Source: Gallionella sp.
GTDB lineage: Bacteria; Pseudomonadota; Gammaproteobacteria; Burkholderiales; Gallionellaceae
Assembly (NCBI GenBank): GCA_041629915.1
Contig: JBFKMJ010000001.1
Coordinates: 1 to 55,907 of the forward strand
DNA: 55,907 nt
Direction of reading: 5' to 3'
Shown here: positions 1-55,907 of the stretch, piece by piece
How positions within the stretch are numbered: position 1 is the stretch's first letter
How the letters are laid out: the number at the start of each line of letters is the position of its first letter
Translations under genes and position numbers: made by a program
The notes under the pieces: generated by a model
Told to the model about the DNA's origin: nothing
The model's database searches: none
What the model saw: the letters and a program-made list of their open reading frames with translations, nothing else

Positions 1-712
<712 letters not shown>

Positions 713-751
713 CTCAAACTAACGAGCCTCCGGAAAACCCGGGGCGATTCA

Positions 752-897
752 GGGCGTGGGATTAGTGGTATTTGCTCTTTATCATTACGTTTCATGGAGC
801 ATCCATATAATGCACTATCAGAATCTTCAAATACCCACGCATCATCCCCCCTAATGTCTTCGTAATTTGCCCACCACGCATCAAATTTATTGGTCAT
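752..897 (-). pseudogene. Small phage gene interrupted near its 3' end by the IS; the last codons lie at 55184-55208
   Basis: Deleting the IS and one GGG gives MTNKF...IPLIPRPERKELK-stop, whose TGA overlaps the ATG of the next gene at 55187. Confidence 0.8.
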
Positions 898-935
898 CTC
901 CGTCTCCTTTTTTCAGTAAGCTAAATTTGGTAATG

Positions 936-1307
936 TTAGAAGTCAGGGCGCACCGCCCAATGTGTAGCGTGTTTGCAGACTTCATGCATATCACCTGGAT
1001 ATTCACTATTGAGTGTTCTAGCATCCACATCGAAAACCTGTTTCTCGTCGAAATCGGTGTCGCGAGTGTAAATCAATACACGATCATGTTCCTCTGGGTT
1101 CGGCATCCGTTTAGTTAATGGTATCCACTCCATGTCTGTCTCCTTTAATTCTGCCTCGCGTATGTACCGCAATGCGGTATCAAATCGTGTCTCACTGGGG
1201 AACTTGCGCGCAACTTCAAACAGCAATCTATCTAGCATTATGCTTCGCTGTTGAAGTCGCACCACTTCTTCCGTTAGTCTGTTTATCGTATCGCAATCTC
1301 CGATCAT
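936..1307 (-). CDS. Hypothetical protein with DUF551-like C-terminus
   Basis: RBS AAGGA; MEWIPLTKRMP...THWAVRP pattern. Confidence 0.65.
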   Translation of the reverse strand: MIGDCDTINRLTEEVVRLQQRSIMLDRLLFEVARKFPSETRFDTALRYIREAELKETDMEWIPLTKRMPNPEEHDRVLIYTRDTDFDEKQVFDVDARTLNSEYPGDMHEVCKHATHWAVRPDF

Positions 1308-1323
1308 TTCAGTTCCTTTCTTT
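1304..1323. repeat. 20-bp RBS/start-codon direct repeat (other copy 55184-55203; 14-bp partial copy 54711-54724)
   Basis: TCATTTCAGTTCCTTTCTTT is exact at both sites. Confidence 0.9.
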
Positions 1324-1328
1324 ATTCA

Positions 1329-1811
1329 TCACTTATCCAACTTGAACCGCGCCTTACGCGCCGCATCGCTTGCCATTTCTTCCAGTCTGGCCATGCAGTC
1401 GCGCACCCACTCCTTGATCTCGCTATCACATTGCAGCGGCTTCCTGCCGGATCCGTTGCAGGCCGGGCATGGCATCGCCTCAAGCGTGGGCGTGCCGGTG
1501 ATGACCGGGTGGCCTCTGCCGTGACAGGCCGGGCAGATGTCATCCATCCATGCCCAAAGGGATATATCCGCCACTTCCTCGGCCAGATGCGCAAAACCGT
1601 CCCGTTCTGCGCGTTTTTTAACGATATTTCGCCAAATTTCCAGCAGCGGCACCAGACTGTGCTGGTCTGCGGCGAATTTCACCCGGTACAGGATCGAGCC
1701 GAACTTTGAACTCAGCGCCACCGCCGCCAGCGCATCCGTGTGGTGATGCGTAGAGTCATCCTGCAAGGACTTGCTGTTCACGGATCGCGCGTATTGCTGA
1801 ATGATATTCAT
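1329..1811 (-). CDS. Q-like late antiterminator with zinc finger
   Basis: Two CPACxGxG motifs; lies at the end of the nin-like region, upstream (across the junction) of pR' and the lysis genes. Confidence 0.65.
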   Translation of the reverse strand: MNIIQQYARSVNSKSLQDDSTHHHTDALAAVALSSKFGSILYRVKFAADQHSLVPLLEIWRNIVKKRAERDGFAHLAEEVADISLWAWMDDICPACHGRGHPVITGTPTLEAMPCPACNGSGRKPLQCDSEIKEWVRDCMARLEEMASDAARKARFKLDK

Positions 1812-2014
1812 ACTCTCCCCTTTCCGTACAGCTTTTCCCCGATCTGCCGGATCAGCTCGCAGTCCGTCCACGATAGCCGCTTGTCCGCCACGTCAACCAC
1901 CAGGATGCCGCTCTGATGCCAGCCGTGCGCCTTGACCGCTTCAGCATCCATGCCGGTGCCGGAAAACCGCCCCAGCGGACACTGCGGGTCACTTGGCTTG
2001 TTGCCGGTACGCAT
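1808..2014 (-). CDS. Hypothetical phage protein
   Basis: ORF whose TGA overlaps the Q-like ATG. Confidence 0.55.
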   Translation of the reverse strand: MRTGNKPSDPQCPLGRFSGTGMDAEAVKAHGWHQSGILVVDVADKRLSWTDCELIRQIGEKLYGKGRV

Positions 2015-2174
2015 TCGCCCGCCGCGTGTAGGTCTTGTCCTTGCAGTTGTTGCACACGGTGCGCCAGCCCTTGCCGTCATCGGACAGCATCCGCGTTTTT
2101 TCACCCGCCGGCATCATGTGGTGCCCCTGCCTGCAATAAAACACATCCTTCACATCATTTTTCATTCCACCCCC

Positions 2175-2465
2175 CTATCTGTCCAGCCCGTTCACCAGTG
2201 CGATCACATCACTCAAACTCCCGACCACAAACACACTCCCTTTCCATTCGTCGTGAAACTTCCGCTCATCCTTTGTCAGTTCCCGCGCCGATGGCGGCTT
2301 GCTTCCGTCCTTTATCTCGACCAGCACCGTCTTGCGGTTCTTGCCCACGCAAATATCAGGACAGCCATTGCCGACGTGGTGCAGCAACAGCACCGAGCAG
2401 CCGAACTTGCGAAACGCCCCGACTATCTCGGCGTGGTTAGCGTCGATCTTGGCGGCACGTCTCAC
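2175..2465 (-). CDS. VRR-NUC / PD-(D/E)xK nuclease (resolvase-like)
   Basis: RRAAKIDANH...GCPDICVG...LVEIKDG; GTG start inferred. Confidence 0.75.
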   Translation of the reverse strand: MRRAAKIDANHAEIVGAFRKFGCSVLLLHHVGNGCPDICVGKNRKTVLVEIKDGSKPPSARELTKDERKFHDEWKGSVFVVGSLSDVIALVNGLDR

Positions 2466-2595
2466 AGCGCCACCCATTCCCTGCACCCGCCGGTCAGTTC
2501 GATGCGCCTCCACGGCCTGCGGATGCGGCAGTACCAAGCGGCAAAGGTAGGGTGTTCGAGGTTGCCATACCAGCGGTGGGAGCAGGTGCGGCAGG

Positions 2596-2850
2596 TCATG
2601 ACACAAGCCTTTCCAACGTCACAGCCAGCGCACCAAGCTCATCCATTTTCATTATTCGCCACATCGTCTTTTCGCCGTGCCAGCCGTTCCTGCCGCGATG
2701 ACATTCAGCGCATAACGCAATGCAGGTGTACGGGTTTGACTGTTTGGCGTGGTGTGCCTCGCTTGGGCCGGGTGCGCAGCAAATTGAGCAAGGCAATGAC
2801 TTCACCCTTGCAAGGTGTTCACGCTCGGCCTTGGTGTAATTTTGGTTCAT
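2596..2850 (-). CDS. HNH-like zinc-binding protein (Ref/DUF968-like)
   Basis: LPCSIC...EAHH...IALCAECHRG. Confidence 0.7.
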   Translation of the reverse strand: MNQNYTKAEREHLARVKSLPCSICCAPGPSEAHHAKQSNPYTCIALCAECHRGRNGWHGEKTMWRIMKMDELGALAVTLERLVS

Positions 2851-3241
2851 GCGCGGCTTTCGTGGCGTTTAGGCTTGGGGATCATGCTCCCTCCCGTAAT
2901 ATCAGATCAGTCAGCATCTTGGTGATGGTTTCACCCTGCGCTAGTCCGTTGCCGTCTTTTGCGAACAGGTGCCACAGCCCATCCTGCTTCTTTATCTTCG
3001 CGCCAGCCTCAAGATAGTGCGTTAACAGGCCGTCAAGTACGGGAAACTCAAGCTCACTCATGCGGCCTCCAGTGTGTTGCGTCATCAAACATGTTCAGGC
3101 CGTCACCGAACAGTCCGTAACCCTGATAGATCGTCACCTCTTCGATGCCGCTGGCGCGCCTGACTTCCACCTTCCTGCCGGTGTGAAAGCCGTGCTCGCG
3201 GAAGTCCGGCAAGCCCTGCGTTTTAATTTCGCGCCAGTCGG

Positions 3242-3625
3242 TCATGCTTCCTCCCTGAACACCACACCATGCTCTGCGGCGAATGCCGTTATCAGCTCGA
3301 TCATTTCGGAAAATTCGCGCTTGCTCATCGTGCTCGTCCGCTGACCGCATACCACGAAGCCGCCGTCAATTCCGGGCACGACCCTTTGCCGCTTCAGGGC
3401 TGAACTGAACACGTCCTTCCACTCATCGTCCGTGAGCTTGTTGCCGTGCCAGTTCACCTGCTCGCTGATGTCGTGCAGCATCGCCCACAGCTTGGCGTTC
3501 TGGTCAAGGTTGCGCGTCGGCGGCTTTATCAGGACGTGGTATCCGTCCGGTGCAATATGGCACTGTGCCGCTGCGAGTTTGCGGGCGGTATCGTGTGCAA
3601 GAACAAAATGGCGAACGTCAGTCAT
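3242..3625 (-). CDS. ninB: NinB/Orf-family recombination mediator
   Basis: RNLDQNAKLWAMLHDISEQVNWHG...WKDVF...TSTMSKREFSEMIE. Confidence 0.85.
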   Translation of the reverse strand: MTDVRHFVLAHDTARKLAAAQCHIAPDGYHVLIKPPTRNLDQNAKLWAMLHDISEQVNWHGNKLTDDEWKDVFSSALKRQRVVPGIDGGFVVCGQRTSTMSKREFSEMIELITAFAAEHGVVFREEA

Positions 3626-3779
3626 CTAGACACCCCGCGCCATTCCCGCACAAACGCAGTCGGTAGCTTGCACCAGCATCCCTTCCATACCCGGTAGGCG
3701 GTTTCGCCGTTGTGATAGCGCACCTGATAGCGTCCGCGATGTTCGGGCGGTGTGGACATTGGGTGCCAGGGGGATAAGG

Positions 3780-4592
3780 TCATTGCTTTACTCCTTCATT
3801 CCGCACATCCATCCGTTGCGGTACGCAATCCTCTCCCAATAACTCGAAAATTGAGGATTGCTTCTTACATCCCGCCTCTTCCCTGCCAGCACCCCCTGCT
3901 GGTACGCAAACTCCAGCCCACTGATCGGCGAAGGCTTGTGCGATTCCCGGGTAGGTTCTGCTTCGTTCTTTCCATCTATCGTCGCTTGGTGGCAGGTTGT
4001 TTTGTCCACCGATTGTCTGGTTTGCATAAATCACCTTTGCTGCACCCGAGTCGCCGCAGCAATTCGGGCACCCATATTTTCCGAGTTCAACATCAAAGCG
4101 ATGCCCGCACCTGCACCCATACCGCCCCGGATGCACATCAGTGGGGACAAGCGGAGGAAGGTTTTTTAGCCACAAGCATGTTTTCTTGCTTGCGTCCTCG
4201 CCGAACCAGTGCGGCTGAATAATTTGATCCGGCTTGCGGATACGGGTCGAGATGCAGCTAACAGGGTTTTCAATGCAGATTCTCGGTATGGGCGCATCCA
4301 TCAGGCTTCTTACGAAATCAAGCGCCTTCTCGGTAAGCTCCGATCTCGGCACACCATTTACCATCACGCCTCGCGTATTCCAGTGCAGCCCGCTAACCGC
4401 AAGATAAGTACATGGCGGGTGGAATATGCCCACATCCCATCCATCTTTCAGAATTCCAAGTACATCGCCCTGAATGTGGTACGGGCTGCCGTCCTCGCTT
4501 TCCAGCAGGTCGCATGACCACGCATCGTGCCCTTTTGCACGGAATGCCTCACGCACCCTGCCGCTGTATTCGCATCCAACAAGCACTCTCAT
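3780..4592 (-). CDS. Phage DNA cytosine methyltransferase-like protein with an inserted Cys-rich segment
   Basis: RVLVGCEYSG...SCDLL, HPPCTYL, IENP, RSRTYPGIA; CRCG..CPNC insert. Confidence 0.7.
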   Translation of the reverse strand: MRVLVGCEYSGRVREAFRAKGHDAWSCDLLESEDGSPYHIQGDVLGILKDGWDVGIFHPPCTYLAVSGLHWNTRGVMVNGVPRSELTEKALDFVRSLMDAPIPRICIENPVSCISTRIRKPDQIIQPHWFGEDASKKTCLWLKNLPPLVPTDVHPGRYGCRCGHRFDVELGKYGCPNCCGDSGAAKVIYANQTIGGQNNLPPSDDRWKERSRTYPGIAQAFADQWAGVCVPAGGAGREEAGCKKQSSIFELLGEDCVPQRMDVRNEGVKQ

Positions 4593-4956
4593 GCCACCCC
4601 CTCGGCCTTCTCGCGCAGTTCCGCGATCTGCGCTTCCAGTTGCTCAAGCCGACGCACGGCAAATTCGATCTTGGCGATGCACAGCTCGCGCTCTACCAGC
4701 AGGTTGTGCAGCATGGTTTCGTCAAGGTTCATGCGCAGTCCTCCGTGTATCGCTTCACGCCGTAGGCTCGCGCTTCAGGGTTGGCCGCACAATGCGCCAG
4801 CCATTCTTCGCGGCAGGCAGGGTCGGTTTCGTTGATGTGATCGAGCCAGGCGGTGACTTTAGCGCGGTCAGTCATTTCCTCTCTCCCCAAAAAGTCCGCT
4901 CTGCTTTTCGATACTCGTTTAGCCACACCCTGTGCTTTGTCCATAGCAATATCTTT

Positions 4957-6702
4957 CTAAAAATCCACATGGGCGGCCTCTCCGGATGAAGCTCTCTTGC
5001 GGTCATATATCGGCGCGGCGGCGGGTGATGCATCGTGATAGCGTCCGGTAACGCGGTCATAATTGAAATTAACCTTGCCGAGCTTTCCGACGATCTTGAA
5101 TTTGATCTTCTGGATATGCACTTCAACGGGCTGGCTGTCGTCAGCAAGGTTGCGCCAGATAGCAAGGCAGTTATCCGCCTTGTTGCGCCAGTTCGCGGAG
5201 CCTGAAATGTCGTATGGATTGGGCACAGGATAGGTGCCGTCTTTATCTTTGGTCATCAGCTTCGGGTGCGCCACCACGAACACGGCGACCTCGTGCCGCC
5301 TGGCGAAGTTGCGCAACCTTGAAAGCGATAGGCTGATGTATTCGGTTTCGCTCATGGACTCCGGGCGGTCGTGTTCAACCTCATTCCACGGATCAATCAC
5401 CAGCATCCTGATGCCGTCCCGCGCCACCAGTGCTGTTGCCTTGTCCATAATTTCATCAAGGCTGGGCGACTCCGGCATGATCCATTTGAAGTGGCCGTCA
5501 ATCCAATCCATTGCGTCTGCGAACTCCACCCGGCTCATGCGCTCTGTGCGTCCGTGGTTGAATGGCTTGCCGGTATATTTTTCGGCAAGCTTTGAAACAT
5601 GTAGTTTGATCGGGTAGTTTTCTGGCGAATACATCCCAATGCGCCAGCCGTGCAGGTGAGCAAGGTTTACCGCCAGCGCGTCCATTACCTCGCTTTTGCC
5701 ATGACCAGGGATGCCAGTGACGATATTTAGTTGGCCGGGCATCGCGGTAAAGAACTCGTCCAGGTCTTTCCATCCGGTGCTCGCGCCTCTTGGCAATCCT
5801 GTTTCGTAAAGGTCGTAAAGCTCGGATGCCAGTTCGCTGGCCGTGAACACGCCAACAATGGGAACCTGCCTTGCCTCTGCTACAACCTTCGCCACCGCAT
5901 CCTTGCCGTAGGTCACCAACACATCGTTGGCATCCTTGCAGCCGTCCGGCCATGTAACCACCGCACAATTCTCTGCGCCGAACCTGCGAATCAACTCGTC
6001 TTTCAAATAATTACCCGGCGCGTCGTTGTCCACAGCGATGACCCACCGCTTCACCTTTTCCAGTTCGGGCGCGTTGAGGTAATCAAACTTGTTCGAGAAG
6101 TTCTTGGTGTTTGGTGAAGGCGCACCATCCGGCACAGATACGCAATTCAGAATGCCAGCCTCTTCCAGTGATAACTTGTCGATCTCGCCTTCCACAATCA
6201 CAGTTTCGTCGGCGATGTCATTCAGCCCGTACAGAATGCGCTCTGCGCCGGACTCCATCTTGAAATTCTTTTCCCGGTCGCGGTACTTGATGTTCACCAC
6301 TTCCGCGCCGCGGTAGTACGGAAACAAAATGCAGCCGGCTTCCGCGTTAAGTTGCGGCATCCATACCTCGCGCTTGCCGATCTTATTGCGGGTTAATGCG
6401 GCCTGACTGATGCCGCGCTTTGCAAACCACTGAATTGCACCAGGCGATAATTCCGTGCCGGCATAGGACGGCTTGACGTAAGCAACGGCAGGCTTGCTGT
6501 AGGCAGGCTTGCGAACGCTATCGTCTGTCGCCTTTCCTGACCACTCGCAATGCCAGCAATGAAACATGCCCGTGTCCAGGTTCACGTTGAGGCATGGCTG
6601 GTTTTTCTTTTTGCGTGTATGGCTGCATTGTGGGCAAAGCGTTTTTATTTCGCCTGATGTGCGCCCTTTGGTGTCGATCCCGTAGTTGGAAAAGTTCAGC
6701 AT
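4957..6702 (-). CDS. T7 gp4/Twinkle-like primase-helicase
   Basis: Zinc-binding CPQC/CWHC; TOPRIM motifs IVEGEID, AVDND and KDAND; Walker A GIPGHGKS; DnaB-type motifs. Confidence 0.92.
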   Translation of the reverse strand: MLNFSNYGIDTKGRTSGEIKTLCPQCSHTRKKKNQPCLNVNLDTGMFHCWHCEWSGKATDDSVRKPAYSKPAVAYVKPSYAGTELSPGAIQWFAKRGISQAALTRNKIGKREVWMPQLNAEAGCILFPYYRGAEVVNIKYRDREKNFKMESGAERILYGLNDIADETVIVEGEIDKLSLEEAGILNCVSVPDGAPSPNTKNFSNKFDYLNAPELEKVKRWVIAVDNDAPGNYLKDELIRRFGAENCAVVTWPDGCKDANDVLVTYGKDAVAKVVAEARQVPIVGVFTASELASELYDLYETGLPRGASTGWKDLDEFFTAMPGQLNIVTGIPGHGKSEVMDALAVNLAHLHGWRIGMYSPENYPIKLHVSKLAEKYTGKPFNHGRTERMSRVEFADAMDWIDGHFKWIMPESPSLDEIMDKATALVARDGIRMLVIDPWNEVEHDRPESMSETEYISLSLSRLRNFARRHEVAVFVVAHPKLMTKDKDGTYPVPNPYDISGSANWRNKADNCLAIWRNLADDSQPVEVHIQKIKFKIVGKLGKVNFNYDRVTGRYHDASPAAAPIYDRKRASSGEAAHVDF

Positions 6703-7511
6703 ACAAACCCCCGCTCAACCTTAGCTGGCATCACTGAAAGCTGCCCGGCGTAGGATGCGTACTTGGTGGCGTTGAATAATGTTTCAGGTCGCAAATACTT
6801 TGAATTCTTTGGGTCGTTTATCCATTCAGCAGCTTTTGCGTCAATAACCAGCTTCATCTCGTCAAGCGTTGCGCCTTCATTGAACCGCGCCTGAATGAAC
6901 TGGAGGTTTGCTTTAACAGGCTTAAACCTGCTTCCGACTTTTTCGTTGAGATAATCCAGAACAGCAGAACATTCTTCGCCGTTGAATTTTGGTTTTTTGA
7001 CTGGCGTATGGTCGGGCTTGCCCGACAATGCTTTTGACTTTTCTGGGTTATTGGGTAGTTGGGTTACTGGGTTACTGGGTAGCATACAATTCGCATCGCT
7101 TTTTGATGCGTTCGCATCATTTTCTAATGCGCTTTCTAATGCGTTCGCATTACCATCGCTATGCGTTCGCATGGGTTCCGCATTCCTTCTTTCAATCTCC
7201 CACCTGGCTTTTGCGGATGCTCTAGCCAGTTCCGACTTTACATAAAGTGATGCGATTTCCTTTTCGCAGCGTTTATGTGAATACCCATTTTCTGAGAGAG
7301 TGAAAAAATCTTGCAAAACATTTTTTACAGCCTGTTGTTCGTCCGCACTCCGAGCGCATAGCGAACGCATTAAAGCTGCATCATCTGGCGTTAGGGGATT
7401 TTCGTTGGTGTAATACATATCCAACATTTGCCGATACACTCCATGCTCAAGTAAAGATAAATGCGCCGTGTCTTTTCTGTAATCACCAATGTGATGCCGG
7501 TAGTGATGCAC
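6696..7511 (-). CDS. Replication initiator (YdaU/DUF1376 N-terminus, conserved phage C-terminal domain)
   Basis: HYRHHIGDY..DTAHLSLLEHGVYR; C-terminal YLRPETLF; GTG start with AGGAG RBS. Confidence 0.85.
   Translation of the reverse strand: MHHYRHHIGDYRKDTAHLSLLEHGVYRQMLDMYYTNENPLTPDDAALMRSLCARSADEQQAVKNVLQDFFTLSENGYSHKRCEKEIASLYVKSELARASAKARWEIERRNAEPMRTHSDGNANALESALENDANASKSDANCMLPSNPVTQLPNNPEKSKALSGKPDHTPVKKPKFNGEECSAVLDYLNEKVGSRFKPVKANLQFIQARFNEGATLDEMKLVIDAKAAEWINDPKNSKYLRPETLFNATKYASYAGQLSVMPAKVERGFVC
7043..7183. repeat. Probable replication origin iterons inside the initiator gene
   Basis: ATGCGTTCGCAT at 7106, 7139 and 7161 plus degenerate copies; adjacent 9-bp TGGGTTA(C/T)-type tandem repeats at about 7043-7082. 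Confidence 0.65.
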
Positions 7512-7747
7512 TTTGCCGCTCCTTTGCAATAAATCCATTGTCCAGATGGGGTTCCGGTAAAAGGTGGGGTGGAATTGATGCGCGGAACTGTCGCATCGTT
7601 CGGTGGACTCCCTATCCACCCCAAACTGTTAAGCCGCTATCGCAGCCTTGATCTTTGCCAGCAGCCTGCGCACACCTTCGCGCCGGTTCTGGGCTTTCAT
7701 TTTCGGGATGGTGCGGGCATACCGCTTTGCCGCGAGAAATTCAGGTT

Positions 7748-7978
7748 TCATGCTTGCTCTCCCTTGTTGTCCGACGCTGTAGCACCCTGCTCTTCGGAAC
7801 ATCCGAACACTTCCTGGTATCCGATGTGCATGCTCTTGTGGCGAGTTAATTCTTTTTCGACGGCCATGCGCACGAAGTCTGACTTGGTGACATCGAGCAT
7901 CGCGGCCAATGCCTCGATCTGCGCCTTCATTTCAAAGTCGCAGCGGAACTCGATGGCGGTCAGCAGCTTTTCGGCCAT
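7748..7978 (-). CDS. Small ribbon-helix-helix-like regulator in the cII position
   Basis: IEFRC..EMKAQIEALA....TKSDFVRMAVE pattern. Confidence 0.55.
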   Translation of the reverse strand: MAEKLLTAIEFRCDFEMKAQIEALAAMLDVTKSDFVRMAVEKELTRHKSMHIGYQEVFGCSEEQGATASDNKGEQA

Positions 7979-7989
7979 GTCTAGCTCAA

Positions 7990-8016
7990 TAAAAAAGCCC
8001 GCACCGAAGCGCGGGC
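7990..8016 (-). terminator. Intrinsic terminator after cro (tR1-like)
   Basis: GCCCGC-GCTTCGGT-GCGGGC followed by a T-run on the minus strand. Confidence 0.75.
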
Positions 8017-8072
8017 AAGGCCGTCCGGTGCCAGAATTGGCGGGAAGGTCGGACGGCGGGTTATGGTTTGCA

Positions 8073-8273
8073 TCAGGCGGCCTTGTCGGTTTTTACTTCG
8101 ATCATCGTGTCAGCCTTCAACACGCCGCCAGTGATAAGTTGAATTTGGCATTGTCTGGTTATTGGAATGTGCCCAGTCTTCTTCCATGAGGAAATGCGCG
8201 GCTGCGTAATTCCTAGCACAGACGCGGCTTTAACCTGCGATCCAAAATGGTTTATGAGTTCTTGATAGGTCAT
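8073..8273 (-). CDS. cro: Cro-like HTH regulator
   Basis: FGSQVKAASVLGITQPRISSW...IP..RQ.QIQLITGG.LKAD; divergent from the repressor. Confidence 0.85.
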   Translation of the reverse strand: MTYQELINHFGSQVKAASVLGITQPRISSWKKTGHIPITRQCQIQLITGGVLKADTMIEVKTDKAA

Positions 8274-8282
8274 AGTGCAGGC

Positions 8283-8323
8283 ATTTTATTCGATAGGGAA
8301 TATGCTGTCAATCCCTATCGAAT
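8283..8323 (-). promoter_or_regulatory. pR-like promoter with OR operators
   Basis: TTGACA(8311-8306)-17 bp-TAAAAT(8288-8283); operators ATTCGATAGGGAAT at 8288-8301 and AATCCCTATCGAAT at 8310-8323. Confidence 0.85.
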
Positions 8324-8380
8324 TACCTTTATTGTCATCATGGCGGAGGGATTTTATTAACTGCCACAAAAAGGACGGAA

Positions 8381-8701
8381 ATGAGCCTAGGGAAAAGAAT
8401 CAGGGAGCGCAGAATGAAGCTTGGTTATTCTCAAGCCGACCTATCTCGGTCGTCGAAAGTAAAGCAGGGAACCTTGTCAAAGTACGAAAACGACAGGGTG
8501 GAAAGTCCCAAAGCGCCAATACTTATGCGGATCGCAGCAGCATTGGAAACAACGCCAGAGTATTTGATGCATGGTACCGGAAGTGAAAGCATCCATGACG
8601 CTACAGGCACAATCAAAGAGCTGTTGAATGAGGCTCAAAAGAAATCGCCGGAAGCGATAGCAATGCTACTGGCTGCCGCAAAAGCATTACCTGATAAGTA
8701 G
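8381..8701 (+). CDS. CI-like XRE HTH repressor, no S24 peptidase domain
   Basis: LGKRIRERRMKLGYSQADLS...TLSKYEND; lies between the two operator clusters. Confidence 0.85.
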   Translation: MSLGKRIRERRMKLGYSQADLSRSSKVKQGTLSKYENDRVESPKAPILMRIAAALETTPEYLMHGTGSESIHDATGTIKELLNEAQKKSPEAIAMLLAAAKALPDK

Positions 8702-8760
8702 CCAAACGCCCAGACTTCAATCAAGTTTTTACGCTTGATTGCTTTTTTTCGCACAAATAT

Positions 8761-8802
8761 ATTCGATAGGGATTGACATGCATATTCTTTTTCGAATATG
8801 AT
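8761..8802 (+). promoter_or_regulatory. pL-like promoter with OL operators
   Basis: TTGACA(8773-8778)-18 bp-TATGAT(8797-8802); 8761-8778 is the exact inverse of 8306-8323; second operator ATTCTTTTTCGAAT at 8784-8797. Confidence 0.85.
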
Positions 8803-9329
8803 TTGTCCGCAAGCTCAGAAAACCGAGCGGCACCAGCAGCCCAGGCGCGGTGAAAGTCGAATTGAGCAGGATCGGCAAGTAGCGTTAGTCGCAATATCGC
8901 GGGCATAGTGAAGCAGGGTGATCTCGAATGAGCCTGCACTGGTAGCGAGAAACAGTCAGCAGCAAGCGGCTGATAAAGCAGCGGAGGATGCGCCGAGTTC
9001 CTTAAAATCCACGGCCAGCCGCTTACTGCTGATTGAGAATTGCGCGAAAAGCCCCGACTCGTGGAGGCGTAAGCGCAAAGCAGTGCAGGAAAGCAACGGG
9101 GCAGAGAGCCTGCATCTCGATGAAGCCCCAGCCACGCACGATATGGTTACGTGCCCATTACTGCACTTTGGTCAGCGTGCAGTCCAGGGCTAGGCCGCCC
9201 ACCTTTAACGGAGGCGATCATGGAAGAGATTTATTTCAGGCTTGAGCGGATGCGTGAACTGGTGCAGCAGCCCGGTCTTTCAATGATCTTTCGCAACGGC
9301 AGGTGGATTTATTCATATTGGAGGAAGCC

Positions 9330-9656
9330 ATGCTAGACATCGAATTTTACGAGCGCCAGCGCGAGCAGTTGGTTGAGGACACTTATCAGCGCTTGTTGCA
9401 CGAAGCCCTCAACGATATTCAAACATTCGAGGGATGGGACAGTGGGTATGAGATATGTGCCGTGAATTCCGGCCAGATACAGCGCGCATTGCGCAACCTC
9501 GGTGACGCGGTTTCCGGCAAGGGCTACGCGCAGGAAGCGGTGTTTACTGCGCTGGGCTATGTGATGGGAAGCTTGAAAACCGTACTGCGCGAGGAAGCCG
9601 ACAAGTCGGTGAAGTCCGCCGAGGAAATGCAGTTTGATGAGCGGGTGGCAGCATGA
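9330..9656 (+). CDS. Hypothetical early protein
   Basis: GGAGG RBS; ATGA-coupled to the next ORF. Confidence 0.65.
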   Translation: MLDIEFYERQREQLVEDTYQRLLHEALNDIQTFEGWDSGYEICAVNSGQIQRALRNLGDAVSGKGYAQEAVFTALGYVMGSLKTVLREEADKSVKSAEEMQFDERVAA

Positions 9657-9973
9657 CCGACCTCACCCACCAACACATCTGCGACAAGCTCAACCGCCGC
9701 GCCGCGCGTGAGCGCGATAACGCCCACATGGACGAGATCGAGCACCGCGCCCTGCCATTGCTGTACGCGGTCATGGCCGCCGCGCTGGTCACGGTGCTGT
9801 GGATCGCCACCGCCGACTATCGCGACGTGGCGGCGCATCACGTCGAGACGGCAAAGATGCGCATCGAAAACCAGATCATCAGCGCGAAGTTGGCCGCGTG
9901 CGCCAACAACGGCGTGGTGCCATTCAACGGCGCGATGTTGCAATGCAAGAGACTGCCGCTGGTGCCGCTATGA
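9653..9973 (+). CDS. Hypothetical protein with one TM segment
   Basis: Coupled ORF; hydrophobic LLYAVMAAALVTVLWIA. Confidence 0.6.
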   Translation: MTDLTHQHICDKLNRRAARERDNAHMDEIEHRALPLLYAVMAAALVTVLWIATADYRDVAAHHVETAKMRIENQIISAKLAACANNGVVPFNGAMLQCKRLPLVPL

Positions 9974-10070
9974 ACCGCCTCATCTGCTGGCTGTTCGGGC
10001 ACGCCTGGCAAAGCACCATCAGGCGCGGCACATATTGCTGCCGCTGCGGTGCCAAATGGAAGGGAATGCG

Positions 10071-10241
10071 ATGAGCTACATCCACGAGGAAATCCAGGCA
10101 GCCGTGCTGCCGCTGATGGAAAAATACGATCTCGAACTGATCGACCTGATCGGCGAACTGAACCATGCTGCGTGGGAGCTATCGGTGCTCAACCAGCGCG
10201 GCATTGCGCGGTTGGTAGAAGAATTGAGGGCAAAGACATGA
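10071..10241 (+). CDS. Small hypothetical protein
   Basis: ATGA overlaps at both ends (MSYIHEE...). Confidence 0.55.
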   Translation: MSYIHEEIQAAVLPLMEKYDLELIDLIGELNHAAWELSVLNQRGIARLVEELRAKT

Positions 10242-10504
10242 GCGCCCTCGCCTTCGAGATCACGCTGATCAGCCGCCGCACAGGCCATCCGCCTCGGCAT
10301 CCGCATGATGTCCGAATTCGACGCGCCCTGCGCCGTCACCTGCAAACCCAACAGGAGGATCGCAACATGAACCTGTACCGCACCCTCAACCACATCGACA
10401 ACTGGCTACTCAAGCGCTGGAACTTCGCGCTCAACGTCGCCTTCTTCGTGCGCCTCGGCCACGGCTGGCGCCGCGCCTGGAACATGGCAAGGAATACACT
10501 GTGA
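10238..10504 (+). CDS. Small basic hypothetical protein (alternative start at 10367)
   Basis: Coupled start; internal GGAGG RBS before 10367. Confidence 0.5.
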   Translation: MSALAFEITLISRRTGHPPRHPHDVRIRRALRRHLQTQQEDRNMNLYRTLNHIDNWLLKRWNFALNVAFFVRLGHGWRRAWNMARNTL

Positions 10505-10518
10505 ATCGCGTGTTTGGT

Positions 10519-10590
10519 GCCGAACGATGGAGGTAAGCGGGATGAATGAAGCGCAGCGGAATGAATATCCGCTTGACCGTTTTGTTATAC
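10519..10590 (-). other. attC-type recombination site (72 bp)
   Basis: Minus strand: R'' GTATAAC-5 bp-L'' GGTCAAGC-central hairpin-L' GCTTACC-6 bp-R' GTTCGGC. Confidence 0.85.
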
Positions 10591-11153
10591 CTTATGGTTA
10601 TCAGTGCATAGTCGCTGATCCGCCGTGGGATTACAAAACGCCAGGGCAGATAGGTAAAACGCTTGACCATAGACCGAATAGAGATAAGGGTGAGTCAAAG
10701 CACGGGGCGGGGAGTGTGGCACGATATGGGGCCATGACCATGCAGGAGTTAATGGCGCTACCTATAGCCGATCTAGCCGCAGAAAATGCCCACTTGTATT
10801 TGTGGACTACTAACGCATTTATGGAGCAAGCATACCCTTTGGCAAGAGCGTGGGGTTTTGAGCCAAAGACAATACTGACGTGGACAAAAACCAGAAAATC
10901 GGACGGGCAGCCCTCTATGAAAATGGGATACTACTACCGAGGTGCGACAGAGCATGTGTTGTTCTGCGTTAGAGGGAGTCTGCGTTTACAAGGTCTCGCG
11001 GCTCCAACTGCAATTTTTGCAGAGAGGCTAAAGCACAGCCAGAAACCAGAAGAGTTTTATTCTATGGTTGAGGCGCAGACCCCAGGCCCAAGGCTAGAGC
11101 TTTTTTCTAGGAAACTAAGGGCTGGCTGGAGAGCTTGGGGTAATGAGGTATAA
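10542..11153 (+). CDS. MT-A70-family adenine methyltransferase (cassette cargo; ORF also open from 10527)
   Basis: IVADPPW, HLYLWTTN, AWGF, MGYYYRGATEH.LF, HSQKPE, LELFSR..R.GW..WGNE. Confidence 0.9.
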   Translation: MNEAQRNEYPLDRFVIPYGYQCIVADPPWDYKTPGQIGKTLDHRPNRDKGESKHGAGSVARYGAMTMQELMALPIADLAAENAHLYLWTTNAFMEQAYPLARAWGFEPKTILTWTKTRKSDGQPSMKMGYYYRGATEHVLFCVRGSLRLQGLAAPTAIFAERLKHSQKPEEFYSMVEAQTPGPRLELFSRKLRAGWRAWGNEV

Positions 11154-11217
11154 CGGCTAGCTTCACCGGATCTGGCGCGGCTTTATGCGCCAGGTCCGGT
11201 GGAAGCGATAGTTATGC
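11148..11217 (-). other. attC-type recombination site (70 bp)
   Basis: Minus strand: R'' GCATAAC-5-L'' CTTCCACC-hairpin-L' GGTGAAG-6-R' GTTATAC. Confidence 0.88.
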
Positions 11218-11236
11218 AACAACTTTGGAGATTGAA

Positions 11237-11626
11237 ATGGCATCACAAATGATTGGCATGACCGAAATTGGATGGTTCAACCCTGGTGTGAATCCCCCGC
11301 CCTTTGACATGAAGCTGTTGCTGATGGTGGCTGGGTTGCGCTCTGAGGACTGCGGGCAGACATTTGAAGCCTACACGAAGGTGATGACAGCCTACGTGAA
11401 GCAGCGCGGCCCCGGCGACGAATACGATGACGAGCCTGCGTTTGATGAGTTCATGTCTGGCGACCACACTGATTTTCTCGACTTTCAGTTTTACCTGAAT
11501 GACGAGGATGGTGAAGAGCTGGACTGGTACAGCGACAGCATTGTGGCTTGGGCATATTACCCGCTCGGCCTGGCACATACTGCCGTGAATGTTGAACGCG
11601 AACGGCAGGCGGCGATTGGTGCATAA
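11237..11626 (+). CDS. Acidic hypothetical protein (cassette cargo)
   Basis: GGAG RBS; its stop TAA lies inside the GCATAAC core. Confidence 0.75.
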   Translation: MASQMIGMTEIGWFNPGVNPPPFDMKLLLMVAGLRSEDCGQTFEAYTKVMTAYVKQRGPGDEYDDEPAFDEFMSGDHTDFLDFQFYLNDEDGEELDWYSDSIVAWAYYPLGLAHTAVNVERERQAAIGA

Positions 11627-11678
11627 CGCCGGAAATCACGGGTCGGCGTAGCCGGTCCCGTGGATTGACTTGTTATGC
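11621..11678 (-). other. attC-type recombination site (58 bp)
   Basis: Minus strand: R'' GCATAAC-5-L'' AATCCACG-hairpin-L' CGTGATT-6-R' GTTATGC. Confidence 0.9.
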
Positions 11679-11699
11679 GTAACTTTTAACGGAGGCAAC

Positions 11700-11924
11700 A
11701 TGGCTACAAATTTGGCATTACAGAAAGCAGCACAAGCATGGTGTAAGGAAACCACGAGCCACAAAGAAATGGACGCGGAACTGGCCGAAGCCTTTGCCGA
11801 GATTCTTGACGAGATTTGGAGCCAGCCGTGGCTTGGAAACGCCACCACTGGGGAAATGCTCGAAGAATTGAAAACGCGGGCAGAGATTCATGGCTATTCC
11901 CGGTATCGGACTGTTGACGCATAA
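11700..11924 (+). CDS. Hypothetical protein (cassette cargo)
   Basis: GGAGG RBS; its stop TAA lies inside GCATAAC at 11919-11925. Confidence 0.75.
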   Translation: MATNLALQKAAQAWCKETTSHKEMDAELAEAFAEILDEIWSQPWLGNATTGEMLEELKTRAEIHGYSRYRTVDA

Positions 11925-11983
11925 CACGCTGTGAACGACAAGAAACGGCGGCGCTTTGCCGCAAATAGATAAGGAGAACAAAT

Positions 11984-12781
11984 ATGACTACAGCACTCGC
12001 AACACTATCCACACAACTAGCCGCAAAGTTCGATATGGGCGACGGCAGGGATGTGGCAGACATCCTCAAGGCGACAGCCTTCAAGGGCGGCACTACGCAG
12101 GTTAGTGACGCCCAAATGACCGCCTTGCTTGTTGTTGCCAATCAATACGGGCTCAACCCGTTCACCAGGGAAATCTTCGCATTCCCGGACAAGGGCGGCA
12201 TTGTGCCGGTCGTCGGGGTTGACGGTTGGGCACGCATCCTCAATGACCATCCGCAATTCGATGGAATGGAATATGAGCAGGATGATGAGAAATGTACCTG
12301 CATCATTTTCCGCAAGGATCGCAGTCACGCCATCAAGGTTACTGAGTACATGGCCGAATGCAAGCGCACTACGCAGCCGTGGCAGTCACACCCACGCAGG
12401 ATGTTGCGCCACAAAGCAACCATTCAGTGCGCGCGCCTCGCATTCGGTTTTTGTGGAATCTACGACCAGGACGAGGCTGAACGCATTATCGAGCGCGACA
12501 TGGGAACCATCGACGGCTCCACCGGCGAGATCATCCAGAAAAAGCAGGAGCAAAAGGAATTGCCGGACTACACCGACGAGCAGATGGACTTAAACATTGA
12601 TAAGTGGCAGGCCGCCATCAACGAAGGCAAGACAACACCGAAGCGCATTATTGCGATGGTTTCCACCAAGTTCAAGTTGAACGACGGTCAGGCAGCCACA
12701 ATTCGCGGCATGAAGAAAGAGGGAGCGGTTGATCCGTTTATTGCTGAAATGGAAGCCGCAGAGCAAAAGGAGGCAGCATGA
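11984..12781 (+). CDS. bet: RecT/Red-beta-type single-strand annealing protein
   Basis: QYGLNPFTREIFAFP.KGGIVPVVGVDGW...PWQSHPRRMLRHKA.IQCAR.AFG. Confidence 0.92.
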   Translation: MTTALATLSTQLAAKFDMGDGRDVADILKATAFKGGTTQVSDAQMTALLVVANQYGLNPFTREIFAFPDKGGIVPVVGVDGWARILNDHPQFDGMEYEQDDEKCTCIIFRKDRSHAIKVTEYMAECKRTTQPWQSHPRRMLRHKATIQCARLAFGFCGIYDQDEAERIIERDMGTIDGSTGEIIQKKQEQKELPDYTDEQMDLNIDKWQAAINEGKTTPKRIIAMVSTKFKLNDGQAATIRGMKKEGAVDPFIAEMEAAEQKEAA

Positions 12782-14430
12782 ACATCATTGAATTAGTCCA
12801 GGGAAGCGAAAGCTGGCACAAACACAGGGCCACACACCTAGGCGCAAGCGAGGCCGCTGCGATGCTCGGCTTATCAAAATACGTTACTCGCTCCGAGCTA
12901 CTGCGCCAGAAGGCCACCGGCCTCTGCAAGGACGTGGATTCCAATACGCAGGCCATATTCAACCGGGGTCATGAGACGGAAGCGCTGGCACGCCCCTTTA
13001 TTGAGACAATGATCGGAGAAGAACTCTGGCCTGTAACTTGTGAATCCGGCAATCTGTCATGCTCCTGTGATGGGCTGACACTTGATAATGACATTGCCTG
13101 GGAGCACAAACAGGACAGCAATGCGCTCTTTTCATCGGTTGCCACCGGAAAAATGCCGGAAGAACACCTGCCTCAGTGCCAGCAGATATTGATGATTACC
13201 GGGGCGAGCAAACTGATCTTCACGGTATCCAACGGAACACCGGAAAGAATGGCGAGCCTTGAGGTTTACCCGGATCCGGCGTGGTTCGAGCGGATCAAGG
13301 CTGGCTGGGTTCAGTTTATGCTCGACCTCGAAAATTACAGGCACATCGAACATGCCGAAAAACCGCAGGCCGAAGCGATCATGCAACTGCCCGCCCTATC
13401 CGTCCAGGCCACCGGCATGGTGACGCATTCCAACCTGCCGGAGTTCAAGGCGGCGGCGGAAAGCTACATCGCCAACATCAACACCGACCTGCAAACCGAC
13501 CAGCAGTTTGCTGATGCCGAGGCCACAGTGAAGTTCTGCAAGACCACCGAGGAAACGCTGGAAGTCACCAAGAAGGCCATCCTCGCGCAGACCTCGACCA
13601 TCGACGAAGTGATCCGCACGGTTGACCACATCCAAGCGCAGCTCCGCGATAAGCGGTTGATGCTGGATAAGCTGGTGAAGTCGGAAAAAGAGGCGCGCAG
13701 GCACAAGATGGTTTCAGACACAAACGCCCTATTCACCGCGCACCTTGCTGACCTGCAAGCCGAAATTGCTGGCATTCGCTTGGATGTTCCGTCGCCAAGG
13801 TTCGTTGATGTAATCAAGGGGCTTAAATCCCTGTCCTCGATGCACGATGCCTTGGATACCGCGCTGGCCAACGCCAAGATCGAGGCCGATGCGGTCGCCA
13901 AGGACGTGCGCGCAAAGCTGGCATGGCTCAAGCATTATGACTCGCTCAAATTCTTGTTCGCCGACCTTCAGCAGATCATATCCAAGCCGCTCGATGATTT
14001 TCAGCTTGTAATAATGAAGCGCGTGGACGCGCATAACGAGGCAGAGGCTGAACGCAAGGCCGCACATGAAGCGGAAGCAGCAAGGAAGCTGGAAGCGCAG
14101 CGCGCAGCAATACAGGCCGAGGAAGAACGCAAAGCCACCGCCAAGGCGCAGGCAGCAGCCGAGGCTATCGTTGCCGCAGAACGGGCGAAGCAGGCCAAGG
14201 AAGAAGCAAAGGCACGCGCCAAGGTTGAGGTGGAGCAGCCAGCACCGCTAACCGTGCCGCAGTCCGCACCGCAAGCGAAGCCCGACAACGTGGTCGTGAT
14301 CGAGCATCAGGACGTTATCAGCGCATTCATGTCCTCGCGTGACTTCGGCAGGGATGCCGGGAAAGTCCGGGCAATTTTGGTCGAGTTTGTGAAATTCAGT
14401 GAACACTTTGGCAGGAAGGAGGCGGCATGA
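12778..14430 (+). CDS. YqaJ-like viral recombinase exonuclease with long coiled-coil C-terminus
   Basis: QGSESW..HR...ASEA..., GH..E..AR, SCDG, WEHK, Q.QQ. Confidence 0.9.
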   Translation: MNIIELVQGSESWHKHRATHLGASEAAAMLGLSKYVTRSELLRQKATGLCKDVDSNTQAIFNRGHETEALARPFIETMIGEELWPVTCESGNLSCSCDGLTLDNDIAWEHKQDSNALFSSVATGKMPEEHLPQCQQILMITGASKLIFTVSNGTPERMASLEVYPDPAWFERIKAGWVQFMLDLENYRHIEHAEKPQAEAIMQLPALSVQATGMVTHSNLPEFKAAAESYIANINTDLQTDQQFADAEATVKFCKTTEETLEVTKKAILAQTSTIDEVIRTVDHIQAQLRDKRLMLDKLVKSEKEARRHKMVSDTNALFTAHLADLQAEIAGIRLDVPSPRFVDVIKGLKSLSSMHDALDTALANAKIEADAVAKDVRAKLAWLKHYDSLKFLFADLQQIISKPLDDFQLVIMKRVDAHNEAEAERKAAHEAEAARKLEAQRAAIQAEEERKATAKAQAAAEAIVAAERAKQAKEEAKARAKVEVEQPAPLTVPQSAPQAKPDNVVVIEHQDVISAFMSSRDFGRDAGKVRAILVEFVKFSEHFGRKEAA

Positions 14431-14603
14431 GTCCAGCCCAGCGCGTACAGCGAATCCTTGATGAGGCCGTCGGCAGCGACCTGTCATCGTGGGAGAAATT
14501 CGAGTTCTTGCCCAGCATCAAGGGGCGCACCAGCCTTTCTGAAAAGCAGGAAAAGGTTTTGCTCGGAATTGAGCAACGTATTTTTGAAGAAGGGGAAGAA
14601 TAA
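14427..14603 (+). CDS. Small hypothetical protein (58 aa, not in the ORF track)
   Basis: MSPAQRVQRILDEAVGSDLSSWEKFEF...; overlaps the upstream stop and the ssb start. Confidence 0.65.
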   Translation: MSPAQRVQRILDEAVGSDLSSWEKFEFLPSIKGRTSLSEKQEKVLLGIEQRIFEEGEE

Positions 14604-15019
14604 TGTCAGTAAATAAAGCAACCCTCATTGGCCGCGTCGGAAAAGACCCGGACATTCGCTACACCACCGGCGGTGATGCCGTCGCGTCATTCAGCCTGGC
14701 CACATCGGAAAGCTGGAAGGACAAGGCCGGCGAGAAACAGGAGAAGACCGAATGGCACAACATCACCGCCTGGCGCAAGCTGGCCGAGATCATCGGTGAG
14801 TATGTGAAAAAGGGCGATCTGCTTTATATCGAAGGCAAGATCACCACGGAAAAATACACCGACAAGGAAGGCATCGAAAAGTATTCGACCAAGATCGTCG
14901 CGCACGAAATGAAAATGCTGGGCGGCAAGCGGGATCGTGAAGAGCAGCAAACATCAACAAGCGCACCGGCAGCAAAGGCGGGTGCGTTTGACAACTTTGA
15001 TGACTCAATACCATTCTAG
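14603..15019 (+). CDS. ssb: Single-stranded DNA-binding protein
   Basis: SVNKATLIGRVGKDP...TEWH...LYIEG; acidic DDSIPF tail. Confidence 0.95.
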   Translation: MSVNKATLIGRVGKDPDIRYTTGGDAVASFSLATSESWKDKAGEKQEKTEWHNITAWRKLAEIIGEYVKKGDLLYIEGKITTEKYTDKEGIEKYSTKIVAHEMKMLGGKRDREEQQTSTSAPAAKAGAFDNFDDSIPF

Positions 15020-15028
15020 GAGACAAAC

Positions 15029-15496
15029 ATGGCGCTCTGCAAAGTTTGCGGCACATCTGATATGAATTTGTTTTATAGCTCTATCAAAACGTATTGCAAG
15101 GAACATTGGAAGATGCTCGTTCGTAAGAACCGAATTGAAAAGATCGAGCACTACAGGACGTTCGACAAGGCAAGGGCATCAATGCCGCATCGCGTTGCAG
15201 CAAGACTTGAATACGCAAACACCCCAAAAGGCGTTGCGGCTCACAACCGCGCAAAGTTCAAATGGTCGGAGCGGAACAAAAAGAAGCGTCATGTTGCCAT
15301 AGCCGTAAACAATGCAGTCCGCGACAAGAAAATCACAAAACCGGATTCATGCCAAGAGTGCGGTAAGGTTAATTGCAGGATTGAAGGGCATCACGACGAC
15401 TACACAAAGCCAATGGAAGTTCGATGGTTGTGTTCAACGTGTCATCGCGCTTGGCATAAAGCAAATGGATCGGTTGAATATAAGGAGGCAGCATGA
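15029..15496 (+). CDS. HNH-like zinc-finger protein
   Basis: CQECG...EGHHDDY.KP.EVRWLC..CH..WH. Confidence 0.7.
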   Translation: MALCKVCGTSDMNLFYSSIKTYCKEHWKMLVRKNRIEKIEHYRTFDKARASMPHRVAARLEYANTPKGVAAHNRAKFKWSERNKKKRHVAIAVNNAVRDKKITKPDSCQECGKVNCRIEGHHDDYTKPMEVRWLCSTCHRAWHKANGSVEYKEAA

Positions 15497-15711
15497 CCGA
15501 CATTGAACCACTGATGACCCAAGCAGAGGTAGCAGAGCTTCTGTCCCGGCTTGCCAATATCTCCGCGCGCCACGTCTATGATCGCTGGGTGCATTTACCG
15601 GACTTCCCAAAGCCTGTATTATTGCCGGTAGCGGTCGGGAGCAAGCGACCTAAACGCTGGCACCGGGCGGACATTGTTGAGTGGGCGGAGCGGCATAAGT
15701 TGGCGGCGTAA
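15493..15711 (+). CDS. Excisionase / AlpA-like recombination directionality factor
   Basis: LMTQAEVAELL...PDFPKPV...RW.RADIVEW; adjacent to attP. Confidence 0.8.
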   Translation: MTDIEPLMTQAEVAELLSRLANISARHVYDRWVHLPDFPKPVLLPVAVGSKRPKRWHRADIVEWAERHKLAA

Positions 15712-15745
15712 TCTCACGAATCACACATAACGGCTCGCAAAGCCT

Positions 15746-15761
15746 TGTTCCACGTGGAACG
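15746..15761. promoter_or_regulatory. parS-like palindrome
   Basis: TGTTCCACGTGGAACG; matches the chromosomal parS palindrome TGTTCCACGTGGAACA at 15 of 16 positions. Confidence 0.6.
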
Positions 15762-15782
15762 CGAGTCCCCCCCCCGGCACCA
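15762..15782 (+). other. attP core = 3' end of a tRNA (probably tRNA-Leu)
   Basis: CGAGT-CCCCC-CCCCGGC-A-CCA parses as T-loop end, T-stem, acceptor stem, discriminator and CCA. Candidate arm repeats CACG(C)AATCACACAT at 15715 and 15923. Confidence 0.8.
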
Positions 15783-15935
15783 CCGCAATAGGGCGCAAAG
15801 CCCGTAATCAAGCCACTTGCAGCCAATAAGTGGCTTTTTTATTGCGCTTTTTTTACACACGATTTACCGCGTGTTTACACGCTTTCCCACATTCAGGCAT
15901 AATCCGCCACTCATAAAACACACACGCAATCACAC

Positions 15936-16916
15936 ATGGCCAGCATCAAACCGCACAACGGGAAGTGGCGCGTTTTCATTTTCAAGGCTGGTGTACGCAA
16001 AACGAAGGTGCTCAACACCAAGACCGCCGCCCAAGCCTGGGCAGCCCAGACCGAGGCCGACATTACCACCGGTAAGGCTGGCGGCATCCCCAACAAGACC
16101 TTTGCCGACCTGCTGAACCGCTACGCCGAGGAAGTCAGCCCGACCAAGCGCGGGGAGCGGTGGGAGCGGCTACGCATCGGCCTGACGCTGCGCGATCCTG
16201 TGGCCTCTGTGCATCTGCGCGACTTCGATTCGCGCGCCGTGGCGGCATGGCGTGATCGGCGGCTTGGCCAAGTATCAGCGGCAAGCGTCCACCGCGAATG
16301 GAATCTACTATCAAATGCCTGCACCATCGCCGTGCTGGAATGGAAGTGGCTGCGCGACAATCCGTTTCGTGAAGTGAAGCGGCCAGCCGAGCCGGAGGCG
16401 CGGGACAGGATAGCAACCGACGATGAACTTGATAAGCTGCTATTCGCGCTGGGCTACGACAAGGAAGCCACCCCGCTTACGGCCTCCGCCAGGGTTGGCG
16501 CTGTCATGCTGTTCGCCATAGAAACGGCCATGAGAGCCGGAGAAATTGCCGGATTGGCGTGGTCTAGCGTGAAGCTGGATAAGAGGTTTTGCCGGGTTGA
16601 GGGTGGCAAGACTTCGGCGGCCAAGCGCGACGTGCCGCTATCCGCCGAGGCGATCAGGATCATCGAACAGATGCCGAGGGACGCAGATACGGTTTTCAAC
16701 GTCACCGCATCGCAGATAGACTCATTATTCAGGAAGGCGAAGGGCAAGGCGATGATCGAGGATTTGCACTTTCACGACACGCGACACCTAGCCATCACCC
16801 GGCTGGCGCGCAAACTGGATGTGCTGGCTCTGGCTCGAATGGTTGGGCATCGAGACCTACGGATGCTCCAGCTCTACTACAATGAATCCGCCGAGGATAT
16901 GGCCGGCAGGCTGTAA
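15936..16916 (+). CDS. int: Tyrosine integrase (Rci/HP1-like subgroup)
   Basis: TAMRAGEI, GGKT, HFHDTRH, VGH, LYY catalytic set. Confidence 0.93.
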   Translation: MASIKPHNGKWRVFIFKAGVRKTKVLNTKTAAQAWAAQTEADITTGKAGGIPNKTFADLLNRYAEEVSPTKRGERWERLRIGLTLRDPVASVHLRDFDSRAVAAWRDRRLGQVSAASVHREWNLLSNACTIAVLEWKWLRDNPFREVKRPAEPEARDRIATDDELDKLLFALGYDKEATPLTASARVGAVMLFAIETAMRAGEIAGLAWSSVKLDKRFCRVEGGKTSAAKRDVPLSAEAIRIIEQMPRDADTVFNVTASQIDSLFRKAKGKAMIEDLHFHDTRHLAITRLARKLDVLALARMVGHRDLRMLQLYYNESAEDMAGRL

Positions 16917-16977
16917 TCCCTCCGACTCCCCGCCCCTTCCCTAGCGCGAGAACGGGAACAGGGGTAGGATGCGCAGC

Positions 16978-17121
16978 ATGGAACTCCTAGTCCTGTTCGC
17001 TATCGTGCTATTCGCCGTCCTGGCCTACGCCCCGGAAGCTGCCTTGCAGATTCTACTGGCCGGCGCATGGCTGCTGATGATTGTCGCCGGGATCGTCGGG
17101 ATACTGATTAAGGTGTTCTAG
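16978..17121 (+). CDS. 47-aa membrane protein (not in the ORF track)
   Basis: MELLVLFAIVLFAVLAYAPEAALQILLAGAWLLMIVAGIVGILIKVF; two hydrophobic helices. Confidence 0.55.
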   Translation: MELLVLFAIVLFAVLAYAPEAALQILLAGAWLLMIVAGIVGILIKVF

Positions 17122-20100
17122 CCTCAAAATTGTCCACGGCAGTATTGAAGCGCAGCATTTCGGCAGTAATCCGATCCTCCACACTCCTGATTTTCTCCCT
17201 TGGCGCATCCTTCTCGATCAGTTCCCGCTTCTGCTTGCGCAGCTTGGCTATGATCTTGTCGGCATACCTTGCCCGCATTATCAACTTAGTCTTGGGGTTT
17301 TCCTTGCGGAACTCGTCGGTGGGCAAGTGATCCTCGCGCCGGCCTTTCAGTTCCATTTCAATCATGTTGATCTCTTTCAGGTTAGCGTAATACTTGGCGC
17401 CCTGGCTGGATTGGTTTTCCAGATTGCCGTAGAACCGCCCCACCAGCGGCATCTTGTGCGTCGGCAAGTCCTCGCCGGTGTAAATCGCTTGCCCGGTCTG
17501 CGCAAGTTTTGAGGTCTCGCGCCCCACGCCGCCCGTCACCTGCCCGATCAGGTAGTCTATCTGGTCGGCGGTCGGGCTGAACGTGCCCGGCGTGTAATCG
17601 GTGCCGCCGGTCGCGTAGTTGATGCCTTCCGCCATGAACTTCGACCATGCGCTTGCCGTGTCCTTGTTGCGCGTGAAGCCGGGGGTTGGGTCGAGCGAGC
17701 TGAAATCTTCCTTGTAGATCGTCTTGCCCGTCCAGTCCTTATTCGCTTCGAGCGCGGCAAACGGATCAAACGCGGTCGGCAGGACGGTCTGCATGGATAT
17801 TCCGGAGCTGCCCATCGGGTTGAAGGCTTCCGCGAACACACCCATCAAGCGGAACACATGATCAGCAGGCTTCTTGAATCCGCCCAGCGCGTACTCGGTG
17901 GCGATTCGCCCGACGTTCGGGATGGCGTGAAAGCCCAGCGGCATCGGGATGCTGATGTAGCGCTTGCCGCCCATCGCCCAGCCAATCGGGAAAATCAGGT
18001 TGCGCTCGCGTATGAATTCAGGCGGCTCGTCGTCGAACCCGGCAGCGGCCAGCGCCAAAGCCTGCATCACGCCCAACAACACCCCGCCCGCCACGATCTT
18101 CTGCCCGACCTTGGACAGGCGCAGCGTCTTGATGTCGCCGCCCTTCATATCAAATACGTTCTCGCCGATCCGCGCCGTGCCCTGCATCGCGGCATTGAAG
18201 AAAGCGTATAGCGCCCCGGCCTGCTGCCCGGACTGCCCCTTGCGGTTGAAGTTGACGGTGGTGTTCTTCGCCAAGCTGGCCGCCGCCTGTTTGGTCATGC
18301 CGTGATCGATGGCGGTCTTGTAGATTGCCAGCCGGGTCGAACCTTCCATCATCAGGTTGTAGTCGGACAGCCAGTCGAACAGCGGCGACGCCATATCCTG
18401 CGCCGTGGTCAGTGGCACTTTCAGCATCCCGCCAGCCGTGAACACCTTGCCCCACTTACTGTTCACCCAATTATGCGGGTCAAGTTCGTGCTCGATGGCC
18501 TTCGCCCTATCCTCGCTGTTACGGTACAGGTCGCGGTAGCCGGTCATGCCGCCGCTGTCCTGCAATTCTTCCCACAATCCAGCCCACTTCGATGTTGCTG
18601 GCGCGCCCTTGCGCTCGGCGCGTGCATCCAGATAGATGCCCTTTGCCGCCGACAGGACATGCCCCAGCACTACCTTCTGCTTGCCCGCTAAAGGCGTGGA
18701 GGTCAGATTGAGCGCCGCAGCCTGCACGTCGCGCACCAGGTTGGTCACGCCGAAGATCGGGTTGTATTGGGTGTTGATTGCGGAGAAGTAGCGGGTGATC
18801 TTGGCCGACACACCCAGCAATCCGCCAAGCTGTGTGGCGTCCAGGTTCTTCATCGACTCAGCCATGCGCACGGCGCGCTCGTCGTGCTCGTTGAAGATAA
18901 CCGCGCGCTCGTGAATTTGCCCGTTGCTGTCCTTGATCTTGGCGACCACTACGTTCGGTTTGCTCCTGAACGTCGGGTCGATACGCTCTTCCACCAGCCC
19001 GGTCTTCTCGTTCAACACGCGCTCGGTAGGGGGTTTGTCGAAAGACCAGAAATCCGGGTTCGGGTTGAGCTTTGCCAGCCCAGCCAGCGCCACGGCGACG
19101 CGGTTCTTCTCGCCCCGGACGATGGCCTTCTCGCGCTGCATGGCGATGTTGGCGAGGATGTCCACCACCTTGGCGGACGAGCCGGTGCGGTGCTTGACCT
19201 CTTTGCCTTTGATCGAAAAGCCCTGCCCGACGCCCATGCCGCCGTCGTGATCCTCGCGCATCAGCGGGACGTAGTGCTTGAACATTTGCGCCCAGCCGTC
19301 CACCTGGTCGCGCGATACCAGCCCGTAGGAGGCGTAATATTCGCGCGTCTTGGCGAGGATGGCGTCCACCCGTCTGGCCGTTGCTTCCAGTTGATTGCGC
19401 TTCGTGCCCTGCAGGTTGGCGAAGTAATCGTCCGCTTCCTGGTTGGTCATGCCCGAGCCGCCGTCGGGCATGTTCGGATCGCGGCTTGCGATCAGCGCGT
19501 TTGCTTCCTTGGCGTGGCGGGCGTGCAGATATGCGTCAAGTTCTTCCTGCTTCATTCCGCGCTGCGCCATCTCGATCATCATCGGCTTGAGCTCGGTGTT
19601 CACAAAGTCTTGCACGCGCTTGGCCGCCCTGCCGTGGAACAACTCCTCCTGAAGGTAGGCGTTCCACTGCTCGGCAACTTGCGCACCCGTTTCGCGGATC
19701 GCTTGCAGCACGCGCTTGAGGTCGATGTTTTTGTCCTGGAGCTTGTAAACCAGATCGTCGAACATCGAAGGTTCAGGCGAATCCCATGATGCGCGGTTGC
19801 CGGGTTGCCCTCCTTGAAGCGTGATATTGCCTTGGCGTGGAGGTTGCGCCGGTGGCTGCGCCGTGCCGGGGATGGGTTGCTGCTTGGGTGCGCTGGAGAA
19901 CAGCGGCGTGTCGCCCCACATCTCCTGCTCCAGTTTGACAAGATCGCTCTGATAGAGTACCTTGTAACTGCTCCCAGCGGCGGACTCACCACCAGTAGAA
20001 GCTCCTCGGGTGGACAGAGGGGTTTCGCTACCTCGGGAGTATTTCTTTTGCGCGACATTAAGCGCAATACGCACAACATCCGGTATTTTCTTCGTCGTGT

Positions 20101-23100
20101 CACGATAGATCAACTCGCCGCGCGACAGCCGCTTTGTCACTTCCTCCCATTTTGTGTTTGGCTCGTATGCGGTAACAATTAAAGTACGTTCACGCGATCC
20201 TGAGACTTCGGGGCGTAAGGCAATAAGAGTTGGCCTCCCTTCACGCAGCTCACCAATAATCACAATACTGTCGTTCTTGGTGTCGCTAAACATCATAGCG
20301 GGGCGACGCATCATGTCAGCCATCTGACCAAACATAGAGGCAGTTACAGCATGGTCATAGACCAACTTGTCTATTACTTTTGCCTTGATTGCAAGGGGGC
20401 TGTCCTTCCAGCCAAACAACTGCAAGCTGGCTGGTGTATTGTCAGCAAGGAGAATATTGCCATCGGCAGGAATATCGCCACTCAAGAATTTATTTACAGA
20501 TTCCTTGAACCGCGCGCTGATAACGTCAATCGCTTTCCATTCATGCGCGCGGCTTGCCATCACCCCATTTGACACGCCCGCCGTGTCATATCCTTGCTCC
20601 GCACCCTCAACCGCATCCTTCATCCGCCGGATCAAGCCCAGCACCTCTCCGTCGCTCACCTCTTCAACCGGCTTGCCGGTCACGCGACCAATGAAGTTTC
20701 TTACCGCATCCACCACCCGCTTAATCATGCCCAGCAGGTTGCTGCGCATCCCCATGGGAACCTTCACGCCATAGCGCTCCATAATGGCATCGACGTTGCC
20801 GGTGATGGTGGCCGCGGCCAGTTCGGCAATCGCCTCGTCGGTGTGCGTTCTCGTATCGAACGTTTCGCCGCGATCCGCCGCAATCGCCTGGGCGAGCTTC
20901 GCCACAAAGCCGTTCTTGGCGGCAAAGTTCAGCGCATCCACTACCGGGCTGCCCAGCATGCGGATTCCTCCGTGGCCTGCAACTTCATGGATTGCCACCC
21001 AGACGGCGCGCTCCGGCGATGCGAGGTTGTCCGCGATCAGGTAGACGGTTCTGGTCTTGGGGTCGTAAATGCCCTCCGAATCCTGGGCTATCGGCTTGGC
21101 TGCACGCAGAGCGCGCAGGTAAAGCTCGCTCGGGATTTCCTTGACCGACTGCACGATCCTGACTTGCTTGAAGCCATGCCAGCTTGCGCGCAGCTTGGCG
21201 GTGGCTTGCCTGACGGATTCGATGGTTTGCGGGGTGGCGTTGCTCGCACCGGCAAAAGAGTGAAGGCCATTGACAATATCCTGCTCAGTCTTTACAGTTG
21301 CACCTGAGCCTTGGCTGAGTGAACCACCTTTGGGCAATTGGAGCCCACTGCGTCGTACCCAATCAAGGCTTTTCTCTTGGTTTTGATAAAGCAAATAGCC
21401 TTTATTGATCCACGACTCAATCGCGCCAATCTCCTCTTTCCCATAAATACTGCCGATCCGGTTGACCGTCTGACGGCCTTCTTTGGCTGATAGATGAACG
21501 GCAGCAATAACTGGTGCGCCATTTTCATCCATCATTTCGGTCAGCACAACCAGTGAATTTTCTTCGCTTGCCGACTTGAACACCATCACTGGGTTTGCAA
21601 GCTCTTCTGGTAGAGCACGAATTGCATCCATCGAAACATGGTGCCTCACGCCATTGGTTGCCTTGCGCACCACGTCGCGCGAAACCTGGACGGGCAGATT
21701 GCTTGCTCCAAGCTCTTGCAGAACGGCAGGTGTAGAACCAACAGTGATCGGGCTGACAACGGACTTGAGCGACGACATCGCGGAATCAAGTGAAGCGCGG
21801 AATGATTCCGCTTCGGAACGGTTCGGCTTCAGCGCGCTGCTTACTTGCGCCTTGCTGTGCTTTGCCGTGATTGAAACGTCCTTATCGTCAAATATGACGT
21901 AGTTGTAGTTGCCGTCACCTTTGCTGCGGCTGCTGCCGTCGAGATATTTGATACCGCGGATGCCGATGGAGTGGAGGTATTTGCTGGCCTCCGCATCTAT
22001 CCAGTCACGCTCTTCCGATATATCCGCATACAAATCCTTCCCGAATTTTACTTGGTTCTTTTGATACTTCCCGTTAATTTTTATTTCATCTGGTTGCTCC
22101 GATACATCAACCCCTGCGCTGCCAAGCGCAGCCTTCACCTTTTCGCTCTGCTCGGAAAGCGGCTTGTCCCATAGCAGGTATTCATTTTCGTCTGGGGCTA
22201 GCTCAACTTGATAGAGTCGGCCTTTACTTACCGCCCACCCATCCGCTTCTAAAACATCCTTAACTAGTTTCGCGTCAGGCGAGGTTGCGTGTGTGCGTGG
22301 TTTGGCATCCCAACTTTTAGGGGTATTCCCAAACTGGTCGATCACTGTTTTTACAGTGACGTGCCACGCCTTATAATTGTCTCCATACTGTTGCGGGCTG
22401 AACGATACAACTTCATCCGTTCCGCTGTACCCTTTGACTTGTCGCCCAGGCTTGAAATACTCGTTGAGCAAATCAGTGCCCGCCAATTCTTTTCCGTTCT
22501 TGGTGGCGCGCAAGGTGGATATATCAGATCCGCTCGATAGCTTGGTTTTATACCACTCTGCAACATCCTTCGATCCTGCGAAATAAAGGCCGTGACCGTA
22601 TGCCTGATTCCCTTCACCTGCGCCAACGTACTCCATGTCGAACTTGTTGTGGTCATGCGGTGAGCCGTGCCAGGCGTCCATAAACGCAGGATCGGAATAG
22701 TGCCACTTGGCATTGAGCATCGAAGGCGGCGCACCCTCGCGCAGCTTGGCGAAGGTGGAAACGATCAGGTCGCGCGCATCTTTCTGTGCCGCATACTCCC
22801 GCCATGCCTGCGCCGCTTCCTTGAAGCCGAAGAAGTCGGCCAGCTTGGCGATCCATTCGGATATGGTGCGCTTGGCCTGCGCCAGCTTGGTGTTGTTCTG
22901 GTATCCGGTCGGCTCGGTCTGCATGATCTCGGCTAAGTCTGCCAGCGCTTCATCCACCGCACGGGCGCGCACATAGCCGTGCTTCTTGGTTTCGGCCAGC
23001 TTCTTTGCCTCGGCGGTCTGCATCCAGGCATTCGCCCTGTTTCGCACCCAACCGTCCTTCATGTACAGCTCGCCCATCTTGGCGATATACTGTTCCTCGG

Positions 23101-26100
23101 TCATAAAGCGGCGGAAGCCGAAATGGAGGAGTTCATGCCACAAGGTACGCACAACAGCAGCGCGGTCGGTCAGCCCATCACGGAACAGGTGGATGCGCCC
23201 GTTATAGACAGCACCGGAAGTTACCCCGTCATCGGCGCTTTCAATGCCAGCATCCCGCGCCGTGTCGCGGATCAGGACGGGTATTTCCGTGGCAAATGGT
23301 TCGAGAAGCTTGCTCGTTTCCTCTTCAAGCAGGCCGACTGACAACCATTCGGATTCCGGTATGGCATCGCCGGGCTGGGTGTTGAAGATTGCCACGCCCT
23401 TGTCGGTTTCCTTGGTCTGGACAGTCTTGAATAGTTTGTCGAATGCCGCGTTAATCGCCTCGCGCTCGCCGCCTTCCGGGTATGGCTTCATTCCCAGCGC
23501 GGCGTAATAGCGGTTCTCCACGCCATATACCAGGTAATCGCTCTGCTGTTTGCCCGATGTCAGCTTGTCAAAGATGTACGACTCAAACGCCCTTGCGCCC
23601 ATTTCTTCCGGCGTTGACCAGTAGTTTGATGCGCGATACCCGTCAATCTCTTTAGCCTCAAGGAAAAAGTCGGTGCGCCCTTGATAGGTTACTGTTTCAT
23701 CATCTTTGGCGTCGAGCTTGATCTTGCTTTCCTTGATTGCCTCGACTGGCCATATCAGTTGGCGGCCTGCGCTTTGCGGGTCTTGTCTCAAGAAGCTGCT
23801 GCCGCCCACCGCCTTGTAAATGGCGTTCATGTCGCGGATATGTGTACCGATATTGAAGCCCATCGCAAAACGCATTTTGCTTGGATTGTCGATATGGATT
23901 TGCTCGCCCTGATCGCCGTTGCGCAGCTTGTCGGCCAGCGCATCCCATTGTTTGAGCTGCGCTTCTGTGGCTGGCTTTTTACCTTCTTTCCACGGCGCTG
24001 TCAGCGTGCGGCGCAGGTCGTTAAGCTTGTAATCCAGGCTCTTCACCGCATCGTCCAGCCGCTTCTGCGCATTCTGGCGCACCAGGTTGGCATCGGTAGT
24101 TCTGGATTTTTCGGCGTAATTGATCGTCTTGATGACGTGCTTGATGGCTTCGGCCAGTTCTGCACGCATCGGTGATTTGCTGTTGTACTGAGCATTATTC
24201 GCCACCATGCTGCTGCCGGAATAACCGCTGCCTTTGGCAAAATAGTGGTCTACGCTGTGCCACCACTCATGAGAAAGACTGCCAGCACCGTTGATCTTGG
24301 TCAGGTTGATTAACCCCTTATCCGGCGCGTAGTGAGCGGCAGCAGAGGTTTTGCCGCCCTTGCCGTCCGCACCCAGCCCCAGCACCATATCGCCATTCAG
24401 GAACAGCGCTTTAGGCGGAATACCCAAGGTGTCGGCCAAGTCCATCAGCCCGTCATAGGCGTGGTTCGATAGCTCTTGCCCATCGTCGTTGACCGTCTCG
24501 TCAGCGTTCAGCAGCCAGTTGCCGTACACCACTCCGCCAGGCGCGAAGGTGTCAATGAACATCTGCTTGGTGACGGGCTTGCCGTTGCGCCGATCCGCAC
24601 CGGTGCGCTCGATCTTGTCCAGCCAAGGGCGTTCCGGGAACTCGAATTTATGCTCGATGATTTCCACCGGCTTGCTTGCGACGTGCTGCATCGCATCCTC
24701 GTAAGTGGCAAAACCGCCTTTCACCAGCGCGCGCTTCTTTCCCTCGGCCAGCAGGCGGTAGATTCCCCATTGCTTCGTTTTATCGGTGATGCTCTTCAGC
24801 GCGGCATCTTGCGTGCCGGGGGCATCGTAGGAATAAACTTTGTGATTGCGCGCCACCTCGACCAGCGGAATAGAATCAAGCGCCTCCTGCTCGGTAGCGA
24901 AGAATTGGCGGCTGACCAGTGCGACCGCACCCTTCATCTGCGCGGACTTCTTCATCACCTGCCACTTACCGATGTTCGGCTTATCCAAGTATCCGGCAGT
25001 TTCTTCAACCTGCATCACCATATATGGGCGCGCCCATGCCGGGCGATCATCCGCTTCTTTAGTCATGCGCGATCCGGTTGGTTTTGACTCGTCCTTGCGA
25101 ACCGACACCTTGCGCCCGAAGTCGCCTATCTTGGCTTCCTGCCCACGGCCTTGCAGCTCATTGACTGAAGTAACCGGCAATATGGCTATTTCGCTTTGCA
25201 CCGGCTCGATGGCATCCGCCTGCTCGATTGCGGCTTCCGCTTCTGCTGCGCGCTTCACTTCACTGACAGGTGCGGCTGCTGCGCTGGAGGGTTGCTCCGC
25301 CTTTGGTTCCTGGGGTGGCTTCCACCCTTCCGCCGCCAGTGCCTCTACCATATCGCCATTCTTCATAGTACCGATTGGCACCATGATGAACTTTTCGCCG
25401 TTGGTTAGATAACTCCGCTCCGACGAGGGGTGAATGGTAGGCCATCCACCAACAGACCCAGCTTTCGATGCCTCGCTTTTTTCATCCCAATACTTGGCGG
25501 CAGTAGCTTTATCGTCAAACTGCACGTCCGGCCTCGCGTAGTCGCGCTGCACGTCCAGCCGGGCATTCCTCTCTGCGTTCTGACGACGGCTCATTTCCGC
25601 GTCGATGTCTGACTGCGTGTATTCGGGGAATAGTTCGGTCGGGTGTGCAATACGCCCATCAGGCAGCGTGACGTGGTAGCGCACCATTGCCCCGGTGATG
25701 TCGGACTTCTCGAACAGCTCCGGCTGATAGGCGTAGCCCATGCGCTCGTTGCCGTTGCGGTCAAGCCCCTTGGATTCCTTCTCCGCGCCCTTGGTCTTGT
25801 AAACATCGACAAGCGTTTTCAGGACGGATTTTTTCTGCTCTTTGGTGAGTGCAGCGCCGACACTTCCGCGCTCGACTGGTGGTGTACCGGCATCAGGATA
25901 CGCCTTTTCCAGATCCTCCAGCGAATGCTTGCCGTCCTTAAAGTCGCGCATGATGTCCAGCCTGTCCTTGCCGGTGACGTTGGCGCGGTCTAGGATGGCG
26001 GTGGCTTGCTGCTCTTGGGCGGCCTGCATATCTGCGTCGGCCTTGGCTTTACCTGTTTGCTCAGCCGCAGCCGTCGCCCGTCCGTCAGGCGTGAACATGC

Positions 26101-29100
26101 CAGCTTGCGAGGTTTTGCCTTCGGTGCGCTCTTGGGTTTGTGCGGAAAGTGAAAGCGGTTGGTTGCGCGAATACTCGACCGCACGATCTACGGCAGCCTG
26201 ATCTTCGGCGGTGGTGTCCTGTGCGGCCTGCTCGCGCTTGGCGATGTCTGAGTTGGTGTAGCTGGTCAGCAGTGGCTCACGCGCGGCGAGTATGGCTGCC
26301 CGATTGTGCTTGCTGATGAACGTCCATCCGGCAACCTTTAGCTTGAGGCCGGCGTTGCTGATGGCTTCCTTGCGCTGGTCGGCAGTGAGTGAATCCCACC
26401 AGGATGGGTCGGTTACTTCTGTTTGTTCAGAAACTCTTTCGTTGGCGGCCCGGACTTCCTGAGCTGCGCCATGACCAGCTCGTCCTGTTTGGTCAGCGGT
26501 TCGTGGTTGAACATGCGCTTGAGCAGCGCCACGCCCGCCGGGCTGTCCCAAATTTTGCGTCCCTGTGGTGTCATCGCCGAATCTCCTTAAAACGTCCTGA
26601 CGGGTCACGCTCTCGCCGCCAAACATATCGCCGGCAGCCTTGTGTGCTGCGCCTGTTGCGGCAATGTTCGCCGCATCATTCAGTGTTTCCGTGATGCGCC
26701 TGGCTGAGCGGACGTTTCTGGCAAACATATCCAGCACAATCTGCACACCGTCAGAATGCACTATATCACGCTGCGATGCAAGTTTTGTGACAGACACACC
26801 CTGCCGTCCGGCGTTCACTACCGCCTTGGCCGCCTCGATAATCAACGGGCGAATATCCAGATCGCCGGCACCTTCCAGTTTCATCATGGCCGGCGCGGCA
26901 TTGGACAGTGCGGCAATGACCGTTCTGGCTTCCGGTTCGGTGGACTGCACCGCCAGCTCTACCAGCTCTTCGCTGCCATAAGCCTGGTACAGGCTTGCCC
27001 CCAGCACGCGATCTACCGCCTGTTTGGTCGGAATGCCATTGGGTGCAAGGTTCTGTCGCTCGCTTTCCGGCATGGCCTGGATGAAACCACGCATCGCCTC
27101 GGTAGTCGGCGTGCCATTGTCATTGAAGGTCAATGCGGCTATGTCGATACGGTTGGCATCGTTGCGTGCCTGTTCCACGGCGGATAGCCCCAATGTCCCG
27201 GTGGTATTGCTCTCGTCACCGATGGTTTCGGTTATATGCTCAGGGCTGATCAGGCGCACCAGCACCGGCTTGTCCATGCCTTGTATCGCGTCTGCGCTGA
27301 TGCCGTGCACGCTCTCTGCCCCAGCGATGGCATCCTTGTATTGCTGTGCCGTGCCATTGTTGAAGGCTTCCATTACGCCGGCAGTGCGGCCATTGGTGAT
27401 GGCGGTCAGTTTGTCGGTGTTGGTAGCATATTCAGGGTTGCGCGATCCGTCCGCGAAGTTAGATGCGGCCAGTTGATCTGCCTCGACCACGGCATACCGG
27501 AACGGTATCTCACGCTTCCCGGTGACAACAACATCCTCATTGCCAACATGCCGGGCGATGCCCTTGTTTTCCAGATCAGTGACGACCGGCGCACCGTTTT
27601 CCATGGTGGGCGATGCCATCAGCAGGCGCGGGTTCGGCTTGGCCGCAATGGCCTGCATCTGCAATACGGATGCCTTGCTGTCGCGGTTGCGGTTTTGCAG
27701 GGCTTTGGCTATCGCATTTTCTGGTTGATTAACCCCTTCTTGTGCTCCGGCAATTTCAACCCCTTGCTGGACTTGTCCCACTCCCTGACCTTCCGCTTGC
27801 CGCCCAGGGCTTTCTGTCCCGACTTGGTGTGCGCCCATTTCCGCTGCGCTTCCGACTGGTATGGCATGTTGCTCTCCTATTGTCTCGCCTGTCCCTGCAA
27901 CGACTGGTGCAACTGCACCCGGTACCACAGCTCTTCCATGTGCTCCGGGTAATTCAGCACCTTCCCGTCGCAGTGTTGCAGGATCATGTCGAAGAACAGC
28001 ATCTGCTGCGCTTCCGACTGGCTCAATATCCCGTCCTTGAGGGACGACCGTATCCAGGCCTGTTGTTGCAGCGGCAGCAGTTGGGCTGACATCGGGCGCT
28101 CCTTGTGTGGTTTCGTTCAGCAGGGTGTCGGCGGAATTGAGTATCTCGTCGATGGATGCGTCCACGCCGGGATCGGCAGAGGGTGGCGCGGACCGAATGG
28201 TTGTGTCGAGGTTTTGGGTGGGTGCGGCGGGTTGTTCCTGCGGCTTGGATAGCACACCGCCGACAACAGCCATACCTCCACCGCCTACACCGCCTAGTCC
28301 AGCCGCATCAATAGCATGTCTCTGCGCTTCCGCTGACTGGTTGAATGGCAGGATGTTGGCTTCCTTGCCTTGTCCGTATTCTTCCCATCCGGTTTGCAGA
28401 TACTCTGTCCCTGCCTCTGCTGGTATGGCTGCCGTTGCCGCCAAGCCCGTGCGAGTTGCCTTGCCAGAAAGGCCAGTCATTGCTCCAGCAGGACGAAACA
28501 GCTTGGTTTTGCCAAGCATAATATCCACGCCAAGCTTATCTCCGGCGAATTCAAGCAAGCCTGCCGCACCGACGGCGCCAAGTCCCTTGGCTATCTCCGC
28601 ACCCGTTAGTGGCGTACCTCTTTCCACGGACTGCTCGGCAAGCCCACCGCCAATTTCACCAGCCTCCATCCCAAAGGCTTGAACCCCGACACCGGCAATT
28701 TGCCCGATCTTGCCGGCAACATTGACTACAGCCATCTTGCTTACTTGATCGGCGGCAAGCGCCGCGCCTTCTTTTGTTCCCACAATCCTTGCTGCTTCCT
28801 TGGCAACCATCTTTGATGCAAGATGCTGGACGGTGCCCTTCAGTGTGGCCTTGCCAACCATAGAGCCAATACCGGCGGATGCAAGCGCCTCAAGTGCCTG
28901 CACGCCGCCATAACCAATGCCGTATTGAAGCCAGTCCGCCATTGCGCCATAGTCGCCTTCCTTGGTAGCGCGCTCCCATGAGTAGGTAAGCGAGTCGGTC
29001 AGCTTGCTATCCTTCGCTATATCCGCACCGATCTCTTGGTATTTCTTCACGCCATAGGCTTTCAGGTCAGATGCCATGCCGCCTTCGCCAAAGGCGGATT

Positions 29101-29398
29101 CTCCGATTGCGCCAAGTCCGGCAGCAGCGCCATACATCAGTTGCGGTATTTGCTTCGCGGCCGTCTTGACGCCGCGCAGGACATCACTGTTTTCTGGCGG
29201 CGGCTCTGCAACCTCCGGCGCCGGACGCAATGAGTCGGCATAACCGTTGAACTGATCGAATGCCGCAAGGCGATCGTTGGCCGGCACATGCGGCAGCACG
29301 ACATCGTTGAAGTACGCGAACCGCGCCTCAATCTGGTCGGATGGCGACAACGCCTGAAATTCAGGCTTGGCGACTACTTTATCCCACGATAATGGCAT
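17108..29398 (-). CDS. 4,096-aa large polyvalent internal virion / ejection protein
   Basis: Last gene of the virion operon. Recalled domain signatures: DdrB-like ParB, LPD1-type HEWWH zincin, HELLH and HEVAGH zincins, ART-like HGSP...YGHGLYF, two MuF-C-like domains, LPD38-like C-terminus. Confidence 0.85.
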   Translation of the reverse strand: MPLSWDKVVAKPEFQALSPSDQIEARFAYFNDVVLPHVPANDRLAAFDQFNGYADSLRPAPEVAEPPPENSDVLRGVKTAAKQIPQLMYGAAAGLGAIGESAFGEGGMASDLKAYGVKKYQEIGADIAKDSKLTDSLTYSWERATKEGDYGAMADWLQYGIGYGGVQALEALASAGIGSMVGKATLKGTVQHLASKMVAKEAARIVGTKEGAALAADQVSKMAVVNVAGKIGQIAGVGVQAFGMEAGEIGGGLAEQSVERGTPLTGAEIAKGLGAVGAAGLLEFAGDKLGVDIMLGKTKLFRPAGAMTGLSGKATRTGLAATAAIPAEAGTEYLQTGWEEYGQGKEANILPFNQSAEAQRHAIDAAGLGGVGGGGMAVVGGVLSKPQEQPAAPTQNLDTTIRSAPPSADPGVDASIDEILNSADTLLNETTQGAPDVSPTAAAATTGLDTVVPQGRDIEPVGSAADAVLRHDPATLRREGAELPGAHGRAVVPGAVAPVVAGTGETIGEQHAIPVGSAAEMGAHQVGTESPGRQAEGQGVGQVQQGVEIAGAQEGVNQPENAIAKALQNRNRDSKASVLQMQAIAAKPNPRLLMASPTMENGAPVVTDLENKGIARHVGNEDVVVTGKREIPFRYAVVEADQLAASNFADGSRNPEYATNTDKLTAITNGRTAGVMEAFNNGTAQQYKDAIAGAESVHGISADAIQGMDKPVLVRLISPEHITETIGDESNTTGTLGLSAVEQARNDANRIDIAALTFNDNGTPTTEAMRGFIQAMPESERQNLAPNGIPTKQAVDRVLGASLYQAYGSEELVELAVQSTEPEARTVIAALSNAAPAMMKLEGAGDLDIRPLIIEAAKAVVNAGRQGVSVTKLASQRDIVHSDGVQIVLDMFARNVRSARRITETLNDAANIAATGAAHKAAGDMFGGESVTRQDVLRRFGDDTTGTQNLGQPGGRGAAQAHVQPRTADQTGRAGHGAAQEVRAANERVSEQTEVTDPSWWDSLTADQRKEAISNAGLKLKVAGWTFISKHNRAAILAAREPLLTSYTNSDIAKREQAAQDTTAEDQAAVDRAVEYSRNQPLSLSAQTQERTEGKTSQAGMFTPDGRATAAAEQTGKAKADADMQAAQEQQATAILDRANVTGKDRLDIMRDFKDGKHSLEDLEKAYPDAGTPPVERGSVGAALTKEQKKSVLKTLVDVYKTKGAEKESKGLDRNGNERMGYAYQPELFEKSDITGAMVRYHVTLPDGRIAHPTELFPEYTQSDIDAEMSRRQNAERNARLDVQRDYARPDVQFDDKATAAKYWDEKSEASKAGSVGGWPTIHPSSERSYLTNGEKFIMVPIGTMKNGDMVEALAAEGWKPPQEPKAEQPSSAAAAPVSEVKRAAEAEAAIEQADAIEPVQSEIAILPVTSVNELQGRGQEAKIGDFGRKVSVRKDESKPTGSRMTKEADDRPAWARPYMVMQVEETAGYLDKPNIGKWQVMKKSAQMKGAVALVSRQFFATEQEALDSIPLVEVARNHKVYSYDAPGTQDAALKSITDKTKQWGIYRLLAEGKKRALVKGGFATYEDAMQHVASKPVEIIEHKFEFPERPWLDKIERTGADRRNGKPVTKQMFIDTFAPGGVVYGNWLLNADETVNDDGQELSNHAYDGLMDLADTLGIPPKALFLNGDMVLGLGADGKGGKTSAAAHYAPDKGLINLTKINGAGSLSHEWWHSVDHYFAKGSGYSGSSMVANNAQYNSKSPMRAELAEAIKHVIKTINYAEKSRTTDANLVRQNAQKRLDDAVKSLDYKLNDLRRTLTAPWKEGKKPATEAQLKQWDALADKLRNGDQGEQIHIDNPSKMRFAMGFNIGTHIRDMNAIYKAVGGSSFLRQDPQSAGRQLIWPVEAIKESKIKLDAKDDETVTYQGRTDFFLEAKEIDGYRASNYWSTPEEMGARAFESYIFDKLTSGKQQSDYLVYGVENRYYAALGMKPYPEGGEREAINAAFDKLFKTVQTKETDKGVAIFNTQPGDAIPESEWLSVGLLEEETSKLLEPFATEIPVLIRDTARDAGIESADDGVTSGAVYNGRIHLFRDGLTDRAAVVRTLWHELLHFGFRRFMTEEQYIAKMGELYMKDGWVRNRANAWMQTAEAKKLAETKKHGYVRARAVDEALADLAEIMQTEPTGYQNNTKLAQAKRTISEWIAKLADFFGFKEAAQAWREYAAQKDARDLIVSTFAKLREGAPPSMLNAKWHYSDPAFMDAWHGSPHDHNKFDMEYVGAGEGNQAYGHGLYFAGSKDVAEWYKTKLSSGSDISTLRATKNGKELAGTDLLNEYFKPGRQVKGYSGTDEVVSFSPQQYGDNYKAWHVTVKTVIDQFGNTPKSWDAKPRTHATSPDAKLVKDVLEADGWAVSKGRLYQVELAPDENEYLLWDKPLSEQSEKVKAALGSAGVDVSEQPDEIKINGKYQKNQVKFGKDLYADISEERDWIDAEASKYLHSIGIRGIKYLDGSSRSKGDGNYNYVIFDDKDVSITAKHSKAQVSSALKPNRSEAESFRASLDSAMSSLKSVVSPITVGSTPAVLQELGASNLPVQVSRDVVRKATNGVRHHVSMDAIRALPEELANPVMVFKSASEENSLVVLTEMMDENGAPVIAAVHLSAKEGRQTVNRIGSIYGKEEIGAIESWINKGYLLYQNQEKSLDWVRRSGLQLPKGGSLSQGSGATVKTEQDIVNGLHSFAGASNATPQTIESVRQATAKLRASWHGFKQVRIVQSVKEIPSELYLRALRAAKPIAQDSEGIYDPKTRTVYLIADNLASPERAVWVAIHEVAGHGGIRMLGSPVVDALNFAAKNGFVAKLAQAIAADRGETFDTRTHTDEAIAELAAATITGNVDAIMERYGVKVPMGMRSNLLGMIKRVVDAVRNFIGRVTGKPVEEVSDGEVLGLIRRMKDAVEGAEQGYDTAGVSNGVMASRAHEWKAIDVISARFKESVNKFLSGDIPADGNILLADNTPASLQLFGWKDSPLAIKAKVIDKLVYDHAVTASMFGQMADMMRRPAMMFSDTKNDSIVIIGELREGRPTLIALRPEVSGSRERTLIVTAYEPNTKWEEVTKRLSRGELIYRDTTKKIPDVVRIALNVAQKKYSRGSETPLSTRGASTGGESAAGSSYKVLYQSDLVKLEQEMWGDTPLFSSAPKQQPIPGTAQPPAQPPRQGNITLQGGQPGNRASWDSPEPSMFDDLVYKLQDKNIDLKRVLQAIRETGAQVAEQWNAYLQEELFHGRAAKRVQDFVNTELKPMMIEMAQRGMKQEELDAYLHARHAKEANALIASRDPNMPDGGSGMTNQEADDYFANLQGTKRNQLEATARRVDAILAKTREYYASYGLVSRDQVDGWAQMFKHYVPLMREDHDGGMGVGQGFSIKGKEVKHRTGSSAKVVDILANIAMQREKAIVRGEKNRVAVALAGLAKLNPNPDFWSFDKPPTERVLNEKTGLVEERIDPTFRSKPNVVVAKIKDSNGQIHERAVIFNEHDERAVRMAESMKNLDATQLGGLLGVSAKITRYFSAINTQYNPIFGVTNLVRDVQAAALNLTSTPLAGKQKVVLGHVLSAAKGIYLDARAERKGAPATSKWAGLWEELQDSGGMTGYRDLYRNSEDRAKAIEHELDPHNWVNSKWGKVFTAGGMLKVPLTTAQDMASPLFDWLSDYNLMMEGSTRLAIYKTAIDHGMTKQAAASLAKNTTVNFNRKGQSGQQAGALYAFFNAAMQGTARIGENVFDMKGGDIKTLRLSKVGQKIVAGGVLLGVMQALALAAAGFDDEPPEFIRERNLIFPIGWAMGGKRYISIPMPLGFHAIPNVGRIATEYALGGFKKPADHVFRLMGVFAEAFNPMGSSGISMQTVLPTAFDPFAALEANKDWTGKTIYKEDFSSLDPTPGFTRNKDTASAWSKFMAEGINYATGGTDYTPGTFSPTADQIDYLIGQVTGGVGRETSKLAQTGQAIYTGEDLPTHKMPLVGRFYGNLENQSSQGAKYYANLKEINMIEMELKGRREDHLPTDEFRKENPKTKLIMRARYADKIIAKLRKQKRELIEKDAPREKIRSVEDRITAEMLRFNTAVDNFEARTP

Positions 29399-29399
29399 G

Positions 29400-30452
29400 T
29401 TACTTTCCTTTGCCTAAAGCATTTTTGCGCTCCTCAACTAATGCGCGCAACCTTGGGTTGTACTGCAACTGGTCTTTCAGCGGCATTGGCTTATTGTTCT
29501 TACCGGGATGTTTTTTCATTTCATCTTCAATATCACGATCTATCTGTTCGATACTTCTGGCTGGTGCCGCCGCGGCGGGCGTTGCAGTTGCAGAACCAGG
29601 CGTCACGGCAGCACCTTCACCTTTGCCGGGTTGCTTATCGCTCCACAATGAACTATCCCACCCGGCGGCACTCCCTGCCGCTTTCCCGGAAGACCCTCTG
29701 GGTGAGCTGCTGGCGACCAGTTCGGCGCGCTTGCTCTTGATGCTGTAGTTTGCCAATGCTGCTGCCTTTTCTTCCGGTGTTGCATCCATTCTTGCGTTGA
29801 TTGCCGTCAGTTCCTTATGGGCAAATTCGGCCTGCTGTGCGGCATCCTTGTATTGCATTTCCCATTCCTTCATTTGGGCTTGCAGCTCCGCCTTGTCGGA
29901 TGCGCGTTCCTGCGAGTTGATCTGCCGCTCCAGTATCTTCATGTTCTTCTCAAAGTTCTGCTGGTTGCGCGTGGACTCAACCTCAAAGCGCTTTTCATCC
30001 GCCTTGAACTGGCGTTCCACGTTCAACAGTCCCAGCGTGTCTTTTGCACTCTCGCCCACGTTCATCTCGGCCTGCGCCCTCGTGCGCAGCCGGTCGATGT
30101 CGGTAGGCTCTTGCAGCCCGTAAGCCCTGCGCGCGGCGGCGTTTTCCATCAGGCCGGAACCCAGCACGTCTTCTGATGTGACATTCGAGCCGAGCGACTG
30201 GTTGATCTGGCCAGCAGCCTGTCCGGCCTGTAGCCGCTGCTCTTCGCCGCGGATGTTCTCGTCGATGCGCTTTTTCGCCTCGGCGTCCATTTCCTTTTCC
30301 CAGATATAAAGCTGCTTCTTCATGTCCATTTCCCTGGCGGCCAGGCGTTCCATGCTGGCTTCCTTGTTGGCCAGTGTCATGCGCTCCTTGGCATCATCGC
30401 CTGCGGCCATGCCGGCGCCGATCAGACCCGACATCAGTGCTGAATAAGCCAT
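29400..30452 (-). CDS. Putative internal virion / DNA ejection protein
   Basis: Helical Ala/Gln/Glu-rich sequence; position before the giant protein. Confidence 0.6.
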   Translation of the reverse strand: MAYSALMSGLIGAGMAAGDDAKERMTLANKEASMERLAAREMDMKKQLYIWEKEMDAEAKKRIDENIRGEEQRLQAGQAAGQINQSLGSNVTSEDVLGSGLMENAAARRAYGLQEPTDIDRLRTRAQAEMNVGESAKDTLGLLNVERQFKADEKRFEVESTRNQQNFEKNMKILERQINSQERASDKAELQAQMKEWEMQYKDAAQQAEFAHKELTAINARMDATPEEKAAALANYSIKSKRAELVASSSPRGSSGKAAGSAAGWDSSLWSDKQPGKGEGAAVTPGSATATPAAAAPARSIEQIDRDIEDEMKKHPGKNNKPMPLKDQLQYNPRLRALVEERKNALGKGK

Positions 30453-30453
30453 A

Positions 30454-31161
30454 TTAAATACTCCTCATTATTTTTTCATGCCGTTTATTATGCGATGCTG
30501 ACATCTTTGCACGCGCCTCAGCAGAGGCTTTTCTGCCAGTAGCTGCGATTGATATTTTTCTTTTGGCTTCATCAGTATGCTTTCTTCCAAGCCATGTTTC
30601 TCGAATTCGCTCTCTGCATAATGTTGAAATAATACGTCCTTTTAATGCGGCTGATATTTTTGCTTTTGTTTCTTCAGATGCTTTGCGGCCTTTTGCGGCA
30701 GCAGATATTTTTGCCCTCGCTTCTTCTGTCATTGGTGCGCGCGGCTTTGTAATTTTTATTATTTGTTTTGGAAATTTATTCATATCCCTGGTTGGCAATT
30801 TATTTTTATCTAACCATTGCAATTTTGCCGCAGCAGAAAGTTTCTTTCTTGTTTCTGCGGAACAAGCCAACCCGGCAACGCCATCGCCACCATTTGTCAT
30901 ATTGACTAATTTCCACCCGTCGCGACGCAATTGATCTATCCATCTAATTTCTGTTTCAAATGCGTGCCGTTCTGATTCACGCGGGAAAACGTATATTTCG
31001 ATATTTTCTTTTCCATATTTCGCTACGATATTTTTATGATATTGGCTTCTGCTTTTTACAAATTCATGGCTTCGTTTATGGCTTCCATCACATCCCTTGC
31101 CAACATAAAACGGCGCTCCACCTGGCTTGCAATGCAAGTAGGTATAAAACCTTGCCATCAC
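30454..31161 (-). CDS. Free-standing GIY-YIG homing endonuclease with NUMOD3 repeats
   Basis: FYTYLH...PFYVGKG, E...I, LVNMT.GGDG, repeated SEETKAKIS; AT-rich. Confidence 0.85.
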   Translation of the reverse strand: MMARFYTYLHCKPGGAPFYVGKGCDGSHKRSHEFVKSRSQYHKNIVAKYGKENIEIYVFPRESERHAFETEIRWIDQLRRDGWKLVNMTNGGDGVAGLACSAETRKKLSAAAKLQWLDKNKLPTRDMNKFPKQIIKITKPRAPMTEEARAKISAAAKGRKASEETKAKISAALKGRIISTLCRERIRETWLGRKHTDEAKRKISIAATGRKASAEARAKMSASHNKRHEKIMRSI

Positions 31162-31715
31162 ACACCTCCCTGGTTAATAAGCCCTTGCGCTTGTTGAGCT
31201 TGCGGCTGTTGCTGCTGTGTCTGCTGTCCCTGCGCCACGGTCGCCTTGCCCTGCTCGACCAGATCGCCATTGAATTGCGGGTTGAACGTCCTGTTGATGA
31301 CCGCGTTCATCATCTGCAACGACTCGCCGAAGTCATCGTCCGTCACCGGCTCCATGCCGGTCTTGTCCACGAACTCGTACAGCTTGGCCAGCAGCACAAG
31401 TCCGGCGGGCAACAGCGCGCCCAGCGGAATACTGCCCTTACTTTCGTTGTACAGCACGACCAGCACATGCCCGACACCGATGCCGAGCTTGTCGGAAATG
31501 TCCATGCCGTCCTGCCGCTTGATGCCCTGCACCACCTTATCGTTCATTTCCTTGGTGAACAGCATCTTCATGCCTGCATAGATCACGCGCCCGATGACGC
31601 CCTGCTCCTGCTCGCCCAGGTTCTCAAACAGCGCCTGCTTCGCCTTGTCGGCGGTAACGGTCAGCCCTCCGGTTTTTGCTTCCGGCTGTGCTTCCGGCTT
31701 GTTCATGTCTTCCAT
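31158..31715 (-). CDS. Hypothetical virion-region protein
   Basis: ORF in the operon with a GAGGAG RBS. Confidence 0.7.
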   Translation of the reverse strand: MEDMNKPEAQPEAKTGGLTVTADKAKQALFENLGEQEQGVIGRVIYAGMKMLFTKEMNDKVVQGIKRQDGMDISDKLGIGVGHVLVVLYNESKGSIPLGALLPAGLVLLAKLYEFVDKTGMEPVTDDDFGESLQMMNAVINRTFNPQFNGDLVEQGKATVAQGQQTQQQQPQAQQAQGLINQGGV

Positions 31716-31726
31716 CGGTACGCTCC

Positions 31727-32506
31727 TCAGGTTCTTGTTGTCAACCGCCCGTAGCGGTAGCTGGGGTCTATCTGCTGCACGACGCGCGGCGTGGCCGGCG
31801 CGCTCACGCCCACCCGTCCCGGAATGGCAACCGCGGTGTTCTTCTGCCGTTCCAGCGCAAGGCGCTGGTCGAACTGGCTCTGGTCTTGCGCCAGCAAGTC
31901 GTTGAGCCGTTTGTTCTGGTTCATCATGTCCAGTGCGCCGCTTCCCATGTTGAGCAGCTTGTCGTACTTCTCGATCTTGGCGGTCATGCTGTCTATCGCG
32001 CTGGGACTGTTCACGGCGGCGGACTGTTTTGCCAGCACGTCGGTGATCCTGCCGGCGTTCGTTGGCGCGGTGGATACCTTGCCGATGTCACCCGCCATGA
32101 CCGGCGTATTGCCCGGCATACTGCTCATGCCACCCGATCCACCGGATGTTCCACCCGATCCGCTGGTGCTGGATGTGCCCATGCCGGCATCGAACGAACT
32201 GCCGATGAAGCCGCCAGCGTTAATCAGTCCGCCGACGTTGGACAGCCTGTTGTTGCCGGTCAAAACACCGATGCCCTGCATTGCGCCGCCGACCAGGTTC
32301 GCACCGGCGGACAATGTCGCAAGGTTTGCGCCCAACCCGCCGGCAGCGGATAGTCCGCCCAAGGCGGTAAGGCCCGATGCGATGCCGCCGCCTGCCATCA
32401 TCAGCCCGCCGATGGGTTTGGCTTCCTTGATGCCGAGCACCGACCCGACGGCCATTGTCGCCGCGCCGGCTATTGCAATGGTTGCCGCAGAAAATCCGAA
32501 AGCCAT
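31727..32506 (-). CDS. Putative ejection protein with Gly/Ala-rich hydrophobic N-terminus
   Basis: Composition and position. Confidence 0.6.
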   Translation of the reverse strand: MAFGFSAATIAIAGAATMAVGSVLGIKEAKPIGGLMMAGGGIASGLTALGGLSAAGGLGANLATLSAGANLVGGAMQGIGVLTGNNRLSNVGGLINAGGFIGSSFDAGMGTSSTSGSGGTSGGSGGMSSMPGNTPVMAGDIGKVSTAPTNAGRITDVLAKQSAAVNSPSAIDSMTAKIEKYDKLLNMGSGALDMMNQNKRLNDLLAQDQSQFDQRLALERQKNTAVAIPGRVGVSAPATPRVVQQIDPSYRYGRLTTRT

Positions 32507-32508
32507 GA

Positions 32509-33015
32509 CTACTCTCCTTCCTTGAATACGCACTTTGCCGCCGCCCTTTCCGGGCAGGTCTCATCCGTGCGATGAATGTTGATGAATACCGTATCGCTGT
32601 GCGCATAGCCGGCGCGCTTTATCATGCCGTCCGACTGAAACGTGCACGGCTCGCTGTACCGCGCCAGCCCGTCTTTCGACAGGATGGTGATGTCGCCCTT
32701 GAGCATGATGCAAAGGTGCGCATCGAGATGCACCTCGCCGGTCAGCGCGGTGCCCGCCGGGATGAACAATTCGCGGTAGTACAGCCCGTTGACGATGTAA
32801 TGCTTCACCGGCATGTCCACTTGCGGCAGGGTCAGCAAAAACCTTTCCAGCCGCATGATCTTGTCCCCGATCGGCTCGACATGGCAGTTCTCATACTGCG
32901 CCATCAGCTCGTCCAGCGTGTCCGCCGGCTCAAACGCCTCTTCCAGCGCAGGCGCTGCCATCAGGTCAATGAGCCACTGGTTGCGCTCAAAGGTCTTGGG
33001 TAGCGTGTTAAACAC
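32509..33015 (-). CDS. Cupin-like protein
   Basis: H.IVNGLY.RELFIPAG..LTG.VH...H...KR.GYAH.DTV. Confidence 0.6.
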   Translation of the reverse strand: MFNTLPKTFERNQWLIDLMAAPALEEAFEPADTLDELMAQYENCHVEPIGDKIMRLERFLLTLPQVDMPVKHYIVNGLYYRELFIPAGTALTGEVHLDAHLCIMLKGDITILSKDGLARYSEPCTFQSDGMIKRAGYAHSDTVFINIHRTDETCPERAAAKCVFKEGE

Positions 33016-34924
33016 TGAAGTCCAGCACTTCGCTCAGGTTCAGGTTGGCGACCGCGCCATTCAACGACAACCCGGCCTTGAGCATCTCGACCTGCTGGTC
33101 AATGGCCGCGCGCTTGGCATCCGCATCCATCGTGGTGCTCTGCTGGATGTTGTTAAGTGCCGCCATGGTTTGTGTGAACAGCGCGCTGGAACTGGCATTG
33201 GCCTGCATCTGGTTCTGGTAGGTGGCCTGAATGTTGGCCAGTTCTATCCTGTTGGCATGATCCAGTTGCAGGCTGGCGATCTGGTTCTGCTGCGCCGCGT
33301 TGAACTTGGCCAGGTCGCCCGACAGCCGCGCCTGCTCGGTCGCCATGGCGTTGGACTGCTGCGCGTTGAAGGTGTTGGCCTGGTTCTGCGCCTCGGCGTT
33401 GAACAGGTTGGACTGCTGCGTGTTGGCGGTGTTGAAACGGTTGGTGGTATTCGCCTCGCCCGCATTGAACAGGTTGGTCTGTTGCTGGTTGGCGGTGTTG
33501 AAACGGTTGGTGGTATTCGCCTCGCCCGCATTGAACAGGTTGGTCTGTTGCTGGTTGGCGGTGTTGAACCTGTTGGTCGTGTTGCCCTCGCCAGCGTTGA
33601 ACAGGTTGGTTTGCTGTTGGTTCGCAGTATTGAAGCGGTTGGTGGTATTCGCCTCGCCCGCATTGGTCAGGGCAAACTGGTTGCTGAACCCTGCGTCCGT
33701 CTGCGCGATAGGTAGGGCATAGTCCATGATGGCGTTCTGCGCCGAACCGATCGCCATGCCGGAATTGAGCAGGCCGCGACTGTTTGCCATGTCAAGCCCG
33801 CGTTGCGCGGCGCGCTGCATCAACGGCGAATTGGCGTTGATGATGCCGCCGAGCTGTCCCTGCACCGTGCCCTTGGTCGGGTCCTGCACCGCATTAACCA
33901 CCTCTGCTGGCGGCGTGACCGCAGCATTAACCACCTCTGCTGGCGGCGTGACCGCAGCATTAACCACCTCTGCTGGCGGCGTGACCGCAGCATTGACCAC
34001 CTCTGCTGGCGGCGTGACCGCAGCAGGCACGGCGGTGGTTTCCCTGGTTTCCGGCAACAGGATATTATCGGTTTGCGCCACAGTCACGTTGCCGCCGGTG
34101 TCGCCGGTGGCGTTGACCGTGGTCTTAATGGGCTGTGTGGATGGAGTGCCCACCCATTTATTGGCAACCGGGTCGTAGGTCACCTGACTGTTATTGACGC
34201 CGCTTGCGAGCAGGTCGTTGCCCCAGGTTGTCGTCGTGTCTAGCGAGTCGGCGGTAATGTCGTTCATCGCATTGACGTCCTGCTTGCTGGCGGCGCTCCT
34301 GATCGCCGTTGCGAGGTCAAGGCCGGGATTGGTGTTGGCCACATTAGTCCAGTAGTCAATGCCTTCCTGAGCGGCAGGCCGCCCAAAGGTGGTCTGAAAA
34401 ATACTGTTGACGTCGTTCGCTGTATATACCCTGGGCGCGGTGGTAGTGGTATTGGCTGCGTTGCCAGCAGCGGCATCTGCCGCCATGAACCCTTGCTTGT
34501 GCAGGTCAGAGAAGTTCCCAAGCTGCGCAGCCGGAATTCCGGCGCCAATCAGACCGGTGCGCTCTCTTGCCTCGGCGGAGCCGCTCACGGCGGCGCGCAT
34601 CTGGTCGGCGGTGATGTTTGCGCCGCCCCAATGACCCAGCGCACCTGCGCCGGCAGCCCGGCCAAGATACTGCTGGAAGGCTGCATTGATCTCTTCCTGC
34701 GTGGCGAATTCCTCGACCCCGGTATTCGGGTTGATCCTGCCTTTGCCGACGACTGTTTGCGCCGGGTTGCCGCCCATCTGCCGGATGGTGTCCACGATAT
34801 GCGCCACGATGTCAGGGCGCACCGCTGCCACCTCTCTGGGCAGCACCATCTCGCCGGGCGTGACGTGGGCAATGCGGGTATCGCCACCCCTGCCTTGATC
34901 TGCCATTGTGTTCAAAAGTCCCAT
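33008..34924 (-). CDS. Repeat-containing internal virion / pilot protein
   Basis: N-terminal GRGGDT.IAH...INPNTG.EEF; tandem 11-aa and 22-aa repeats; Asn/Gln/Ala-rich C-terminus. Confidence 0.7.
   Translation of the reverse strand: MGLLNTMADQGRGGDTRIAHVTPGEMVLPREVAAVRPDIVAHIVDTIRQMGGNPAQTVVGKGRINPNTGVEEFATQEEINAAFQQYLGRAAGAGALGHWGGANITADQMRAAVSGSAEARERTGLIGAGIPAAQLGNFSDLHKQGFMAADAAAGNAANTTTTAPRVYTANDVNSIFQTTFGRPAAQEGIDYWTNVANTNPGLDLATAIRSAASKQDVNAMNDITADSLDTTTTWGNDLLASGVNNSQVTYDPVANKWVGTPSTQPIKTTVNATGDTGGNVTVAQTDNILLPETRETTAVPAAVTPPAEVVNAAVTPPAEVVNAAVTPPAEVVNAAVTPPAEVVNAVQDPTKGTVQGQLGGIINANSPLMQRAAQRGLDMANSRGLLNSGMAIGSAQNAIMDYALPIAQTDAGFSNQFALTNAGEANTTNRFNTANQQQTNLFNAGEGNTTNRFNTANQQQTNLFNAGEANTTNRFNTANQQQTNLFNAGEANTTNRFNTANTQQSNLFNAEAQNQANTFNAQQSNAMATEQARLSGDLAKFNAAQQNQIASLQLDHANRIELANIQATYQNQMQANASSSALFTQTMAALNNIQQSTTMDADAKRAAIDQQVEMLKAGLSLNGAVANLNLSEVLDFSV
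33396..33664. repeat. About four copies of a 66-bp in-frame tandem repeat
   Basis: Encodes NAGEANTTNRFNTANQQQTNLF; boundaries approximate. Confidence 0.9.
33891..34022. repeat. Four copies of a 33-bp in-frame tandem repeat
   Basis: GCATTAACCACCTCTGCTGGCGGCGTGACCGCA, encoding AVTPPAEVVNA. Confidence 0.95.
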
Positions 34925-34933
34925 TGCGCTCTC

Positions 34934-34962
34934 CAATAAAAAAGCCGCCCGAAGGCGGCTTG
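34934..34962 (-). terminator. Intrinsic terminator (identical 29-mer at 42829-42857)
   Basis: GCCGCC-TTCG-GGCGGC followed by a T-run on the minus strand. Confidence 0.85.
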
Positions 34963-35060
34963 TTGTTGCTTAAAACTTTTCCCGGAATTCACGGCTTTCC
35001 AAAAAGCCCTCGATGATCTGTGCGATACTTAACCCGCTTGCAGTCCATGCGGCTCTCCCT

Positions 35061-35498
35061 TTACTTTATAATTTTCAAAACTTCTTCAAAATCGGAAGGA
35101 CTCGGCACAAACCCGTCAAAAGGTGATGCCCACCCCTTCCACACTAAAATCTCGGCGACCTTCTCCGAACAGATAGCCCCCTTATAGCTGCCTTTGAATC
35201 TTGGGAACACCTTGCGGATGCCGAATGCAAGATAATCACACACTCCGTACCAGTCAGTGTCAGTGTCCAACCAATACTCCAGATCATCGCCGGACAGTGA
35301 CACAGGGCACTCGTACATTGTAACAACATCAGAAGGATAATGCGGCCACGCCCTGCGTCGGAACAACAGATTCATATCGTAAAACTTACCACGTTCAGTA
35401 TCCACAAAGCCTATATGATAGGCGGGGCTTCCGGCAAAGAATTTCGTGAGTCTGCCTGCCAGCTTACTTGGGTTGCTGATAATGGCGATCTGCATCAT
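35061..35498 (-). CDS. Permuted papain-like (NlpC/P60-related) protein
   Basis: His before Cys: AYHIGF ... AICSEKVA. Confidence 0.55.
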   Translation of the reverse strand: MMQIAIISNPSKLAGRLTKFFAGSPAYHIGFVDTERGKFYDMNLLFRRRAWPHYPSDVVTMYECPVSLSGDDLEYWLDTDTDWYGVCDYLAFGIRKVFPRFKGSYKGAICSEKVAEILVWKGWASPFDGFVPSPSDFEEVLKIIK

Positions 35499-35977
35499 GA
35501 CACGCCCAACTGCGTCCTGAGTGCTGCTATGAATGCAGCCCAAGATGCTTTAATGGTGTTCAACGCAGCCCCGTCAACAGCATTCCCCGCCAAGGCTTTT
35601 GCCAGCAGCCGTTCTGCCCTCAATGAAGCCTGCGCGGTGCGCCATGCTGTAGCTGTAGCAATAATTGTGTCACAAGCCACCTGAGCCGTTATACCCTTAG
35701 CTGTTGCCTCGGAACTCACGCTTACTGGAACATCGCCCGTGTATCCGGCAGCGGCGTAGGCTGCGGCTTCCTGTTCAGCCCTCAGATATTCAGTAGCGCG
35801 CCAGCCTATCGTGTCACGAATGATGTTATCTGCGTCCTGATCTACCTGCTTGATGAAGGCGGCTTTGGCGATTCCCGGTGCCGCTGCTAGTGCTTCTGCT
35901 TCTCTCGCATCCCATTCCAGTTCTTCTTCAGGAGTAAACGGAATATTTCCTTCTGATGTTGCGTGGTATCTTGTCAT
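35495..35977 (-). CDS. Tail fibre assembly/chaperone-like protein
   Basis: Directly after the tail fibre; EY..AEQEA..Y...G pattern. Confidence 0.6.
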   Translation of the reverse strand: MTRYHATSEGNIPFTPEEELEWDAREAEALAAAPGIAKAAFIKQVDQDADNIIRDTIGWRATEYLRAEQEAAAYAAAGYTGDVPVSVSSEATAKGITAQVACDTIIATATAWRTAQASLRAERLLAKALAGNAVDGAALNTIKASWAAFIAALRTQLGVS

Positions 35978-35987
35978 GTGAATCTCC

Positions 35988-38375
35988 TTACGAGTTCTTG
36001 ATGCCGTAGAGTCTAAAAGTACCTGACGCTATATTTCCAGAGCCAGCGTATATTCTTACACCTGTCAACGCTGTCGTTCCTCCAGTGTATCGACCTGAAC
36101 ACTTAAATGAGATTTCGTTGAAGTTGTTATCGCCGCGAATAGTTCGCCCCTCCAATATCACTGATTTCTCAAGAGTTGTAGAACTTGGATTAAGGATGCG
36201 TATATTAAAGTCACTGCTTCTTGGTGAGGCTCCGCCTCCAATCGTAGACCATCCAAAATTAATCGCGGCTGCGCTTAAAGATACATCAGCCGAAGGAGTT
36301 GCCGATCCAGATTGAGCGTATATATTTACGAAGTGGTAATTGGCAGTTTGGTAAGTTCCTCCAACCTTTAGGCGGCAATATAAACCCGGCGCGGCATTAG
36401 CTGTCAGTAACCCCGATACAACAATCAAATATGCGTCATATGTTGAGTCGAATGTTGTTTCAATATCGACAGTAGCCGACGCGCTTGCTGTCACCGTCGA
36501 AAGATACACAAGTGAACCACCAGCAGCAGACACTACCGATGTACCGTCGGCTTTTGAATAATTCGTACAGCGCCAAGTGCCAGTTGCGTACTCAATAAAC
36601 TCTGCTTCATCGCCGGCAGCGGTAGTGATATTCGCTCCACTCGGAAGAATCAGATTCGTTGCGTGATGTGTCAGTGTAAGCACACCATCAAAATGCAACT
36701 TAATCACTGTTCCGGCAGCTACGGTTGTAATCGAGGTTATTGCTGTAGTGCCGGTAATATCAAAGTAGTTTCCGTCAGCGCCAACCGTAAGCGCGTTAGC
36801 ACTTGCAACGTCAGCACCTTTAGACCATGTTTGCGTGCCGGTGAATACGTTTGCGCCGAGGGTTGCAGCAGTGCCAACAACGCCTGATGCTGGAAGTCCA
36901 GAACAGTTCGTCAGCGTACCAGAAGCTGGAGTGCCTAATGCCCCACCAGACACCAGCGCATTACTTACAGTAAAGTCCACATCCACCGTCAGCGTCTTGG
37001 GTGTTGTGCCGCCTGTTGCGGTGAAGCCTGTCGTTTGCGCGGTTAGCGGTACGCCGGCGAGGGCGGAAGATGGATATGAAGTGCAACTGCCGAGGCTGCC
37101 GGATGAGGGTGTGCCCAACGCGCCGCCGGGCGCCACAAAGTCAGTGCCGGCAGAAGCAGCAGCAGGCACGCCGCTGGTCGCCTTGAGCATCCCGGTCAGG
37201 GCGGACTGTGTGATGATCTGCCCGGTCGTGCCGGAATGCACCACCAGCGTCCCGTTTGTGACTGCGCCGGAACTCAATACGTCGCCCAAGCCCACGCCGG
37301 GCGTGACCGAAACGGTCGGGTTGCCGGATATGCCGTCGCCGTTGTTGACGGTGACGCCGGTTCCGGCGGTGATCGTGCGCGCAGATGCCGCGCCATCCCC
37401 CGTTCTTGCAATCAAGCCAGTGGCGGACAGTCCTTCCAGAGCGGCAAGGTCATTCGCCAATGCAAACGTGGGATCTCCGGCAGTCCCGGCTGGGTTGGTG
37501 ATGGTTATGCCGGCAGCGGGCGCCTGAAGTGTGCGGGAAGCCGCCGTACCGGCTCCTGTCCTTGCGACAATGCCAGCAGAAGAAAGCCCGGCAACAGCGG
37601 TAAGGTCTGCGTCATACGCCTGCACGTCAGTGCCGATGACCGCGCCAATGGCCGTTCTGGCCGCTGCGGTGCTTGTTGCGATGAATACCGCGTCGCCGAC
37701 CGTGGTTGAACCCAGCGTTGCCCTTTGCGCGGCGGCATCGGCGTCGTCCAGCAATGCCTTTCCGGCGGTGGTCAGGTCATAGGTCGCGGCGGTGCCCGCT
37801 CCGGTGAACTGGATGCCCTTGTTGGCGGCAGAGGTCAGCCCGGCCAGCGCGGCCAGTTCCACGTCGTAAGCCTGCACGTTGCTGCCGATGGCCAGGCCGA
37901 GGTTACTTCTGGCAGTGGCGGCGTCCGAAGCGCCGGTTCCGCCGTCAGCCACGGCAATATCGGTGATGCCGGTTATCGTGCCGCCGGTGATAGATACATT
38001 GGGTGAGGTCAGCGCGGCGATGTTCGCGCCGGCAAAGGTCGGACTCGCGCCGGTGTGGATGTTCTGCGGTGCGGAAAACGTCACCGTGCCGACACCCTGC
38101 GTCACCGTGACCTGGTTGGCTGTGCCGGTCAGGGTCTTGTGCTCGTAGGCCGTACCACCGGCATTCATGCCCAGCACCTGATCCGCCGTACCCATGCTCA
38201 TTGCTTCCTGCGCGGTCGCGCCGGAGTTGATCTTCACCAGCTTGTTGGCGTTGCCGGTGTAGCCCGCCACCTTCTCGAAGCCGGTGCGAATTGCGGTGAA
38301 GATGTTGCGCAGTTGCGACGAAACGCCTCTGGACTGCGCGACCGGGTTGCCGTCTTCGTTGAAATAGTCTGCCAT
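35988..38375 (-). CDS. Tail fibre protein
   Basis: [17 protein letters not shown], repeated VQAYD..L.A.AGL, C-terminal [11 protein letters not shown]. Confidence 0.8.
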
Positions 38376-38385
38376 TCAAGTTCTC

Positions 38386-40449
38386 CTAACAGGCGTTGCT
38401 GCGCGCCAGGCGGCGCAGGATGTAATAAACGGACGCGCCCTGGATCGTCCACGGGTCGTCATAGTCGTTGTTGCTGTAAACCAGCAGGCTGATGTTTTCC
38501 GAGGTGCCCGAGATCGTGGTCTGCGGGTTGACCACCACCTGCGCGTCCCAGGTGAAGGCTTCCCACTGGAATTGATCCCAGTAACCTCCGCCGCCCTCTT
38601 CCGCGAAGGCGATGCGCCCGGCAGGCTCCATGTCCGGCGCGCCATAGCCGAGGTCATAGCCCACCTGGAAATGTGCGCTGCCTTCCGCGTCCATTTCCAG
38701 CAGCAGCCGCTTGTAGCTCTTCTTGAGCAGCGGTGACTTGTGGTTGGCGTAGGCGGTGCGTATCCATGCCTCGACCGGCTCGCCGTCCAGTGAGGTGCCC
38801 TTGCCGGCCTGGTACACCATACCGGTGGAACTGCCGAAAAACACCTCTTCCGCGCCGGTGGCGTTCTCGCCGGACGTCACGCAGGTCGCCGCGATGCCGT
38901 AGTCCAGCCGCGTGATGCCGGTCAGCTTGCGGTTGAGGAAGCTGACCACCAGCACCTCGCCATCACTGAAATACAGCCGGTACTGGTTCTTGCCGCGATG
39001 GATGCTGGATGCGACCGCCGCGCCCTGTTTGGCGTCGATCAGCGACTGCACCAGTTGCGTCACGGTCTGGTCGGCGAAGTTGCCGTATTCCTGCGTCGGG
39101 CTTAACAGCCGCACACCGCGGTCGTCCAGCATCAGGATCAGGCCGAGGTTCTGCACCGTATAGGCCACTGCGCCAGCGTCCGGGTTGATGTTGATGAGCT
39201 GGAAGTCGTTGGCGCCGGTGCCGTACAGGATCGAGGTCGCGTTGCGCGTGAACACCGCCAGCGCGCCGGCGGATGATCCACCCACCACCGGCAGCAGCCC
39301 GGTGATGGTGTCACCCATGCCGATCTCGTTGGCGCCGGTCAGTGGCGTCCACATATAAGGAGTGCCCGTGGTGGAAAACTGCAACGAGCCGCGAAACGCC
39401 AGAAACAGCTTGCTTACATGCGCCGCGATGAAAGTTGGCTTGTCGGTCGTCATGCCGGTGGCAATCGGGACAAACACAGTGCCGTCGAACTCAAACGCCC
39501 GGTTCGCGCCGTCGCAGCCGTACATTCTCAGCGTGTCCGCCGAGCCGGTGAAGTTGTAGTTGACGAACTCGAACCTGCCGCCGGTGGCCAGCGTGATCGC
39601 GGACTCTGCCGCAGACAGCGTGACCGTGCAGCCGCCGGTGGCGGTCGCAGCGCCCGCCGAGAAGTTGCCGCCGGCAACACTGGTGATGATGAAACGCCCT
39701 GCCGCATCGCCCGTCCATGCACCGGACTGCGTGGCCACGCGCTGAATGGTGGCCGTCACGCCGCCCTGGGTGAGGGTAGCACCCTCTGCCGGCTGGGTCG
39801 TCCCTGCCGTAAAGCTGACTTCCTTGGTGAACGTCACCTGCGTCCATCCGGACGAAGTGGACTTGTACATATTCACCGCCGTCCCGCCGGCATTGGCTCT
39901 AAATGCGTATTTCACGCCCTTGTACTGGTGAATGCCGAGAATGCTGCCCGATCCGGGCACCGCACCGATGTCGGCGCGGTAGTTATCGGCGGCCAGGTTC
40001 CTGTAGGCGGCGTGCAGCGCCACAGTCAATGCGGCATTCTGGTTGGCAACCGTGGTGGTGACGGCCTGCGGCACGGCGGATACATTCAATGTTTCACCTG
40101 AAACAAACGCGCCGGACACCTTAGTCAATACCAGCTCGCCAGTGTTGACCTGCAACACCACGCCGGTCTTGCCGGAGGTCACGCCGGTGACCGTGTCGCC
40201 CGCCGCGATGCTGCCGCTGATGCTCACGCCCAGCATCCAGTAATTCGCCGAGGAAGGCGAAGTCCTGCCGTCGAAACGCTCGGTGCCGCGGATGCGCCGG
40301 TAGCCGCCGGTCGGCATCGGTTCGTAGTTGCGCACGTCGATCAACTGTCCCGACCGGATGGATAAGGCTGGGCTTTCCAGGTTCAGCCCGCCGGCCATCC
40401 TGAAATAGTCCACGCTCACCCTTGGCATCGGGAATTCCCGCATTTTCAT
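38386..40449 (-). CDS. Podovirus tail nozzle / tubular protein B-like
   Basis: GGLNL...P...GGYRRI.G..RFDG N-terminus; beta-rich; follows the adaptor gene. Confidence 0.7.
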   Translation of the reverse strand: MKMREFPMPRVSVDYFRMAGGLNLESPALSIRSGQLIDVRNYEPMPTGGYRRIRGTERFDGRTSPSSANYWMLGVSISGSIAAGDTVTGVTSGKTGVVLQVNTGELVLTKVSGAFVSGETLNVSAVPQAVTTTVANQNAALTVALHAAYRNLAADNYRADIGAVPGSGSILGIHQYKGVKYAFRANAGGTAVNMYKSTSSGWTQVTFTKEVSFTAGTTQPAEGATLTQGGVTATIQRVATQSGAWTGDAAGRFIITSVAGGNFSAGAATATGGCTVTLSAAESAITLATGGRFEFVNYNFTGSADTLRMYGCDGANRAFEFDGTVFVPIATGMTTDKPTFIAAHVSKLFLAFRGSLQFSTTGTPYMWTPLTGANEIGMGDTITGLLPVVGGSSAGALAVFTRNATSILYGTGANDFQLININPDAGAVAYTVQNLGLILMLDDRGVRLLSPTQEYGNFADQTVTQLVQSLIDAKQGAAVASSIHRGKNQYRLYFSDGEVLVVSFLNRKLTGITRLDYGIAATCVTSGENATGAEEVFFGSSTGMVYQAGKGTSLDGEPVEAWIRTAYANHKSPLLKKSYKRLLLEMDAEGSAHFQVGYDLGYGAPDMEPAGRIAFAEEGGGGYWDQFQWEAFTWDAQVVVNPQTTISGTSENISLLVYSNNDYDDPWTIQGASVYYILRRLARSNAC

Positions 40450-41126
40450 ATCAGCGGGTCTCCGAAATGCAGGGTGGACAGGTACTTGCCGCGCAACTGG
40501 CTCATGATGAGGCGCTCGTTGGCGACCGCATCGGCATACACTTCCGGCGCTGCGGTGAAGCGCGCGTACTTGCACATCGCGCGGTAGGCGATGACGCGGT
40601 GCTGTTCGGGCAGTTCTGGCGTGTCTGAGTCGGCGGAAAGTATCTGCGGTGACTTGAAGTAGTCGCCGGTGACGGTGTAGAGCGTCGAGTCGGGCACAGG
40701 CCAGAGCAGCAGCTCGTTGGCGTCGCCGATGGAGAAGTGGGTCGGGCGTCCGCCGCCGACCGGACGGGTCAGGCAGCCGGAACGGAAGTCCTCGTAGTCC
40801 ACCCAGGTCAGCTCGGTCTGGTCAACCGTGCCGCTGGTGGTGAGGTAGATCGTGCAGTAGGTCTTGTCGAACCGGCCAAAGCGCGTTGCGATGCCGGCCT
40901 GCGCGGCGGTGTAGGAACCGTCATTGGCGGTGGTGGTGAACGAATAGGCGGCGCGCATCCACTTCCAGTCGGCATGGCGCTCCTGTATCTCTTCCCAGGA
41001 ACGGATCACCCAGTTCTTGAAGCGCAGGCTCTCGCTGGTGACGCCTGCCAGCGTGGCCAGGTCGCCGCTGCCGGCCGCGTCGCATTCTTCTCTGGCGAGG
41101 TTTACCAACTGTAGCAAAGTGGACAT
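40446..41126 (-). CDS. Head-tail adaptor / tubular protein A-like
   Basis: TLLQLVN...W.WM...L.LWPVPD...LSADSDTP.LP. Confidence 0.7.
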   Translation of the reverse strand: MSTLLQLVNLAREECDAAGSGDLATLAGVTSESLRFKNWVIRSWEEIQERHADWKWMRAAYSFTTTANDGSYTAAQAGIATRFGRFDKTYCTIYLTTSGTVDQTELTWVDYEDFRSGCLTRPVGGGRPTHFSIGDANELLLWPVPDSTLYTVTGDYFKSPQILSADSDTPELPEQHRVIAYRAMCKYARFTAAPEVYADAVANERLIMSQLRGKYLSTLHFGDPLI

Positions 41127-41193
41127 AGCAGCCTTTCTAAGTAAAGCGGTTCAACCCAGCCGCCACGCGAGTAGCGGCTGAGGTAAGCGCCTT

Positions 41194-42300
41194 TTAGTAG
41201 CCTTCGATCTCGATCAGGAACTTGCCGGCGGTGTAAGTGCCGGGTGTGCCTGCCGCGCCTCCGGCCAGGTACAGGTACTGATCCGCCGCCGGAATGGCGC
41301 CGAACACCTTGACCGCGCCCAGCGTCCATGCCGCGCCGGAGGTGACGATCGCCGCCTCGGTCAGGTCGGTGACTGCGCCATCGAACACGCCGGTGCCCTC
41401 TGTGGCCGAATACAGGTCGATGTCATCCACGCCGCCGGCCGGCACTTCCAGGCAGGTGACGCGCCCGGTCAGCAGGGTGCCGTTGTTCGCCGCGGTGATC
41501 TGGCCGATATGGGCAACGGATGCGCCGGTGCCGATGATGTCCAGATCGGTGGTGGAAGAACCCAACCCGGTCAGGTCGAGCAGGATGCTGGTCTTGATGA
41601 TGCCGCCGGCCTTGACCACGCTGGTCTTGTAGATCGTGCCGGATCCGTCGGTAATGCCGGCGCCGGCCAGCACTGCCATCACGTTGCCCGGCAATGTCGC
41701 AGCACCGGCAAACGTCACCGCGCCGTTGGTGCCGAGAATGGCGGCCTTGCCTGTGGTGTTGTTGGCGCTGGACGCGGCATCCAGCACATCCGCTTCCGCC
41801 AGTGACAGGGCGGCGGTGGACTGCACCACATACGCATCTGCTGCGCCGCCGTCAGGGATGTGCACGTTGGTTACCTGCCCGTGCGCATCGACGGTGAGCG
41901 TGGTGGTTTCGTCGTTGGTGTTGTTGGCCTTGGCGATGGTCAGCTTGCCCTTGGCGGCGGTGGCCGGGAACACGTCCACCGAACCGACCACACCGGAAGC
42001 GCCGGCATCAATGCTGGTGGCATTCACCGACGTGGAAGTCAGCGTAGTAATGGTGGCCGACGTGATGGTGGCGATACCCTTGCTGCCGTCCAGCACCAGC
42101 GCCTTGCCTGCCGCTGCCGTGCCGTTGGTGATGCCGTCGATCTTGGCTAGATCGCTTGCTGCGATGTTGTCCAGCGCGGCCAGTTCAGCCAGGTCGATGG
42201 AACTTACCGTGTTGTCGGAATTGGTGACGTCGAGTGTCGCGCCCTTCTTGAACAGCAGTTTGCGACGGATAATTGCCAGGTCAAAAAAACGTGATAGCAT
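41194..42300 (-). CDS. Putative head fibre / minor structural protein
   Basis: Ala/Thr/Gly-rich; C-terminal YTAGKFLIEIEGY. Confidence 0.55.
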   Translation of the reverse strand: MLSRFFDLAIIRRKLLFKKGATLDVTNSDNTVSSIDLAELAALDNIAASDLAKIDGITNGTAAAGKALVLDGSKGIATITSATITTLTSTSVNATSIDAGASGVVGSVDVFPATAAKGKLTIAKANNTNDETTTLTVDAHGQVTNVHIPDGGAADAYVVQSTAALSLAEADVLDAASSANNTTGKAAILGTNGAVTFAGAATLPGNVMAVLAGAGITDGSGTIYKTSVVKAGGIIKTSILLDLTGLGSSTTDLDIIGTGASVAHIGQITAANNGTLLTGRVTCLEVPAGGVDDIDLYSATEGTGVFDGAVTDLTEAAIVTSGAAWTLGAVKVFGAIPAADQYLYLAGGAAGTPGTYTAGKFLIEIEGY

Positions 42301-42341
42301 GATATTTCTCCTTTATTAAGTGCGATGAATCGCTTTTGGGT

Positions 42342-42815
42342 TTATTGCTCTTGAAGCACCCGTTTCAGCCATTGTTTACCCTTATCCGAGTCGTTGATGA
42401 CGGCAAACGGGTACAGCAGGCCGGTATGGCTTGGGTACACAAACTTGTCCTCGCCATCCACGCCCTTGGTCTTGACGTTGTTGAAGGTTGTCAGCTTGGA
42501 ACGCGCCAGCCGCTCCACGAAACAGCGGCGCACCTTCTGCTCCTCGCCGCGCACGAACCGCTGCACCCGCCCGTTGACCCATACCGCCGGGAACGGGTCG
42601 GCGTTCTTGTCCGTCGCCTCGTGCACCACGACAATGACTTCCTCGTTCATGAAGGCCATGTCCTCAGCCCACTTCGAGTTTTCCTTGCCGGGCTGCTCCG
42701 CCTTGATCTGCGGCAGCTCGTTGTGCTTGTCGAACTCGCGCACGCCGTCCTGTCCGACCTGCTGCTCCTCGGACTCGGTGTGGCTGCGCTTGATGGTTGG
42801 CGGTACTCTTGCCAT
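42342..42815 (-). CDS. Conserved hypothetical head-region protein
   Basis: AFMNE.V...VNG....VRG....V.R.FVE.LAR. Confidence 0.65.
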   Translation of the reverse strand: MARVPPTIKRSHTESEEQQVGQDGVREFDKHNELPQIKAEQPGKENSKWAEDMAFMNEEVIVVVHEATDKNADPFPAVWVNGRVQRFVRGEEQKVRRCFVERLARSKLTTFNNVKTKGVDGEDKFVYPSHTGLLYPFAVINDSDKGKQWLKRVLQEQ

Positions 42816-42828
42816 GTCTTCTTCTCCT

Positions 42829-42857
42829 CAATAAAAAAGCCGCCCGAAGGCGGCTTG
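42829..42857 (-). terminator. Intrinsic terminator after the capsid/decoration genes
   Basis: Same UUCG hairpin plus T-run as 34934-34962. Confidence 0.85.
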
Positions 42858-42874
42858 AAGTGATCTCAGGTCAA

Positions 42875-43378
42875 TTAGCTGATCTGAGGACGATCCGGCA
42901 GCGTTGCGATGTTCTTGAACGTGGTGCAGGAAGCACCAGACGCCGCCCACTCGGAAACACCCACGCTGAACCCGGCCGTCAGGCTTGGCGCTGCGCGAAT
43001 CAGCGTGTAGGCGATCGGGCAGAAGTCAGCCGGGATGGCCGGGAACTGCGGGTAATCCTTGAATGCGCCCACGGTCGTGGTGACGCCGGTTGCGGTCGGT
43101 ACGGCCGGACCCTGCACCGCGACCAGTGTGCCGGCCGCATTGACGCCGAACACCACCGCCGCCGCCGTATTCGGCAGAATCGCCGCAAAGGCTGCGCCGG
43201 TATTGGCATCCGTGGTGGGTGTCGTGGCCGAGTTGGTCAGCACGCCCAGCGCCGTTGCGAACTTGCCATTGATCGAGCAAACCGAAGCAACGGTAGTGGT
43301 GAAGCTGTTGGTCGTGCCGGCCACTGCGCCGGTGTTGAGGTGGTTGAGCGTGATACCGCTCAGGACTGTCTTTTCCAT
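42875..43378 (-). CDS. Putative capsid decoration protein
   Basis: Immediately after the MCP; small and Ala/Thr-rich. Confidence 0.55.
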   Translation of the reverse strand: MEKTVLSGITLNHLNTGAVAGTTNSFTTTVASVCSINGKFATALGVLTNSATTPTTDANTGAAFAAILPNTAAAVVFGVNAAGTLVAVQGPAVPTATGVTTTVGAFKDYPQFPAIPADFCPIAYTLIRAAPSLTAGFSVGVSEWAASGASCTTFKNIATLPDRPQIS

Positions 43379-43429
43379 ATTATTTCTCCTTGAATGAAAT
43401 AGCCCTGACTGGCAGGGCTATCGGGTGGA

Positions 43430-44470
43430 TCAAAGGGCGGTTACGCCAGCCTCGATCACGGCCATGTGGCCAGGGTTGGCCACCAGCACGGCGCTCCAGA
43501 ATGATGCGCCGACATAGCCGCGCTGGCCGAGGATGTCGTTCTTGTCCTTCTGGCTGGCAGGCATGACCGACAGGTCGAACGAGCTCTCGCCCTTGAGCGC
43601 GATGTCGAACACCGCATCCTCGCCGCACACGATGAACGGGTAAACGTCCACGTTGGCCGCCGAGTTGGTGGTGCCGTACAGCGCCGCATTCGCGCCGCCC
43701 GCATCGGCATAGGCTGCCAGTTCGGGTGACAGGATGAAGCGGAACTCCTCGCACGAACCCAGCTCCTTCGGGCTGACCGGGCTGAAGCCGGCGTACTTGG
43801 ACACCGGCACGAAGCTGGGCAGGTCGCGCACGTCAGCAGCGCCGTCGGTATGCACGAACACCAGAAACGCCTCCTCGATGGCCGAGGTGTCGTAGTCCGG
43901 TCCCGGACGCAGCACCTTGGACTTCTTGCCGGCATGGTTGGCCAGCAATGTCCTTGCGGTGCGGCGCAGGATGTTCAGGTTGATCGCCTCGTCCACCGTG
44001 GCGCGCGAGTTGCCGCCGGCGTAGGCGACGTTGGTGCAGGACTTCATCGCGCCGAAGCGGATCATTTCCTGAATCAGTCCCATGCGCTTGGCCAGCAGGT
44101 TCTTCATGTCGCCGGGAATGTCGTCCTCGTGCAGGTCGGCCGTCTTGTCAGTCCAGCTATAGATCGCGCCGTACTGGTTGAGCTGCACGTTGACGTACTG
44201 GTCGGTCAGCGTCTCTGCGGCAGGCGTGACGCCTTCCTGCAACAGATGCGCCACCGCCGACACGCTCCAGCGGTTGATGGTATTGGCGTTGGTGGTGGCG
44301 CCGCCGGTCGGGATGACGCGGCGGTAGGTGATGTTGTCGCCCTTGTTCTTGGGCATCTGCTTCATCTCGCAGCCCAGTGCCAGCACCATCGTTGGCTCGG
44401 CCATGGCGAGAATCTCGCCCTTGACCTCATTGATGCGCCCTGGTGACAGGGCATAGTTTTGAATGCTCAT
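43430..44470 (-). CDS. Major capsid protein, N4-gp56-like family
   Basis: MPKNKG..I..RR, L.EGVTP, L.QYG, ELG....RF, D.LGQRGYVG. Confidence 0.85.
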   Translation of the reverse strand: MSIQNYALSPGRINEVKGEILAMAEPTMVLALGCEMKQMPKNKGDNITYRRVIPTGGATTNANTINRWSVSAVAHLLQEGVTPAAETLTDQYVNVQLNQYGAIYSWTDKTADLHEDDIPGDMKNLLAKRMGLIQEMIRFGAMKSCTNVAYAGGNSRATVDEAINLNILRRTARTLLANHAGKKSKVLRPGPDYDTSAIEEAFLVFVHTDGAADVRDLPSFVPVSKYAGFSPVSPKELGSCEEFRFILSPELAAYADAGGANAALYGTTNSAANVDVYPFIVCGEDAVFDIALKGESSFDLSVMPASQKDKNDILGQRGYVGASFWSAVLVANPGHMAVIEAGVTAL

Positions 44471-44485
44471 TTGAAACCTCCGTAA

Positions 44486-45343
44486 TTAAAGTCGGGCGCC
44501 GGCCACCTTGTTGTAGCCCGCCCGGAATCGCTCTGAAGGACTCGGCTCGCCCTTTTGCGGCGGCTTGGTCCCGTTGGTTGGTAACACCGCGTTCTGCAGG
44601 CGGGTTTTATTCGCCTGCGCTGCTGTGCTGTCTGTCGGTTTTGCTCTGGAACTGAGCCAGTCCTTGTGCCGGTCAAGCATCTCGGCCACATAGAACGGGT
44701 CCTGCGACTTATCGAAGCGCACCCGCTCCCTGGCGGACAGGGTTTCCTTCCATTCGCCGAATTCCGGCGTCTGGCGCACTTCCATCCAGTCAGGGTGATC
44801 GTTGCTGAGCTGCTGAATGGCCTCGTCCAGCGCCGCCTGTTTCTCTGCGGCAAGGCGCGCGGCCACCATCTGCTCGATGTCGGGAGAGGCTTGCCCGCCC
44901 TTGGCGGACAGCACGCGGTCGAAAACACCCTTCAGCTTGTCGGCCAGCTCGGGAAACTCGTCGCGCAGATCGTTCAGCAGGTCGGCGGAATCGGCGGCGT
45001 GAGCCTCTACCTCTTTCGCGGTCGTTGCCGTGTTGAATCTCTGCTGCATCTGCTCGATCTGTTGCTTGAGTGAGCCATACCGACCGCCCTCGTCCCGCAG
45101 CCGCTTTTCCAGATCAGGAATGCGCGCCACCTGTGCCAGCAGCTCCCTGGCCTGCTCGCCGCTCAAAGCGGGTTCCGGCGGAGGTTCCTCGGTAGAGGTC
45201 TCGGTCGGCGCTTCTTCGGGCTGCCTGTCCTTGTTGGCAATGCTGTCGTAACCCTTGCGGAAGCCGGATGAATCCTGGGCTTCGGTTTGGGCTTCGGTCT
45301 GTGTTTCGGTCTGTGTTTCGGGTTGCTCGACTTCTCCTGTCAT
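44486..45343 (-). CDS. Scaffolding protein (putative)
   Basis: Acidic and helical, HPDW motif, between the portal and the MCP. Confidence 0.65.
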   Translation of the reverse strand: MTGEVEQPETQTETQTEAQTEAQDSSGFRKGYDSIANKDRQPEEAPTETSTEEPPPEPALSGEQARELLAQVARIPDLEKRLRDEGGRYGSLKQQIEQMQQRFNTATTAKEVEAHAADSADLLNDLRDEFPELADKLKGVFDRVLSAKGGQASPDIEQMVAARLAAEKQAALDEAIQQLSNDHPDWMEVRQTPEFGEWKETLSARERVRFDKSQDPFYVAEMLDRHKDWLSSRAKPTDSTAAQANKTRLQNAVLPTNGTKPPQKGEPSPSERFRAGYNKVAGARL

Positions 45344-45359
45344 TTCATGTCTCCAGAAC

Positions 45360-45423
45360 AAAAAAACCCGCACGAAGGCGGGCAACACGGCGAGCGGCAA
45401 CAAAAAACCCGCTCAAGGCGGGC
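45360..45423 (-). terminator. Two tandem intrinsic terminator-like hairpins
   Basis: Two CCCGC...GCGGG stems, each followed by T7 on the minus strand. Confidence 0.7.
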
Positions 45424-45481
45424 TCTGTCTGCGGTTCACCACTACTAGCGAAGGTCGGTTATCCCGGCGTTCGTAATTCTT

Positions 45482-45682
45482 TCAGTCAATCCCGATCACC
45501 GGCTTGGGTGTGCCGATGTCGAGGCTGGCCTTGACTTCCGCGATGCGTCCGCGCAGTCTGGCCGTTTCAATCTCGTTCAAATTCTTGTCGTTCTCGCTGC
45601 GCAACTGTTCCATGCGCGCTTCCCAGTGTTCCTTCAGCTTGCGCCACAGCGGCGACGCCAGTTCGTGTTCGGTCAGCTTCAC
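45482..45682 (-). CDS. Small conserved protein after the portal
   Basis: S.LW..LK...ND...ETARLRGRI.E.K. Confidence 0.65.
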   Translation of the reverse strand: MKLTEHELASPLWRKLKEHWEARMEQLRSENDKNLNEIETARLRGRIAEVKASLDIGTPKPVIGID

Positions 45683-48015
45683 CGCTGAAACGCCTGTCCA
45701 TTGGGTGCCCGTCCGGCAGGTTCCACGCTCGGCGTGGCCACCTGCGGCGCGCGGCTGGCCTGCATCGCCAGCGCCACCTGGGTTTTCAGTTTGGCGCTCT
45801 CCTTGGCCAGCGCCACCTTCAGGTCGTCGGCGTTCATCGCCTGCTCACCGGAAAGCTGCGCCTGCGCGATCTGCGCCTCGATGCTCTTTTCCCATTGCTT
45901 CAGCGCACGATCCAGTTCGGCCTGCTGCGCCTCAAAGGCGAGCTTCATCTGCAATGCCTGCTGTTCGCCTTGCGCTTCGAGCTGCTTTTCCTGCCCTCTG
46001 GCCTGCGCGTTCAGTTGCGCCACCTGTATCCTCGGATCGGGCGGCGGTTGTCTTTGCGCCATCTGCTGCTTTTTCTCGTCGGACAGCTTGAGCTTGTCCG
46101 CGTCGAACCGCTGCGCCTTGAGGAATTCCTGCATCACCATTTCCGGGTCGAGGCCGAAGGCAGGGTTGACCGCCGCATTAAGCATCTGCAACAGCACCTG
46201 CGACTGCATGTCGCGCTCGATCAACGCGGATGAGCCTCTGGCGTCGATGGTGTAGTCACCCTTCATCGAATCGTCATCGCCGTACATCAAGAGCCACTCG
46301 TAGTACCTGCCGATGTGCGGCTCGGTGATCTGGTCGTCGAACACCCGGGCGATGCGGCGCAATACGCTGGAAGCGTTGTTGTTGAGCATGGTCATGCCGC
46401 CCACGGTGTCCGGCGCCTTGCCCAGTTGTCCCTGCAGCAGCATCGGCAGGCCGGTCTCATCCTCGGCGCGCTGCATCCAGAACTGGATGATGTTCATCAG
46501 CTCGACCTGCATCGACGGCGCGAGTATCCAGGTGAAGGCGTCGCGGATGTTACCGCCGTCGTAGTTATCAGTGGTGTAATAGACCTTGTGCGGGCCGACC
46601 GTCCAGTTGCCGTCGGCCGGCACCACCTTGCTGCGGTCGATAATCAGCACAGGTGCGCCGGATACACCGGCGTTGTCCATCATGTTTCTGGTGGCGGCAT
46701 TCACGCCGTCCTGGCTGGTGCGCATCTGTCGGGCTACACCGATGCCCGCCCAGTGTCCCGCGCGCCTTTGCCACGGCATCACGTCATACGGGAATTCGCC
46801 GGAGTCCAGCGGTTGCAGGGTGGCCTTGACGATAACATCGTTGACCATCACCGCAATGGCCGGATGCTGTTCATCATCACAGCCGCATTCCTGCGTTTCC
46901 GCCATTTCCATCAAACCCTCTTCCGGCTGTTTATCGAACTCATAACCCGCCGTTTCCAGGTCTTTTTTGGATAAATAGCCGGTGTAGTACCAGATCTCGT
47001 ACAGTTCCTTGTCGTTCGGGCGCTCGCCCTTGTTGCGGCGCGACTCGCCGGTCAGGATGCTCTTCGGCCCTTCGTCCAGCACGCGGTCGATGGCGTCCTT
47101 GTCATAGCTCGGATCGCGCTTGAGCTCGCCCAACTGGCGCGCATTGATGGTGTCGCGTTCCCAGACGTACTTGCCGTTGTGGATCGACTCGCCGCAGGAC
47201 GGGTCGGGATACAGGTTCCACACGTCTATCCTGCGACTCTTCGGCGCGATCTCGTCCTGAATGGTGATGCCGGTGCCTTCCAGCGCCTGCACCACCGCCC
47301 GTCTGCGCGTGGACTCAGGGAACGGGCCTTTGATAACGCCTGAACCCAGCCTGGCCGAGTCTTCAATGACCTGCCGCCCCTCGCCGTGATAGCCGCACTG
47401 CACCAGCCAGTCGTCGATCTGCTTTTCCGCCTTCTCTGCCGCAAGTTTGGCGCGCTTCATCACTTCCCTGGCCATATCGGCATTGGTCGCCTGCTGCATT
47501 GCGGGCTGCCCGTTGGGTAGCATCACCGGCCGCCCGGTCTGGTCAACCGGCGCTTTCATGATCGGCTGTCCGCCCTGGCCGAAGGCCGGGCTACTGTCTT
47601 CTTCCACCTGGATCATGTCCGGGATCGGCGTCGGGCGGATGGCGTAGTTGCGATCATCGGTCGGGAACAGCATGTCCGCCACCTTGGCCGAGGCGGCGTT
47701 CACATACGGGCGGGTGATGTTGACGAACACGGTCGAGCGCGAGGTCTTGCGCTCGCGGGTGCGTTCCACCCTGACCCGTCCGTCCGGCGAGGACGGCTTG
47801 ATCTTGCGCTCACCGCGGTTGGCATCGTCAATGCCCTCAAAGTATTCCTCGTCTTCCAGCCATTCGTCCTCGATGCCGGAAGAAGCCCTGCCCTTGATCG
47901 CCTCGTCGCGCAAGCCCTTGAGCGCGCCGGCCAGTGCAGCCATCTGCGTGCGGCGGCGCTCTTCCTCGGCGCGTGCGACATCCTCGTCAACGACGATCTC
48001 TTGTTCGATCTGCAT
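45679..48015 (-). CDS. Portal protein
   Basis: 778 aa; STVFVNITRP, YPDP, C-terminal coiled coil; located between terL and the scaffold. Confidence 0.8.
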   Translation of the reverse strand: MQIEQEIVVDEDVARAEEERRRTQMAALAGALKGLRDEAIKGRASSGIEDEWLEDEEYFEGIDDANRGERKIKPSSPDGRVRVERTRERKTSRSTVFVNITRPYVNAASAKVADMLFPTDDRNYAIRPTPIPDMIQVEEDSSPAFGQGGQPIMKAPVDQTGRPVMLPNGQPAMQQATNADMAREVMKRAKLAAEKAEKQIDDWLVQCGYHGEGRQVIEDSARLGSGVIKGPFPESTRRRAVVQALEGTGITIQDEIAPKSRRIDVWNLYPDPSCGESIHNGKYVWERDTINARQLGELKRDPSYDKDAIDRVLDEGPKSILTGESRRNKGERPNDKELYEIWYYTGYLSKKDLETAGYEFDKQPEEGLMEMAETQECGCDDEQHPAIAVMVNDVIVKATLQPLDSGEFPYDVMPWQRRAGHWAGIGVARQMRTSQDGVNAATRNMMDNAGVSGAPVLIIDRSKVVPADGNWTVGPHKVYYTTDNYDGGNIRDAFTWILAPSMQVELMNIIQFWMQRAEDETGLPMLLQGQLGKAPDTVGGMTMLNNNASSVLRRIARVFDDQITEPHIGRYYEWLLMYGDDDSMKGDYTIDARGSSALIERDMQSQVLLQMLNAAVNPAFGLDPEMVMQEFLKAQRFDADKLKLSDEKKQQMAQRQPPPDPRIQVAQLNAQARGQEKQLEAQGEQQALQMKLAFEAQQAELDRALKQWEKSIEAQIAQAQLSGEQAMNADDLKVALAKESAKLKTQVALAMQASRAPQVATPSVEPAGRAPNGQAFQR

Positions 48016-48028
48016 GGAATTCCTTTCG

Positions 48029-48238
48029 TTAGCGCCTGCTGCGGCGGCGCATCAGAATGATTGGGCTGCCCTTGTTGGTCGCATCGGTCAGTAAATGCTG
48101 TGCCGCCGTCCCTGTTGGCAGGCCGGAATAGTTGACCAGTGCCTCACCGGCGGTCGCCCCGGCGCCGATCACCAGCAATAGCGCCCCGGCAGTGCCGGAT
48201 GCGCCTGCCAGCAGTTTCAGTCGTTCACCGGCGGTCAT
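48029..48238 (-). CDS. Hypothetical protein
   Basis: ATGA-coupled ORF. Confidence 0.5.
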   Translation of the reverse strand: MTAGERLKLLAGASGTAGALLLVIGAGATAGEALVNYSGLPTGTAAQHLLTDATNKGSPIILMRRRSRR

Positions 48239-48864
48239 GGCAAGGTCTTATTCCACACGCCGGCGGCGATCGACGGAATGTTGATGTAACCCGACAGGTC
48301 AACCGTCGCGCCCGCCGACTCATCCATGATGCCGCCCGTGCCGCGCACGAAGATGTTGCCGCCGGTGCAGGTGTCGTGCAGATGCGCATAGCCGGTGTTG
48401 ATGCCCAGCACCACATGGCCTGCGGTCAGGTTTTCCACGCCGATGCCGCCGCTGAAATTGCGGATGCCGACACTCACATTGCCGTTGCAGATGATGTACG
48501 GATGAGCGTTGCCGGGCATCGCCGAGAATCCATCCAGCATCTCGATCGTGCCGTCCGTCACCGTCGATACGTGGCCGCGATAGGTGCAGGCGATATGCTC
48601 GCCTTCGGCGTTATACAAACCGGAAACAGGGATGTTGCAGCGCACAAAGTGAGCATCACCGCCCTGCGTCCCGTGAATTACCAAATCCTCGAACACCGCG
48701 CCGACATTTGAACATCCAGCGGTCAGCGTGATGTCTGCCGCCTCATGGGTCACCGCCTTGATGTGGTAGCCGTCGATCACGTCGGATGCGCCGAACGTCC
48801 ATGCGCCATTCACATACAGAATCTTGAATCCGCGCGATGCGGCGATAGTCAGCGCATCACGTTC
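48235..48864 (-). pseudogene. Hypothetical structural gene, possibly 5'-truncated (first start codon GTG 48813)
   Basis: Protein-like frame ERDALTIAASRGFKILYVNG... extends upstream of the GTG with no ATG or clear RBS. Confidence 0.4.
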
Positions 48865-49252
48865 TCATTGGTGTGGGCAGCCGCAGTAACAGCTTCACGG
48901 TCAGGCTGGTGGTGGCGTCGCCGGCGGTGATCTCCGGCTTGATGAACTGCGTCAGTTCGGTGATCTGCTCCAGACTGTCCGCCGTTTTGGTGATGGCATT
49001 GCCCTGCGGGTCGGTCAACGGGTAGTAATTCGTCCCGTCATTGCTGCCCTTGAGGGTGATGCTGCCGCCGCCCCAGGTGCCGAAAATGGTCACCGAGCGA
49101 TCCGAGAAGCGGCACAACTCGACCGGCGAACCGATGTCGTATTCCTACACCTCGTTGGGCGGATCGGTGTCGATCACGATCATGGGCGTCCAGGTGACCA
49201 GTTTGGCCGTGCCGTCAGCCAGTTGGGCGATGGTGGGTGCGATGGTGGCCAT
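48857..49252 (-). pseudogene. Paralogue of 49256-49630 with an in-frame TAG at 49147-49145
   Basis: MATIAPT...VTWTP...NEV*EYDIGSPVE...GSNDG...PMRT, all in one frame. Confidence 0.75.
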
Positions 49253-49255
49253 GTC

Positions 49256-49630
49256 TTACGTCCTCATCGGGTTGGCGCGGCGCATCACCAGCGTCGCGGT
49301 CAGCGAGGTAGTGCCGTCGCCGGCTGATACGAACGGGCGCACATACTGGGTAATTTCCAGCACCGCCTCGATACCGGCGGCGCCTTTGGATATGGCCGTA
49401 CCCTGCGGATCTGACAGGTCGAACCAGTTGCTGCCGTCGTTGCTGCCCTGCAGCTTGATGGTGCCGCCAGTGCCAAATGTGCCGTTGAACTGGATGGTGC
49501 GGTCTGCGTACTGAACCCACTCGATCGCAGCGCCATCGGCATTGGTGGTGGTGAGCGGCGTCCAGACGACCTTGCGGATCGAGCCGTCGCCTGCGATGTC
49601 GGTGTTTGAAGTTGCCTGTACTGTGGCCAT
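49256..49630 (-). CDS. Small beta-rich putative structural protein
   Basis: GTFG.GGTIKLQGSNDG.NW..L.DPQG; GGGAG RBS. Confidence 0.7.
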   Translation of the reverse strand: MATVQATSNTDIAGDGSIRKVVWTPLTTTNADGAAIEWVQYADRTIQFNGTFGTGGTIKLQGSNDGSNWFDLSDPQGTAISKGAAGIEAVLEITQYVRPFVSAGDGTTSLTATLVMRRANPMRT

Positions 49631-50020
49631 ATATGGCTCCCGTATTAGAAAATAATAATATTCTGATATACCAGCCTTCAGCCGTGATCCGCGTCCTCTG
49701 CACCCATAAGAGGGCGAGGACGCCACCGTATTACCCATCAGCTATATCGGGCTGCTCCCGTCTGCCCCACCGTATATTAGAATTCTCTAATATGCCCGTA
49801 GTCGGCGTGAAATGTGCATCGATATGGGTTTATTGCGTCATCACGTTTTAGATGGCGCGGGTTGGATCATGCCCCGGTGTCTCGCTGTTTCGTTCCTATC
49901 TGGCCAGCGATAGGCCGCTATATCGTTTAATGTTGTCAGGTCAGGAGTACCTATTTCAGCTTTTGCTTATATTAGCCGTTTCTTATATTAGCCGTTTCTT
50001 ATGCAGCTTGTCCTGCAATG

Positions 50021-50042
50021 AAAAAACCGCCCGAAGGCGGTT
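50021..50042 (-). terminator. Intrinsic terminator after terL
   Basis: ACCGCC-TTCG-GGCGG followed by a T-run on the minus strand. Confidence 0.8.
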
Positions 50043-50076
50043 GATGTGTTAATTCCGTGGTAATTCCGTGGTGCTT

Positions 50077-51516
50077 TCAATATCCCATCGAGTTGGATAG
50101 CGTCTCGAATTCGTGCCGCGCTTCGGGCTTTCTGGCCTGCACCCTGGCTTTGCGCAGCATCATGATGGCGTACCTGGTGGCGCTCATCAGGTCATCGCCT
50201 TCCTTGACCAGCTTGCCGTCCTTGCGGTGGTACAACCTGAACTCTTCCCACCAGTCATGCAGGTGTTTGGCCACCTTGAGCCTGCCAGTCTGCATCCGGT
50301 CCAGCATGTCCATAATGCCGGCCTCGACACCATTGCCGCCGTCTTCGAAGGTGGCACGATCCTTTAGCATATTTACGCCGTATTTGCGGTATTGCTCGGC
50401 CAACTGTTCGCCGGAACCCTTGTCATGCTGAAGGCCGTCATGCGGCCAGGACACCGGTATCCAGTCACCCTTCGCCTTCAGGGTCAGCGCATGGATCATC
50501 GGCGTGGCTTCCTTGACGCGATAGGCGTCATATACATGCACGGTGTCGGTATCACGATCCCATGCCATCCACACAGCAGCTGTCGGGTGATCCCAGCCGA
50601 AGTCTATGCCGCAAATACGCGGCCAGTGTGGCATCAGCGTCACCGGCAGCTCGCGGATGATCTCTTCAGCCACCGGGAAAACCCTGCCCGATCCCAGTGT
50701 CGGAATGCCCATGGCTCTTGCCTCGCGCTCGTGCGCAGGGTAGCTGGCGATGATCGCCTCGCGCTGTGCATCCGTGTAATGCAGCGCATCGAATATCGTC
50801 ATGTTGGTGACGTGTGTGCCGGCCACCTTGTCAATCAGGAAACGCTTTACCACGTCAGACATGCCCAGCAACGGCGTAAACGTCAGCCAGACAATGCCCT
50901 GTGTGGCGTTGGTGCGCGTCAGCCCTTCGCTGTAAATGTCCATCGGCGGCTCTTCATCAAACCAGACGAAGTCCAGCGTTTCGCCTTGAAAGCGCTCGCG
51001 TCCCTGGTCGTAGCTTTTCAGCGTCACGCGACTGGTGCCGCCGCTGACATGCTTGACCAGAATGGACTCAACCGCGTCCGCTACGCCATGGGCGGCGCGC
51101 TTAATGTCAATGATGCTCGCCTTGGGTATCGCACCAGTGCCGAACGCGCCAGGCTGTCCCAGCAGCATCCTTTGCACCGTGTCCCTTGTCACCTGGCTGG
51201 TCAGGGATGCGCACCAGCCGGTAACAGGCTGATCGAATACCGCGCCATTCCAGTCCTTCGGATACCATCCGGTCAGGTGAAATGCCGTCTCGTGAGCGGC
51301 AGCGAGTGTTTTGCCGAGCTGGTTGCCGGCCTTCAACAGGCGCTCTCGCACCGCCATGTCAGCGCCGGCAGCATGAAACTCCAACTGTTTTGGATACGGT
51401 TTGTACCCATACATGCGCTTCTCAGCCAGCCGGGCTGAAATTTCAGTGGCGAGTGCTGTTTGTGCCTGCGGCGACATGCAAGCCAGCTTGGCCAGTAACT
51501 GTTTCGAGTGCGTCAT
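50077..51516 (-). CDS. terL: Terminase large subunit (P22-like)
   Basis: AGNQLGKT Walker A, VWFDEEP Walker B, TFTP, GIDFGWDHP, DDLMSATRYA. Confidence 0.93.
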   Translation of the reverse strand: MTHSKQLLAKLACMSPQAQTALATEISARLAEKRMYGYKPYPKQLEFHAAGADMAVRERLLKAGNQLGKTLAAAHETAFHLTGWYPKDWNGAVFDQPVTGWCASLTSQVTRDTVQRMLLGQPGAFGTGAIPKASIIDIKRAAHGVADAVESILVKHVSGGTSRVTLKSYDQGRERFQGETLDFVWFDEEPPMDIYSEGLTRTNATQGIVWLTFTPLLGMSDVVKRFLIDKVAGTHVTNMTIFDALHYTDAQREAIIASYPAHEREARAMGIPTLGSGRVFPVAEEIIRELPVTLMPHWPRICGIDFGWDHPTAAVWMAWDRDTDTVHVYDAYRVKEATPMIHALTLKAKGDWIPVSWPHDGLQHDKGSGEQLAEQYRKYGVNMLKDRATFEDGGNGVEAGIMDMLDRMQTGRLKVAKHLHDWWEEFRLYHRKDGKLVKEGDDLMSATRYAIMMLRKARVQARKPEARHEFETLSNSMGY

Positions 51517-51835
51517 TCAATGTGACCAGATCATCATGTCCCAAACCCTCCAGCGGCCCGGTGCGGACTTCCTTGCGCTCGGTCGGTTTGCCATAAGCGC
51601 GCTCAACAATACTCAGCGCTGCCGATAGCCTTACCGAGTCCTGTTTGGCTGTCAGCATCAAGCTCTCAATGGTTTTCAGTGCTGCCGGTGCCTTTTCCTT
51701 GCACGCAGCTATCAGCTCAAACTCTTCTTGAGTGCGCTTTGGGCGACCGCCAGGATTACCACACTGACCAGGCTTGAACGATGCCTTTGTTGCCGCGCGC
51801 TTCTTGGCTGTTTTTTGGCTGTTCTCAGGCTGCAT
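51443..51835 (-). CDS. Terminase small subunit (DUF5681-like)
   Basis: FKPGQCGNPGGRPK; directly upstream of terL. Confidence 0.7.
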   Translation of the reverse strand: MQPENSQKTAKKRAATKASFKPGQCGNPGGRPKRTQEEFELIAACKEKAPAALKTIESLMLTAKQDSVRLSAALSIVERAYGKPTERKEVRTGPLEGLGHDDLVTLNDALETVTGQAGLHVAAGTNSTRH

Positions 51836-52337
51836 TGTGTTTCACCTTGCTCTCACATAAACGTATTGTTTCGTGTATGTCATTAAGTATGACGTTATAA
51901 AGGCTTATTTCGTAATTGCTTCGGTATTTTTCATCAAACCAAACCATAAACGGTTTAACTTTAGCCAATAATCTTTTGGCTTTCATTAGGCTGTTTTCCA
52001 TATAACTTAATCGAACACTGCCGCCGCCAAGCGCTATGTTGGTAAGGTCATCAAACGCAAATATCTGCTCTTTCTCTACCGCATACGCTTCAGACTCGTC
52101 ATTGAAGCGTCCAACAACAAAATACTCAACGCACTTTCCATCTTTCAATATGGAGTTGATACGTTCCGTCTTTGCTAAATTACTCACCCTACCATTACGC
52201 GCATCAGCCTCATGCTGATACATTCTTTTGCCCTTGCCTTTACCAACATAAAATACAGCCCCACATCTTGGGTCTATTAAATGATATACATACCATTCGC
52301 ACTGACAGAACTTTTCCTGTTTCGGTGTAAGTGGCAT
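51825..52337 (-). CDS. GIY-YIG (LEM-3-like) endonuclease with a TerS-like first 12 residues
   Basis: YVYHLIDPR..VFYVGKG.G.R..QH, E.EAY..E...I, LTN; AT-rich. Confidence 0.8.
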   Translation of the reverse strand: MPLTPKQEKFCQCEWYVYHLIDPRCGAVFYVGKGKGKRMYQHEADARNGRVSNLAKTERINSILKDGKCVEYFVVGRFNDESEAYAVEKEQIFAFDDLTNIALGGGSVRLSYMENSLMKAKRLLAKVKPFMVWFDEKYRSNYEISLYNVILNDIHETIRLCESKVKHNAA

Positions 52338-52529
52338 TATTTTCGCACCGCCACTAATTGGTTGATATTTGTCATGGTTTCACCTGTTTGCCTATTTTTT
52401 GAGCGGTCAGGACGCGCTGTGGCGGCCTGCTGATGTGTGGTTGATACCCTAGCCTATCCGTTTTATGGGTAGAGTTTTACCGATGCCATTGAGTGAATGG
52501 GTTTCATGGCTTATCCACCTCACTTGTCT

Positions 52530-52811
52530 TCACTTGAATTTATCCTGTTTCCCGTCCAGCTTGGCTTCGATCCTGAGCAGTGAACTCTTGATCTCGCTCA
52601 TGCCGTCGCGGTACTGCGCCTCGATCTTGGCTCTGGCCTCTGCCGCATGGGCGATCTGCGCCTCAATGACGCTGACGCGGGTGTCCATCTGCATCGCCCA
52701 GGCGAAAACACTTCCGGCCAATGCCACTGTGGTGATGATATGACCTACGCTGATGCTCTTTTCCAGGTGCCATTGGTGCGCCCTTCTGTCTTCGCCGTTG
52801 TATTCGTACAT
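52530..52811 (-). CDS. Membrane / coiled-coil protein (possible holin or lysis accessory)
   Basis: One TM segment followed by a coiled coil. Confidence 0.5.
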   Translation of the reverse strand: MYEYNGEDRRAHQWHLEKSISVGHIITTVALAGSVFAWAMQMDTRVSVIEAQIAHAAEARAKIEAQYRDGMSEIKSSLLRIEAKLDGKQDKFK

Positions 52812-52814
52812 TGT

Positions 52815-53069
52815 TCACCTCGCCATTTTTATGCCGGCATCCTGATACCAGCCCTTGCGCTTGCAGATGTGCGCCAGCACCCTCAGCGGGCTGGGCACGG
52901 CAGACCAGATGCCGCGTATTGCCTGCCCGTTAACGATATAGGTCGCGCCATTGAAGAACTCAAGCCGATCCTGCCTGATCCTATAGCGGCCGTCCGGGTA
53001 TGCCGCCTTTTCAACAAGCAGGCTGTCACCGGCGCGCAGCCTTCCAATGACTTCAGCGATGCGCATCAT
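52815..53069 (-). CDS. Hypothetical protein
   Basis: ORF in the late operon. Confidence 0.45.
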   Translation of the reverse strand: MMRIAEVIGRLRAGDSLLVEKAAYPDGRYRIRQDRLEFFNGATYIVNGQAIRGIWSAVPSPLRVLAHICKRKGWYQDAGIKMAR

Positions 53070-53496
53070 TCGCCCTTATGGCGTCGTTGTTGAGGGTGTC
53101 GCACCGCTCGATAAACTCTCCAGCCCTTTTTTGAAACGCTGCAAATTCAGCATCCATTGCGTCTGAAAATAGCCGGGCGGCTCGGTCCGGATCGCCTCCA
53201 TCTTCGGCAGGGTCGGACACGGGACAGGTTGGAAAGTTGATGCGCAGCCCGTCAAGCTGACGAGACAGATGGCGAATGGTGCGAGTGTTCTTGTCATGGT
53301 CGGCTCCTGCTTTAACGATACGCTCTGCATAGGCCAGCAGCGCCAGCCGGTTCTGTTCTTGCTGCTGGATGACGACTTTTTGCTGGTTTTCGTGTTCTTT
53401 GGCGATCACGCCCTGATAATGGGTTGAGGTGATCCACCATGCCGGAAATGCGCCGGATGCCAGGCCGATGAGCAGGGCTATCAGATATGGGTTCAT
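53053..53496 (-). CDS. Rz-like inner-membrane spanin
   Basis: N-terminal TM plus helical periplasmic part; contains an embedded lipoprotein gene. Confidence 0.7.
   Translation of the reverse strand: MNPYLIALLIGLASGAFPAWWITSTHYQGVIAKEHENQQKVVIQQQEQNRLALLAYAERIVKAGADHDKNTRTIRHLSRQLDGLRINFPTCPVSDPAEDGGDPDRAARLFSDAMDAEFAAFQKRAGEFIERCDTLNNDAIRANDAHR
53076..53297 (-). CDS. Rz1-like outer-membrane lipoprotein spanin embedded in Rz
   Basis: MTRTLAPFAICLVSLTG-C lipobox; Pro-rich mature part; alternate frame inside Rz. Confidence 0.75.
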   Translation of the reverse strand: MTRTLAPFAICLVSLTGCASTFQPVPCPTLPKMEAIRTEPPGYFQTQWMLNLQRFKKGLESLSSGATPSTTTP

Positions 53497-53651
53497 ATCG
53501 CCGCCAGCGTAGGCAGCAGCCACACCAGGATCGCCGAGCAGACGATCAGCAGGATGATGTCATCGCGGCTCATCTTCGTCGCCCAGCAGCCATAGTGCGG
53601 CCAGCACGCAAAAGAACGTAGCGACCAGCAACATCAAGGTTGTCTCATCCA

Positions 53652-53846
53652 TTACTTCTTATCGAGCGGCAGGGTTGTCACCACGCGCAGGATCGCCACC
53701 ACAATGCCGACGATGATGGTCAGAAAGCCCATCGCCTGCGGTGTTAAGTAGGGCGTAAATACGTCCAGGCTGGCCTGAATTGCGCCGAGAACTGCCAGCG
53801 ATAGGGCAAACATCATGGTTTTGGAACGGATGATCTGCTGGAACAT
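53652..53846 (-). CDS. Holin-like two-TM protein
   Basis: RSKT..F...; two hydrophobic helices; LR.VTT.PL..K; adjacent to the endolysin. Confidence 0.65.
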   Translation of the reverse strand: MFQQIIRSKTMMFALSLAVLGAIQASLDVFTPYLTPQAMGFLTIIVGIVVAILRVVTTLPLDKK

Positions 53847-53854
53847 AAAGCCTC

Positions 53855-54292
53855 CTATGGATGAAGTCCGTGAAAGGTGCCGTGTGCGTTGATGGTAAAG
53901 ACCTTCTTGTCCGTGCCAAGCTGGAAGTGAATCCAGCCGCTGCCGGTGGTCGGGTTGTAGAATTCCAGTATCAGCTTGCCCCAGATCAGCTCGCTCTTGA
54001 TGATGCGCTCGCAGATCGCCAGCGGTGTGCCGTAGCTCGGACAGATGAAGTCCGCCGCCAGACCTTCACGGTGTTTGCTCGTTTCCTTGCTACCGACCGC
54101 CTTGTTTACCTCTTTCGAGCGATAGCATGAGTTGACGATGATCGGCTTGCCGCCCAGAAGCTCGCGGATGCGTTCCAGCTTTTCCGCCATGCGCTTCAGG
54201 TTCGGCAATATCCCCGGCGGCGGCGTGTTGTCATACTTGCGAATTTCCGTCTTGGTCAACTCGGCAAGCGTGAAGTGGCTGGTTAAATGCAC
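53855..54292 (-). CDS. Endolysin, peptidase M15A family
   Basis: LTSHFTLAELT, SCYRS..VN.AVG...TS.H..G.AAD, WIH. Confidence 0.88.
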   Translation of the reverse strand: MHLTSHFTLAELTKTEIRKYDNTPPPGILPNLKRMAEKLERIRELLGGKPIIVNSCYRSKEVNKAVGSKETSKHREGLAADFICPSYGTPLAICERIIKSELIWGKLILEFYNPTTGSGWIHFQLGTDKKVFTINAHGTFHGLHP

Positions 54293-54319
54293 GCGGTCTC
54301 CTTTTGTTGTGACGGACGT

Positions 54320-54345
54320 AAAAAAAGCCCGCATGAGCGAGCTTG
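54320..54345 (-). terminator. tR'-like terminator between the late promoter and the lysis genes
   Basis: AAGCTCGC-TCAT-GCGGGC followed by T7. Confidence 0.75.
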
Positions 54346-54423
54346 TAAAATTCAGGGCGAGTTTATCCACGTCCCTAGAAAAGCGGCTTGTTCCGTAAGC
54401 CGGTGCCGGTAATTCTTGCGCGA

Positions 54424-54451
54424 ATTATAGCAGCGTGTTCTTTGCTGTCAA
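54424..54451 (-). promoter_or_regulatory. pR'-like late promoter
   Basis: TTGACA(54451-54446)-16 bp-TATAAT(54429-54424). Confidence 0.85.
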
Positions 54452-54468
54452 GTGGTTAGCGCGGGCTG

Positions 54469-54714
54469 TTAAAGTGGTTTATCATTCAATTCATCAATCA
54501 CATCCATCCATGCCGGATAGTCTGCCATGCTTTCAAATGTGAACATGTGCATGTCGCGGTTGTGACGTTCGCGGCCATACATATACGCAGCGAATAAATG
54601 TGTTGCTACAATTTGCCTTTGCTCGTCTGAGATGCCTTCCAGCTTGAACATGCAAGATGCAAACAGCGGGCTGCACTCAAATGATTTGCGTATTTCGTCT
54701 TCTTTGTTTGTCAT
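54469..54714 (-). CDS. Hypothetical protein
   Basis: ATGA-coupled; GGAGG RBS. Confidence 0.65.
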   Translation of the reverse strand: MTNKEDEIRKSFECSPLFASCMFKLEGISDEQRQIVATHLFAAYMYGRERHNRDMHMFTFESMADYPAWMDVIDELNDKPL

Positions 54715-55187
54715 TTCAGTTCCTCCAGTGCTTTGCGGCAGGCTTCATTCCTACGCTCAACCATCCTGTCATACTCAGCAAGGGTTACAGAACTGTGGCT
54801 ACCGCTAGCAAAGTATTTTGCGTCATCAATCAAAGTCTCCACCATTATAGTCTTTGGCTTGGGTGGGTTCCATGAGCAATACTGTATATCTTCAAGCACT
54901 CCACCACTAAACTCTGGGCTTGTTCCTTCAAGCGCATGTTGATTTGTGTTGGCTGCGGTAAACTTCACGCCAGTCCTATCATACAACTCATCTCCAACAA
55001 ATACAAGCTTGCCTTCTACTACTGCGATGGGGAATCTATAATTGGTTGGAAGCGATTTCAACGCTATCAACATTGGTATTTGATAGTGCAAGCATTCGTT
55101 GTACTTGTAACAAGGCTCAATCCCCGCAGCCTCGCACATCTTTACGCTGTCAACCCACTCTTGTAACTTATCTGTGTATTTGCTCAT
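54711..55187 (-). CDS. Hypothetical protein
   Basis: ATGA-coupled; AAGGA RBS; AT-rich. Confidence 0.7.
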   Translation of the reverse strand: MSKYTDKLQEWVDSVKMCEAAGIEPCYKYNECLHYQIPMLIALKSLPTNYRFPIAVVEGKLVFVGDELYDRTGVKFTAANTNQHALEGTSPEFSGGVLEDIQYCSWNPPKPKTIMVETLIDDAKYFASGSHSSVTLAEYDRMVERRNEACRKALEELK

Positions 55188-55258
55188 TTCAGTTCCTTTC
55201 TTTCAGGGTGAATCGCCCCGGGATTGCCGGAGACTCCAATTCTTGAGAGGATGGAGTC

Positions 55259-55907
<649 letters not shown>

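Follow-up and report, generated by a model that had tools for sequence, protein, structure and literature searches.

The early operon of a temperate phage holds an array of three attC cassettes in which every gene runs antisense to the attC top strand. This reversed layout is the rule among the phage contigs that we sampled, and the three-cassette example, itself modest, stands for a phage pattern that is widespread and apparently undescribed. We consider it likely, judging from sequence, that an integron integrase (IntI) of the host acts in trans on this array and recombines its reversed cassettes at G|TT.

Three attC sites in the early operon of a temperate phage

The window analysed here, a stretch of 55,907 nucleotides, is the entire contig C1 of a MAG (G000; 1.6 Mb, 284 contigs). 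The contig is a temperate phage, with genes for a repressor, a replication initiator, Bet, an exonuclease, SSB, an integrase, terminase, portal, capsid and endolysin. Its termini share a 141-base overlap, and the phage contig is likely, though not certain, to be circular. Both termini lie inside a transposase element (55767–55907 plus 1–752), presumably IS3-like, that matches contig C7 of the MAG at 94–100%; the element represents either a link between phage and host DNA or an assembly loop. Further features outside the array are a second DNA methyltransferase (3780–4592, minus strand, phrog_757), a 4096-aa ORF adjoining the integrase (17108–29398, minus strand) that is probably a giant virion or injection protein, a 642-aa gene with internal repeats (33350–34025), and a 29-bp direct repeat with two intergenic copies in the late region (34934–34962 and 42829–42857).

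The array is located within a plus-strand early operon, between bet and a strong sigma70-like promoter (8773–8802, plus strand, 11/12 match) that is predicted from sequence to drive the operon through the array. Directly 3' of the array are the genes for the Bet-like annealing protein (11984–12781, plus strand) and, after it, a RecE/YqaJ-like exonuclease (12778–14430, plus strand). The replication initiator gene (6696–7538, minus strand) contains short repeats and the GC-skew minimum of the contig is near 8005, which together place the replication origin, likely at ~7–8 kb, to the left of the array. Rfam returned 0 matches over 8000–17200, and a tRNA search found none.

A sequence-only reading of this DNA had described three imperfect palindromes with canonical attC geometry on the minus strand, and we could reproduce all of their coordinates and boxes: site 1 at 10519–10590, site 2 at 11148–11217 and site 3 at 11621–11678. 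With the minus strand as top strand, all three sites (3/3) show an R'' ending in AAC, a 5-nt spacer, an 8-nt L'' with an extra C at position 4, a 6-nt spacer and an R' starting with GTT, and L'' pairs with L' at 7/7 positions. The strict geometry (extra C plus 7/7 pairs) was absent from 20/20 dinucleotide shuffles of the window, while a looser rule gave 10 matches in the window against 2–10 per shuffle, so it is the strict geometry alone that exceeds chance. We also carried out the covariance-model check that had been proposed, using our own model (R1, not that of IntegronFinder) built from 22 IntI-adjacent attC sites of related bacterial genomes and three TJE1 sites. R1 matched exactly these three sites in the window, at full length and on the minus strand, with 21.4, 30.4 and 32.5 bits for sites 1, 2 and 3, respectively (E-values are rough), and gave no further match at E≤5. 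Geometry and covariance model both ruled out a plus-strand reading of the sites.

Site 1 is the weakest of the three. Its E-value lies above the E≤0.1 threshold of a genome-wide R1 search, in which it is missed, and its R' (GTTCGGC) departs from the GTTRRRY consensus because it forms the outer junction of the array. The lowest-energy fold of site 1 is not the attC fold (z of −0.6 and −1.1; sites 2 and 3 lie between −3.6 and −6.1). The pairing probability of its bottom-strand boxes is 0.013 in the array and 0.11 as a circle, a roughly eightfold gain; sites 2 and 3 reach 0.34 and 0.32, and seven control sites range from 0.023 to 0.84. Computed folding thus shows a clear recombinogenic hairpin for sites 2 and 3, and one that is a minor fold for site 1. 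The terminal hairpin of site 2 finds 78–100% matches in chromosomal attC sites of same-genus genomes. With three sites in one orientation within 1.2 kb and no integron integrase nearby, we conclude from these sequence features that these are true attC sites, which together constitute a CALIN rather than a complete integron.

Cassette genes run antisense to attC

Cutting at G|TT gives one-gene cassettes of 629 bp (10525–11153), 473 bp (11154–11626) and 298 bp (11627–11924), confirming the sizes given previously. Cassette 1 consists of a hairpin followed by the gene for a 203-aa MT-A70 family DNA methyltransferase (10542–11153, plus strand, longest ORF from 10527; PF05063, E 8e-29; phrog_359). 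Cassette 2 encodes a 129-aa phage protein with a weak DUF551-like lead (11237–11626, plus strand), and cassette 3 a 74-aa protein for which 256 homologues were found (11700–11924, plus strand); neither protein belongs to a known family in Pfam, PHROG or NCBIfam, and their Atlas matches are leads. Cassette 3 is predicted, by the inferred order, to be the most recently inserted. As had been claimed, the leading core complements its own R'' in 3/3 cassettes, with GTTATGC/GCATAAC twice and GTTATAC/GTATAAC in the methylase cassette. The stop codon of each gene is the TAA of the crossover box. Both the ribosome-binding site and the start codon (ATG) of the methyltransferase gene fall within the hairpin of site 1, which codes for approximately residues 1–16; attC-free homologues of the methyltransferase align solely from residue 15–20 on. 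Terminal extensions that resemble, by eye, the read-through of coding-strand attC hairpins were observed in three homologues of the 74-aa protein (P0030, P0049 and P0094).

All three cassette genes are plus-strand genes, in antisense orientation to the top strand of attC, a point absent from the sequence-only reading. Canonically, a cassette gene shares the attC top strand and is followed at its 3' end by attC, and 3/3 genes depart from this orientation: the recombinogenic attC bottom strand is their coding strand and every hairpin lies 5' of its gene.

To place this layout, we used one degenerate attC pattern that is blind to genes. In 12/64 parts of the viral contigs it gave 139 loci, with ~650 viral stretches estimated overall; from its matches in 401 bacterial genomes of the same class we took 30 loci, or 29 minus the window's own. 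Sites above a score cut were counted, and polarity was called with a simple gene caller for which the window and bacterial arrays served as checks. Among 107 viral contigs with a site above the cut, 90 were reversed, 7 forward and 10 undecided, compared with 22 forward, 3 reversed and 1 undecided for the 26/29 bacterial loci with such a site, and with 21 forward, 3 reversed and 3 undecided for 27 sites in IntI-adjacent arrays; the contigs in these counts include relatives that are not independent of one another, gene calling was crude, and ordinary integrons may have been excluded by the viral classifiers. For 28 loci that were oriented by their genes, 71/72 model matches were antisense. An initial polarity test by stop codons (bottom 85/214, top 53/214) suffered from shadow ORFs, and the gene caller took its place. 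One reversed attC array of small genes is located in a same-genus bacterial genome (L243, G042:C63, 1173–2314) and is probably a prophage.

Homologues break at the predicted crossover

Homologues of all three cassette genes, not identical copies, are found as cassette genes in different arrays with G|TT boundaries, and for two of the genes, homologues located in other phage arrays break at the predicted crossover. For the 74-aa gene, the match ends exactly at 11925 in 6/8 loci (L049–L054, four of them near-identical); the other two are a locus without attC (L055) and a weak match (L056). For the 129-aa gene, we found 14 loci and kept the 11 with both ends intact, leaving out L209–L211 as shortened or cut; these 11 full-length homologues carry nine different sequences directly 3' of the TAAC box. 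The end boxes covary, reading GTTATGC/GCATAAC in the window and GTTAGGC/GCCTAAC in 10/11 homologues of gene 2 as well as in L051. These breakpoints support the earlier claim that cassettes are gained or shuffled at G|TT.

Complementarity of the cassette ends extends over the sampled arrays. R'' matches the leading core of its own cassette in 132/176 viral cassettes, compared with 25/176 for the core within the same site (shuffle mean 21.6, maximum 33), and the corresponding numbers for bacterial cassettes are 19/22 and 2/22.

Pairs of homologous cassettes show what travels together with a gene. For L107/L178 (body 100% identical), L200/L209 (96%) and L202/L203 (98%), identity is 1.0, 1.0 and 0.96 for the gene's own front hairpin and 0.46, 0.62 and 0.47 for the other hairpin, where random hairpins have a median of 0.53. 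In the remaining 15/18 pairs, which are more distant, front-hairpin identity is 0.47–0.82, and these low values indicate that hairpins are also replaced, something that plain R' recombination does not explain. The contention that cassettes move by recombination "rather than homologous module exchange" was therefore too absolute, since front hairpins too are replaced over longer distances. The phage contigs L107 (1110–2812) and L204 (1–1703) are identical over 1703 bases and diverge 2 bases past the crossover box; at this divergence the hairpin of L204 is collapsed to a few bases.

Hairpins and genes also occur apart. Homologues of hairpin 1 are present in L207, L217 and L224 at 85–92% identity. 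Among 13 methyltransferase loci, L217 has a front hairpin of 92% identity before an MT-A70 protein of 39% identity, L224 has the hairpin-1 homologue before another gene, and 11/13 are without a site. Homologues of genes 2 and 3 exist as ordinary attC-free genes (L341, 4001–4351, and L055, 3001–3222, respectively).

The comparison with related phages that had been called for succeeded at the level of genes, whose homologues break at the crossover, and returned no empty-site or changed-content allele of the phage itself among viral, metagenome, phage-collection and run-contig searches. No nucleotide match to the array or its flanks was found among relatives of Bet (26 viral and 80 metagenome loci), metagenome contigs contained no relative of the 106-aa gene upstream of the array, neither of two flank motifs matched a viral contig, and the phage collection held nothing relevant. 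Assembled contigs of four runs, which drop rare variants, contained no joint at the crossovers; in the part of one X4 contig that was covered, the match begins at 11926, which is no more than a hint. Joining the flanks of the array at 10524/11925 creates a 7-bp inverted repeat, with its left arm at 10508–10514 (plus strand) and its right arm across the reconstructed junction. This repeat, a pattern that was noticed first and tested after, is reached by 283/200000 random junctions, and it suggests that the flanks may once have been contiguous.

The recombinase and the array ends

The contig encodes a single tyrosine recombinase, an ordinary prophage integrase (15936–16916, plus strand) that lies 4 kb from the array and is not IntI (blastp to IntI, E 1.5). 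Searches of the contig and of the whole 1.6-Mb MAG found no IntI, and the intI gene required of a complete integron is absent. Of the phage-borne cassette system proposed earlier, the array on the phage stands; the system is not self-contained, as the contig lacks an integron integrase. IntI exceeds the cut-off in 12/24 same-genus genomes, most of which are much larger than the MAG. Among 49 viral records with attC sites (50 loci, mostly picked for long contigs), one carries IntI, and its array is forward; none of 16 near-complete viral records does. The MAG has chromosomal attC of its own (L342, G000:C159, 1501–2117), in forward orientation with a two-gene cassette and no IntI assembled; the two genes resemble what we take to be a bacterial toxin–antitoxin pair. 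Binning and attC likeness point to the genus of the MAG as the host.

The array terminus (11919–11936, minus strand) is a candidate attI or attG entry site, consisting of a bare core (11919–11925) and a weak L-box-like hexamer (11931–11936). Its attI score is 1.48 bits, in the top 4.1% of 1615 GTT sites, where host attI sites score 4.4–9.3 on a matrix built from eight host sites that were chosen with a self-defined motif. A bare own core closes 28/44 viral arrays (control, 4/44), and at 11/28 of these ends a host-type attI L box exceeds the 99th background percentile. Near-perfect host-type L boxes were observed at the ends of L061, L066, L071, L079, L107, L108, L119, L122 and L130, and no IntI was found in the eight of these nine records that were searched.

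Discussion

Our data are best explained by a reversed cassette array on which a host IntI probably acts in trans. The coding (plus) strand would be the attC bottom strand and would fold when single-stranded; IntI would then cut at TAA|C, and a unit of hairpin, ribosome-binding site, gene and stop codon would leave or enter as a circle. Incoming cassettes would be added at the right end (11924/11925) and transcribed from the phage early promoter. An origin near 7–8 kb that fires towards the array would make the coding strand the lagging-strand template, a placement reported to raise attC recombination when occupied by the bottom strand (accessible text of PMC5371416), and reversal might in this way let genes run with replication while recombination stays frequent. 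A slower process would replace the front hairpin, likely through top-strand recombination or Bet/Exo annealing. IntI is a member of the SOS regulon (PMC8946536), which means that phage induction and IntI expression could coincide. Counting against this reading are the missing IntI on phage and MAG, the rarity of IntI among viral records with attC sites, the missing empty-site allele, the weak right end, the poor fold of site 1 and the unshared front hairpins of the more distant cassette pairs.

An integrase-free route, in which the hairpins serve as short linker homologies and genes are swapped between co-infecting phages by annealing through the phage's Bet/Exo system, would account for the bet and exonuclease genes directly 3' of the array, for a contig without IntI and for the replacement of front hairpins. 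We nevertheless regard it as unlikely. Identity between the three sites is 54–61% and the longest run that they share is 7 bases, breakpoints are concentrated at the TAA|C box, and own-core complementarity, the extra base and attI-like ends would all be superfluous for annealing; moreover, a site is nearby in just 4/106 loci of Bet relatives.

It is quite improbable that IntI inserted the cassettes in the past, in the present or an ancestral host, and that the array is now fixed and decaying. The computed folds of sites 2 and 3 resemble those of active sites, all three cores are still perfectly complementary, and the MAG is much smaller than most same-genus genomes, although the weakness of site 1 and of the right end, the lack of IntI in the MAG, the lack of a variant junction in contigs of four runs (contigs drop rare variants) and the attC-free homologues (L055, L341 and 11 MT-A70 loci) would all fit such a history. 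That another recombinase works the sites, be it the integrase of this phage or a small recombinase encoded by a helper phage, is very unlikely, given that the tyrosine integrase present on the phage is of the ordinary prophage type, distant from the array and dissimilar to IntI, and that site 2 resembles chromosomal attC of the host genus.

Recombination of a reversed array by host IntI, the reading that we favour, would give phages a precise, site-specific trade in accessory genes, an added route to mosaicism that borrows the host enzyme. Bottom-strand selectivity has been described as the device that orients cassette genes in sense behind the integron promoter (PMC8946536, in the portion available); a large phage pool with the same sites and reversed genes systematically breaks this rule. 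Gene families that occur both with and without attC provide a testable handle on the origin of cassettes and CALINs.

More speculatively, and with considerable doubt, phages might run a mirror-image integron, in which a phage attI and a pool of reversed phage-gene cassettes are served by host IntI, the recombining strand is the lagging template, reversal acts as a firewall and cassette birth is visible. If so, host cassettes, of which many are anti-phage, would arrive in the phage in antisense and stay silent, just as phage cassettes would stay silent in the host; a cassette would be born when a hairpin lands before a free phage gene, to which it can even donate the start codon. Anti-phage cassettes are the topic of 10.1101/2024.07.02.601719, as far as its accessible part goes.

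Comparison with known systems

Phage CALINs with methyltransferase cassettes and no IntI have already been published (Qi 2023, PMC9892861), and the window shares with them the short attC array, the lack of IntI and the methyltransferase cargo. That study reported 17 phage CALINs among 10,705 genomes, whereas one narrow pattern here leads to an estimate of ~650 viral stretches. IntI1 recombined 5/6 phage attC sites tested there, with bottom-strand preference, PH101 attC2 among them. The TJE1 and PH101 arrays were described as typical, and the accessible main text does not mention antisense genes. We located PH101 attC2 (Table S3 of PMC9892861) on the plus strand of NC_029094 at 76529–76585, where the flanking genes are encoded by the minus strand, meaning that one site of a reversed array has already been validated with IntI1. 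By our polarity calls the published arrays of PH101 and MW202573 are reversed and that of TJE1 is forward; R1 found no site on the published array of P12002L. In a literature search that excluded most subscription papers and bioRxiv supplements, we found no paper on reversed polarity of phage cassettes.

With bacterial integron arrays the phage array has in common the attC geometry, the G|TT crossover, own-core complementarity and the hairpin family of site 2. It differs in that its genes run opposite to the attC top strand and the hairpin precedes the gene, to which it can supply the start codon. In addition, the phage array is without intI or Pc, viral cassettes are shorter (median 409 bp versus 618 bp), and new phage cassettes would enter at the promoter-distal end.

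In attG insertion and SALINs (Loot et al., 10.1101/2022.09.11.507474, accessible text), bare GWT sites that lie outside integrons can be seeded with cassettes by IntI, and the array in the window ends in a bare GTT core. As presented in that text, those cases are bacterial genomes with forward cassettes, whereas 11/28 of the viral ends are attI-like, not attG. The 'reverse integron' of Treponema denticola (PMC4909258) shares just the word: in the available part of that work it is an integrase gene co-oriented with the array, while the reversal in the phage array is one of the genes relative to attC.

Follow-up and report, generated by a model that had tools for sequence, protein, structure and literature searches.

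Gene cassettes in the phages surveyed here are, almost throughout, built the other way round from those of bacterial integrons. The recombination sites (attC) appear to keep their normal polarity and the gene is the flipped part, so that the mobile unit would consist of a front hairpin followed by its gene. We give this reading a probability of about 0.8. The reversed layout itself is not a product of chance but a phage-specific form of integron cassette with a broad distribution. The earlier note had proposed a distinct phage cassette class from the present array, and the survey bears this out: the antisense layout is found nearly throughout the viral sites and the opposite one in bacteria.

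The array lies in a window of 55,907 nt (the whole stretch of DNA analysed, from a Gallionella sp. assembly), which is an entire circular phage genome with a 141-base terminal overlap. The genome plan is lambdoid: cro and the replication genes are on the minus strand, cI is at 8381-8701, and a plus-strand operon follows that ends in bet, exo, ssb, xis and int. The attC array is placed within this leftward early operon, with small early genes before it and bet after it; the genes for a Bet-like annealing protein, a RecE-like exonuclease and SSB (11984-15019, plus strand) are immediately 3′ of it. The operon is likely driven by a pL-like promoter at 8773-8802 (plus strand), which lies just after cI, matches the consensus at 11 of 12 positions and shares sequence with one of the two 18-nt inverted repeats on either side of cI. 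The consensus scan gave no further match from this promoter to position 12100. As the scan total of three is about the chance expectation of 3.3, the case for pL comes from its position beside cI and from the repeats. A 12-nt operator-like word occurs three times (8288-8323 and 8761-8778), overlapping two divergent promoter-like sites around cI.

Several other features of this genome may be recorded. An IS3-family transposase gene and an ALIL pseudoknot span the circle junction (83-712 and 55537-55653), and contig C7 begins with a 94% similar copy. A 361-aa ORF (1932-3017, plus strand), which matches no PHROG or NCBIfam family, runs opposite to the replication operon, and a second DNA methyltransferase gene is at 3780-4592. 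In the virion region, a 4096-aa ORF (17108-29398, minus strand) closes the virion operon, and an exact 29-nt direct repeat (34934-34962 and 42829-42857) has a similar word on contig C37.

The three attC sites are at 10519-10590 (attC1), 11148-11217 (attC2) and 11621-11678 (attC3), each with its top strand on the minus strand. Read on that strand, all have the layout R″ (7 nt), 5 nt, L″ (8 nt, with an extra C at position 4), loop, L′ (7 nt), 6 nt and R′ (7 nt). For attC1 the boxes are R″ 10584-10590, L″ 10571-10578 with the extrahelical base at 10575, L′ 10532-10538 and R′ 10519-10525. In spacer length and in the place of the extra base they conform to attC sites, as they do to a control site. 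The L boxes pair at 7/7 positions in all three; AAC/GTT cores, an imperfect palindrome and an extrahelical base in L″ are all present, as in any attC. A strict geometry detector, run on the phage's own assembly (1,612,102 bases in 284 contigs), found these three sites and nothing else, and it found none in any of 30 shuffles of the window. Rfam had no match at the three sites.

The earlier note had set plus-strand genes against minus-strand attC top strands. The geometry agrees, and so does a covariance model built from 52 bacterial attC sites with sense genes, which scores the minus strand at 34.4, 37.2 and 54.8 bits for attC1, attC2 and attC3, respectively. Thus the plus orientation does not score better; at E ≤ 10 no plus-strand match was present at any of the three places, and the runner-up anywhere else had 12.7 bits. 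It should be noted that the model is partly circular, since its training sites were chosen by the same geometry rule; the independent anchor of polarity is therefore that this rule gives sense genes in bacteria.

Three attC sites within 1.2 kb on one strand with no intI nearby make the array a CALIN. The circular phage contig has no intI such as a complete integron would carry, and hence none on the attC top strand, as an inverted-integrase integron would have. In a classical cassette the gene is sense to the attC top strand and attC lies at its 3′ end; here 3/3 genes are antisense. In each of the three cassettes R″ and the core at the opposite end are complementary. The head of the array, where attI would be, carries a lone crossover core with its flank (11919-11940, minus strand; core 11919-11925), which forms no hairpin and complements the R″ of attC3. 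On a phage-attI matrix this core ranks 30 among 1615 AAC sites and is not singled out; on the distal part of the matrix, chosen after the fact, it ranks 2 of 1615. By its letters, 11919-11940 may be a weak attI-like or secondary site. No consensus match to a Pc-like promoter was present on the minus strand near 11925-12100, and the genes point the other way.

The first cassette (10525-11153, 629 bp) carries a gene for an MT-A70 family DNA methyltransferase (10542-11153, plus strand; 203 aa), recognized by PF05063, the DPPW motif and phrog_359; its family suggests DNA adenine methylation activity. Gene 2 (11237-11626, plus strand; 129 aa), in a unit of 473 bp (11154-11626), matched no PHROG or NCBIfam family. 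Gene 3 (11700-11924, plus strand; 74 aa), in a unit of 298 bp (11627-11924), has homologues in eight viral loci. The TAA codons at 11151, 11624 and 11922, like the GGAGG at 10529-10533 and the ATG at 10542, are exactly where the earlier note had placed them. Its statement that every stop is built into the R′ of an attC stands for the methylase gene (attC2) and gene 2 (attC3), and fails for gene 3, whose stop at 11922 falls in the hairpin-free lone core.

Orientation was surveyed with one degenerate attC pattern, which gave 131 loci in viral contigs (14/64 parts) and 151 stretches in genomes (2/64 parts); the first 80 of the 131 viral loci and the first 80 of the 151 genome rows were scored, with full flanks. 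Gene strand was called by a codon model that, against 98 annotated genes, agreed in 87, disagreed in 4 and made no call in 7. The codon model replaced calling by longest ORF, a method too coarse for GC-rich DNA (62 reversed, 32 classical and 51 unclear among 145 sites of 131 loci). Among 113 viral attC sites, 97 were antisense to their genes and 3 sense (10 uncalled, 3 without room), a strong antisense bias in line with the expectation of the earlier note. Among 166 bacterial sites, 94 were sense and 9 antisense (55 uncalled, 8 without room). By locus majority, with some loci overlapping, 51 of 56 viral loci were antisense, 1 sense and 4 tied, and 43 of 55 bacterial loci were sense, 2 antisense and 10 tied. 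The integrons of host relatives (15 sites in 20 regions) had 10 sense sites, 1 antisense and 4 uncalled. These loci are not independent, owing to overlaps and related phages, and the pattern favors proteobacterial-type sites.

A check that bypasses the caller agrees: antisense frames had PHROG matches in 22 of 75 cases, sense frames in 1 of 75 (the first 75 of 109 each), methyltransferases being the commonest named cargo. R″ matched the R′ on the far side of the body in 46 of 56 viral pairs, compared with 15 of 56 for the R′ of the same site, a test that is blind to polarity. Cassette size is similar (median gap 347 nt in phages and 380 nt in bacteria), and the genes upstream are co-directional in 46/56 viral loci. 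Classical exceptions exist among phage arrays, in TJE1 and locus L082, with further exceptions in L408 and L445; P12002L, with one reversed and one classical-looking site, was left out of the counts. On a Rhodanobacter contig (L256:2759-3900), three antisense cassettes carry small phage-like genes, and this stretch is possibly a prophage. A stop inside the core is nothing unusual in itself: the TAA of R′ ends 42/95 reversed viral genes, and that of R″ ends 44/94 bacterial sense genes.

What moves can be read from the junctions in relatives. Gene 2 is a widespread mobile cassette, with homologues in 14 viral and 49 metagenome loci and, among 400 other genomes of the order, in one. Over the 65 loci, window included, the body is 417-418 bp (one is shorter), and its conservation stops at the AAC overlapping the stop codon. 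In these loci gene 2 runs antisense to every one of the 78 attC sites. The flanks are more varied downstream (28 types among 42) than upstream (10 types among 56); flank pairs at least 80% alike number 58/406 upstream and 7/406 downstream. As diversity is greater downstream, gene 2 travels more with its front hairpin. The homologues of gene 3 break at the same place, their homology ending at the stop TAAC. A bacterial control for the co-travel of hairpin and gene was uninformative, since attC sites are alike within one genome.

The front hairpin is nevertheless not fixed to its gene and is itself exchanged, though less often than the downstream flank: just 24 of 62 gene-2 pairs with bodies at least 97% identical share it. 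A second process must thus swap hairpins, which canonical excision does not explain, and the breakpoints of these exchanges seem to lie inside an arm. Such swaps, together with bet and exo directly 3′ of the array and the lack of intI from the phage and its assembly, would suit a view in which the hairpins are relics of integrons that are shuffled by hairpin homology, through Bet and the exonuclease or through replication slippage, with no integrase at work. We consider this improbable as a general account, though it may explain the hairpin swaps. The downstream junctions fall at AAC between unrelated hairpin types, the ends of the bodies remain complementary, and some junctions are at attI, a site that offers no shared hairpin. 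Of 26 loci with Bet relatives, 2 carried a site (one of them a classical copy) and none offered an empty-site version, and contigs of four sequencing runs, with fragmentary cover outside one run, gave no cassette-skipping joint.

The hairpin also has a part in reading the first gene. The earlier note had put the methylase ribosome-binding site and start inside attC1, and this holds for either possible start: the only in-frame ATG, GTG or TTG codons ahead of DPPW are at 10527 and 10542, both within the attC1 hairpin. By elimination, attC1 would supply the Shine-Dalgarno GGAGG, the ATG (together 10529-10544, plus strand) and the first 16 codons (10542-10589). Among 120 homologues the median number of residues ahead of DPPW is 9.5, compared with 25 here, and one 80% homologue starts with the same hairpin-coded peptide. 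Hairpins of the attC1 type start MT-A70 genes in three other loci (L013, L073 and L374) and a Mom-like gene in a fourth (L372). In the predicted RNA fold of attC1 the methylase ATG is paired and the Shine-Dalgarno half open, so that the hairpin may tune translation of the methylase.

Such features invite the thought that the hairpins persist chiefly for RNA control (to damp translation, or as signals for processing or termination) and have lost recombination. Sites with a Shine-Dalgarno and ATG inside attC, followed by an ORF of at least 60 aa, number 12/106 in viruses and 0/154 in bacteria. The mRNA-like strand is also predicted to fold more stably than the other in all three sites (-17.5 vs. 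-12.8, -45.3 vs. -35.0 and -28.1 vs. -23.8 kcal/mol for attC1, attC2 and attC3), attC1 being the weakest DNA fold, with a predicted probability of core pairing of 0.13 on the bottom strand. However, a stabler bottom strand is expected of any attC, and RNA control leaves the AAC/GTT cores, the asymmetric spacers, the extrahelical base and the precise junctions unexplained. In class 1 arrays, deletion of attC is reported to have had mostly small effects on expression (10.1101/2024.03.26.586746). As a replacement for recombination such control is quite unlikely; as an addition it is compatible with a flipped gene behind a working attC.

Phages with their own integrase give the geometry a second test. 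In all, intI was detected in 51 viral loci. In them, with some loci duplicated, 76/83 covariance matches were on the strand opposite intI, and in 50 of the loci 20/23 detector sites had antisense genes; two loci had sense cassettes. A conserved attI-like core was present in 26/26 chosen loci. The upstream gene could be called in 27/32 viewed loci, and all were on the intI strand, reading into the attI-like core. In loci L397-L447 this core lies about 50-60 nt before intI, and attI-like remnants end several arrays with no detected intI (L013 after 7259; L395, L146, L120 and L088). In a quick and provisional tree with only 23 bacterial rows, 29 viral rows form a virus-only IntI branch (SH-aLRT 97), and the enzyme of one reversed array (L397) is nested among those of the host genus.

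A bacterial integron has taken up one of these cassettes. In a closed chromosome (G143), an integron between sdhA and sdhB, with an intI of 485 bits, has as its first cassette at attI a homologue of gene 2 preceded by the most frequent front hairpin, and classical cassettes lie behind it. The captured reversed cassette (L499:14416-16000; G143:C1, about 1074400-1076000) points into attI and would be antisense to Pc. This capture and the geometry of the intI loci indicate that the recombination geometry is regular and the gene the flipped part. That the cassettes are instead classical, gene then hairpin, and that a phage recombinase reads the hairpin in mirror image and cuts the other strand is very improbable: the virus-only IntI branch among the sampled enzymes would fit and the inverted cores flanking the bodies look alike either way, but the genes end at attI rather than start there, they travel more with the front hairpin, G143 took one up with canonical polarity, and the L397 enzyme is nested among those of the host genus.

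Under the flipped-gene reading, the mobile unit would be the front hairpin plus gene, with crossover at the AAC overlapping the stop codon, and the phage's own early promoter would serve to express the genes. The integrase is likely supplied by the host or a co-infecting phage. No intI scored over the TIGR02249 cut-off in the phage's own assembly (92% complete, 284 contigs), the phage integrase at 15936 gave no TIGR02249 match, and none of 50 array-bearing viral records had intI, 11 of them at least 90% complete. Among same-genus genomes, 21/36 have an intI match. In phage integrons, the operon would run towards intI and attI at its 3′ end, so that only reversed cassettes could be expressed. 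The reversed layout would be an adaptation to read-through, as the earlier note had suspected. In addition, genes that lead away from the replication origin would have their coding strand as the template for lagging synthesis. By the lambdoid rule the origin may lie within the replication gene at 6696-7619; in that case the lagging template at the array would be the plus strand, which would favor folding of the bottom strand there. A lagging-strand template is reported to raise attC folding and excision (PMC5371416).

A bolder extension, which we regard as possible and rather doubtful, is that phages run a mirror-image cassette pool in which new cassettes are made from ordinary phage genes by one integrase cut. 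A hairpin before any gene would provide the recombination site and, if needed, a ribosome-binding site and start, and a stop codon followed by C would serve as the crossover core. The virus-only IntI branch with its own attI would serve the pool, which would leak into host integrons. The idea draws on one hairpin type heading different genes (MT-A70 and Mom-like), on the ten front-flank types of gene 2, and on a gene-3 homologue without any attC (L381). If true, it would suggest how integron cassettes, whose origin is unsolved, could arise, by a route open to testing; the start and stop codons within recombination sites make cassette formation directly testable. More generally, a phage pool with the same chemistry and a flipped gene means that integron recombination serves the exchange of phage accessory genes, and captures of the G143 type mean traffic between phage and host integrons.

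That phages carry CALINs whose attC sites are recombined by IntI1 is already established: Qi et al. (2023; PMC9892861) reported 17 CALINs in 10,705 genomes and recombination of phage attC with attI1 by IntI1, the bottom strand being favored above the top. The present array resembles theirs in having an attC cluster without intI in a phage and in DNA methyltransferase cargo. They treat TJE1 and PH101 as typical. TJE1 is classical; the annotated genes of PH101, whose cassette genes have no family matches, are on the strand that they call bottom and are hence reversed, and its two sites recombined with attI1; MW202573 is reversed too. The reversed gene layout goes unremarked in their text, where the words "antisense" and "opposite" do not occur; the figures or the Dryad file may show arrows. 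Here, unlike there, reversal is the rule across viral contigs. Literature searches that did not extend to subscription journals or preprint supplements turned up no account of phage cassettes with this reversal, nor of an IntI branch belonging to phages.

With classical cassettes, both of class 1 and of the chromosomal integrons of the host's order, phage cassettes share the attC geometry, the extrahelical base, crossover at AAC, complementary ends, a similar size, common hairpin families and uptake at a bacterial attI. They differ in that the gene is on the bottom strand, the hairpin comes first, the stop is in R′ and not R″, the start is sometimes in the hairpin, there is no Pc, and the cargo is phage accessory genes. 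The strand selectivity of attC is taken to serve the landing of genes in the sense of Pc (PMC8946536, PMC5371416). Insertion of cassettes at GWT sites, as outlined by Loot et al. (10.1101/2022.09.11.507474), is a possible route by which arrays are founded at a secondary core without attI; since it moves intact cassettes, it alone could probably not turn a gene round with respect to the attC of that gene. The inverted-integrase integrons of the Treponema type (Cury et al., 10.1101/030866) also have intI and the genes on one strand. The Treponema type, however, flips intI relative to attC, whereas phage integrons keep the geometry of intI, attC and attI and flip the genes.
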